Positions 1 through 64,000 of a DNA stretch of 64,000 nt are shown here, one piece after another. The DNA is from Cenococcum geophilum (taxonomy: Eukaryota): contig CP158635.1 in assembly GCA_050273025.1 (NCBI GenBank), positions 9,672,001 through 9,736,000 of the forward strand, in the 5' to 3' direction. The stretch's first letter is position 1, and every line of letters starts with the position of its first letter. Below the pieces are notes generated by a model. It was given only the letters and a program-made list of their open reading frames with translations. It was not told the DNA's origin and made no database searches. Made by a program: the position numbers and the translations under genes.

Positions 1-1650
1 GCTAGGACCTTTTAAAATTATATAAAGAATTTCACTAGTTATATCTGTAAGAGTGGAACTGCATTAGGAAATGGAGGCTTCCGTTACAGGAAACCCCTCG
101 CTTTACCCCTTGCCGCTTTTATTTGGCCCGTGCACCGACCTCATCACATAAAAGTGAACTTCCCTCGCCGGTTTACTTTCCCTCCTCCCTCTTCTCTTTT
201 CCCCCAATACCGCGCTCACTCCTTATTGGACTCTCGACCGCATCTATGAGGCATTTTCTCTCCCCTTGGCATTCATGCAAGTACCTTTTCCATTCTTCGG
301 TACCTTAGACTGACGATAGTACAAGCACCGCATCCCTCGGCGTTTCCGATAGTTTTGCTCGCGCTCTTCCCGTTTCTTGTCCAACTCTTCGGTCGTACCT
401 TTTACTCACCTCGCACCCTTAGGAGTGGCATTTCTGCTCCTCCCTCTTTTCTCACGCTTAAAGCCATGTCTCTAGATTCTCCAACCCTTTTGCAACAGGA
501 ATCACTCAAACAAGCTTCCATTCCCGGCCCCGGCCTCTCCCTCTCCATCTCCCTCCTAGTGTCAGGCTCCCCAATTTCCCTGGAGTGGACGCCCCCGTAG
601 CGGCTTCACCCATGGGATCCTTAGTTACTGCCACGTCAGCAATCACACGAAACGGCAACGGAGACGGTCACGGACGCCCACGCCATGGCTCCTATCGTTT
701 CGGCGGGGCTAAGTTCAGCTGCCTACTGCCTCTATGCCGTTTCAAGGAATTGGCCACATTGTCCATGGGATACGATTAGTCATGTACCTTTAAGTGTTAA
801 TGCTAGCCGCCTTGCAATATCCGAGCCGGTTTCAGCGGAGTGGAGCGTAACTGTAGCCTGCAGCCTGCAACTTGATCCCTGACGGCACAGCTATAAACAG
901 CTATGGGACTATACTAGGCCTCGGAAATGGATTCCTTCAGGCTATACATGCATCGAGTTGCGTGATACGTTGGTCTACATAAGCAACTGCCATGAGTGCG
1001 GCGTCGTATTGCAGCGTTGCAAACGTGGCGAAGCCGGGTGCTAGGGCGGGCCTTCGGCGAGGCACGACTGCGGACAGATGCCAATCACTCAGCAAGATTA
1101 GAGCTCCGCCGTCGGAGATTGGAAGCCCGGCCGCGGACTTAAGTCTGGACTTAGGTGTCAGTTTTGCCGACGATCTAAGAATCATATTTCAATCGGAAAA
1201 CCCGCCGGGCTGTCGGGCGGACTCTGGTGGAGAAGAGAGGCGTATCCGGTAGCACAGCCTGGCCTCCAACGGAGTTGGCGTCGCAATCCCCACTTTGGCT
1301 GACGAATACCGGTGGAAAATTCGCGTACCTTTTAATCTAGCAAAGGGGGGCTTCATGCGGGGGCTGTATCACAGCTGAAATGTCGCGGTTAGAGGGATAC
1401 GAACTTGGTCGCAATGCGCGAAGGCGATTCGACGCCAACCCGGTATTCCTCTGGCATGGACGCGTTTCGACCGCGGTCTCGTGCAGACTGATCTCTACTG
1501 AGCGCTAAATATCATTCATGTGAGCTCTCCAAGAATCTGTGCCGGTGATGGCTTCTCGACTGTGGGCCCTTCACCTACTTAAACCTCTCCATCTCCGCTC
1601 TTCTCTTGCACCACCAGGAATTATTCAAGGCAGCAGCAACGGCAGCAGCA

Positions 1651-3694
1651 ATGGCAACGTCTTTTAATACTTTCCGCCTCCCTCAGACGCACGTACACTC
1701 TCAGTTCATATATTATAACGGCTCCCCTGCGCCAAAAACCCCTCGACGTTACACCCCAAAAAATGCTCCGTCCATCGCCGATGAATGGCACGACATTGAG
1801 ATTCTGAGGACCGAGCTAGGATCGAACACCAAATCCGAGGATAGAGGAGTTCTCACACCCACGTCCAATAGAGCTGAATCTATGGATTTAGAATACTTAG
1901 GTAGGCTTCCCCACAGTGGCGAGGCAATGTTTTGTTTATATTAGCCTTGCATAATGCATAACATATACGCAGACGGCAGAATCGACGGTGAAATCGGTGG
2001 CAGTGATGACGACGATGACTTCCATCCTCGGGACGAACGGGAATGCGTCGGGTTCGGGTATAGCGAGTCCCCTAAAGCAGTGTGCGTTGGGGAGAGGGAC
2101 GACGGCTTGAATCAGCCTGCGACCGCTGAGGGCAGCAGTCGAGGTAAATGCGCAGCTCCAATTAGCAAAGTCGCTCGGCATATTGTGTCTGACATTGCGT
2201 AGAGGGTGCAATCGTCATTGATGACCAAACCGAAGCCGATACCGAAATAGACTACGAGGACAATCGCCCTCCGTGGGAGGACGATACCGGTACGCAGATG
2301 GACAATTGGCTTGAAGGTTTGGGCATGTCGGCCCTGGAGTATCTCAGTGAAGAGAATCCTCCTGCAGGCCTGGAGGATGTTATAAACCCTGAGATGGTCG
2401 AAAGAGTCCGGACTTAAGGTAGGCCCCAACGCGTCACGAATTCACTTCAACAATGTCTAAACGATTGTAGATGATTTACTACCCGGAGCGAGCGGCAATG
2501 GCAAGATGATAAGACCTATGCGTTTGGCTGATCAATCGTTGATGCCAGATACTAAATACGGCGATACCCTTGAATGCCATAGCATAATTTCAGACATTGA
2601 TGGAGATGCGCGGTCCAATCTTTCCACCGACTGTCTAATGCATAGCGCCGACGGTTACAAACTCTTAAAAGCTACAGCACATCAACCGCAACCACTGGGG
2701 GGGGGGGGGGGGGGGGGGGGGAAGGCAAAGAGGTAAGGTAAGCACACGCCATTGCAAATGCAGCCGTCCTATCTAACAGTAGTAAGACGAACTTACAGCG
2801 CTCGAAAGTGTAAGCAGCGGCGTCGGTGCCGCCGCCGACGACGATAGCGCAACGGGCGGATCGATGCCGACGCGCAAGCGTCACAGCCGAATGTCGAAGC
2901 AGCACCCTAAGCACCCTGCAGGGCGACAAAAGCTATCTCTTTTCCGAGGCAGGCCACTCTCCAACCGTCCTGCCTCGAAACCTGCTTCAGGAGTGCAGTA
3001 CGTCGGCAGCGACAATGTCGGTAGCGACGACAGCGGCGATACGGATGATAACGACGCTAGGGACGGCGACAGCAGCGACAGCGACGAGGGTAACGAGGCC
3101 TGTGGGTGTACAGGGCGACGATCGCCAACCTCCATCTGTGGTCAATTAAAGCCAAAGCGCGCTGCGAAGCATTATCCCCAGCGGTCTCACCACACCCCTT
3201 CAATTTCGTCCATGTACACATCCGACTGGAGCACTGCGCTTACCAGCAATTATCGTAAGCGGGTTACATCCTCCATATATAATCGCCTCCGTACCCAAAA
3301 ACCGCTGCTAATCTCCGCCTCTACTTCTAACTCTAATAAAGCAATACCAGGAGCAGCCTTAAATGTTGATTCGGAAGAATTTTTAATCTAAGCAGTTTTC
3401 AGGCGCCAGGAAGACGGGTCGTATATACTGGAAGTCCTTCCTTAACGGTTCCCCTTACCTGTTAACCTGGTTAAGCAGCCTCAAGAGCCAAAGTCTAGAG
3501 TAAAATTCACGGAAAAGGAAGACGCGCTGCTTATTGAGTTGAAGGAGAAATATAATCTTTTATGGGAACAAATTAAAGACTGATTTCCAAAAAGAGGTCT
3601 TAGATTACTACAGGTGCATTATTATTTGAAATTGAAGGCCCGACCTGCTGTGCAGAAGAAAAGGGGCCGGCCTGCTGGACGGAAGAGACGGTAG
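1651..3694 (+). pseudogene. Five-exon gene for an acidic, low-complexity protein with a C-terminal Myb/SANT-like domain and AT-hook; disrupted by in-frame stops
   Basis: GT..AG introns at 1901-1972, 2144-2202, 2419-2470 and ~2735-2785; the first three are phase 1 and join the ORF-track fragments. The frame of ORF 2864-3391 continues as RVKFTEKEDALLIELKEKYNLLWEQIKD*FPKRGLRLLQVHYYLKLK...KKRGRPAGRKRR to TAG at 3692-3694. Internal stops fit CAA>TAA and CGA>TGA changes. Confidence 0.75.
2697..2721 (+). repeat. G25 homopolymer inside exon 4 of the Myb pseudogene
   Basis: 25 consecutive G read directly. Confidence 0.95.
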
Positions 3695-5082
3695 TGATTG
3701 TGGTGCCCTTCTTTTTGGCTTAGATCTCTTTCTAGCTTTTAGTTCCACTTCTGGCTTGTTTTATGGCGCATTTCCTGTAACGTCCTGTGATTTCCAATTT
3801 AAGAAAGTCAAGCCCTTGCAAACTACACAGCGCCGGCGGGCAGAGGGATTTAGGTGTGCGTGCTAAAGAAGTGTTATGCGTTTATGAGTGGTTTAATTAG
3901 ATATCTGCCGGCTATCCCTTGCATCGTTGATTCGTGTCCTGCTCCTTGTCGCACTGCGCGTCCCTCCGCTGTAGAACCTTAAGGCCACGAACTGAGCGCC
4001 ACGATAGCCGCGTCTTATCCTTGGGTACATCGTCGCTAGCCTTGCGACATCGGCTCATATGCTAGAGATATGTTTTTAGGCCTTTCGGCACGCGTAAGGG
4101 CGAGGACGCTTTGCGTGTTAGCGCGTAGTTCGGCATTATTTGCGACGTTAATCTCCACGCGACTAATTGACGGCATTTGTAAAATAGAACGCTGCTAGCA
4201 TTATAGAAGCCGCCCTGGGGGAGGGGTTCTATTTTTTTATATACACGCAGAGGTAGAGAAAGCATACCTACCGGCCGCTCAGCGAGCGGATGAGTGACCT
4301 TGCCGCATAGGGTAAATACATAGGCCCATGGTACGCGTGCATCAGCGGCTCGATCAGCGGGGGGGTAAGATGTTCGAATATATTATCGTGCAGAAAGCGA
4401 TTATGCCACCTAGATAACCACCAGAATTTCTGCGCCCTAGGGTTGCTGTTATTGTTTCTAAACCATCGTCGTATGAATTTTCGCTTTACCTTTTACGACT
4501 CTACCCATCCTGTATATTATATTACACCAAAATATATATAATTGATCTAGTTTTATTGGTTTAACCAGTTATATAACCGGTTTGGGACTAACTCGAATTT
4601 TAGATTGATTTTGGCCTTATTTTTTGTAACCTAACCTAACTGCTGATATTACTGGGAGAAATCCTGTTATGCTGAGAATTAATTTGTCGGGGAGATTAGA
4701 GATTAACATTCCCGGTTATACACAGTAGTATTTGAGGGATGCGAGAGAAAGTGTTGTTGAGAGGGGACTGATTTACCTCAGCAAGCTTAGGCGCGATTCC
4801 GTTGGTGCGGATTTTTAATTGGTCCGCAAGCTAACTAACTACGTTTGTGCTGCACCACCGGAAACACGTCTGAGGCTGTTTCGAAGCATTTGTAGACCAT
4901 ATTAGCAATATCCGCGTTATAGAGGTTGCGGATATTGAAACAACTTAACACTAGTATTTTATATTATTTTTTTAAAGTTAATTAATTATATAACAGAACC
5001 TAGGCTTTTAGAATATATCATTTTTATTACTTAGGTATTTTTAGGTCTTATAATTATTTTCATTAAAAAAACCTATATTATT

Positions 5083-6690
5083 TGTTACGGACGCTTTAAG
5101 TAAAGGGCTATAGCTACTTAGAGGAGAGTTAGAAGAAGCTAGTTAGTTAATAAAAGTACGGTTTAAAATAGAACTAGTAGATATAACGGAACCTTATAGC
5201 AGGAACTACGGTGGATTCGTTAATGGGCTAGGTATATAGGTGAAGCAGGAAGTTAACAACGTAATAATAACTAGTGGAGTAGTTGCCTAATAGATTAACT
5301 CTAATTGTATTCTAAGAATTACTATAAGGAAGGAACTATCTAGGTAGGGATTAAGGGTCCTTAAATACACAACCGTACTCCTATAAAATCCTTCTTATAC
5401 ATAAGGTACGTAAGGTACGTAGGACGTTTCTTATAGATCTTACAATGCTTATAGAGCTTATTATATAACCTTAGCTACTATTCCTTATCACATAGTTCCA
5501 CGGGTTCTATTCTGGACTATGCCTATATTAATTAACTAGCTTCTTCTAACTCCTCTTTTAGTAGTTATAACATTATACTTAAAGCGTCTGTAACACTATC
5601 TCCCTCCTCTTTATTTTTATCCTTAAAGATACCTAGTATCTCTAGGTTATTTACTAGAGGTATAATATCCGTCTAATTAATTTAGTTAATATCTTTACTT
5701 ATTATACCTAAAGCTTCTTCTTCTACCTTAGCTAAGCGTAGGTCTCGTACCATTACTATAATACTATTACTAGGTGAGATTATACCTTCCTGTTCTTATT
5801 ATACGAAAGAGAGGTTAGTTTATATCGTAATTGCGTTACCCATTAACCGGCAACTATTCTCTTATGCGGAATGTACGTAAGCGAATATACAGTTATTTTG
5901 TAATATTTGTTCCGTCTCTAACGCTAAATATACGCGTCCTATTATTCTTAATAGTCTTTAAGAACCCTTATTAATTACTACTAGGGTCTTAGGTTTAATC
6001 TGCCGCTGCGAAGCTTAATGGTAAACTGTTAGAGGTGTTGGCCGAGATTTATTAACTCTAGCATGACGATAAGCTTTGTCTTGCTCGCATTTATAAGGAA
6101 GAGCGTTACGCTCTTAAGGCTTACTAAAATACTTATGCCCGTCTTCTCTGTCTTAAGAAGGTGCGCGAAAAGGTGCGTTTTAAGGAGTAGAAACTTGTAG
6201 AATAAGATTTATAGGAACTTGGCGATAAAAGAACGGATTCTCTTCTAATAGAGAAGGAAATATTTCCGAGTACCTCGGTAGGTGCTCCTCTTAGGTCCCC
6301 CTTAGGTGGTTCGTTCTTTAGTAATCCTTCTTTATTAATATTACCTAACCTTTTCCCTTTTAATACTCTTATACCTTTCCTATAGCGTTTTTTAAATTTT
6401 CTAGTAGTTCCTAGGTAGTCTTATTATAGCTTATCCACTTTACCTTATACTATATTTTATTATTAATGTTCTTATAACTAACAATCTTTAAAACTTACTA
6501 TTTATCTTCTTTCTATTCTCTATACGTGTCTGCCTTATAGACTAGTAGCTTAATATTCCCGTATACTAGCTCTAGTATCGCGATATACTATATAAGGTAG
6601 ATCTTTATCTTAGCTAGTAGGTTTAACTTAAATATAACTTATTTAATATATAATTAATAAGCTATATAAATATTAAAAAAACTTATTTAT
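5083..6690 (-). mobile_element. 3' remnant of a Ty3/gypsy chromovirus: chromodomain, polypurine tract (PPT) and 3' LTR
   Basis: LTR 5083-5595 (TGTTAC..GTAACA) is abutted by a minus-strand PPT (agaggagggagatag). Minus-strand translation at ~6380-6510 gives YKVKWISYNKTT*ELLENLKNA, a RIP-mutated chromodomain. Right boundary approximate. Confidence 0.8.
5704..6370 (+). pseudogene. Antisense accessory gene in the gypsy 3' region: Cys-cluster (Zn2Cys6-like spacing) plus coiled coil
   Basis: Frame reads GEIIPSCSYYTKERLVY..FSYAECT*ANIQLFCN, which de-RIPs to CxxC-x6-C-x13-CxxC-x8-C. It is followed by ARLLCLKKVREKVRFKE*KLVE. Confidence 0.5.
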
Positions 6691-6699
6691 ATAATAGAA

Positions 6700-7000
6700 A
6701 GAGATATATATACAAAATATAGCTATATAATAGCCCTATTAATAGCTTTATTAATAATTTTTATTTTTATTAAAAAAGTACTATTTTAACTTAATTTTAA
6801 GCATATATATATTACAATTTTTTATAATTTTTTTTATATAAAAATATAATCTAAGTATTAGATAAGGTATATTTAAATTTTTATACTAATAGCTCTTATA
6901 GTTATTTAACTATAAGTGGTTTAAAAAGGTGTATTTTGCCAAATTTTGGTGAGGAAAAGCGTGCACGAGCTGGTCGCGTGCATAAGCCGCTTGGTCACGT
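6700..7000 (-). mobile_element. Terminal fragment of a pogo/Fot1-like element inserted in the neighbouring pogo copy
   Basis: GC-rich end ...gccgcttggtcacgt followed by TA (ACGT-type terminus), interrupting the transposase tail. The other end was not found. Confidence 0.45.
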
Positions 7001-7002
7001 TA

Positions 7003-9141
7003 GAGCCTTAGAGCGAGCTATAGCATTTAAAGCTATTGCGAAAGAATTCCCCCATTGCTTCTATAGTATTACTAAGGCTTCTACTTTAGATTTTGCCTCT
7101 TCTACTGCTTGAGCAGCTGCTATATAAGCTTCTGTAGTCTTCTTTTTATTTATTATATTGCCCGTAGTTACTAACGCCTTCTATGCTCTTTTTGCTGCCT
7201 AATCTGCCCCTCCTAGATCCTTTTTATGTTAATCTATAGCCTTTTTAGCCTTTATAGCAGCAGCCCAAGCCTCCTTTTTTTCTTAAACTTATGCCTTAGC
7301 AATTATAGCTATTTCTTTTCTTTCCTCTCTAAGCCGCTTTTTAGTATTCTTAGCCCTCTGCTTAGCCTTCTTTATAGCCTCTCTAGCATTAAGAAGTACT
7401 TTAGCCAATTTAGTAGTAAGGACTAATTTAGTAGAAAGCACTACCCGCCTCTTTTTCTTCTTAGCTCTCTTATCTACAGCACCGTTATAAAGCTCTATAT
7501 TTTTTAGCTGCAGTATTTCTATGCCTTTATTAATTAAATCTATATAGCTTATAAGCTTCTTAATAATAACGCTAATTGCTTCGGGAGTAGTATCTAAATA
7601 ATGGATTATATAGCTATACTGAGCTTAATTAGAGTGGCTTCTTAGAGTCTTTGGATATAGAGGTAAGGATAAAAGCGTTAGTTTGTTTAAATGCTTAGGA
7701 GTATATAGTTATATAGAGGAAAGTTATCCCATAAGGTATTAGAGGACTTAATTAGGATTAAAAGGAAGAAGGCCTGCAGCTTTAAATATACTGTTAATCA
7801 GTTTAGGTATATATATTTAAGCCCTAATCTTACCCAGAATCTATAAAAAGTAGTCTCTATTAATACTAGTAATATTGCAAGCTGCGTATTTATTAACTTT
7901 GGCTAAATATAGGCGCTAAACTACTAAAAAGATAATAAGATCTAGAGGCTGTAGGAAGTAGATTAAGTGAGGTGGAAGATATATAGGAATAATCTTATAC
8001 TTTTAACAGAACTCTATAAACTTAATATTAATATAAGAGCTGTGCCCATCTATAATAAGTAATTGGTAGCTATAGTATTTAATATTTAGGGTATTAATTT
8101 TAGAGGCCTTCTATACCTCTATTCGCTAAGTATAATGCTTAAAATATTAAAGCCACTTAAGGCCTATTTCTTTATCTAACTAGCCATTCTCCGTTATTCT
8201 AATTAAGTATTTACTTATAGCTTCCTCTGCTGTTTCCCATAGTAAATCTATATACTAGTTCCCTTTAAAAATAATAAATAGTGGAATTATCTGCCTATGT
8301 ATACTAATTGAGTTAATTTAGGTAACCCACTCCTTATTGCCGTTAATTGTCTTAAAGTTAATAATTCTACCTCTTAATATAACTACTTTTATAGTAAAAG
8401 CTAGTCCCATTATATAGCCCATTTTATCTATATTCCACCTATTAAATTCGCTGATATTATATTAAGTAATAGTGTGAGTGTAGTTAGCAAAGAATCTCTA
8501 AATAAGGCCGGGATTATTATTTATAAGAGCTCGTTCTTAATTAATTAAACGTATATAGTAGCAATAAAGCTCATCCTACCGCTTTAGGAAGTTGTATACC
8601 CACTTTATACTAAAAGGGTTAATATAAACGTATTAAGAAAGGTTAACGTACTCCCGGCGGAGGACTACTGTAGTAATTAATTAAATAGTATGCTGCCAAT
8701 ATAGAAATCTAGCGTTTGCAAGATATATAAGGTGTTAAATAATTGCATCTTCGCTAGCAACAGTAATACGGTTCTAGTTAGTATAGGCGACTTTATAGGG
8801 CTGTTGCTTTTCATTAAAACGGTATTAAAATGTCTGTGGATCTACCCCATAGGCCTTTACGTAAGTTTTGCGGTCTTTATAGAGCCTAGAATTCCAGGCA
8901 ATAATAGCGCTCTATATATTCTCTTCCCTACTAGGTTGTAGGGGCCAGCGGGGCATTATGGTGTTGGTAAAAGATTTTTTAATTTAGTTACAAGCATTTA
9001 GGATAAGTTGAAGTTGGTACTACTTTGATTTTAGAACCGGCAATATGCTATATTAGGAAGGAAGTAAACCTGATTAGGAAGGCGGTAGTAGCCGACCGTT
9101 ATAACCCTATCGCCGTTATAACTCTGTCACCCACGTTACGT
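7003..9141 (-). mobile_element. pogo/Fot1 (Tc1-mariner) DNA transposon with RIP-inactivated DDE transposase, 3' end lost
   Basis: ATG at 8956 (MPRWPLQPSREENI..). Motifs WNIDKMG (WNMDETG), GNKEWVT, ENG*LD, LLIIDGHSS and LPPHLIYFLQPLD. Terminus ACGTAACGTGGG flanked by TA at 9142-9143. Confidence 0.9.
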
Positions 9142-9187
9142 TATAGCGCCGGCGCTGCACAGCCGTACGCACGTCTCTGCGTTTGCT

Positions 9188-10348
9188 CTACAAAGGCCAA
9201 CGGTTTTAAAAACGGTCCATCTGCTAAAACGCAAGGAACACCAAAATCTCTACCTTTTGGAATTCGTATGCAATTTCCGGGGTGCAGCTTGCAGGGGTCA
9301 CGGAAAAGTTAAACGGGGTCACCGATAGGGGTCGGCGAAAGCTAAACGGGGTCACCGATGGAGCGCCGGAAAAGGTCGGCGGGGTCACACTTTTACCCAT
9401 ACAGAACGCGCATCGGTAGCCACATTTAACTTAAGCGACCACATACACCGAATATGCGGTGCATATGCCAAACATATGCACGTATACAGCTACAAGATCC
9501 TAAAGCAAATGAACAGTAAATAAGAATATATCGTGGTAGTGAAACGGCTTATTTATAGTGCATATGCGTTATATATACTAAGCTTATATAAATACCTATT
9601 ACAGCCTATCTTTTTATATAATAGTAATTGTATATATTGCATATGCTAAGTATATACAGACACCTAGCGCAGCCTATATTTTATAGAAAATAGTAGGTGT
9701 ATATACGTTGTATATGCTAAGCATATACAAATACCTAGCGTAGCCTACCTTATATATAACTAGTAGAGTATAGGTCAAGTATATGCTAAGCATATACAAT
9801 ACGTATACATAGCCTATACCAATATTGTAAGAGTATATATTAGATCCCGTAATAGTCGCGATAAATTCGCGAGTACTGTCTGTCTTTTTGGCCATTTAGT
9901 GACGTAGAGTGGGATACGTTACGTATATGCCCTATATATACCCCATATATATAACTTAAAGCGTTATATAATATTCTTTATTTATTAAATACTTTAAAAT
10001 TCTAAAAAAAAAAATTGTATATGCGCTGTATATGCATAAAGCTCAGCAGGGTCAGAAATTAAGCGTGGTTAGAAAGGTTGTGACCCCGTTGAACTTTCTG
10101 ACCCCGCCGAGTTTTTCCGTGACCCCCCCCCCCCCCCCCCAAGCTATAAGCCCTGCAATTTCAACTAAATACCCAAAACTCTTAATTAAAGTATTATACG
10201 ATAGAGAAGAAGCAGATTAGTTATTCTTTAGAATTTTACGACAGTTAAATTTAAGGTATAATTGCTATTTATTTGTTATCGCGGGCCTAAAATACGCAAA
10301 ATACTTGCTTAAAAATTGGACGGTTTTCAAACCCATTAGCCTTTATAG
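9188..10348. mobile_element. Non-autonomous TIR element (MITE-like) carrying a nested insertion
   Basis: Imperfect ~32-bp inverted termini ctacaaaggccaacggttttaaaaacggtcca / tggacggttttcaaacccattagcctttatag. No clean TSD seen. Confidence 0.55.
9278..10154. mobile_element. hAT-like non-autonomous element
   Basis: Exact 8-bp flanking duplication GCAATTTC (9270-9277, 10155-10162). Clustered subterminal GGGGTCA motifs on the left are inverted (TGACCCC) on the right. Four internal ~70-bp repeats (atatgctaagcatataca..) at ~9570-9820. Confidence 0.7.
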
Positions 10349-10656
10349 TAGTCTTTTAGCACGATCCTAATAAAACGCTAATAGTAGCTGCTAGGTTTCT
10401 ATACTCTACCTCGTAAAGGTATAAAGACCGATTTTATAGAGCCTAAGGTAGATATTTAGGTTAGTAGTAACATTAGTGGTAAAAAAGAGAAGTAGTAATA
10501 AAGGCTTTTGTTAGGTGGCGAAGTCACCTCACCTATATATATTGTTCCGCACAGCTATGCCTAGCATCTTACTAGTCACTCGCTTACCTTTTAGGGTTTG
10601 TGCTGTAACTGGATAGTGCGGAGTCTATTACCTTATAGCTTTAAAGGCTCTATTTC

Positions 10657-13600
10657 TGTTAGACTCACAAGGGGATATTACATAGCTACGGTTCGTAGAT
10701 AGTATAATGATTGTTGTTCTTATTTTTATAGATAGGGGTAAGGGTTAAGGAACTTAAGGTTCCTCGCTACGATAGTGCCGCGGTAACACATGACGGCAAC
10801 TTGCCTTATATGACGGCAATTTGCCTTATATGGCGGCAATTTGCCCTATTCCCAATACTAGCAACTTTTCTTTTTTATAGTTGCTATTTATATATATATA
10901 AATAGACAGAATACAACGATACCAGATAGTATACAATAAGACTAAACACTATGCAACAATACAACAGTTAGTAAAGACGGGTAGGCCGCCAAGGCGCTAG
11001 CAGTAAGCGAGCTAATGGCGATTTTCTATCCCAGGGATGGAAAATCCTAATTAGCTAGATTAAGTTAGGGTCTACAGAATATTATGCTCCAAAAAGTCTT
11101 AGTAAGAGAATCTAACCAATTAGACAACTTCAACCGCCGGTTAAAGTTCCTAAATATCTTAAGACCTTACATAACTAAGAAATTTCTAGGGACTTCCTTT
11201 TAACCTAACCTTTAACTCGTATATATAGAGTATTCGTATTAATAAACGTCTCTAGTGCCTTATTTAGGTTCGCCTTCATTATTACATCTGCCGGGTTATC
11301 TTAGCCATTAATCTATTAAATCTTAAAGAGTTTTTAACGCTTATAGGATTGCTAAAGTGCCATAATATTAATTATAAGGCGCTTCTCTTTCATAGTACCG
11401 AGCTTAACTAAACACTTATAGAGGGAATATAAGTCGGTGCACACGATTATAGGGATAACGGAAAGTTCAAGTTAATCTATAATTATCTTTAGGGTAGTTC
11501 TAATTGCAATTGCCATATTAACTCCACCAACCATTCTATATATCTCTGACGCCAAAACACTTTAGGTAATACGCTTGCTCTTAGTTAAGCTCTAATAGAT
11601 AAGATTGCCATAGATTATAAAATTATTCTCTCTAGTAAATTCGTTTATAATAATAATCTTATATCCTAACTAGGAGCTAAAATCTTTGTTATTTACGAAC
11701 GATCTATTAATAAATATAAAGAGCTTAGCAGTAGGAAGATTAATAGGCACGTAGAGTAATCCCCAATTAAGATAGTTTATTTGCCAGAAAAGACGCTTAT
11801 TTAGGGTAAGGACATTATCCTTAGTTAGTTTCTAGTATTAGGCGGTAACAGAGAGATTAAATAAAGCCTTAGGTTAATAGATAGAAGCAACATAAGCTCC
11901 GTAAGCGCGTTGCTCCACGTATCCTTACTTTAGAGAATTAGCGTTAATAACGTTAATCTTCTTACCTTAACCCTTCTGGCGCAGAGCAATAGAATTCTCA
12001 TTTAGGGAGAGGATGCATCTATTAAAGAGTAATGGTGTTATTAAACTAAGCTTTTCCTTTAGCTTTGCTATAAGATTTGCCTTTACTAGCTCATCTTCTT
12101 TAAGAGCTAAGAATTAGTTATCTCCTAAGATAATTATATCGTTAGTTTACATGCCGACGATTCTAAATAGAGTTCCTATAGTTATAATAAGGAAGCAGGG
12201 ATTAAATATAGAAGTAGTCATCAAAAGCTTCTCTTTGTGGTGCTTGCTATAGGTAGCCCACTAATAAGTTCCTACTTCTATAATTCTATATAGTGGCTTA
12301 AGCACAACTATAATCGTATCTTCGGGATATTAGTGGCGAATTTACTTTAGAAGGTATGCCAGTATTAAGCGCTAAAGGCGCATCTCTAATTAGGTATAGG
12401 CCTAAGTAATATCTCGCAAATAAACTGCCATTCCGTTCTTTATTAAAGAGAAAGCTAGTGCAACAATGACTTACTAACTAGCTCGTTATATTATAGGAGA
12501 TTGCGTAAGAATTACCTCCTTACTATTATCGTTATAACCTTGGATAATAAGCCTTAATTTCTCGAATAAGGCGTTAGTAGCTTTACCCTTAATCTCGTTA
12601 ACCATTCTTGACTTAAAGATGCGAATTCCATTAAACTTAGTAGGGTTATACTTCTCAAATTTAAAGACTCCTCTTGCAATAAAACCATTAATCTCCTACT
12701 TATCAGATGCTTGGAAAGGAGTCCCTAGAGTTATAATACGACCTTCCTTTTAGAGCTGTTTTGCAAGCTTAAAGTTAGCCTTCTCTTTAGCTATCATAAA
12801 GGCCATCAACAACTCAACTCTATTCTCGATGGCGGCAATAAATTACTCTTCAAAATTAATAAGGTATTGGCGATTTCGTAATCCCTTTGGGCAACCTCTA
12901 CCGCGTTATAGTTACGGCACGTCTACTATAATTGTATTAGGATTATAGTTGCCTTCTAGGGCACGTTAGTTGTAGTTCTCCTTTAGGGTATCTTCTAGGG
13001 CATCTTCTGGGGCATCCTATAAAGGCTTAAAACTATTATCTTTATAGTAGGGCCTAATAACGGTTAAACGGAATTAAGTGGGTTTATGGGGCATCTAAAG
13101 AGTACAAGTTTGACTATCAGTTATAATGAGTTTATATAGGCCTGACTATCCTCCCTTTTTACGCCATACCTGTACTTTAGATTAGAGTGGCAGATTAAGC
13201 ATAGTTAAGGTGTTTAGGCCATTTCTTATTCCTAGTATATTATTGACCTGGCGCGTAGCGTATAGATATTGTACCTCCTTTATTGCTTTATAAATAGCCT
13301 TAGCTCGTTGCATAATAGAGGGAGATAGTAAAGAATTATTAGTTATTTAAGGGTAGGCGTTAAAGACTAGCAACGTAGATACGAGCCCATCTAGGCCAGC
13401 AAAATCGTTAACGGCCTTAATAGCCATCTATAAGATAATTTCTTCGCTAGCGTCCTCTAGTTTTAAAGAAATAATCTTATATATTCGGCGTAATAGCATA
13501 TAGTATCGCTCTACTTTTCTAATACTGTTATATGCCTTAACAGGGACTTCCTTAACCTTAATTACCATTACTTTTACCTATTATCGAAACTTTATAGATA

Positions 13601-16600
13601 AGAAGTTCTTTCCTACGTTATAAATAATTCGATTAGGGGGTCCTAAGTAGATATCAATCTAGCATAACTAAAGGGTATCCTATGCGTTTCTAGCTAATAT
13701 ATCCCTTAAGAAACGTACGGCTTAGAAGGAGGTTAATAAGTTAATAGCTTAGAGGACTAGCTTACCATTAAGATATATAACATTAATAATGATACAGAAG
13801 TTGAAGTTATAATTATCTTTAAGGGTGAACTTAAATCAGCTAGGGGACTTCTAGTTTATTTAGCAGTAATAGCAGTACTTCATAAGATGCTTAATTACCT
13901 TAACCTTAACTTTATAACCTACTCATTAAAGAACCCTAAGCAGTTAGTAAACAGATAGGTAGCTAAAACAACGGTGTAGTTAACGTAGCTCTAACTCGGT
14001 TAAGTGACTCTAAGTAACGCTCCTTTCTAGTTATTAGAGGAGCAACTAAGGGTGACCCCACTTACATATAACGGGCACCTAATTATCTCCCTACACGAGC
14101 ATATTCTTAAGGTTATTAAGCTTAACGCCTAGTTTATCTATATCTCTGATGCAAAATAGAAACAGGGTATTTGTGGGAATAATATAAAAAGTAATATACC
14201 CTAAGGGGGTTTAAACCCTAATTATACTAAGAGAGATTATAGTACCTTTGCCAAAACAAATCGTGTATTAGCCTGCCGTTAAATAGTTAATCTAAACAGA
14301 GCTATCAAGCTGTTAAAGGGCTCGAACTTAAGGTTCTCCTACTATAGATACTCCTACGGCTCTAGTATCCGGTATAATACTATAAAAGACGTTCGCCGAG
14401 TATCTGTTATTAAAGGAAAACGCAAAGCTCTCCTTTAGCTCATTAAAGATATCTAACTTTATAATAAAATGGAGCGTAGATTAGTTATTAAGAATAGCGA
14501 CGGTTTATATACCATTTACCTTACTATACTTAGTAAAGTATTGGTTAGGTAAGTAGTCCTTAATTTCTATATCCATAAGGAGCTGTTTAGTCTCATTAAC
14601 CTCACCCTTAAGGTCTTCTACGCCTTCGTATTAAACTAGAAAGCTTTAGAAGTAGGCCGCAGTGACCTTATAATTTCTAACATTTTTTATACTTTGACGG
14701 AACTTATTATATGCCTCTTTTCGCTTATTAAGGGAGTGTCTAGTTAACTAGCAATTTGGCTTCTTACAAATATAGTACTTCTTCTAGCGATTACTTCGAA
14801 ATAAACCTCCACAAGGACCTCTATAATTACCTTATAATCGACGTTAATTATACCCTTTGCCGTATTCCCTACCACGGCCGCTATATATTCAATTAGTCCA
14901 ATTATAATCGTGTTGGTCAGAAACGCTTAGTTAGGTAGGGCTTTCGGTATAGAGCTATTAAGATTCTTATATTCGCATTACAGTACCTACAGCGGAGCGT
15001 AGCTCGGCATATACTCCTTTAAACGTATCTATAGGTTTATATAGCGCCAAGTTACATTTAGGAACGCTACAGCATACTAAGATAACCTAGTCCCTTAGGC
15101 TGTTCTTATTTTAGTAAGTTTTAGTAAATCCGTATTAGATTTTCTAGAGTTTATTAAAGAGTAGTTAAAGGCACTCTAGGCAAGTCATTGTTAGGTTAGA
15201 AGCAATAACTCTCTAAAATATAGTCTCCCGCCATTTAGATATATAGAGTTAGCGGTTTTTATTAGTTTTAAAGTAGGCTCTAGTAAGCTAAAGCATTACA
15301 TTAAAGCTATAGTTTTTACCTATAATATAGTCATAATAGAACGTCACCGCCCGTCCCTTTAATATAATAGAAAAAGCATAATAGAACTAGTAGCGTTAAA
15401 TTCTAACCTTATTACAGCAGTTATAAAAGACCTATAGTTTTGCTCCAAGCATATCGTACAATTCTCCTCTAAACTTCTTCTCTTCGTCTAAATATACCTT
15501 TATTAGATTCGTGACTTCTTAAAATAGAGGCTTATTAATTAGCTAGGATAGAGGAGTTAAAGGTAGTAAAGGTAGAGGAAGAGCACCTCTAGGTAGTAGA
15601 GCACCTTTAGGTAAAAGAGTAGCGTTCTAGGGGTTTCATTCTAAATTAAAGTTACCTTCTAAAGAATATAGGTTGGTTTTAGGTTTCCGTAGTTAATATA
15701 TAATCTCAGCTTCCGTCCATACTGGTTCTTCTATACTAGTAAGAACGGCATAAATATTACTAGCAATTAGGTTACCGTCCTTAGCAACATACACCCTATT
15801 CCTTTAGAGGGAGTCTTAAAAATCCTAAATAATATTAACATTGCTAAGTGTCTAGGTATCGGCGGTCCATCCTATAAAATCCTCCCTAAAGTATTCCCAT
15901 AACTATAAATCGGCGTAATAGCTATCTTAATAGAATAGAATATAGTATAGGAGGAAGCTATTAACTTATTTTGCGGTATAAGTTGCTATATTAATAGTAA
16001 ATTCGTCCCAATCTTTATCAATAAGTTTCACATACGTAGCTACTCCTAGTAGTAAGGAGTCTTTCCAGTCATTTAGAGTAGCTATAGTTATATCTTCGGA
16101 GGAAGGGAATATTAGTAGTATAGGGATTGTCATTTAGTACGCGTTTATAACGTATATTTGCGATTATAGGGCTTAGGACTAGTTCTAGCCTTAAATCGCA
16201 AAGACTTATAAAGCGTGTTATTTTGCGTAATAGACGCAAGAATCCATAATCTTAGAAAGGCTCAGGACTAGTTCTAGCCTTTAGATCCTTAGATTTATAA
16301 AAGAGTTCTATTTAAGGTTTAGGACTAGTTCTAACCTTAAAAGACAGCTTCCTTTAGCACAAATAGCACTAGTATAGTAGCTCGTCTCTTCTTAGTGGAA
16401 TACCTAGCTGCTCTGTAGTATAACAGTAAAGTTAACCACTAATTAGTGTTGGACTCATAAGGGGATATTATATAGCTACGGTTCGTAGATAGTATAATAA
16501 TTATTATTCTTATTTTTATAGATAGGGGTAAAGGTTAAGGAACTTAAGGTTCCTCGCTACGGTAGTGCCGCGGCGACACGTGACGGCAACTTACCTCACG

Positions 16601-16647
16601 TGACGGCAATTTGCCTTACATGGCGGCAATTTGCCCTATTCCCAACA
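10657..16647 (-). mobile_element. Full-length Ty1/copia LTR retrotransposon, copy 1 (RIP-inactivated)
   Basis: 201-bp LTRs at 10657-10857 and 16447-16647; TSD ATTTC. Minus-strand order gag, integrase, RT, RNase H. De-RIPed motifs: KSRLVIQGYND, RDITQAYTQ, KPLYG, FVDGSFANNKD, CTDSYSL, EKRLMID, NPADAMTK. Confidence 0.95.
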
Positions 16648-18231
16648 ATTTCTATATTAGATTTAATTAAATATAAAGCTCTATTAAATATATCTTACTA
16701 AGCTAGCTTTTCTACTTTTATAGAAGAGGTAGAGGAAAAAGTAGCGGAAGAAGTAAAGAAAGAAGCTTTACTACCTTATTAGGGCGTAAAATATAATAGA
16801 CTTTATATTTTATATATAAGGGAGTAATACATATAGGGTAGACGCCTTTCTTACTAGTATATTAGTAGCCTAACCATTTTATAAGGGCTTACTTATTTTA
16901 AAAAATATACAAATAGGAAGGACGTCTACCCCGTTTATAATACCCCCTTATAAGTAATAAAAGGTAAGTTTAAATATAGGGGAATAGATTTATACACGTA
17001 GTAGAGATTTAGGGGAAATGCTTATTTATTATAGCTAAGCGGCTAACCAGATTTTAGCTTATTTTAGTAAGCGACTTAAACGGCAAATAAAATAGTAAAT
17101 CTTACTAGTACTTAACTAGTATAGCTTTATATAAAACTCTTACTAGCTTTTTTAAACTCCTGCTAGCGTTATATAATCCCTATATTTAGGCTTATTATCT
17201 TGTTTGCTATTTAAGGGCCTTTAGTACGAAAATATAGAAGGGCTGATGTGACGGTGCTGGAGCGCGTCACCAGCTAAATTCTGCCATACCATAGAACTAG
17301 CCAATTAGGATTTTCTATACCCGGTATAGAAAATTGCTATTAGCTTGCTTATTACTAGCGCCTTAGCAACACTTTATATCTTATTAGTCTCTAACATAAT
17401 CCACCCCTAAGCTGGCTATACCCCCAAGCTAGCCACCTTAAAACTCACCAAAAATTAAAAAATTTATACTTTAATATCTTAATAACTACTTAATAATAAA
17501 TTCTAATAATTTAGATTTAGACTTTTATATACACTCTGCAGCTTCTATTAAAATTGCATAGTAATTAGTTTGGTTGTTTTTAAGATATAGTAATTTAGCT
17601 TTATTTTAGCCCCTAAATTATAATATTTTAAAAACTACTAAAAAACCACTAAATTAATTACTGCGTAACTTTAATAGAAGCTATAGAGTGTATTTAAAAG
17701 TCCAAATCTAAATTATTAGAATTTATTATTAAGTGGTTGTTAAGATATTAAAGTATAAATTTTCTAATTTTTGGTGAGTTTTAAGGTGGCCAGCTTGGGG
17801 GTATGGCTTGTCTCGTTCCCAGACCTTCTTGCCAAGGCTTACCTTGCCAAGACGCTAGCCGCTTTTGGCAAGACCTTCGTTAGAAGGTCTGGTACACGGT
17901 TCGGATTTTTGTTAGTCCCGCGCGGGGTATTTAGGCCTATATACACCTACTTTGAGCCAAATTGTCTCAGCTTCTACAGCTCCCTAGGCTATTCCTGATG
18001 GCCAGAATTACCAAATCAAACCTGGCGAAGAAGACTACGTTGCCCGATTTGCCCGATTCCAATTCGTTGTCTCGTTATTGCGCCCGACGACCCTAAGTCG
18101 TAGCAGCCGTACCCCTCCCACCGCCCTCTTCTTACTGCAGCTAGAGTACCTAAACTGATAAGCTAGCTTTAAATAATAATTAAGGACTGCTAGTAGGTAT
18201 AGATTTGCTTCGTAGAAGGGGGTAAGCTTTA

Positions 18232-18730
18232 GGTAGAGCCTTGTGCAGAGCTTCTGCAGAGCCTCGTGTAGAGCTTCGTGCAGAGCTTCGTGTAGAGCTT
18301 CGTGCAGAGCTTCGTGCAGAGCTTCGTGCAGAGCTTCGTGCAGAGCTTCGTGCAGAGCTTCGTGCAGAGCTTCGTGCAGAGCTTCGTGCAGAGCTTCGTG
18401 CAGAGCTTCGTGCAGAGCTTCGTGCAGAGCTTCGTGCAGAGCTTCGTGCAGAGCTTCGTGCAGAGCTTCGTGCAGAGCTTCGTGCAGAGCTTCGTGCAGA
18501 GCTTCTTCAGAGCTTCGTGCAGAGCTTCGTGTAGAGCTTCGTGCAGAGCTTCTGCAGAGCCTCGTGCAGAGCTTTGTGTAGAGCTTCGTGCAGAGCTTCT
18601 GCAGAGCCTCGTGCAGAGCTTCGTGTAGAGCCTCGTGTAGAGCTTCGTGCAGAGCTTCGTGTAGAGCTTTGTGTAGAGCTTCGCGCAGAGCTTCGTGTAG
18701 AGCTTTGTGCAGAGCCTCGTGCAGAGCCTT
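18232..18730 (+). repeat. 12-bp minisatellite (AGAGCTTCGTGC)n, ~40 units
   Basis: Homogeneous core at ~18295-18505 with degenerate flanks. Confidence 0.98.
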
Positions 18731-19401
18731 ATATAGGGCTTTATATAAATATATAGGTATATAGACGTATATATTTATACTAGCAATTAATTGCAAAGTA
18801 TATAAAGATAATTATATAGGAAATTATATAAATATTTATTTATTTATTTATATAGGCATTTATATAGGCATTTATATAGGCATTTATATAAATAACTAAT
18901 TAATTAATTATAATGGCTTATAGGCTAAGGAGTCCTTTAGTAATTCTGGGCAGTATATAAGATCTAATAGGAGGACACCTATAGATACGCCCCCTTCTAA
19001 CCCCTTAGGGACTAGATATTCCTACCTAGCTAAAGGTAGCTTATAGGCGAATTACTAAACCCTTTTACTTACTCCTACCCTAGATCTTTTAAAGATACCT
19101 TAGAAGTATAGTATATAAGGTAGACTTATTATAAAGATATATAGGCTAGGCAAAGGCGGAGCGTATAAGACTAGCTAGAAGGATATACTTAGGCTTTTCC
19201 CCTATTAGGGGTTTTTTCCTATATATAGAAGGTAAAAGCCTATATAGACCTAAAAGAGGGACCAAATTAGGCAATAAATAGAATTAATTATATAGATATT
19301 TATAGAGCTATTTATATAGCTTTTTTTATATATTAGTACTATATATTAGTAAAGCTTTAGGCTTAAGTATATAATTACCTATTTAAGCTAAAATTTAAAA
19401 T

Positions 19402-19610
19402 TATTATGGCTTAAATAAATGCCTCTAAACTAAAGCTTAAATAAATACTATATTATAAAGATACTAAGCTAAAGAGAAGGAAAAGGAAAAGGGGCCGCTA
19501 GGGCTAGTATAAATAAATATAAAGAGCTAGCCGCTAAGGCGCTAGTAGAAGGCGAGCTAATAGTAGGGGATAGTAGTATTTAGTAGGTAGTATACCTTAA
19601 TACTATTATA
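19402..19610 (-). mobile_element. Heavily RIP-mutated LTR of the same gypsy family as the element at 17247
   Basis: Reverse complement ends aagctttagtttagaggcatttatttaagccataata, matching ~35114-35150, and contains ttagctcgccttctactagcgccttagc. TSD not evident. Confidence 0.7.
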
Positions 19611-19624
19611 GGTATAGCTAATAT

Positions 19625-20184
19625 AATAATAATAATAATAATTCATTGCTTAACGTCCGATTCGGATCCCTATTGGGCCTACGCGGACTACTCCTTATAT
19701 ACATATGGGGAGAAAACTCTATTTAAGAAAACCCCGTGATCCATTTCCCCGCCTTTTGGGACTCGCCTATAGGGCGCCTATAAGGCGCCTGCGAGTCACC
19801 TGTGGTGCTCCTACTACTTTACTTTTTGACCTCCTTGGGAACCACTGCTGCCGTAATAAGCCTACGGACGCGCTAGTATTGTAAACTTTACTCTACTGCT
19901 ATAGAGTTATTAGGGGGCACCCGTTGCTCACCCCCCTGCCTTCTATTACCATTTCCTTTACAACCCGGAACTGGTTTAGTACATTTTAGCTAATAAGCCA
20001 CTAGGTAACCGCCTTAAGGCCTTTTTATATTAAGAGCAGTGTCTTATAGTTCTCTGTGCCAGCTGCTAAGAGCATTGCTTCTCAGTTGGTATATAAGGGG
20101 CATAGCAGTATTACGTGCTTTGGTGTCTGTCTTGGCCAGCCACATTCGCATCTTAGGCTACCTACTAGGACACCTACCTAGTAG
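19625..20184 (-). mobile_element. 5'-truncated copy (3' ~560 bp) of LINE B
   Basis: Reverse complement of ~29770-30325, with a trinucleotide tail and a ~15-bp TSD AGGTATAGCTAATATA on both sides. Confidence 0.92.
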
Positions 20185-20464
20185 AGGTATAGCTAATATA
20201 TATTTTATAAGTATATTTATACTAATAGTATCACAAAACAATAAGCTCTATACTATAGCTATTAGTATAGATAAAATCTTAAAAGGTAAGTAAGTAACTA
20301 GTAAGATACTAAGTATAGCTATATAGAATAATATATATAAATAATATAACTCTATTACCTAATAATACCTCCCTTTTAATAATAACTATCTTTAGGTATA
20401 ATACCCTATTTCTTAGACTTAAAAGCGCAGATTAGACGAAGCTATTATTATAGTATATGCTAAC

Positions 20465-20636
20465 TGTTAAGGTATAAGGTACGAGGTAACTGTATATTAT
20501 TAATAAATAATGTTATATAAGGATCTATATATAGAGGTGAGGCGGTATATATATGTGTCGCTTAGGGGTTAGGTCCGTGCTTATGTATACGCGTACGCTT
20601 ATAAGCCAAGTTATAACGCGTGCTAGTCCCATAACA
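20465..20636. mobile_element. Probable solo LTR (172 bp)
   Basis: TGTTA...TAACA termini and locally higher GC. The 5-bp TSD is not clean. Confidence 0.45.
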
Positions 20637-23600
20637 GCTATAGTAATACTATACCTTAAGGGTATATAGGCTTAATATATTAAACCTTTAATAGCTATAG
20701 TATAGTGCCTAAAAAGGCCGCCTTATACTTTAGTTATATTAGTATAGGTTATACTAATAGGTTATTAGCAGGTTATAGACCCTAGTTATAGAGGATAGAC
20801 CTAATATATTAACTAGTAAAGGCTATCTCTAAGTTAGCTAAGTAAAATTAATAATTAAATCTATAGGACCTTAGGTATCTTACTAGTTACTATTATAAAA
20901 TATTTAACTTATACTCTATATAAATATAATGCAGTTACCTACTAATAAGCCCTTTAAAACTAGCTAAATAGAGCTTCTATAGGCGCTAAAGGACTATAAA
21001 AATTATTCCTATTAATACTATACACCTTAATTTAGCGTTAGTAGAGGTATATATAGTATTTTTCAGTATACAGCCCTAAAGCTAGACTATAATAAATAAA
21101 TAAGCCCTTAATCCCAATAAACCTAATTAAACAGCGTGCCCTTTAGGAACGCGTTTTATAAACTATATAAGCCGTAAAATAAACCTAGTAAGTACTATAG
21201 AAGCAATCTCTTAATATAGACAAGAAGTATACTACTATAATTATAACCCTTTAAATAGCCGTTATTATATTAGCGAAGCTTATCTAAACCTAAGGGACCT
21301 AAAAATAATACGCCTAAAATATAAAGGTAATTTAAATAGATATTAGCGCCTTTTAGAGGGCTATAATAATAGCTATAAAGGCTAGACCAGCGTTTATAGG
21401 TCTATAATTATATATATATATTACTGCCACTATACCTTTAATGCCCTAAGCTATAAGATAAACTGCTTATAAGCCTATAAAAGTAAATAAAATTATAATC
21501 TATATAAGCAATACTACTAACCATAAAGAGGCCTTAAAGTAAAATAGCTAGGCCCTAATATATGAGCTCTAGGCTATAGGACCTCTAAACACCCCTAGGA
21601 TATAGGCTGTAAAGAACTTATAAAGCAGTAATATTAGGGCGTATATTATAGATAAAGGCGTAAAAAAAATAGGCTAATATTAGAAATAGGGTAGACGAAG
21701 GTCCTAGAGTACTTCGCTATACTAGCTATTCTACTAGTATTAGTAGAGGTCTATATAGTACCTATAAGCGTTACTATCTAAGGCCTAAAGGCTAAGAATA
21801 TAATAAAGCATATAATAAAGTAGAATTATACTATAGTGGGGCTTATAGTAGAGAGGCTAGCGCAGAAAAGGCTAGGAAGACTCTAGATAGAAGAAAAGGT
21901 TAAATTGTTACTTATTATAGGCATATAGTTAAAAGAGGCAGTAAATATGCTATTTAATTAGGGCCTTTTTCTAAAAGGAGACTACTACCTAATTATAAGG
22001 TATAAGATAACATTTTTAGTAACGCAGTGCTTTAAATACTAGGGCCTTAATTATATAGCTAAGAGCTATAAAAGAGAGGCCAGATATAGATACTATGTTA
22101 GATAGTATAATACTAGAAATTTATATAAAAGACCTATCTAAGAAGTGTATTAACTATAAGGTAGGCTATAAGGTATAGAGTAGGGCGTATAGTATTAAGC
22201 AGATATAGTAGAAGGAGGCTATAATAATTAGAGCCTTTATACTAATATACTACACTAGCGCCTATAAGGCGCCTATATACAGATAGCAAATATAATTATA
22301 GTATAAGATTACCACTAGAGAGGCCTTATAATAAGCTAAGAAAAGGAAGCTAAAGGAGATAGCTATATAGGAGAGCTCTATATAGGCAGAGGAGGGCCCT
22401 TAAAAGGTTAGCTGGCTATAGATTATTAACTACTTTAGAAGGAAAAGGGGCTAAAAGACCCTCTAATTAATACTCTAATTAATACCCCTAATAGCGCTTA
22501 ATAGTAGTATATATGCCCTAATTTAAGCCCTAGTAACCTAGGAGCCCCTATTAAATATAGAGCTTAATATAGAAATAGAAGTAGAAGCCTGGATTTAATA
22601 ATTAAAAAGGCATTTATAGGTACTAAAAGTGCGTTATAAGGGAGTAAGCAGACATTAGAGGATATTAATTTAGCTAACTTAGAGGCTAATATAGATCTCT
22701 TATACTAGGACACCAGAAACCGCTTATAATTATATAGTATAATACTAATAATAGTAGGAATGTTGTGCTACTCTACTTTCTATAGGAGGCGAAGTATACG
22801 GACCCCTAACTAGATATATTAGCTATTTAGGAGCTATAGTAAAAGAATTAAAGAAATATAATATATACTATAAAGTCTTACTATCTAGTATATATAGGAC
22901 TTAGTAATATAAGGGTCTGTTTCTATATAAATAAAGCTATTAATATAAATAAATAGACGTCTATATACTACTTAGCGGACATATACACAATTAAACTAGA
23001 AAGCTATAAGTAAACTATCTAGATTTATAATATCTATAATTCCTAATAGATAAATAGTAGCCTTTATCCCTTAATACGTTAGGGTCCCTTACCAAGTTCG
23101 CTTATATTAACGACTAGATTTAATTAGATATTTATATTAACCCAGCTTTTCTAATTAGTTGGTTTTTATCGATAACCTAAGGACCCAAATTGCCGTGTTA
23201 AGGGATAGGCTATTAGAGCTACTAAGGACTAAAGGAGAATAGATACTATTAGGAGATTTTAATCTATACTATCCTTTTTAGGGGGGTATAGTAGTAATAA
23301 GTATAGATAATGCGGTAGATAACCTTATCCGCGCTATAGAGGTAGTAGGCCTAAGCCTAGCTATTAAAGCGGGTATATTAAGGAGCATACTAGATCTAGT
23401 ATTTACCTCCCCCTAAATTATTAATAGGCTACTATAGAGTTAAAGATAAGACTGCTAGTATATAGGGTTTAATTACTTTTTAATTACTATAGAGGTAGAT
23501 ATAGAAGTAATAAAGGGGCTTTTACTATTTAGGAGACCGCTATAGAAAAGGCTAATTAGAAATTAATATAGAGTAAGCTAAAGGGCTAGCTCTAACCTCT

Positions 23601-23668
23601 ATATAGTTTCCTATATAATATAAAAAATAAACTAAATGTATTAGTAGAGGCTATATATTAACTAATTA

Positions 23669-26600
23669 GCCCGCAAAGCCCTACTACACGCGTCTACGTT
23701 GCCGCAGGTGGAAACATTATTAGGAAATTGTTTCTTTATGATGGCCAAGTATAGAGGCGATGGTAGGGAGCCGTCGCAGCGCGTATAGCGCGCTATCGTC
23801 GCGGTTCTGTGGTGTTAAGCCTGCGACGCGTACGCATCGCCCTTAACAACACCAGGAGCCTTACTACCTCCGCTTAAAGCTCCTGCTCTACCACCTAGGG
23901 AGGCCTATTAAGGGATACTAAGATATGAAAACCACCTAATGTATAACTACCTGGCTCATAGCCAGGCCCGAAACTAGCCTTATTATCAGCTAGTTAACGT
24001 AGACGCGTCCTAGTCGTACAACAGGACACCCTTAGGCTTGCACTAGCTCTAAGATCGTAGGATAAGGGCATAGGGTAACCCTTTTTTATAAGAACTTATT
24101 AAGGTTAACGCGTCGCAGATACCTTATACAAAACTTATTAAGGCCCCAAGGCCACCGCAAAGAACTTATTAAGGCCCCTGCCTAGAGAACTTATTAAGGC
24201 CCCCCTATAAGGGCCTATCTGGTATCCAGTACACCTAAGTAACTTAAAAGAGGGTCTTAATAGGCGTAGTACGCGCAACCTAGACGATAGCGACGTAATA
24301 GCAACGCGATGGCGATTAGACGGCTTAACGAGGTGGAAACACGGGCAAAGCTCTAGATAGCGGAAACACAGGCCAGCTTCGACGGCCCTATAGCGTTCAA
24401 TCTACGGTTAATAGGTGACTTAAAGGAGGGTCTTAATAGGCGTGGTGCACGTAACCTAACATATATATATAAGGCGACCCATAGGAGGGTCTTAATAGGC
24501 GTAGTGTACGCAACCTAATATATATATATAGGGGAGGCTATAGGGGAAACACAGGCTAGTTGGATAAGGTCTTAATAGTTAGAGACACAGGCTAGCTTAT
24601 AAAAGGGGGGGACACAAGCTTAGTTAGTAGGAGAGGGGGGAGTAGGTTACCTGGTACGGGACCTAGCGTTTATGGCCCCCTCCTACAAGACACGGTTAGC
24701 CTGTTATAAGGAGACTCTTATAGGTAACGTGAAACGGGAACTAGTAGTAGTATAGGGTGTTACGCCCCTAGCCTACTACTAGCCTCTCGCGGGGCGTAGT
24801 GCGTAGTAGCTACTGCTAGCTTTAGGAACCTTACCCCTTAGCTAGGCTCTAACCCCTAGTGTACCTAATAGGTAGGCAGGATTACGTCCTAGCCGAAGAG
24901 ACTACTATATAGCTCAAGAGAACGGATGCGCGTATTAGTATACCAATAGATAGGACTGCTCGCTAGGGCAGTATACTAGTAAGGTACGCTTAAGGAGCAA
25001 ACAGGAGTTACTTAGGCGGGAGAGGTTTTAGCCCGGCCTTAACTATAGAAGTGGTAACGCCCAAAGGTGGGAATAAGCCACTAAAAACTGGGGTAGAGGC
25101 CTAGATAAGTAGGTATGTTAAACTCTACTATATTATAGCTAATATATAACTACCTACCTCTAACGGCTAAGTAAAATTGAAAATAAATAAAACCCCCCTT
25201 TACCGGCGAACCGCACCTAGGCCGCTATAGCCGCGCTTCCACACTATAGGGAACCCACCCCCCTTAAGACAATAACCGGGTATATAATTATAATATAACT
25301 AAATATAGAAAAAGTAGAGGGGCTTAGGGGATAATTAGAAATAGAAGTTCTTATAGAGATTTGTAAAGAGGTTTATGACGTAGTTATAGTCTAATACCTT
25401 AGGAGCGGAGACATTAGAGTTACCCTAAAGGACTAATAGGCAAAGGAACGAGCCGTAAGGGTAGGGGATAGGCTAAGAGAACGTATTAGCATAAAAGTGC
25501 TCCGTAAAGACTACCTAGTTAAAGTCCTAGCGGTTCCTATAAGCCTTAGGGTAGAAAAGGGACGCTAGGTGGATAACACAGCAACTATATAGGAGATAGT
25601 AAAACATATAGAACGCCTTATATTAGGCCTTAAGATTATTTAAATCTAATGGCTTTAATAGGAAAATATAAACTAAGCAAATAATAAAAACAATAAAAGG
25701 ATATAAAGGTCGCTAGAGACTTGCTAGGGAGACGCCGGTTAAACGCATGGCTCCCTTATTATTAGCATACATATACTAGAAATATAAAAACTCCTTATCT
25801 AAAAAGGAATAATTATAAATGGCCTTATATATAACGTAAGGCTCTATAACTATAGACTACGCCTAGAATAATACTACCGCTGTATATAATAGGGATATAC
25901 CTAATCCACATACGCAGTATAGGTGTGCTACGGCCACTATACAGGCCCCTATAATATAAGATACTGCTTAAATTAAGACTAAATAAAATATGTAAACTGC
26001 CACTAAAGCATATATAAGGCGTAGGAGAGAGAAGACTATATTAAATATAGGAGGCGGAAGGTAAGGGCTTAATAGCTGCGGGAATAACTGCACGCTAGGT
26101 TATATAAATGGAAATAATAGATAATAAGCTAGGGGGACGTAGGTACCTTCCTAGCGTTTCCTACCTTTAGTACTAGGGGGCTAGGCTAGCTATCCCAAGC
26201 CTTAACGGGCCAGAAGTGGCGCCGCGCGATATTACTAGACCGTATAGGGATATAAGGGTCACAGGGGATATAAGGGAGAGGACGCTCTATAGGAAGACCC
26301 CTATAGATAGCTATAGCAAGCTTAAGACTAGGATAATTAAGAATTAGATTTAACGCGGTAAATATAACATTTACAGCCAACCTATAAAGGGCATATAGCC
26401 AGCTAGTAAGAATAGGGGAGGAACTGGAGATAATAATAGATTTAGATATAGAAGCGCTAATAGGAATATAAGATATGGGAATAGAAAGCTCTATATAAAA
26501 TGAGTAGTAACTAGGGTATAGATATAAGAGATAGAAGTTCTAAATATCCTAGAGAAAGTAGAAATAAAAAAAGTAAGAAATAAAGGAAAGGCGAAGGACC

Positions 26601-29600
26601 CTTACCGGGGGTCCGCCACCTATCTATTATATAGTATAACTGCGGTAACATAAACCACCGTCTTGTAAGGCCTTTACTAGACGGTCTAGACCTAGAGAAA
26701 TATTATATCCTTACCATACAAGAGCCGTACTATAATACCTACATATAATCAATATACTGCCCCTAAGGATTCCAGCTCTTATATAAACCAAAAGCAGCCA
26801 TACGCGTGTACTTTATAATTAGTAAGGCTATTAGCCTATCCTTATAGTTATAGTAGGCAGTTAACCTAGATATTATAGTTATAACAATCCAGATATATAG
26901 GGGACTAGTATAAATTATTAATATATATAACCCTAGGGTTAAAGGGGTCCTATAAATAGAGAATATTATATTAGTAATAAGCTTGCTAAAAACCGAAGGT
27001 ATAGAGTCTATCCTACTAGAAGACATAAACCTCCACCACCCGCAGTAGGGGGGTATCTATATTGCTACTAATTAATAGGTAGAGTGCCTACTAAGAGCTA
27101 TAGACACCTAGGGCCTTAAGTTGGCCACCCCCTTAGGAGTAACTATATAGCAATAAGAAACCTCTAAAAGTATAATTAACCTTATATTTATAGACGAAGG
27201 CCTATACTAAAGACTTAAAAGGTGCAACCCTAAAGAAGAATAGGTACTTGCCTTAGACTATATCCCCATCTAAATACAGCTAGATTTAGATATTAAGGCG
27301 CAACTAAGTAGCAAAAAATATGTAATAAGGAAGCTTAAGATAGACAGTTTCCTTAATATAGTTAAATAACAACTCTAAGACCTAGAAGAAATCCACCTAA
27401 TTCCAAACAAGCAAGGCTTATTAGCCACCCCTAAGGAAATTAACTAAAGACTAGAAAGAATCTAGGTAGTAATTAAAAACGGGCTAAAAGAGTACTGCCC
27501 GGTCTTAAAACCGGGCCCCTATACGCAATATATATAGTCCGTATAATACGCGGTTCTTATTACTAGCTAATAATAAGCAAGAAGGAAATATATAAGTAGC
27601 TATAACCCTAAAGACAAGAGATAATATAAAGACATGAGAAACTAGTTAAAGAATACCCTAAAGAAAAAAGTAAGGAACAACTAGAGACGGTTTATAAACG
27701 AGTATACTTTTAACCTAAGCCTCCCCTATAATAAGGGCCTTTGGGCTATAGCAAAATAGGTAAAGAAAAAGGTAGGGCGCCTAGTAGAAAATTTATACTT
27801 ACTACCCCTATAAAGAGCAGGGGAATTATAGGCCACTAATAATAATAATAAGAAGGCAAAGATCCTTATAGAAAGGTTCTTCCCCTAACCAGCTCTAGCA
27901 GACCTTAGTAACATTACGGGTAAAACACCAGTGACTTACCTAAGGGTTAACAGCGATATAACAACAGAGGAAATGGCCAGAACTATTAGCCGCCTTTTAA
28001 ATAATATAGTACTAGGACCAAATAGGATTCTAAATAAGGCCTTAAAAACATATGGACCACTTATAGCACCTTAGCTTGCAGATATAGCTAGGGCATACTT
28101 TATTATAGGCTACTACCCATAACTTAGAAGAGCTATAACGACGGTTATTTTACGAAAAGAAGGTAAAGCAGATTACTTAATCCTAGGAAGCTACCGCCCT
28201 ATTGCCTTAGAAAACACCCTTAGCAAGATCTTAAAAAAGGTAATAGCGGACCGCATAGCAGATATGGCTAAGGAATACAACCTACTACTATAAAGCTAAA
28301 TAGGGGCAAGAAAGAACCGCTTAACACTATTAGCACTTACGCTACTCGCTACCACCATTAAATCCGCATAGGCGATGCGAAGGGACTTTATAGTATTAAT
28401 ACTCAGCCTAGATATTAGCGGCGCCTATAATAACGTACCCTATAAGCGTCTCCTATACATCCTTAAGGTAAAAGGCTTCCCAGAATAGATTATATAATTT
28501 GTTTAAGGGTTTATAGGTTAAAAAGAAATATTATTAGTCTTCAGCGGATACCAGAGCCCCCCTATTATAGTTATAACAGGAATACCATAAGGATTACCCC
28601 TCTCGCCTATACTCTTCCTTTTCTTTATAAGCAACCTACTTAACTCCTTTAAGGAAGGGGCGACCTAGGGGATAGGCTTTATTAATAATATAAACCTAAT
28701 TATATACAAGCTAACAGCCGCAAAAAATTATAGAACACTAGAGAAAGCTTATAATACCTATATAGAATAGGCAAGATAATATAGAGTCTAATTCTCACCA
28801 GAGAAATACTAGCTAATCTACTTTATAAGAAAACGTAACTAATCTATAGATCTCTAGTATATAATCTATATCTAAGGCTTTAGGGGTCAACTAGTTTAGG
28901 GTCTAAGGGTATTAGGAGTATAGGTAGATAGCAAGCTCCGGTAAAGCGTATATACGGTATAAGCGGCCCGTAAAGGCCAAGCACAGTATATCGCATTATC
29001 TAGGATTGTTAATTCTATATAGGGTCTATACTTCTAGAGGTCACGCCTACTATATATAGCAGTTGTCCGGCCAACTATAACGTATAGGTCCAGTATTTAG
29101 GCCATTAGAGAATCTAAGAAAGGTCCCCCTAAATCGCTCCTTAAACTACTTTAAAAGGTCCAAATAGCCTACCTCTAGAGCATAATAGGCGGATATAAGC
29201 GAACGGCCACAGTACTACTTAAAAAGGAAGCTAATATTCCCCCCCTATAACTATATATTAAAGCCGCTGTAATATAAAGGGCGTAAAATAAACGCAACTC
29301 TAATATTATAAAGTATATTAAAACACGCCTAAATAAACTATAGAGGGACCCTAGGGCGCCCTATAGGAGAACAAACCAATAACCCTAAAGTAGGGAAGAT
29401 ATATTAGAGAAACAGGTAAAGAAAGCAAAAGAAGAATAGTGCTGCTTTAGGGCCTAGGCCTATATAGAGGAGGAAGGAAGACGTATAAGAGGCCAGTAAA
29501 GACAACAGTAAGAAAAAAAAAGGAGTAAAAGTAGAGCATAAAAGAATGCTAGGAAACTATCTACTATAATATAACACTGGCTGAACCAACGCTAGAGAGG

Positions 29601-30330
29601 TATATAGGAGTTAAAGGTATAGAGGCTAACTAAGGCAAAAGGAACCCAAGCCGTAGTATAGTTAACGCTATAGGGGGTAAACACTTTAGGGCTCTAAGAA
29701 GGCCTAACAAAGGCAGAAAATATAATAGTAATACTCTTAAGAATAGGAATAATAGGACTAAAAGACTGGCTCTACTAGGTGGGTGTCCTAGTAGGTAGCC
29801 TAAGATGCGAATATAGCTAGCTAAGACAGACACCAAAACACGTAATACTATTATACCCCTTACGCACTAACCGAGAAGTAATACTCTTAGTAGCTAGCAC
29901 AGAGAACTATAATACACTACTCTTAATATAAAAAGGCCTTAAGGCGGTTACCCAGTGGCTTATTAGCTAAAATGTACTAAACTAGTTCTAGGTTATAAAG
30001 GAAATAGCAATAAAGGGCGGGGGGGTAAGCAACGGGCGCCCCCTAATAACTCTATAGTGGTAGAGTAAAGTTTATAATACTAGTGCGTCCGTAGGCTTAT
30101 TACGGCAGCAGTGGTTCCTAAGGAGGTTAAAAAGTAAGGTAGTAGAGCACCACAGGTGACTCGCAGGCGCCTCGCAGGCGCCTCGTAGGCGCCTTATAGG
30201 CGAGTCCTAAAAGGCGGGGAGATGGATTACGGGGTTTTCTCAAATAGAGTTTTCTCCCCATATGTATATAAGGAGTAGTCCGCGTGGGCCTAATAGGGAT
30301 CCAAATCGGACGTTAAGCAATGAATAATAA
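23669..30330 (+). mobile_element. Full-length Tad1-like LINE B (ORF1 ~24980-26500; ORF2 endonuclease-RT ~26600-29700), RIP-inactivated
   Basis: TSD TATTAACTAATTA at 23656-23668 and 30331-30343. ORF1 CCHC knuckles at ~25860-26020. ORF2 motifs IL*YNCG, IQEPY, GSYRPIALENTL, SLDISGAYNNV, TGIP*GLPLSPILF and GFINN (FVDD). Confidence 0.95.
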
Positions 30331-32199
30331 TATTAACTAATTAAGAATATTATAGTAAAGATAGTATCTAGTATATAACCCTTACTATAAGCCTTTAGAG
30401 TATAGTTAAAGAAATATATAGGGGAGGTAAAGGAAACCTAGTAATCCTTTTAGGTGTAAAAGGCCTTATAGTTAATACTAAACTAGATTAACTATAGAGT
30501 TATATATAATAAAAAGAAAAGGTTAATCTAGTAAAAGGCTAATAAGCGACCCTAAGGGGGTATAAAGAATAGTAAAATAGGTATATATAGCGGACGGGAA
30601 GCTAAAGGCTTTACTATAGTTTTTACTTATTAGTAGACTAGGAGAAAAAACCCTATACTATAATAATAAGGAGAAGACTACTATCCTTATAGAGTATTTC
30701 TTCCTGCTACTTATAGAGGCGGACCTTAGTATTATACTAGATTTTATATACCTAAAGCTATAAACTATAAAGAAAGAAGTAGAAGAGGAGGATATTATTA
30801 TAGTTTTAAAGGGGCTTACCCCTAATAAGGCCCTAGGCCTAAAAATAATTACTAATTAATTCTTTAAAATATATAAAGAGTAGCTAGCCCTAGTGCTAGC
30901 TAAGCTCTTTAGCAGCTATATATTACCTAAAGCTATTTAAAAACTCTATTATAGTAGTTCTTTAAAAACCATAAAAGCTGTTTTATACTATAGTAAAAGC
31001 CTACTAGCTAATTATGCTGCTTAATACTATTAGGAAACTACTTAAAAAAGAAATAGTAGCTAGTTAGCTATCTAGAATTATAAAAAAGAAAGATATACTA
31101 CTAGCTAGCTAAATAGAAATAAGGCTAGGGCGCTTAATATAGATAGCGCTAGAGCTATTAACCTAATAGGTATATATAGTATAAAGGAGTAGCCTAAACC
31201 TAGTAGCCTAACTATTTAGCCTTAATATTTCTAAGGCCTTTAACTAAGTTTCTTATAAAAGAATAATCTATAATATAAAGGCCTAGGCCATACCCTATTA
31301 GATAGTATAGTTTATAAAGTCCTTCCTTAAGGATTAAATAACAAGGCTCTTAATTAGGGGCTATATAGCATAAATAATATATATAAATATTAGTATACCC
31401 TAAGGCTTAGTACTACAGTATTTAGGTTTATTAATAACTCTAATACACTAATATATAGTAAAACTATAAAGGAGAACTGTAAAGCCCTAAAAAGGGAGTA
31501 TAAAGTATATATTATATAGGCACGCCAATATAGGGTAGTATTTACCCCTAAAAAGTATTACTTTATCCACTTTATAAGGAGCTATAAGAAGTTTAATATA
31601 AAGCTATAGTTAATATATATAGCTTTATAGAGGGCCTAGTTAGTAACCTATTTATACTAAAGGTATAGATTAACTTAAAGCTTAAATAGGGGCCGTATAT
31701 TAATATTATTAAGGTAAAAATGGTTACCTAAATAGCCATACTAACCTAGCTTATAGCCTTTATATAGGGCGCCTCCCTTTAAAAGGTGTAGATAATATAC
31801 TCTACTATAGTTTAGTTAGTAATTTTATATAGATATAATACTTAATACTTACTACTAGAGTAGATAAAGCCTAAGGAGATAAGTAAAACTAAGCTATACT
31901 AGATAGGTATAGTATAGAACTTATGCCTTTACACTATTATAAAGTATATAAATTAATACTAATAGTAGTACTTAAGTATAAGATAGAGTTTCCGCCGCTC
32001 TAGATATACTTAAAGGAGCTAGCTATAGTCTATATAAAGAGAATATATTAAGAGGGAATATAATACTATATAGTCTATAATAGCCTACTAGCTTTAGCCT
32101 AAAATAAAGCTATTAATATAGCCTACTAAATAGGATAAGCTTAAAAGGATAGTAATTACTATTCTAGGGATATATATATATATAGCTAATAGACCTATC

Positions 32200-32392
32200 T
32201 GTGACGGCGCTGGAGCGCGTCACCTAGTCAGGGGTTCGCTTAAGACTTGGCATGTGTATATAGACGTGGCCTCACCACCTTCTCTTGCTCCTTAGCTTAA
32301 TATCTTCGTAATACAGCATTCGTTCGCTTGATCTTGCAAGCATTCGTTCAAGTCTCTGTTGAGACATTTGTTCGATAGTTTGAGCCGTTATA
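32200..32392 (+). mobile_element. Solo LTR (193 bp), gypsy-type, little RIP
   Basis: TGTGACGG...CCGTTATA termini with TSD CTATC (32195-32199, 32393-32397). Confidence 0.92.
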
Positions 32393-33779
32393 CTATCTAT
32401 AATATATTATAGAAGGAGTAGAAGGGCTAGAGTATAAGAAATATTTAAAAAGTAATAAGAAAAGGAGTAGAAAAAATACTAAAGTATACTTACTTACTAT
32501 ATAATAGCCTAGGCTAAGCTATAAAGTAAAATAGGGTTTAAATGCTATATAAGGCTTATTAAAGTAAAGAGTATAATTAATATGCTACTTAGAACTAAAT
32601 ATATAAAGCCTAATAGATATCTTTGCTATTAAAAAGTATTAGGGTACCTACTCTAGCCTACTTACTCTAGCTATAACTAATAACTAATAATATATATAGT
32701 AGTATTCTACCCTAAATATACTACCGGCTAAGCGGAAATATATTACTATACTAAAATATTCTTATATAGAGAGCTCCTAGCTAACCTAAAGGCTACTAAG
32801 GTAGTTATAGATTAGCTTATATAGATAAACCTCCTACTATACCTCTTACTAGCTAGAGAGCTAGCTTAAGTTAAAAGAAAAAGCTAAAAAGTACTTTAAA
32901 AAAAAGGAGGATAAATACTATAGGTATTATAGAATATAGTAGAATATTATAGGCATAGTAGAGTATAGTAGGTAACGCGCTATAATACTATTATACTAAT
33001 ATTCCTTTTTTAGAAAATAAAAAAGTAATAAAAAAAGTAATAGCCCTATTAGGCTTATAGGCTATAGAGCTATAGATAATAATATAGACGGTAGTATATA
33101 TAATATATATTAAATCCCTATAACCCCTATTTTATATCTACCTCCTTATTACTAAACTTACTACTAGCCTTCTATACTATTATCCTTATAAACTGCTAGT
33201 TTATATTCTATTTAAATAACTAAAGTAATTAGAAATAGAACCTAGGCCCTAACTATATACCTACTAGATAGACTTAGGAGTATATATTAAGATAACTTTT
33301 CTATAGCGCCTTAAGGAGACACCTACTTATACTTAATAGTTACTAATTAGAAAAGAGGTTATATAGACTATATAATAGTAGAAGAAGAGGTATTATTTAG
33401 CTCTAGCTATATAGTTTCCCTTTTATATATTATATAGACCTATATAGACATACTATATAGACCCTAACGGGAGCCGCAATAGTATAATTAAATATCTTAT
33501 CTTTTTATAGAGTTAATTAATATATTAATAGGTATAAGATAAGATATTCTATATAGTATATCTAGTATTAAATTAAATACTTATTACCTTTTTAAGCCAT
33601 TTAATAACTAAGTAATATAAAGCTTATTACCTTATAATAGGCGTTTATATAGGTAATTATATAACATTTATAGAGCTATTTATAAAGCTATCTATAAAAA
33701 TAATTATATAACAATTAATTGTATAGGTAGTTATATGGCCAATTATAGAACCTTCCTAATACATTAGTGCTGCGTGTTA

Positions 33780-34410
33780 GTAGAGCTTTAGGGCTCTATA
33801 TAGGGTTTCGGGCAGAGCTTCGAGCAGAGCTTCGACCAGAGCTTTAAGTGGAGCTTTGAGCAGAGCTTCGAGCAGACCCTCGAGCAGAGCTTCGAGCGGA
33901 GCCTCAAGGAGCTTCGAGCGGAGCCTCGAGCAGAGCTTCGAGCAGAGCTTCGAGCAGGGCCTCGTGCAGAGCTTCGAGTAGAGCCTCGTGCAGAGCTTCG
34001 AGCAGAGCTTCGAGCAGAGCTTCGAGCAGGGCCTCGTGCAGAGCTTCGAGCAGAGCTTTGAGTAGAGCTTCGAGCAGAGCTTCGACCAGAGCTTCGACCA
34101 GAGCTTCGACCAGAGCTTCGACCAGAGCTTCGACCAGAGCTTCGACCAGAGCTTCGACCAGAGCTTCGACCAGAGCTTCGACCAGAGCTTCGACCAGAGC
34201 TTCGACCAGAGCTTCGACCAGAGCTTCGACCAGAGCTTCGACCAGAGCTTCGACCGGAGCTTTAAGCAGAGCCTCGTGCAGAGCCTTGTGCAGAGCTTTA
34301 TATAGAGTTTGTATTCGTGCAGGCGTTCGTGCAGACGTCGTGCAGGCTTCGTGCAGGCCTCGTGCAGGCTTTCGTGCAGGCTTTCGTGCAGGCGTTTATG
34401 CAGGCAGCGG
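33780..34410 (+). repeat. 12-bp minisatellite (AGAGCTTCGACC / AGAGCTTCGAGC)n
   Basis: Homogeneous core at ~34075-34255; the unit is related to that of the 18232 array. Confidence 0.98.
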
Positions 34411-35543
34411 AAGAGCAATAAAGCAGGTAATAAGGCCCAGAGTTAGTCTAGATACAATACATTAGCTATTTAGGTATTTATCTACTATAAATATTAAGGA
34501 TTGGTAATGGTTAATAGCTCTAGCTAAATATTTACTATTTTAGTAGTAATATTTAAGGCAAAATGTAGCAGTAACCATAACGCCGTTTATAATAATTTTG
34601 GTAGCGTTAGAATTGCCTTATAAAGCTCTAGAATATAACGTTGGCCGATTATCTATAAAGGCGTTAGTTTATTATTAATTAATAGTAGTAGAGTTTTAAG
34701 CAGAGCTTTAAAGGGAAGATTCGCTTATTTAAGGCAAAATGTAGTAGTAACCACCAGGCCGTTCGCAATAATTTTGGTAGCATTAAAATCGCCCTATAAA
34801 GTTCTAGAACATAACGTTGGCCGATTATTTATAAAGGCGTTGGTTCGTTGTTGATTAATAGCTAAATAATTTAGTATGGCGCGCGAGTTTGTATAAGAAT
34901 TACATACAAATTGGCGCGAGGGACTAACAAATTTCCGAACCGTGTACCAGACGACAACAACATAAGATGATTAATCTGTTATGTAAGCAGCTTATGATTG
35001 GTTGATCGTCTGGGACCGAGATAAGGTATGGCCAGCTTGGGGGTGGATTACGTTAATAGTCCTCTTCTCCTTCTTCTTCTTAGCTTTGTATTCTTATATA
35101 GTAGCAATCTATAAGCTTTAGTTTAGAGGCATTTATATAAGCCCGTTATATTATACTAAGCTCTCCCTATATAGCTTAGGAAGGCCTCTATAATATCCCA
35201 CTCTAAAAAAAACCTCATTTATAATAATACGTTAACGCGTTATACTCGGACACTAAATACTATATACAGCCTAGGGAGGCCCTAATAATATCCCCCCCTT
35301 ATATGCCAGACTGTACTTAACCTAGACCCTAGTATTAAAAACGAATTATATAATACTAATAAATCCCTAAGTAGCTAATAATAGTACCTAAAGTAAGCTT
35401 ATCTAAAAGAGCTATCTCTACTTAAGAGGAACATAAGATTTAGTTAGGATTAGAAATTAAAGACAATAATAACACTCTAGATTTGCGTAAGTAGATTTAT
35501 AATCTCGCGGCTAAATAGGTAGCTAATTGCCTTATAGCCTAAG

Positions 35544-35644
35544 TGTAACGGGCTCTCCTAAAAGGTACATATTAGGTAAGACAGATATTAGTAAAACCTT
35601 TATCTGTCTTATCTAATATGTACCTTTTAGGAGAGCCCGTTACA
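35544..35644. mobile_element. 101-bp palindromic mini-element with TG..CA ends and 5-bp TSD
   Basis: 44-bp arms with one mismatch, 13-nt loop, TSD CTAAG (35539-35543, 35645-35649). Confidence 0.9.
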
Positions 35645-37131
35645 CTAAGCTATATAAAAGACTCCTGATAATATCCTAAAGAGCCTTACAGTTTTATAAA
35701 ATAGCTTAGTCTCCTTTATTAAAAGCCCTAGTTAACCTATTCGCTCTACTAAATATAATACCCTAGGTAGTACGAATATAATAGCGAAGTAATTAAAATC
35801 TATTAAGCTCTCTAACCTTTAACCGCTATCTAACGGGATAGATCTTACCTTTAAGAATTAGAGGATCTAAGTATAAGGAAAGCTCCGTATTAACCACAGC
35901 TATTTCCCCTTTAAAGAAGCGAAAATACTTTACCTCTTTGGTTAAACCATTGGGGATGCCTAGTAATACCTTTAGGCTAAATTTAAGGATAAGTTATCTA
36001 TTTAGTTTATATCTATTAATAAGATAGTACAGCACCTAGCTACTATTTATATTAATCCAAATAAAGTACTAGATGCCTATTATAACTATAATCGCCTAAT
36101 AATAAAATTAAACCAATTCTTTGCCAAGTTCTAGACTTAACTTTTATACCTAGTAGGAAAAGGCTAGGTTCCCCTTAAGAACTATTGTTTAGACCTATAT
36201 AATAAGCTAATGGTCTAATTATAAAAGAAGATCGCGATAGCCTTAGACGACCTATTAACCTACTAAAGACTTATAGCCTAATATTTATTATTAGATTTAG
36301 AACTAAAATAAATTAATACTTATTCTAATTAACTAAAGCGGCCCTATAGTAACCGGAACCTATCCGTTATACTAATAGGAGCTAGCGTTAGAAGATAAAC
36401 TATAACTGCCCTTAATACTAAAAGCGGTTATAATACTTACCTATAAGCCTTACCCGATCCGCTACATACTATATCTTTAGCTAATACTTATTATAATACC
36501 CTAATTAACCCTACCACGGTTACGTACTTTAATTGCGGAAAGGATAGTTACTTTATATTGTTCTACCTAGAGCTAAAGGATATAGGTAATATTAAGGAGA
36601 TAGAGAAAGAAGAAATATCTAATAAGTTGGAAAAAGAAGGACCCTAGGGAAAGACTCCCCCCTAAGGTATCCTATTAATCTTAAAGAGATTAATTTAAGT
36701 TAGCTAATAGGTAGAAAATACTTTACAGTTCTATGTATAGTATCTTAAAATAGATATAGAGTTAATATAACTGCCCTTATTAACACTAAAGTAAATATCT
36801 TTACCTTTATAAACACTACTTATATAAATAATATTGCTAAGTTCTTAAATATAAATGCTACCTAACTAGAGAAGTCTATTTAAGTAAAAGGCTATAATAG
36901 CTAAGCTAGTAAGCCGGTTACCTATATTTTAAAACTATATATCTTTATTAATAGACGATGCTAATATAGTATCCCCTTTTATATTCTAGACCTAGGGTCC
37001 TATAATATAATCCTTAGCCGAAAATAGATATTCTACTTTAATATTTGGCTAAATATATAATAAAGATAGTTTGTCTAGCTGGAGAATAGACTAAAACTAC
37101 CCTCCTTTATTAGAGAAATTTAAACTAACTA

Positions 37132-39627
37132 GAGTATTTAAGGGGGTAATCGGAATTGACGGGGTAATCGGAATGGCCCATGCAGAGGAAAATTAAAAAT
37201 GTCGGAGAATGCCGTTTGTATAGAAAATCGTATACTAATTACATTCAATCGCATTCACTTCTTGCTTAGGAAACTTTTAGCATGGTGTTAAGGCCTTAGG
37301 AGGCCATAGAGCGGGCTAGAATACACAAAAATGCCCCCTCTACCTATTTTTTGTACTGCACGTTTATTAGGCGGCACTATATTTACTTAAATTACACCCT
37401 TAATACTATCTAATAGCCCAAAATCCTCTATATACTTATTAAGCTCTAATTATTTGTCATATTCCTCCTTATCTAGCTTATTCTTATTATTAATTTCCTC
37501 CTATAAAGGCTAAGAGAGGAGTATAGCTAATAGAGCGTCTGCAGCCTTCTACTTGGCAGCAGCCTTATCTGCTATATCTTTCTTTAATATAAACAGAATT
37601 AAAGTCTTAGCTAACGCACGCTTAAGCCGTTTAATCTCTCAGTTTAATACTACAGTAGGATTTTATAGGTGCTTCCTAACAGCTAAATCTAGGTTCTTCT
37701 CTACTGCTTTATAGGCCTATTTAGATGCGTTTATCTCCTTAATAGATTCGTCCTTTACCTTCTGTAGTTAAGCCCTTTTACTATAAGCGGCCTTCCTCCT
37801 CTCTAAGGCCTCCTTCTTAGCCTTATTAAGCTCTTATTTAATCTACTTTTGGGCCTAACAGAGCTCCTTAGCCCTTTATTTCTGGAGTTTTATAGCAGCC
37901 TTAGCGTTTAGAATTCGTCTTATTTTAGCAGTGAAAATATAGTATAATTTTATAAGGACTGAGTTTCGTGCTGCCCTCTTCTTCTTAGCCTTTATAGCAG
38001 TAGTAGCTAGCTCCTTATTACGCTCTTAAAGGAGCCTAATTTCTTCCAATTGGACCTATATAGTAGCTAGGAGCTTCCTAGTGGCCAACTCTTGAATTTC
38101 TGGTATTGCAGAGGGGTGAGAAATGGTTGCTTAGTACTGTGTTCTATTACTTTCTATAGAGGGTATTCTAGGATATATTGGTGACGAAAGAAGCTGTAGA
38201 GCGGCTGCTTAATTTAGCGGAGGAGTAGCAGCTCTCCTAGCAGCTTAAGTACTGCGCAGTTTACTTAATATTCTTTTAGCATTAATAGAATAGATTCTAG
38301 CGGCCTTAAATAACTTTTTAACATATTATGGAGTATATACTCTCTCTTAAATCTGCCTATATAATTCTAGTAACTCCCTTTAAAATATACTTATTAACCT
38401 TATTAGAATAGGCCTTTTTAAGCACGCTAAAGAGACACCGGTCTAAAGGCTGGAGATTATACGTAGAATATAGAGGCAGGTAGAAGGGAATTATCTTTAC
38501 TTCCTTATAGTATTAGATAAAGTCCAAGGAGAGGTGCGATATATGGCTATCTATTAGAAGAAGCCTCCAGCCGTATAGCTTACTGGCAGCCTCTTATTCC
38601 TTATAAATATCCTCCTAATAGTCCTCTCGGCGGGAATATATATTAAAATGCCTTATTTAATTAGATGTATGGCTCTAGTCGCTCTAACCATTATTAAAGA
38701 CCGCTATTTTACAGTCTGGCACTAATCTAAGAGTTTCTTAGGCTATATAGGTTATAATAACCTTCCCTTTAAAAATAAAATAGGATGGTATTAATCCACC
38801 TACGGTATTAATAGATGTAATCTTGCTAACCCACTTTTAATTACCTGGCATAATAGGTTATATAAAGGAACTATGCAGAACGACTTTCTTAGAGGCATAG
38901 GCGTACCCTATTTAGTATCCTATTTTATCTATATTCTAACAATTAGGTGCCTCTATATAGTATTTTATATAGGTGGCCTCTAACTTATTAAAGAACCTTA
39001 TATATACCGGTAGATTGTTATTTACAGTAGATCTCTCTATTTTAAGATACTAAGCATATTAAACTTAAAAGGATTGATGGCGTTTTAAGTATAAATCTAC
39101 CTATTTAATACTGAGGAATGCCTGGCTATTATCCTAGCCGCTATTATAAAGCTGCTGTTTATATACACTAAGTGCAATCTTATGGATTTGGGCCTTCTTA
39201 AGAGGAAAGCGATGCTCTAAGAGGAATATATAATATCTTTTAATTGCGGACTTGGACTCTAGGCTTAATTTCTACTGGAATTAATGCGCTTACTAATAGG
39301 ATAACGTCTTTCTAGCTATATGATTAAGAATAGTCTTAGGTCGGATTCTATAGGCATTTGCAGATGCAGAAGGGGTACTAAAGTGCTTAGACTTGTAAGT
39401 AGCAATTATTTCTTATATTATCTGCTCTTTTAGAGGTTCTTGGCGCTTAGGGGGCATAGTAAGGTAGTGTATTAGGCCGTAAGAGAGAGGTGTGAGCATT
39501 CGAATCGGTTAATATTTTGGTGTGGGCGGCAGAAATAATTATTCTAGCCAATTAGAGCAGGGCGGTAAAGCCTCTATATAAGCCATTCCGATTACCCCAT
39601 TAATTCCAATTACCCCCTTAAATACTC
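37132..39627 (-). mobile_element. Complete pogo/Fot1 DNA transposon (2.5 kb) with RIP-inactivated transposase
   Basis: ~46-bp TIRs GAGTATTTAAGGGGGTAATCGGAATTGACGGGGTAATCGGAATGGC with TA TSD. ATG at 39457. Motifs NC*NIDKIG, RLLLIDSH and YLPLYSTYNLQPLD. Confidence 0.95.
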
Positions 39628-39775
39628 TATAAAATATTAGCCGCGAAGGCTAACCCTATCTATTAATAGGATATTAGAGACCGCGACCTAGCCTTTACCT
39701 AGGATGCCCGCCATAAGGCTAGTAGAAACTCTATACCAATAATAATACTCCCCTAAAGCACTATAGTTAAGAAGG

Positions 39776-42587
39776 TGTTGGTCTTATAAGGTAATATCAC
39801 GTATCTACAGGTTGTAGGTAGTATGATAGTTATTATTCTTCTTGATAATTAAGGACGAAGGGCTTAAGGCTCTTCGCCACGCTAGTGTCGCGGCAACACG
39901 TGACGGCAACTTGCCTTACGTGGCGGCAATTTACCTTATTTTTAACACTAGCAACTCTTCTTTTGTAGTTGCCATCTATATACACTTATAGATTACTACT
40001 ATATAAAGATACAAAGTTAAGGAGAAGAAGAAGGGCGTTAGGGGTTAACGCGAAGACGAGTAGCCGCTAAGGCGCTAGTAGTAAGCGAGCTAATGGCGAT
40101 TTTCCATGCCGGGTATGGAAAATCCTAATTAGCTAGCTTAACAAATAGCATTGGCAGAACTCTACACCGCTACCTAAATTAATTAGGTATGGCGTTCTTG
40201 GTAAGAATTTAACTAATTAAACAACTTTAACTGGTGGTTAAAGTTCTATAAGATCTTAACTTCTTTAAGTTTCCCTCTTAACCTAACCTTTAACTTATAT
40301 ACGTAGAGTATTTATATCTATAAACGTCTCTAGTGCCTTATTTAGGCTTGCCTTTATTATTGCATCTACTAGGTTATTTTAGCTATTAATCTATTGGATT
40401 TTAAAGAGTTTTTGCCGTTTATAGGATTACTAAAGTGCCATAATATTAATTATAAGGCGCTTCTTTTTTATAGTACTAAGCTTAACTAAGCACTTATAAA
40501 GGGAATATAAATCGGTGTATATAATTATAGGGATAACGGGAAGTTTAAGTTAATCTATAATTATCTTTAGGGTAGTTCTAATTGTAATTGCTATATTAAC
40601 TCCGCTAACTATTTTATATATCTCTAACGCTAGAACGCTTTAAGTAATGCGCTTACTCTTAGTTAAGCTTTAGTGGATAAAATTGCCGTAAATTATAAAG
40701 TTATTCTCTCTAGTAGATTTGTTTATAATAATAATCTTATATCCTAGCTAGGAGCTAAAATCTTTATTATTTATAAATAATCTATTAATAAATACAAAGA
40801 GCTTAGCGGTAGGAAGATTAATAGGTACGTAAAGTAGTCCCCAATTAAGATGGTTTATTTACTAGGAAAGACGTTTATTTAGAGTAAGGACGTTGTCCTT
40901 AGTTAGTTTTTAGTGTTAGGTAGCAATAAAGAGATTAAATAAAGCCTTAGGTTAATAGATAGAAGTAATATACGCTTTATAAGCGTATTACTCCACATAT
41001 CCTTACTTTAGAGAATTAGCGTTAATAACGTTAATCTTCTTACCTTAGCCCTTCTGGCGTAAAGTAATAGAATCCTTATTTAGGGAGAGGATGTATCTAT
41101 TAAAAAGTAATAGTGTTATTAAATTAAGCTTTTCCTTTGGCTTTACTATAAGATTTACCTTTACTAGCTTATCTTCTTTAAGAGCTAAGAATTGGTTGTC
41201 TTTTAAGATAATTATATTATTGGTTTATATGCCGATGATTCTAAATAGGGCTTCTATAGTTGCGATAAGGAAGTATAGATTAAATATAGAAGTAGTTATT
41301 AAGAGCTTCTCTTTATAGTGCTTGCTATAGGTAGCCTACTAATAAGTTCCTACCTTTGTAATTCTATATAATAGCTTAAGTATAACCATAATTATATTTT
41401 TGGGATATTAGTAGCAAATTTGCTTTAGAAGGTATACTAGTATTAAGCGTTAAAGGTACGTCTCTAATTAGGTATAGGCCTAAGTAATATCTTATAAATA
41501 AACCGCCATTCCGTTCTTTATTAAGGAGGGAGCTAGTATAATAATAACTTGCTAACTAGCTTGTTAAATTATAGAAGATTATATAAGAATTACCTCCTTA
41601 CTATTATTATTATAGCCTTAGATAATAAGCCTTAATTTCTTAAATAGGGCGTTAGTAGCTTTACCCTTAATCTTATTAACTATTCTTAACTTAAAGACGC
41701 AAACTCCATTAAACTTAGTAAGGTTATACTTCTTAAATTTAAAGACTCCTCTTATAATAAGACTATCAATCTTCTGCTTATTAGATACTTAAAAAGGAGC
41801 TCTAAGGGTTATAATATAACCTTCCTTTTAGAGCTATTTTACGAGCTTAAAGTTAGCCTTCTCCTTAGCTGTTATAAAGGCCATTAATAACTCGACTCTA
41901 TTCTTAATAGCGGCAATAAATTACTCTTTAAAATTAATAAGATATTAGCGATTTTATAATCCTTTTAGGCGACCTTTACCGCGTTATAGTTGCGGAACCT
42001 CTACTATAATTATATTAGAATTATAGTCGCCTTCTAAAGCACGTTAATTATAGTTCTCCTTTAGGGTATCCTATAAAGGCTTAGAACTATTATCTTTATA
42101 GTAAGGCTTAATAATAGTTAAACGGAATTAAGTGGGTCTGTAAGGCATCTAAATAATATAAGTTTAACCGTTAATTATAATAAGTTAATATAGGCCTAAC
42201 TACCCTCCCTTTTTACGCTATACGCGTACCTTAAACTAGAGTGGTATATTAAGCGTAGTTAAGGTATTTAGGCTATTTCTTATTTCTAGTACATTATTAA
42301 CCTAGCGTATAGCGTAGAGATATTACACCTTCTTTATTGCCTTATAAATAGCCTTAGCTTATTACACAATAGAGGGAGATAGTGGAGAATCGTTAGTTAT
42401 TTAAGGGTAGGCACTAAAGGCTAGTAATATAGGTATAAGCCTATCTAGGCCAGCGGAATTATTAATAGCCTTAATAGCTATTTATAAGATAAGCTTTTTA
42501 CTAATACCTTCTAGTTCTAAAGAAATAATCTTATATGCGCGGCGTAATAGCGCGTAATATTATTCCACTTTTTTAATACTATTATAT
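39776..42587 (-). mobile_element. Ty1/copia copy 2, 3' half (3' LTR, RNase H, RT, end of integrase), cut by the giant element
   Basis: LTR 39776-39947. Internal sequence is collinear with copy 1 up to its position ~13533, then switches abruptly. Confidence 0.93.
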
Positions 42588-43099
42588 TATCGGCAAAATA
42601 TTGTGGGCTGCCAATGGTCTCGGTTACCGGTAATCGGCGCAGTTGGCGCGCAGTTTAGGTCATTTGGCAACTCGACCAACCTGCCTATGTTGTGTTTTTT
42701 TTGACAGGTAAACTGCGCGCAAACTGCGCGTAAACTGCGCATTTGGTAACCATAATTGTATTTAGAGCCATCTACCTCTTTTGTACTAATAGTATAGTTT
42801 AAATAATAAATAAAGGTTACTTTAAAGCTGTTTATAAGGCTGCTAAGGCAAATTGTATATATTTCTTTATATAATCTATTATATTATTTTAGACAATTTA
42901 ATACAATATCCCAAATATCTTATAATATATTCTAAAAGCATAAGACCTTTCCTGCTCTCCCTGCAACAATAATATACTATAAGTGTTTGGCTTTGCTAGT
43001 ATAGCATATACATATAACCAAAAATTAGCTACTAAGAGTAGTAGGTATAGGCTAAAAGAAAGGTAAATTAAAAGCTAGTATATACAATAAAAAAGCCGC

Positions 43100-46000
43100 A
43101 GTTATCCTGTAGGAGAGTATGGAAAGTCCTATACCTAATTTTTTACTAAAAACTCCACTAGCTCCTCTTTACTAGAGTCTAGAGTATACGCTATAAACCT
43201 TATATACTGCTCCTTATTCTTAATTAAATTTGATATTACTTTCCCATTATTATACTAGCTATAGCTGTCCTCTGCAAGGCCGTAGTACTGCTTAAATTAT
43301 GCAAATGACTTATTAGATTTAAACCTTTTTGGCCTAGGCTTACTGGTTCCTGTATTTAGGACAAAGTGGTATACTAGGGCAGAGGATGTATATTCTGCTA
43401 AATCTAACAAACTTAGCTAGTTCCAAAGGTTGAATTAGCAGATATTATAGTAGTAGTAGGGCCCTAGATTTTCTAGCTTACTCTAGAGCTCTCCCTTTAA
43501 GACAGACTTGGTGGACTGGTTTGGCCTACTCTAGAGCTCTCCATTTGGGATAGACTTAGTAGGCTAGTCTAACTTGCTTTAGAGCTCTCCCTTTAAGATA
43601 GACTTGGTAGACTAAATGGTATAGTCCGGCTCACTGATAAATAGCCCGAGTTAATAACTGCGTTAGTTTTGTTATTGCTAAGGCTTGCGAGGAATCTCTC
43701 TCTTGTGTTATTACTTAGATCCGCTATAAGGTTGTTAAGGTTATCTTTATATAGGTCTTTAATAATTTCTATAGTATCCGGTTAACCCGTTAGGCCTATA
43801 GCATATTTAATAACTGCGGGCTAAAGCCGCAACTAGATTCTAAATTGGCGTTTTTTAGATATCTGGTTCTAGCCGCCTAAGAGGTTAGTATAGGCTTCTA
43901 TGACGGGTTAGAGAATAAAACTAGGTAGTAAAATACTAGATATATATAGACCGCTAACGGTAAAGCTATAAAAGTTATCTATTACCCTAGTACTAGTTCT
44001 ATACTCCCTAATTGTATAATATATTGCTGTTAAAATAAAAGTAATAGTGTTGCTAGTAAGCTTTTTAAATATATTATAAGAGGAGGGTATTCAGGTAAGG
44101 CCGTTCTTTCCTTTACTGTAAAATATATTAGCTATATTAGCAACTATTGCGTTAGAACGGAACCGGTTATCGCTTAGCTATTAGCTCTTATTAGTATTTT
44201 TTACTAAATAGCACGGGTAAAATACCTTTGTGTAATCCAGCGTAACAAAATTATAATTAGTTAGTAGTTCTACAATCAGTTTAGGCGCGTTGTTAAACCC
44301 TAGCCTATATACCTCCCTTATAACTATATAAGCCTTTAAAATTACGTAGTTCTTAAAGTTCCCTATTATATTAAATAGCTATAGATAATATTAAGATTGT
44401 TAGTAAATAATTTAATATAATATTAATATAATATTCTTAGTGTATAGATACCTTGCGAGCGGATACTAGGTTAGGAATATAATTAGCCTTTTTTTATACT
44501 GCTTTTAGCTGCTTTATAATGGCTTCTAGCTATGCCTTTTTTATTATACCCTTAACTAGGCCTAGAAAGCGGTTGAACTATGGGTTAATAAGATGCCCTT
44601 TATAAGTACTAGAGTTGGTTACTAGCCTTACTACTAAAATAGACCTATAAAGCGCAAATATGGGCTTATATCTCTTAGGTGGGTTTTCTTTTATATATCG
44701 CCGTTATAATATCTAGAGGTACTCTTCTCTTGCCTATAGCGCGGTAGTTAGGTTAAAATCGTTTCTATAGTCCGACTCGTCCTTACTTTCCCTAGTGCTA
44801 TTTAAGTCCCCTTTAGATCAAACACTAGGTTAGTATACTCTGTGTTAGAGGGAGGTTACTTATTTTGTGGACGAAGCTATATTAGAGTTTAGGCGGACAT
44901 GGCTTACTAGGATAAATATATTACTAAACATTAGTTCTTTATGCGATAAGGTACGCGCGGGAGAGTATTTTAAACTAGCACGCAATTATTTACGCGGTAA
45001 GGTACGGATTAGGCGTATAGGAGAGTATTTTAAACTAGTACGCAATTATTAAGAGCCGGAGGTATATTGCGAAGATGCTGCTTTTTATAGCGGTGGATGG
45101 TTAGATAATAAAGATAGTATTAGGGCCTACCGAGTGCTAAATAGTAGAGGAGACTATTAAGTATTATAGTTAGACTCCAGTTATATATAAAGGTATAACC
45201 TACCTTAACTAAAAGATTAGGACTTCGCGTTCTTAACTAAGCTAGTTCTACTGCCAGATTATTAACAAATTTAGTAGATTTATTAATATTTGGTTGCTGT
45301 CGTTTCGTAGAAGAAGTAGGTATAGACTCATAGTCACTATCCTTATTATTAGATATTACCCTTTTTGGCCGGAGGCGGCTATGTACATTCTATATATTAT
45401 TAGCTAGCTTAATCTATTATATATAACGTTAATAGGGTTTATTATATACCTGCTCCTTTTTACGCCCGGATATAACTAGACTAGAGTTATAATATTGCTT
45501 ATTCTCGCTGGGTTCTATATACTTATTCTCCGCTAGCGCGTTCTTCCTTTTATTAGCTAGGATATGGGCAACTCCTAGTAGTAGGCTAGGTAGAGACGTA
45601 AAGTTAATTATACTAGTTGTCCTCGTTTCCTTATTCTATATTGACTTAAAGTAGGGTTCTTACTACTAGTTTAAGTGTTTAATAATGCGTTTTTATGTTT
45701 ACCTGCCATGGTAACGCTCTTATATTTGCCTAGTTAGTAGAAGGTATAGCCTATAGCTAGAATAGGTTATTTTATAGCTGTTTCTGTGATGTTTAGGGCG
45801 TATATAGATTAATAACTTAAAAGAACGTATACTGGTATGGTATATATTAAACTAATAGCAGTATTAGTAGGAGTGTTACTGCTATAGTGCTTGCAAATAA
45901 CTTAAATAGGGGTGTATTTGTTGTGATTAGCTGCTAGTTCTAACTGATTGCGGTTAAGCTGTGACCGCGACCTATTAACTTGTGTTAAGTTAGTAGTTAA

Positions 46001-47900
46001 AACATTATTGTATATTCTAAGATTGTTAAATATAATTTGCTATTATATGCGAAACTATTTTATTCTATTAGCATATCCCTTAGTAGATATAGTATGGGTG
46101 TATAAAAGGTTAAACGTTAATCCTGGTAATAAAAGTAGTAGGCTAGTAAGACTTATGTCCGAATTTAATAGGGAGGTACCTTATTAAACCATTTTACCTA
46201 CCTAGGGCGCTGGCTTTTAGATCCTATATCTTATTCCAATCCACCTATATTAGGTTTAATAGCCGTCTTATACTTAAAGTGAAGCTTATCCACCTTATCC
46301 GTGCAGCTTATTAGTGTAGATAATGCTAGGGTAGGTATAGGCAGTATATAGGATAGTAATAACACTTCTATATAGTTATATCGCCATATTCTACACCCTT
46401 ATATAATACCTAGTATTTCTACCGTAAATATCTAATGTTATTCTTCCGCGTTATTAACCCCGCTAGCCTATAATAAGCCTAACCTATTATAATAGCAATT
46501 AAATTTAGCAGAATGGTAAGGAAAGCGCAAGCATAGATATAAGGATTGGGTGTTAGATACTAAGAGTGAGCCGGGGACGGTGTTAATATATATTACCCTA
46601 ATAAGTTTACTAAAAAGAACGGGTATAAACCTTAGGCTTTATTGTCTAATCCCCTCAGGCGTTTTAAGAATGCTAGATAAGTTATAAGAATATCTTAGGT
46701 TATATTGTTCTAAGACTCCCTCGCTTAATAGCATACTAAGGGGCTCTATTAAGCCGTCTACCTTTATATATGGTGATCTATTAAACTAGTAAGTATTCTA
46801 GATAAAGTAGTGGCTTTAAGGTGTATAATCTATGCTGCGGTTATAGTTGCCTTTACCTTTTCTGTTGCGGGTTAAGGCGTAGAGTAAGGGCTCTTTTTTG
46901 ACTAGGAGAGGTTTTTTAGGATAGCTATAGGTTGAGTATCGCCTTAGTATTAACCCGTTTACCAGTTTTATCTATTTTTGTACGTGTAGAGTGCGAGTTA
47001 TCTAGTAAAGGTAAGGGTGCGGAAATAGAGGGTAAGTAATTATATCGTTCTTGGCTGGTAGCGCAGACTATAAATATAAGTTAGTGACACTGGCTTAACT
47101 TTAAGTAGTAACCTACTTATTCTTCTTTATTCTATTATAAATAAAAACCTATTTATTTTTTATAAAAATATATCCTTAACCGTACTACGCTATTTCTCTT
47201 TGTTTATAAGCTGAATTCGTCCTCTAGCTATCTTATTACTAACGTAGTAGTAAAGCGTTTTACTCTTAGGGTTAAAGTTAATATTCTGGCCTAGTATGTC
47301 TATAAATGTATTAAAGCTTAGATTATTAACGTGTATATTTAGAGCGTTATTCTTACTAGTCGCTAGCTTTTGGGTTAGGATAATTATTGGCTCTTTGTTA
47401 GCTGCCTACCGGATTAGTATTATTATTGTTCTATATAACTTTAGTGTTCCCTCCTACCTTATTGCCTTTAGTATGCCAGCTAGTGGATAATACGTAATGG
47501 CGGAGTGTGGGAGTACTGGGTTGCCTGTTGTAATTTGCCTAGTAGGAGCCGTTTTGTTTGTTTAACGCGTCGCGTTATAGCTATAGTACTAGGTAAGCTG
47601 TTTAATATATTTAGTATATAGGTTCTTAGGTAAACCTAGAAACACGGATAGGAATTCGTTGGAGATTTTGTTTAATATTTGCCGTATTTGTACCTTGCTT
47701 ATAAGGGAGCGTAGTGGCTATTTAAGGAGCCCGCGCGTTAACATTTTAATTTTAATATTATAGTAGATCGTATTATATTATTTATTCGTAAGCCCTAGAT
47801 CTTACTTAAGAGTATCTTTAGTGTTATAGCTTAGGTCTATTATTAGTGCTATAATTCTAGAAGCGTTAGGGGAGGTGTGGTAGGAAAGACGTCTTAATTA
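43100..47900 (-). pseudogene. Large multi-exon gene relic (possibly two genes) with a DUF6532-like domain at ~43700-44600
   Basis: Spliced minus-strand translation gives KA*LEA..FKNYVILKAYIVIREVYRL..ELLTNYNF..NRFRSNAIV..IFYSKG..TITFILTAIYYTIREYRTS..AYTNLLGG*. This resembles the DUF6532 pattern (IALVxTAIxxAIxEWxTG) as I recall it. Three GT..AG introns in the domain. Boundaries approximate. Confidence 0.55.
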
Positions 47901-48159
47901 CGCGCTAAGACTAATATATAAAATTGTATAGATAGGTATATTGTTTAGTTATTATATAAAACAATCAGTTAAATGTCTTATAAGAAATAAATAAGCGTAT
48001 TAGCGAATGCTTCTTCACCCGCTATACTACCTAGACTTATAAGCCTTCTCCTATCCCTTTTACGTCTCCGTCTATGAGCTCGATTTAGCACCCGGATTTA
48101 TTAATACTTTTTTTTTATATATTTTTTATATATTTATTATATTATACTATGTATAATAA

Positions 48160-49480
48160 TGCGTATATAGCCTCTAGGCTATAGTGCTATAGTTTTATAT
48201 ATATAAATCCTTTCTAGGCAGCTTAATATATACTAGTAACTATATTTACTAATACTTTAAGACGCCTAGTTAGCCCATAACTGGTAGAGCCTGGTTAGTA
48301 TAATTAGAGGTCCCGACCTCTACTAAAATACTTAATACCCCTAATAAGGGCTAGAATATTATCAGCGAAAACAGAGATATTCTACTATAAGTTAATAAGA
48401 TCTTAGGTCTATATAGCTTAATAAAGGAGTATCTAAGCTCTTAATATAATCTTTTAAGAAAAAACATGATTAAACCGTTAAAAGAGGTAGTAGGTTAAAT
48501 TAGAGTAGACCCTTTTTAGTTTACCGGAATCTAGATATGGTAATAGAGTCGGTATATATAAATAGGTAAGTATGCTATAATTCTAAAGCAGTCATCCCCT
48601 AATATCTATAAGGTCCATACTAGCTTAGTAATATTTTTACCTTAAGGGCTAGTAATCTGCGTGGCGTTCTTACTTAGGAAAGTAGGGAAGATAATCTGTT
48701 GGGATTAGTTAAAAAGACTAGTCGCTAGGTCTCTAGTTGCTTTAACTCCCAAGACTACTAATTTTTAAATAAAATATATACTTATAATAGTGGCGGTGAG
48801 ACTATTGGCCGCATTAGAACAGAATCCCCTAAAGGTTAACTTATTCTTTAAGACCTAAAGATATTAAAATTAACTCATCCGTATTATAGATAATGGTTAA
48901 GGAATGAACTAGATTTTATAAAGTTAGTTGCTATACTATGTTAGCATTATAAAAGCTAATAAGAGAGCTGTAAGTATATGATGTTTTCTAAATAAGAAGA
49001 TATCTAACCATTAATAGATTCCCGTTATTAGAATACCTTATTTAAGTTTAATAGAATGTTAAAGCACTATAATATGTTATAAATAAGCCTTATACGGATC
49101 TTAGTTTAATTGTAGCTATTAAGGATACTTCTTTATTTGAGAATGTTTATATTTTTAAAGACTAGTTAGATATAACTACTATAGGGCTTAATAAATCTTA
49201 AGCTACTATACTGAAACGAGTTCTTATAAAGCGTCTTGTAATAATCTAAAGACCTCTAGGCACTAGAAAAACGTGGCTTTAAAGGCGTTGCTTAGCAATA
49301 TAACAATGGGAGATCCCCCTATTATTGTTATATGTTATATAAACTATACGCTAAACTAGTTATTTAGGTATATTGCTTAAAGTAATATATACTTTATAAA
49401 TTTTCCTAGTACTTTTAACCGTCTTAATACTATCGCTTATATAGATAGACGATATTATACTGCATTAGGCGCCGTGGCCG
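48160..49480 (+). pseudogene. RIP-mutated intron-containing gene of unknown function
   Basis: Continuous frame broken only by RIP-type stops; GTAAGT donors at ~48566 and ~48970 with branch and AG acceptors. Confidence 0.45.
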
Positions 49481-49544
49481 TGTGAGTAAAAAGAAGAGGA
49501 AGCGTTAGGGCTCCCTCTTTTTATATTTTATATTTTATATTTTT

Positions 49545-52500
49545 ATATTATCTTATATTGTCCTATTATTGTCCTACTATTATGTTATATTGTCCTATAT
49601 TATCCCATATTGTCCTGCCATTATATTATATTGTCCTGCCATTATGTTACATTATTCTGCTATTGTGTCACATTGTCCTGCCATTATATTACATTGTCCT
49701 ACTATTATATCACATTATTCTACCATTGTGTTATATTGTCCTATTATTGCCCTACCATTATGTTATATTGTCCTGCTATTATCCTACCATTGTCCTGCTA
49801 TTGTGTTATATTATCCTATCATTATCCTATTATTGTGTTATATTGTCCTATTATTGTCCTACTATTGGTTATACAAGGGGGATATCACGTAGCTACGGTT
49901 CGTAGATAGTATGATAATTATTATTGTTTATATATTCTTCTAAGAAAGGGGAAGGGTAAGGAACTTAAGGTTCCTTACCACGCTAGTGCCGCGGCAACAC
50001 GTGACGGCAACTTGCCTCACGTGACGGCAAATTGCCGCATATGGCGGCAATTTGCCCTATTCCCAACACTAGCAACTCTTTTTTTTATAATTGCCATCTA
50101 TAAACACCTATAGATTGCTACTATACAAAAGTATAAAGCTAAGGGGAAGAAGGAAAAGAGGAAGGGTATTAGGGGGTTAACGCGAAGACAGGTGGGCCGC
50201 CGAGACGCTAGTAGTAAGCGAGCCAATGGCAATTTTCCATACCGGGTATAGAAAATCCTAATTAGCTAGATTAACAAATGGCGTTGGCAGAACTCCATAC
50301 CGCCACCTGAATTAATTAGGCGCGGCGCTCTTAGCAAGAATCTAACTAATTAGACAACTTTAACCGGCGGTTAAAGTTCTATAAGATCTTAACTTCTTTA
50401 AATTTCCCTCTTAACCTAACCTTTAACTCATATATATAGAGTATTTATATTAACAAATGTCTCTAGTACCTTATTTAGGTTTACCTTTATTATCGCATCT
50501 ACTAGGTTATCTTAGCTATTAATCTATTAAATCTTAAAGAGTTCTTAACGCTTATAGGATTACTAAAGTGCTATAATATTAATTATAAGACGCTTCTCCT
50601 TTATAGTGCTAAGCTTAACTAAATACTTATAAAGGGAGTATAAGTTGGTGTATATAATTATAGGAATAGCAGGAATTTTAAGTCAATCCGTAATTATCTT
50701 AAGGGTAGTTCCAATTGCAATTACTATATTAACTCCGCTAACTATTCCGTATATCTCTAACGCTAGAATACTTTAAGTAACGCGTTTACTCTTAGTTGAG
50801 CTCTAATAGATAAGGTTGCCGTAAATTATAAAGTTATTCTCTCTAGTAGATTTGTTTATAATAATAATCTTATATCCTAACTAGGAGCTAAAATCTTTGT
50901 TATTAGTAAACAATCTATTAACAAATATAAAGATCTTAGTAGTGGGGAGATTAATAGGTATATAGAGTAGCCCTTAATTAAGATAATTTATCTACTAAAA
51001 AAGGCGCTTATTTAGAGCAAGAACGTCATCCTTAGTTAGTTCCTAGTATTAGGCAGCAATAGAGAGATTAAAGGAAGCCTTAGGTTAACAGATAGAAGCA
51101 ATATAAGCCCTATAAACACGTTATTCCACATATCCTTATTTTAGAGAATTAACATTAACAACGTTAATCTTCTTGCCTTAACCCTTCTGGCGTAAAGCAA
51201 TAGAGTCCTTATTTATAGAAAGGATACATCTATTAAAGAGCAATGGTATTGTTAAATTAAGTCTTTCCTTTAGCTTTGCTATAAGATTTACCTTTACTAG
51301 CTTATCTTCTTTAAGAGTTAAGAATTGGTCGTCTCCTAAGATAATTATATTATTAGTTTATATGCCGACGATTCCGAATAGAGTTCTTATAGTTATAATA
51401 AGGAAGCAGGGATTAAATATAGAAGTAGTTATCAAAAGCTTCTCTTTATAGTGCTTACTATAAGTAGCCCACTAATAAGTTCCTGCCTCTGTAATTCCAT
51501 ATAATGGCTTAAGGACAACCATAATTATATCTTTAGGATATTGGTAGCGAATTTGCTCTAGAAGATATGTAAGTATTAAGCGCTAGAGGCACGTCTCTAA
51601 TTGGGTATAGGCCTAAGTAATATCTCGCAAATAAACTGCCATTCCGTTCTTTATTAAGGAGGGAGCTAGTGCAATAATGACTCGCTAACTAGCTCGTTAA
51701 ATTATAGGAGATTGCATAAGGATTGTCTCCTTACCATTATTATTGTAACCTTAGATAATAAGCCTTAATTTCTTAAATAGGGCGTTAGTAGCCTTACCCT
51801 TAATCTTATTGACCATTCTTAACTTAAAGATATGAATTCCATTGAACTTAGTAGGGTTATACTTCTCGAATTTAAAAACTCCTCTTATAATAAGACCGTC
51901 GATCTCCCGCTTATTGGATGCTTGGAAGGGGGCTTCTAGAGTTATAATACGACCTTCCTTTTAGAGCTGTTTTGCGAGCTCGAAGTTAGCCTTCTCTTTA
52001 GCTGTTATAAAGGCTATCGATAGCTTAGCTCTACTCTTAATAGCGGCAATAAATTACTCTTCGAAATTGATAAGATGTTAGCGATTTCGTAATCCCTTCG
52101 GGCGGCCTCTACCGCGTCGTAGTTGCAGTATATCTACTACAATTGTATTAGGATTGTAGTCGCCTTCTAGGGCACGCTGATCGTGGTTCTTCTCTAGGGC
52201 ATCTTCTGGGGTATCTTCTAGGGTATCTTCTAGGGTATCCTATAGAGGCTTAGAACTGTTATCTTTATAGTAGGGCCTAATAACGGTTAAACGGAATTAA
52301 GTAGGTCTATAGGGCATCTAAAGAGTATAAGTTTGACTATTAATTATAATAAGTTTATATGGGCCTGACTATCCTCCCTTTTCACGCCATACCCGTACTT
52401 TAGATTGGAGTGGCAGATTAAGTGTAGTTAAGGTGTTTAGGCCATTTCTTATTCCTAGTACGTTATTAACCTAGCGCGTAGCATATAGACATTATACCTC

Positions 52501-55500
52501 CTTTATTGCTTTATAAATAGCCTTAGCTTATTACACAATAGAGGGAGATAGTAAAGAATTGTTAGTTATTTAAGGGTAGGCGCCAAAGACTAGTAACGTG
52601 GGTACGAGCCTATCTGGGCTAGCGGAATTATTAACGGCCTTAATAGCCATCTGTAAGATAATTTCTTCGCTAGCATCCTCTAGTTCTAAAGAAATAATCT
52701 TATATACTCGGCGTAATGGCGTATAGTATTGCTCTACTTTTCTAATACTGTTATATGCCTTAATAGGGACTTCCTTAACCTTAATTGCCATTGCTTTTAC
52801 CTGTTGTTGAAACTCTATAGATAAGAAGTTCTTTCCTATATTATAAATGATTCGATTAGGGGGTCCTAGGTAGATATTAATCTAATATAACTAAAGGGTA
52901 TCCTATGCGTTTCTAGCTAATATATCCCTTAAGAAACGTACGGCTTAGAAGGAGGTTAATAAGTTAATAGCTTAGAGGACTAGCTTGCCGTTAAGATATA
53001 TAACATTAATAATAATATAGAAGTTAAAGTTATAGTTATCTTTAAGGGTAAACTTAAATCGGCCAGGGGACTTTTAGTTTATTTAGCAGTAATAGCAATA
53101 CTTCGTAAGATGCTTAATTGCCTTAACCTTAACTTTATAACCTACTCGTTAAAGAACCCTAAGTAGTTGGTAAATAGATAGGTAGCTAAAATAACGGTGT
53201 AGTTAACGTAGCTCTAACTTAGTTAAATAACTCTAAGCAACGCTCCTTTCTAGTTATTAGAGGAGTAACCAAGGGTAACCCTACTTGCGTACAACGGGCA
53301 CCCAATTATCTCCCTAAATAAGCATATTCTTAAGGTTATTAAGCTTAACACCTAATTTATTTATATCTTAAATACAGAATAGGAACGGGGTGTTCGCGGG
53401 AATAATGTGGAAGGTAATATATCCTAATAGGGTTTAGACCTTAATTGTGCCGAAAGAGATTATAGTACCCTTACCAAAGTAAATTGTATATTGGCCTGCC
53501 GTTAATTAGTTAATTTAAATAGAGCTATTAAGCTGCTAAAGAGCTCAAACTTAAGGTTCTTCTACTATAGATACTCCTACGGCTCTAGTATCTAGTATAA
53601 TACTATAGAAGACGTTCGCCGAGTATCTATCATTAAAGGAAAACGCGGAACTTTCCTTTAGCTTATTAAAGATATCTAACTTTATAACAGAATAGAACAT
53701 AAATTGGTTATTAAGGATAGCAATAGTTTATGTGCCATTTACCTTACTATACTTAGTAAAGTATTGGTTGGGAGAGTAGTCCTTAATATCTATATCCATA
53801 AGGAGCTGTTCGGCCTTATTAACCTTATCCTTAAGGTCTTCTATGCCTTTATATTAAACTAGAAAGCTTTAGAAGTAAGCTATAGTAACCTTATAATTTC
53901 TGATGTTTTTTACACTCTGTTAGAACTTATTATATGCCTCCTTTTACTCGTTAAGAGAGTGTTTATTTAACTAGCAATTTAGCTTTTTATAAATATAGCA
54001 CTTCTTCTAATAGTTATTCCGAAATAAACCTCTATAAGGACCTCCATAATTACTTTATAGTTAACGTTAATTATACCCTCTACCGTATCCCCTACTCCGG
54101 CCACCATATATTCGATTAGTCCAGTTATAATTATATTAGTCTAGAATCCCGGTTTAAATAGGGTTTTTAGTATAGAATTGTTAGGGTTCTTATATTTATA
54201 TTATAGTGCCTATAATAAAGCGTAGTTTAGTATATACTCCTTTAAATATATCTATAGGTTTATATAGCGCCAAGTTATACTTAGGAACGCTATGGCATAC
54301 TAAGATAACCTAGTCCCTTAGACTGTTCTTATTTTAGTAGGTTTTAGTAAAACCACGTTAGATTTTCTAGAGTTTATTAAAGAGTAGTTAAAGACACTCT
54401 AGGTAAGTTGTTATTAGGTTAGAAGCAATAACTCTCTAAAATATAGTCTCCCGCTATTCGGATATATAGAGTTAGCAGTTCTTATCAGTTTTAAAGTGGG
54501 CTCTAATAAGCTAAAGCATTATATTAAAGCTATAGTTTTTACCTATAATATAGTCGTAATAGAACGTTACCGCCCGTCCCTTTAATATAATAGAGAAAGT
54601 ATAATAAAACTAATAGCGTTAAATTTTAATCTTATTACAGCAGTTATAAAAGACCTATAGTTTTACTCCAAGTATATTATATAATTCTTCTCCAAACTTC
54701 TTCTCTTTGTCTAAATATACCTTTATTAAATTTATAACTTCTTAAAATAAAGGCTTATTAGTTAGCTGGGATAGAGGAATTAGAGGTAATAGAGGTAGAG
54801 GAAGAGCACCTCTAGGTAGGAGAGTACCTTTAGGTAGGAGAGTAGCGTTCTAGGGGTTTTATTCTAAATTAAAGTTGCCTTCCAAAGAATATAGGTTGGT
54901 TTTAGGTTTCCGTAGTTAATATATAATCTTAGCTTCCGTCCATACTAGTTCTTCTATACTAGTAAAAACGGCGTAAATATTACTAGCAATTAGGTTACTA
55001 TCCTCAGTAATATACACCCTATTTCTTTAGAGGGAGTCTCAAAAATCCTAAATAATATTAATATTACCAAGTGCCTAGGTGTCGGCGGTCCATCCTACAA
55101 AATCCTCCCTAAAGTATTCCTATAACTATAAATCGGCGTAGTAGCTATCTTAGTAGAATAGAATATAGTGTAGGAGAAAGCCGTTAACTTGTTTTACGGT
55201 ATAGGTTATTATATTAAAGGTAAATGCGTCCTAATCTTTATTAATAAGTTTTGCGTATATAGCTACCCTTAGTGGTAAGGAGTCTCTCTAGTTATTTAAA
55301 GTAGCCATAGTTATATCTTTAGAGGAAGGGAATATTAGTAGTATAGGGATTGTTATTTAGTACGCGTTTATAACGTGTATTTATAATTATAGGGCTTAAG
55401 ACTAGTTCTAGCCTTAAATCGCGAAAACTTATAAAGCGTGTTATTCTGCGTAATAGACGCAAGAATCTGTAATCTAGGGAAGGCTTAGGACTAGTTCTAG

Positions 55501-55932
55501 CCTTTAAATCCTTAGATTTATAGAAGAGTTCTATTTAAGGTTTAGGACCAGTTCTAACCTTAAAAGACAGCTTCCCTTAGCACGAGTAGCACTAGTATAG
55601 TAGCTCGTCTCTTCTTAGTAAATACCTAGCTGTTCTATGGCATAACTGTAAAGTTAACCACTAATTAGTGTTGGTTACACAAGGGGGATATTACGTAGCT
55701 ACGGTTCGTAGATAGTATGATAATTGTTATTGTTTATATATTCTTCTAAGAAAGGGGAAGGGTAAGGAACTTAAGGTTCCTTACCACGCTAGTGCCGCGG
55801 CGACACGTGACGGCAACTTGCCTCACGTGACGGCAAATTGCCGCATATAGCGGCAATTTGCCCTATTCCTAACACCTACTATTGTATTATATTGTCCTAT
55901 TATTGTTTTATATTGTCCTACTATTGTCTTAG
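49545..55932 (+). repeat. 11/21-bp minisatellite (attgtcctact / attgtgttatattgtcctgcc) split by copia copy 3
   Basis: Array at 49545-49862 resumes at 55875-55932. Confidence 0.9.
49863..55874 (-). mobile_element. Full-length Ty1/copia copy 3 (RIP-inactivated)
   Basis: 206-bp LTRs at 49863-50068 and 55669-55874; TSD CCTAC; internal region collinear with copy 1. Confidence 0.95.
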
Positions 55933-56978
55933 TACTACTATATACTTTTTGCTATTTACCAAGATTATAGTTATGGGTATTTGTTGGCTAGGATCCGGGC
56001 AGTAACTCTTAGTAGTAATTTTACTACCTAAATCTCTTATAGATTAATCGATTGGCGTAGAGCCGTTATATTATAGTAAAGCCATATCTAAGCAATCTAT
56101 ATCATGATCCTTGGCATAGTATTGTATATAGAAATATTTAATTATAAGATTTAGGAAGGTGTTTATATTTTAATTAAATTCATAAAACTATAACTAAGGG
56201 CCTTTACGATGTAGTGGCATAGTAAGTTCTACAATCGCTTTAGTTTAGGGTTGCTTAGTTACTGTAGGAAAGTCGTAATGCTTGGCGTGGTGTTAAACTT
56301 AAGGTACCTTGCCACTGCAGTGGTAGAGATATAGTAGATTAACTACTCACTAAAATATAGCGCCCCCGTTGCTGTAGTAGCCACTATAGTAACAGAGATA
56401 CCCTATATTTATAAATTTAGATTCTATATATAGTATAGCTTGCGAATTTAACGCGCTTGCCAATTTAGAGAAGCTTTTAAATTAGAAAGTCGCCAGATTG
56501 ACCGAATAATCGCGTTAGAATTAGATTTAAGCTTTAGCTCGGATATATTCTGGGGCCTTTAAATTCAATCTAAAGTTGCAACCAAACGTTCCCTAAGATT
56601 TGATGTAGGGATCTCTCCCTAAGGATCTGGTTTGATCGTAAGGTTTAGAAAGGGGTTATAATTTAGTTAAATTTATAAGATTACATTCCAAAGTCCTTAT
56701 GGCGTAGTGGTATAGTACGTTCTGCCTCTTACTATAATTTAGAGCTAGCCTAACGTGATTAAAACTTAATGTGGAAGAGCCAATATGCTTAGTATATAGT
56801 GCTGAGATTTTGTTAAATGTATAACTTTAGGTATTATAGGACACGTACAAAAATATAAGCTTAATTTAGAGCCTTACTAACACCTAATTTAATAGGAAAC
56901 GACCTTCTTTTTTAATATTTTTAATATATAACAAGTGGGAATTAAACCCGCCACGCCTAGGAGTTAAATACGCAACGT

Positions 56979-58083
56979 CTAATTGCCCAATCTAGCTAGG
57001 AGGCTTAGCGGCGATATAATAGGGCTTAATAATATAATAAGGCTCGACGGTAATGTAATAAAACTTAGTAATATAATAAGATTTAACGATATAATAAGGC
57101 TTGGTAACGTAATAAGGCTCGGCGATATAATAAGACTTAATAATATAATAAGGCTCGGCAACGTAATAAGGCTTAGTGATGTAATAAGGCTTAGCGGCAA
57201 TATAATAAAACTTAATGATGTAATAAGTCTTAGCGACGTAATAAGGCTTAGGGCCGGGCAATAAGGGGAAGATTTAAGGTTGCTCGGTTACTAATGCCTA
57301 ATAGCGAAATCCAACGGTATAGTACTACTATTAAGGTATTTTAATGCGGGTAGGTTATATAAAGGTTTCGTCTATAATATATCTAATATATCCCAAAAGT
57401 CTGCCTTTTGCTTATCTTTAAGGTCAAATTTCTGGCCTATAATGAATTAAATGTTGTAGTTGGTAAGAGCACGATAAATAATAGTATATTGTGCCCTATT
57501 ATTCTTAGAACCGTTAAATATAAAGTAGTAGGTAGTCTATTAACTTATGTCTGTTAATACCGGCTAATAAAGTGCCTTTAAAACGTACTAATATTAATAA
57601 TAGCCCTTTTATTTTATAGTATAATAAGCTTAATAGTAATGGGGTTTTGGTCCTTATAATTAAGTATATTTGTCTAGCAGAGCTAGGTTTACCAATTATT
57701 CCAGTTAGTATTATGTTATAGGTTAATTCAATATCTTACACTAATGGAAAAAGGTAGGAGGTAGATTAAATAGAATAATTAGGGTATACTTTTCTTTACT
57801 ATTAGGGATTTCGTATAGACGTTGTATAGTATGCAGGTAGGAGCTGGTAGTTATTAAGATATTATAGGCAGTAGTAAAAGTTTTACACAAGATAGTAAGA
57901 TCTTAAAAACTACTACTAACGGTTTCCCCTTATAGCAGACAACTACGTATATACGCTGTAACTATGCAATCGGCAGACGAAAGCGGTAGTTGTAAATATT
58001 AGTTTGTCTGTTTTAATGCCGTCTTACTTTTTATAATAATTTGAGATATAGAGGGAGCTTTAGTTATAGGATGATCCTCTTAT
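56979..58083 (-). pseudogene. Unknown gene relic whose C-terminus is a hexapeptide repeat, de-RIPed (SLITSP)n
   Basis: Frame ..KFDLKDKQKADFWDILDIL..LKSSPYCPALSLITSL.. runs through the 18-bp array at ~56995-57250 to the stop at 56979. Start approximate. Confidence 0.5.
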
Positions 58084-58415
58084 ATACTAATTAGGCTTTT
58101 AGAATAATAAAGATGGTATATATATATAGTCTATTAATAAAGAGGATATACCTTAATAGGAATTGTTAATATATATTAGGAATAAGAGTTGGTAGGGTTA
58201 TAGGCTGGATTACTTAATAGGTGTTGAGGTAGTTAGTAGCCGGAGTAATATTAATTTGGATAAAATTTAAACTTTTTAAGGTTTAGTTAGTTATAAGGTG
58301 GTTAATACTAAGATAATATATTATAAAATATTAAATAGTTGCATATTGTCTATATATATATATATTATACTAAGATATACTCTTATTATAGGGATTGCTA
58401 CTTTAACTGCACTAG

Positions 58416-61400
58416 CTACGCTATTTCTATTACATTATTATTAGCCTGCTAAGTAGGTTAGGCTTTAAATACTTTATAGAACTTATTAATTATTATCCTT
58501 TTAGTTATTGTATGCCTTGCTAATATAACCATATTAATTGGGTTTCACTTATCCGTACTATACGTTGTTAATATAGTGACTACTAGCGCTGGCTATTTAG
58601 ATCTAGCAGCTTGGCTAAATACTTATACCTCTATATTTACTATTATCACCGGTTTAAGTAGATGGACTCTATGCATAGAGACTAAATTTAAACCCTCTTC
58701 TTTAACTCTTTGGTTGATAATAAGAAACTAGACTATGTTATTCTGGTAAGAACCGCCTATTAGAATATAAAACGCTTTGTAGATATCCTCTTAGTCTTTT
58801 AGGGATGTCTTAGACTCTATTTAGTAAATAGTTAAATATTTAGACTGGCTGAGCCTTTTATAGAAATACTATATTATATTATTAGTAACAGTTTACTACT
58901 AGTCTAATAGCTAACTTATAAGGCGTAATAGTGTATATGCCGCTGGTTTGTAACTGCTAAACAGTAGTCTCTTATTAGGATTCCTTTTGAGTACTTTATT
59001 AACGTATTTTATAATTCTATTTAGTTTCCTGGAGTTAGCAATTATACTCTAATTCTTCTAAAGTAGATTTTTATCTAAAGGTTTATTTTATTTTTTGCTA
59101 CGGAACTCATTAACTGTCTACCTTGGCTTTGTTCTAACTTTTGTCTTATCCTTCTACCACGTATTCTACTACTTATCTCCTACCTTAGCTAGGCCTAGAA
59201 AGATAGTAAAAATTTTTAATAAGCGACTAGCTCCCTCTAGAAATTGATCTATATTAAAGATAGGTTCTTCTCTTTTTTTTTCTTTAGCTTTCTAGTGTTT
59301 AAAAGCTTTATTTAGCTGTTTGAAAGCTTTTAGGGATGCTCTACGCCAGAGCTTCTTAATGTACGGTTTAAATATTGAATTGTTTGTTATATAGCAGTCT
59401 TGGTAGACGACCAGTGGTAGCTTATTAATTACCCTCCTATTAAACCATTGGTCTTCCCCTATCCTGCGTATAATTAAGACCTTTGTAATTAAAGAGGAGT
59501 ATTTTTTAAAGCCCGTAATAACCTTGTTTGGAAGAGAAGAGTAATTAGCTACTCCTAGCTTTTTATATTTAATTAACGCTTTAACATTGTAATTATTAAT
59601 TAATTTTGTATTTGGGGAATCTGTCTAATTAGGGGCCCTGAAAATTTTTAAGGCGGGAATTAGACTTGTAAAACCTTTGCTGGTTGGTATACCGGAAGTA
59701 AACACTACTAAAGGTTGAGAGGTGTAGTAGGTTATTTTACCATTGCCGTCCTTATAAGACTGGCCTGGGCGTTAAAAGTGAGGAAATACTGCTTAATTAT
59801 TGTATACTTGTTTGGTGATTTTTATTAGATAACCTGTCTTTAACCTATCTGTATAGAACTTATTGGTAAAAATCCCACTAATGATATAATAAGGACTACC
59901 GTCTCTATAGAGATTGAGAATGGTTTTATGCTGTTTCTAAGTGGTCTAGGTTGTTGCCTAAGTTTATAAGGTCGTAATTATAAGATATAAAGCCGATCTT
60001 AGGTTTATTTTTTACTAGACTACTTTGCCTTCTTCTTTATATTTTATAGGTTTAAGAATGTCCCTATCTTTATCTGTGAAATTATACTTCTTTATGCTGG
60101 ACCTAATAAAAGCTGTATAGCGTACGCGGACTTGTAGTTTACCTCTAGGAATAAAATTATTTAGTTCTGAGGTCTTAAACTATAATTTAACATCTTTAAC
60201 TGCTTAGGGTAGTAGATTCTGTCTAGTAATGTATATAGTTGGTCCTACTGGCTAGTTAAGAAATTTTCTAGTAATACTTCCCTTAATATAACAGCACTGT
60301 GGTATGCTATCTATTTAACTTGGGTATCGGGTGTTAGGCGGCTGTAGGTGTTTATCCGTACTGGGGGTAAGGTAGAGACTTTTATCTCTACCTTTTTAAT
60401 TTTTCTAATTAAGCTAGTTAAGGTTAATCTTAGTTATTAACACGCTGGTGTACCAGATTAAAAGCATTTAAAGTATCTTGCTTAAACCTATTATATCCGT
60501 AAAAAAGGTCCCATCTAGGGTTATATAATTAAGAAGAGTATAGGTAATACTAAGCAGCTAATATGTCTATATAGCTTTACCCTTTTTTATGCCGTATAAG
60601 TGGAAGGTTGCGTCTTAAAGAGTGTTGTGAATAGTTAACGGAAACGAGAGGAACTGTAGCGCCTTTACCTATAATATTAGGTTAATGTGTGCTTCTTGTA
60701 CGTCCTTTAGGTGATTAACTTTCTAATTAACCTCCTTAATTTTATTCTTATACTCGTCTTCTGGTTCCTTGTTAGTCGAAATAGGGTTAATTAAGGCGTT
60801 AAAGTGGCGGCGCTCCTATATACGGTTAAGATTAATTTTCCTAATATAAATTAGGTTAGGGTTATTATTTATATTCTTAAATAATATATTAATAAACATT
60901 TTGTAATTAGACTTTAGCTATTTATTATACTATCCTTTTATTTTATCCTATAGTATTATCTTAAATATTTACACTTTATCTAGATCTATGTCTTTTAAGA
61001 GCTCTAATTTATTTAGTAGGGGCTAGTCTTTACTACTACGGGTCTAGCTATAAGTAGTTTTAATTATAGCCGGCCGTACGGCTGATAATATATTAGTAGG
61101 TATAGGTAGCGTGGACTTTGGGGTTAATATAGGCTTTGGATTTAACTATTTAGGTATAGGTGGCGTGGACTTTAGGGTTGACTATTTGTAACTACTTTAA
61201 TCTAGGGCAGGTATATCTGTTCTTCTTCTAGTTGGCACTGGTTGTGTAATATTAGGGTTAGAGTTAGACTTGGAATTACCCTTATTAAATCTTGTGCCTG
61301 TAAATGTATATTAGATAACTTTATATAATATTATATAATCTTATAAATTGTAAAGTCTCTTACGCTTTGTAATTTGATTGGGATCTTTAACTCTAATTAT

Positions 61401-62189
61401 AATTGTATTAAGTCCGGCCTTCTTTGCAGAAAGCACTGTAAATGCTAGGTTTATATAGTTGAGAATTGGTATACTAGTGGTTAGATCTACTATGGTCTAG
61501 CTATCCCTGTATTTATCCGCTAAGAAGTTTTTACTTATTGCGGCCTGCAGCTTATTATATCCACAGTAATATATATTAATTTTCTCTGGAGAATCGGATA
61601 ATAGATGCTTATGCTTAGTTTTTAATGCGAATCCGTATGGAATGGGGGCCCTAGTGAATGGCGTTTTGTCTAGGTAACTGTATATAGCAAAGCTTATTTT
61701 ATAGAATGGTGTAGGTGTGGTATTTGGCTATTATAGGGCTTTAATAGACAGATTACTGAGTACCTAGGTAGCCTTGGAGGTTGCCTTTGATTTAGATAAG
61801 GCGCTACGCTTTTAAATAGTATTAGCTATTATAACCTCCACGCCTTTATATCTGTTGGTCGTTATATATTACTATATAGATTTTTTAGCGGCGATAGTAA
61901 AAGCCTTAAACTTTGATGGTAGATCGGATCTCTTAAACACGTGCCTATACTTGGTATTAAGAAGGTTAAAGACTATACGCTTAACTCCATTTTGTATAGG
62001 TTTGGACGTTAGTAACCTACCGCTAGACACTTTATTGATTTTGCTAGCATAGTATTAGAGGATTTTGCTGTATGTTTTTTTGTTAATTATAAGTCCTTGC
62101 TATAGCTTTGGACCACTTATTTATAATAAGTTCTTATTAGTTATAGTGGTTAAGTACTAACTAGATTTTGGATATAGCGCCGCTATTAT
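58416..62189 (-). pseudogene. SNF2-family (SF2) helicase/ATPase, ~1200 aa, RIP-inactivated
   Basis: One frame with ordered motifs: I DGTFFTDIIGLSKIL (GG.AD.MGLGKT, ~60470-60515); II IFTNKFY (ADEFH, ~59855); III FTSGIP (SGTP, ~59695); IIRRIGEDQWFN..LP; SRKL; then, after an intron, V EGLNL and VI EV*VFSQAARSK* (Q..GR..R.GQ). Confidence 0.85.
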
Positions 62190-62659
62190 AGTTAGGGACC
62201 CTATATATTTATAAGCGGGTAAAAGCTTAATATAGAATAGTATGGAGTGACTTATAAAAACAGTGGAGTGGATAATGTATTAGATAATTAGTAATAATCT
62301 AATAAGATAATCCTAATAGTTATAATAAGATAATCCTAATAGTTATAATAAGAAGGTGTACTGATAGTGTTAACTTAAGATAATAGCGGATACTAACGAG
62401 AGTAATTTAAGAGTAATGTGAGAAATAGAACGGAATGTAAGTCTTAATATGAGAAGTAGGATAAGATATAAGCTTTAATATAGGTAGTAGAACGAAATAT
62501 AAGACTTAGAGTAAGAAACGGAACGAAAGGTATATGGCAAGATAAGATATAAGATTTATGCTGCTGACTAAGTGAATGATAATAAGAGAGCTGATAATTC
62601 TATTCTTTATATTGTAACTAGTTAGTAAAGTAGCTTTGGAAAGGTAGGGAAATAAGTTT

Positions 62660-62982
62660 AGGATAATTTAAGATATTAAAAAATGTCTAAGATTGTACGA
62701 AAAAGTGAAATATAATATAGCATTTTATTCTATAAGTGTAAGGTAAGGTAAAATATATAGTAGAGAGAGTTAGGGGGATAATTTAAGACATTATAAAAGG
62801 TCTAAGATTGTACAAAAAAAAGTGAAATATAATATGGTATTTTATCCTATAAGCGCAAGATAAGGTAAAGTGTATGGTAGAGAGAGGTAGGGGGATGATT
62901 TAAGATATTATAAAAAGTCTAAGATTATACGAAACAAAGTGAAATATAATATGGTATTTTATCCTATAAGCGTAAGATAAGG
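62660..62982 (+). repeat. Tandem repeat of a ~118-bp unit, ~2.7 copies
   Basis: ggataatttaagatatt..tctaagattgtacga..gtgaaatataatat..ataagcg..ataagg recurs at ~62660, 62775 and 62893. Confidence 0.9.
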
Positions 62983-63159
62983 CTTTAGGATACCCTTTCA
63001 CCTAAAGTATAACCTATTTTTAAGCTATGTTACTAATAAAGCAACTTTTTTTTAGGTAAGCTGTTACGTCTACTATATAAGCAACCTAAAACTAGTATCC
63101 TAGATCCTACTTATAGCTACTACGCCTTATATTAAAGATATTTGCTAGACTTATTTACA

Positions 63160-64000
63160 TATAGGTCCTGTAGTCCGAATTGTATGTTAAGCTATCTATA
63201 ATATAGCTATTGTTACTCTAGCCCTATAACACCGTACTCTTATTTATGCGCCTTTTTCTTCTATTTTCTGCTATTGTCCGCTTAATCTTTTAAACTTCTA
63301 TAGCCGCCTAAACTAATACTGTAGCCTCTTTATCTTTAAAAATACAATTATATTAAGCTTGGCTTAGCCTTAATTTCTCTTTAAAAACACGGCTATATTA
63401 AGCTTGCCTTGGCCTTAATTTCTCTAAATATATACTGCCTAGAAATATATCCCACCTTATATAACTACTATAAGCTCTACCTATAATATGGCGTCTAGTG
63501 CCCTAGCGCGGAGTAGGCTCTTTTAAAAGCCGTATTATAATGCCTTCTAGAGACTAGACACCTAAAGCTTCTTTAGCTGCTGTAAATGAGGGAGATGCTA
63601 ATATATAGATTGACGGTGGCATACTAGGTAGAGATGGCCCTAATCTTTATAAGTTGGGGTGGGATGTTAAGGTTAAGCTGGCTGATTTATAGACTAACCT
63701 AAATAACGCGTTCTTTTCTGCTAAATTATTTAAAGAGCTCTAACTGTATTTTAGCTCTCTGTACCCTGGTAGTGTGTGGGCTTATACTAATATGTTTATT
63801 TAATAGGAAACCGGAGGTGTTAAAAGGAATTCTAGAAATAAACTTTTGAAAGCCGTTAAAGATAAGTAGTTAGCCTGTAAGATATAGGCTTTCTATTTAG
63901 TTACTTCGCGGGCTTTAAATTATCTATATTGTTGCTGATACTTGTTATCTGGCCTAACCCTCTGGCGTTACCCTAATAATAAATGTAAGACTTCCGGGCG
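63160..64000 (-). pseudogene. 3' part of another RIP-mutated gene of unknown function, running off the window
   Basis: Frame ASPSFTAAKEALGV*SLEGIIIRLLKEPTPR*GTRRHIIGRAYSSY..KIKRTIAENRRKRR with only RIP-type stops. Confidence 0.4.

Follow-up and report, generated by a model that had tools for sequence, protein, structure and literature searches.

X3X3R8 of Parastagonospora (Stagonospora) nodorum SN15 is described as a RIP-mutated multi-gene repeat with at least nine copies, carrying Rad5/SNF2-like helicases, Rad6 and uncharacterised ORFs (Hane and Oliver, 2010, PMC3017866). Giant Plavaka elements of the EnSpm/CACTA lineage have been reported from the red alga Bostrychia moritziana as units of 17.4–19.1 kb in which three accessory genes are accompanied by tandem inverted repeats (bioRxiv 10.1101/2025.02.11.637652). 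Plavaka termini are given as 5'-CA..TG-3' (TGT..ACA in PlavakaA, CATCA..TGATG in PlavakaB) with target duplications of 2–5 bp, and the same source describes TET/JBP genes captured by fungal DNA transposons (PMC12730594). AcademH and KolobokH are low-copy fungal DNA transposons reported to encode a superfamily-2 helicase (DEAD/Helicase_C) beside the transposase (PMC10799480), and the classification of Starships, as published, centres on their tyrosine-recombinase captain (PMC12134995).

We analysed a 64,000-nucleotide stretch of Cenococcum geophilum DNA (contig CP158635.1; hereafter the window), in which a copia retroelement gives way at position 42588 to a RIP-mutated multi-gene repeat. Like X3X3R8, this repeat is multi-copy, belongs to an ascomycete and carries SNF2-like helicase sequence and uncharacterised ORFs that survive as short pseudo-ORFs (PMC3017866). 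Compared by description, X3X3R8 differs in having three helicases plus a ubiquitin-conjugating enzyme of the Rad6 type, neither of which is seen here, in having no DUF6532 or ZNFX1 domain reported in the available text, and in its nine annotated copies versus about 100 copy-equivalents here (PMC3017866). Giant Plavaka and our repeat are alike in length class, in being present in many copies that are mostly degenerate, in carrying several accessory genes of chromatin type and in having tandem and inverted repeats inside, whereas the accessory genes described there are methylase/SET and ParB-2OG rather than SNF2, DUF6532 and ZNFX1-like (bioRxiv 10.1101/2025.02.11.637652). The Plavaka DDE transposase (PF18759) was not detected in this window by a Pfam test that is blind on copia. 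As to the published TGT..ACA and CATCA..TGATG termini with 2–3 bp duplications, the left end here reads TATCG, and the right end and duplication lie outside the window. AcademH and KolobokH resemble our repeat as fungal elements with a helicase gene, which their description does not state to be of SNF2 type (PMC10799480). Since X3X3R8 (PMC3017866) and giant Plavaka with accessory genes (bioRxiv 10.1101/2025.02.11.637652) are already in print, the original prediction of an undescribed element is doubtful in that respect.

Results

Self-BLAST placed three copia copies in the window, at 10657–16655, 39776–42587 and 49873–55882. The middle one, a truncated copia-type LTR retroelement on the minus strand that runs from the 3' LTR to mid-integrase and forms the flank where the element begins, is 81–83% identical to the two full copies and ends exactly at 42587. 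A three-way alignment gave the same end, with homology stopping after ...CTATTATAT while both intact copies run on into GCCTTAACAGGGACTTCC, so that both the cut at 42587 and the continuation of the copia fell where the original prediction had placed them. By-eye reading of the minus strand puts the break within the integrase core and gives gag-PR-IN-RT as the gene order of a full copy. Self-BLAST found no remainder of the interrupted copia in the following 21 kb, up to the window end at 64000, and a target duplication for the 42588–64000 element, which has only one end inside the window, was not found. We infer that the unit beginning at 42588 inserted into the copia integrase; with the remaining copia and any target duplication located beyond the window, the junction is explained just as well by a deletion or by the breakpoint of a rearrangement. 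We rejected repeat names taken from Leptosphaeria maculans families: at 6,012 bp, and with LTRs measuring about 205 bp, this copia differs from RLC_Pholy, tabulated at 6,981 bp with 281-bp LTRs (PMC3105345, Table 4).

The third copia is a full-length later insertion on the minus strand and not part of the element, delimited to 49863–55874 (6,012 bp) by its LTR pair and flanks. Its LTRs are 97% identical over 205 bp (self-BLAST), and the flanks, read directly, carry a 5-bp target duplication, CCTAC, at 49858–49862 and 55875–55879, indicating that the two halves of the element were once contiguous; the same minisatellite unit recurs on both sides. Removal of this copia leaves 15,396 bp of element visible in the window, in line with the claim of more than 15 kb of unrelated sequence besides the nested copia.

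We then assessed abundance as summed contig depth, a quantity that by the tool's own warning does not equal copy number, using contigs of four public runs in 30 bins over 42668–62000. Contigs piled up on the unit in all four runs at 80–99% identity, and all 30 bins were covered. Depth was flat over 42668–48003 and 56008–62000 (coefficient of variation 0.10–0.20), with right-to-left ratios around the nested copia of 1.01, 0.98, 0.83 and 0.90 in the four runs, while the copia-to-element depth ratio varied between runs from 2.5 to 30.9. Equal depth on either side of a copia whose own ratio swings in this manner fits one long unit. At most of the variant sites listed, 9–35 distinct contigs of run X1 were present, with 1–5 at three low-depth sites between 44437 and 45132, and 95% of the differences between copies were transitions (2,941 of 3,088 variable places in that run). 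The stretch 42668–62000 is therefore one long, highly repeated, RIP-diverged repeat, behaving as a single unit whose abundance is even across 13 kb or more. This agrees with the multi-copy state that had been deduced from RIP alone, and the contig pile-up in four runs excludes single-copy DNA with RIP leakage, the finding that was to have counted against it.

Heavy RIP extends over 39–64 kb (TpA/ApT 1.3–2.0; (CpA+TpG)/(ApC+GpT) 0.3–0.7) and has destroyed every reading frame of the element. The uniform RIP originally described thus holds across this interval by the indices but not in the 171-bp terminus, a GC-rich island at 42588–42760 (measured over 42590–42760) with 49% GC and RIP indices (1.11 and 1.17) at the level of normal DNA. 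Folded as DNA, the island gives an extended, imperfect hairpin (−38.3 kcal/mol, z −4.2; none of 200 shuffles as good), and it contains a 21-nt inverted repeat with 95% complementarity. Five of the six matches to the motif AACTGCGC in the window lie inside it, against 0.72 expected in the whole window; two are in one orientation and three in the other, and the hairpin is built from them. This clustering of motifs and hairpin at the terminus is not due to chance, and the structured GC-rich terminus noted earlier was confirmed. Contigs of X5 (n=1), X6 (n=5) and X10 (n=1) follow the island as far as 42677 and diverge from the window sequence thereafter. Either this is a candidate left end carrying subterminal repeats, or it is a small foldback repeat in its own right. 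Within the window the terminus had no second copy and no inverted-repeat partner, and a purine/pyrimidine pattern of the hairpin gave no matches in a metagenome scan. Other small GC islands occur in the same AT-rich block.

The relic of an SNF2-family ATPase gene, some 1,500 codons long and with approximate ends, occupies 57322–62100 on the minus strand, as traced by stop counts, fragments and profile comparison with PDB. SNF2-family proteins have an N-lobe with Walker A (GLGKT) and a DExH box and a C-lobe with motifs IV–VI. The main frame (58341–61940) holds 68 stops in 1,200 codons versus 111 and 160 in the other two frames, and reads a Walker-A-like GLSKIL at 60488–60471 and a motif-V-like EEGLNL at 58700–58683. 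All 51 HMMER matches to this frame were short same-frame ORF fragments of other copies, tiling residues 1–1180. A profile of the window part plus nine fragments matched the C-lobe of FUN30 (E 0.0026), with SNF2-family proteins making up four of the five PDB matches at E ≤ 10, and its alignment spanned C-lobe motifs IV–VI (...AGG.GLNL..., Q...R..R.GQ). At the Walker A site, fragment P0002 reads by eye LADIIGLGKI and the window FTDIIGLSKIL. Given the C-lobe match and the same-frame fragments, the SNF2 ATPase gene that had been claimed is, as judged from sequence, a real SNF2-family relic.

Other searches with this relic returned little. The window relic alone gave no PDB matches (phmmer), and a profile of the N-terminal region upstream of and up to Walker A (A5) gave only chance-level ones. 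Pfam SNF2-rel_dom was not matched at E ≤ 0.1 in a test blind even to equally mutated copia, and none of the 51 fragments reached a curated Pfam cutoff, the best relevant match being P0040 to Helicase_C (E 0.058). A word-indexed homologue search at longer lengths with fragment P0049 yielded no matches, and no intact full-length relative emerged from a search of 1.84 billion representative proteins. Two un-mutated metagenome contigs (L001 and L002) match the window solely at 58917–59498, in protein space, and contain only a truncated SNF2-like pseudogene beside a CDC48-like gene. When all fragments were aligned to the long frame with MAFFT, many were misplaced, and these alignments were discarded.

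A DUF6532 gene relic at 43572–45422 on the minus strand, delimited by the fewest-stop frame, has its domain at about 43965–44366; an X read-through minus frame matched PF20149 (E 1.2e-7, profile positions 55–177 of 194) at 32.2 bits, above the cutoff of 24, which upholds the DUF6532-like assignment. A word-indexed homologue search at near lengths returned no matches to it. On the plus strand at 48610–48855 lies a relic of the N-terminal domain of ZNFX1/Upf1-like helicases (PF25396; E 1.5e-7, 31.8 bits versus a cutoff of 27, profile positions 11–89 of 107), and no AAA_11/AAA_12 helicase core was found downstream of it by Pfam, a test blind on equally mutated copia. Three successive minus-strand frames at 45890–47891 read like protein with low stop density and represent one or more gene relics for which no family was found, a profile (A6) giving only chance-level PDB matches and Pfam nothing at E ≤ 10; four metagenome ORF fragments lie in the same frame at 46093–46992 (67–84% identity). 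A possible C-terminal end of a further minus-strand gene starting beyond the window was seen by eye at 63350–64000, where one frame has low stop density, and matched no Pfam family at E ≤ 10.

Tandem Repeats Finder located arrays between these relics: a 48-bp unit repeated three times at 43472–43614 (score 174), just past the 3' end of the DUF6532 relic; an internal minisatellite of 11/21-bp units at 49543–49862, continuing at 55880–55931 beyond the nested copia; an 18-bp minisatellite at 57011–57251 (12.9 copies), just past the 3' end of the SNF2 relic; three arrays of 23-, 31- and 117-bp units at 62282–62982, upstream of the SNF2 relic, the 117-bp unit with 88% matches and a score of 493; and a further 45-bp array at 63329–63425. 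The element thus carries relics of an SNF2-family ATPase gene, a DUF6532 gene and a ZNFX1 domain, plus one further ORF or more, with minisatellites between them, so that of the five spaced relics first proposed three have tool support and a fourth has same-frame fragments, while the fifth was seen by eye only. An LTR retrotransposon was rejected as a candidate, the direct repeats in 42588–64000 consisting only of copia LTRs and tandem arrays, and an element longer than 15.4 kb could still be one. No tRNA or Rfam match was found in 39–64 kb, and crude tests found no telomere arrays or RT YxDD pattern.

Finally, Pfam searches for a mobility enzyme found no transposase, recombinase or Rep in 12 X read-through frames at E ≤ 0.1, and eight proteins (four window tiles and four fragments) matched none of these, and nothing at all, at E ≤ 10. 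No match was obtained in the 12 frames to a Plavaka/EnSpm-type DDE transposase (PF18759, Transposase_21/23/24; E ≤ 0.1, test blind on copia), whose gene may lie beyond 64000, or in the window to a DUF3435 tyrosine-recombinase captain (a weak test). Because the same searches on equally mutated copia recovered none of six frames and neither of two tiles at E ≤ 10, Pfam absences here mean little and were not used as evidence. Besides DUF6532 and ZNFX1, the 12 frames gave a single Pfam match, to LbR_Ice_bind (E 0.008, 16.7 bits versus a cutoff of 30), which fell on translated minisatellite and was dropped as noise.

Discussion

We consider it somewhat better than even, at roughly 55%, that 42588–64000, once the nested copia is subtracted, represents the leftmost 15.4 kb of a dead copy of a multi-gene repeat with about 100 copy-equivalents per genome, most likely a giant cut-and-paste DNA transposon. 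It is best read as a cargo-carrying giant DNA transposon, by analogy with published elements perhaps Plavaka/CMC-like, with both the class and the end at 42588 putative; the link to Plavaka leans in part on a left end that reads TATCG and equals CATCG only if a C-to-T change is assumed. The sharp copia junction and the lack of any LTR-like direct repeat in the 15.4 kb favour a DNA transposon, while a 171-bp terminus that escaped RIP would be surprising at the edge of a repeat with 100 copies and is in keeping with a short foldback repeat of independent origin. We are inclined to doubt, without dismissing it, a reading in which 42587 is a deletion or rearrangement breakpoint, 42588–42760 a separate MITE-like foldback repeat too short for RIP, and the true end at or left of about 43025. 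It would account for the island being the only un-mutated stretch at the junction and for the absence of the remaining copia from the next 21 kb, the further small GC islands in the AT-rich block are compatible with it, and the five distinct X6 contigs that share the island to 42677 and then diverge indicate that the island is itself repeated. Against this, the island begins exactly where copia homology ends, making a second event at the same base less economical, and the depth bin starting at 42668 is already at element level.

The gene content (SNF2, ZNFX1-like, DUF6532) looks cellular and no transposase was seen in the window, as would be expected of an amplified host gene cluster, a segmental duplication spread by ectopic recombination or neighbouring elements with no mobility enzyme of its own; X3X3R8 was first read in this way, as an 'endogenous gene cluster' (PMC3017866). 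Such an origin is unlikely, however, for a unit with about 100 copy-equivalents in each of four runs, far above usual segmental duplication, and with a sharp edge inside copia and a terminal motif cluster. Still less probable is a mosaic composed of at least two unrelated repeat families whose abundance coincides by chance: AT-rich RIP blocks are typically described as nested mosaics (PMC3105345), and among the contigs listed no single copy spans the whole stretch, but across the four runs the right-to-left depth ratio keeps within 0.83–1.01 against a twelve-fold change in the copia ratio, and the minisatellite continues across the nested copia. We give the least credence to a Starship, here a giant element mobilised by a tyrosine recombinase, or a Helitron with captured host genes, either of which could supply multi-gene cargo, a hairpin near one end and a mobility gene beyond 64000. 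Starships occur in few copies per genome and have their DUF3435 captain near one end. They are likewise large cargo-carrying elements of ascomycetes (Pezizomycotina), but they are low-copy with a captain, whereas here abundance is about 100-fold and no captain or DUF3435 match was seen in a weak test; among the Starship papers listed, none mentions SNF2. Abundance of the order of 100 copies thus makes a Starship, one of the classes initially listed, unlikely. Helitrons insert between A and T, start with 5'-TC, finish with 3'-CTRR preceded by a short hairpin, and encode a Rep/PIF1 protein. The target here is T|G rather than A|T as aligned to copia, the ends read TATCGG / ...CCGATA in place of TC or the CTRR complement, and no Helitron_like_N, Rep or PIF1 match was obtained (a weak test), so that a Helitron is unlikely.

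For a giant DNA transposon, the transposase, Plavaka/CMC-like by analogy and encoded either past 64000 or in an unrecognised relic, would have bound the repeated AACTGCGC motifs at the end and put the element into the copia integrase. The family would have amplified and then been silenced by RIP, and cargo of chromatin and RNA-helicase type may have acted against host silencing. A copia later inserted into the element's minisatellite. More tentatively, and with the odds against it, the element may be a member of a recurrent unpublished Pezizomycotina lineage of giant (15–24 kb or more) Plavaka/CMC-like transposons with SNF2/ZNFX1-Upf1-like/DUF6532 anti-silencing cargo that reached about 100 copies before RIP.

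This copy is dead and partial, and its value is therefore as a lead rather than a mechanism. Should full copies confirm a transposase and both ends, ascomycetes would have hosted very large, high-copy DNA transposons, and the chromatin-remodeller and RNA-helicase cargo would be a fungal counterpart of the red-algal accessory-gene Plavaka and the basidiomycete TET/JBP-carrying transposons. Repeats interpreted as an 'endogenous gene cluster', X3X3R8 among them, would then need a second look, and the family would offer a case, open to testing, in which counter-silencing genes carried by a transposon met RIP.

Junction with a truncated copia element

Self-BLAST recovered one copia-type LTR retroelement family in three minus-strand copies, one full (10657-16655), one truncated (39776-42587) and a second full one that is nested (49863-55874; homology 49873-55882). 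The original prediction had a copia integrase cut at 42587, and homology of the truncated copy to both full copies stops at exactly this base in self-BLAST and alignment. In a three-way alignment, the truncated copy breaks after ...CTATTATAT, where both intact copies go on with the string that had been predicted, GCCTTAACAGGGACTTCC. Gene order, read by eye, is gag-protease-integrase-RT, and the break falls inside the integrase core, with the 5' half of the truncated copia absent.

The full copies carry 5-bp target duplications, ATTTC for the first and CCTAC for the nested one (49858-49862 and 55875-55879), and the nested copia is a clean later insertion into a minisatellite that resumes on its far side. 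Within each LTR, the 20-bp unit CACGTGACGGCAAATTGCCG is repeated in tandem 2-3 times (49998-50056 and 55804-55842), making a small GC island largely spared by RIP. Leptosphaeria maculans family names were considered for the repeats and rejected, the copia measuring 6,012 bp with LTRs of ~205 bp, whereas RLC_Pholy is tabulated at 6,981 bp with 281-bp LTRs (PMC3105345, Table 4).

Directly beyond the break, 42590-42760 (171 bp) has 49% GC and RIP indices of 1.11 and 1.17, compared to 0.90 and 1.13 in the genic start of the window; it is free of RIP mutation, in contrast to the DNA beyond it. Folding of this island gives one long, imperfect hairpin with an energy of -38.3 kcal/mol (z -4.2, equaled by 0 of 200 shuffles), and the island contains an inverted repeat of 21 nt with 95% complementarity. 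Of the six matches to AACTGCGC in the whole window, where 0.72 would be expected, five fall in the island, two facing one way and three the opposite way. The GC content, hairpin, inverted repeat and AACTGCGC cluster therefore make the proposed structured GC-rich terminus real, either as the element's end or as a separate small repeat. Contigs of three sequencing runs (1, 5 and 1) follow the island as far as 42677, beyond which they show GACTAGCCT in place of the window's AACCTGCCT; the hairpin loop therefore differs among copies or strains.

Copy number and unity of the repeat

With the nested copia removed, 15,396 bp of other sequence remain between 42588 and 64000, in line with the >15 kb expected. 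Of the 24 runs listed, 20, belonging to 9 studies, contain part of 42588-49871, and three match half or more of the words sampled. We aligned contigs of four public runs to 42001-62000, where the depth range stops, at ≥80% likeness. All 30 depth bins were covered in all four runs, and summed contig depth was flat over 42668-48003 and 56008-62000 (coefficient of variation 0.10-0.20), with right-to-left ratios of 1.01, 0.98, 0.83 and 0.90 and, in matching order, copia-to-element ratios of 30.9, 26.9, 2.5 and 5.6. The bins place the left end no more finely than between 42588 and ~43025. Relative to the median for the listed single contigs, summed depth corresponds to ~110-560 copy-equivalents, which is no true copy number and is read as an order of magnitude only.

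In one of these runs (X1), 9-35 distinct contigs contribute at most listed variant sites and 1-5 at three low-depth sites (44437-45132), and 2,941 of 3,088 variable places are transitions. Depth and variants together match what a single long unit present in many RIP-diverged copies gives, as had been supposed. Single-copy DNA reached by RIP leakage, the first condition under which the original prediction would have failed, is excluded by this depth and by the transition-type variants of many copies. We conclude that 42588-64000, without the nested copia, is part of a single dead copy of a multi-gene repeat that is both long and abundant.

Gene relics within the repeat

Pfam, run on twelve frames with stops read through as X, returned two families above curated cutoffs: DUF6532 on the minus strand at ~43965-44366 (E 1.2e-7), where a DUF6532-like gene had been proposed, and, on the plus strand, a ZNFX1 domain (48610-48855, E 1.5e-7). 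A protein-like relic at 45890-47891 (minus strand) changes frame twice and aligns with four same-frame fragments of other copies; it had no family match. A possible gene end at 63350-64000 (minus strand) was seen by eye only. Tandem arrays separate the relics, as the spacers of the original prediction did. Pfam found nothing in 55883-64000, and in the copia control it found no family at all, RT, integrase and protease included, in any of six frames or either of two tiles at E≤10. Pfam absences on this DNA are uninformative because the equally mutated copia also yields no match, a caution for domain-based transposon annotation across this genome.

The proposed SNF2 ATPase lies in a minus-strand frame (58341-61940) that runs for 1,200 codons without a frame change and has 68 stops, where the two alternative frames have 111 and 160. 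With stops as X, an exhaustive HMMER search (E≤0.001) matched 51 proteins of 41-161 residues that jointly tile residues 1-1180 in one frame, mostly at 54-85% identity (one at 48%; two remote, P0049 and P0050, at 33-36%), and no intact full-length relative. The eight fragments looked up come from metagenome contigs 575-1,104 bp long (seven ENA, one JGI/IMG). These fragments are short open stretches in other mutated copies, and their tiling gives independent support for many copies of one unit.

Searched directly, the window's SNF2 frame gave no Pfam match and no phmmer hit in PDB. A profile aligning 58341-59078 with nine fragments of other copies gave SNF2-family proteins as four of five PDB hits at E≤10, the best being C-terminal lobes of FUN30 (E 0.0026), a Sulfolobus SNF2/Rad54 helicase (0.031, 0.084) and ATRX (0.66), with the alignment crossing motifs IV-VI. 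At a probable Walker A site, judged by eye, the window has FTDIIGLSKIL and fragment P0002 has LADIIGLGKI, the differences being of RIP type. We accept a minus-strand relic of an SNF2-family ATPase, ~1,500 codons long, with its N-lobe only partly shown. Two near-identical, RIP-free metagenome contigs of 46% GC (L001, 1-1830; L002, 1-2425) carry a related SNF2-like pseudogene, truncated and frame-broken, adjoined on the opposite strand by a CDC48-like gene (CDC48_N E 3.2e-9; CDC48_2 E 4.2e-4).

Mechanism and related elements

A giant cut-and-paste DNA transposon is the most economical mechanism, at a probability only slightly above one half (~0.55). An element of this kind would have landed in a copia, though no second end or target duplication is visible in the window, and then multiplied; RIP would afterwards have destroyed it, and another copia would later have hit the dead element. 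Its transposase would lie outside the window or be unrecognisable. Self-BLAST found no LTR-like direct repeat within the 15.4 kb. The junction does not follow Helitron insertion rules, with T|G at the copia target and TATCGG at the end. So high an abundance makes a Starship unlikely; no captain was seen, though this is a weak test. A Plavaka transposase was not found in the window, on DNA so RIP-mutated that Pfam is blind.

Giant Plavaka elements of 17.4-19.1 kb, described as dominating a red-algal genome, have tandem inverted repeats and three accessory genes of chromatin type. That preprint was the one listed paper containing both Plavaka and SNF2, and its available text names SNF2 only among host transcription-factor families (bioRxiv 10.1101/2025.02.11.637652). 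None of the listed papers linked Starships to SNF2. Plavaka termini are given as TGT..ACA or CATCA..TGATG with 2-3 bp duplications, in a report that also describes TET/JBP genes captured by fungal DNA transposons of many lineages (PMC12730594). We found no literature describing Plavaka elements in Dothideomycetes. DUF6532 is described as co-enriched with KDZ, Plavaka and CxC2 in some Ganoderma genomes (PMC8955403), the sole mention of it found. Hane and Oliver interpreted X3X3R8 of P. nodorum as an endogenous gene cluster; this repeat is multi-copy and RIP-mutated, and it contains Rad5/SNF2-like helicases and Rad6 alongside unknown ORFs (PMC3017866).

Composition of the surrounding DNA

The window is GC-normal to ~4.5 kb and then AT-rich to 64 kb, where most 1-kb steps have 30-38% GC and the full range is 28-47%. 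Between 39 and 64 kb, all 500-bp windows bar a few small islands are strongly RIP-mutated (TpA/ApT 1.3-2.0; (CpA+TpG)/(ApC+GpT) 0.3-0.7), and this stretch gave no tRNA or Rfam matches. A crude test found no telomere arrays. Elsewhere in the AT-rich block, 19630-20186 and 29770-30335 form an inverted pair (568 bp, 88.7% identity, ~9.6 kb between), which represents either another element's long inverted ends or a pair of oppositely oriented copies. Two GC-rich, RIP-free tandem-repeat blocks (18201-18750 and 33751-34450) also lie there, sharing 76-82% identity with internal register shifts of ~120 bp.
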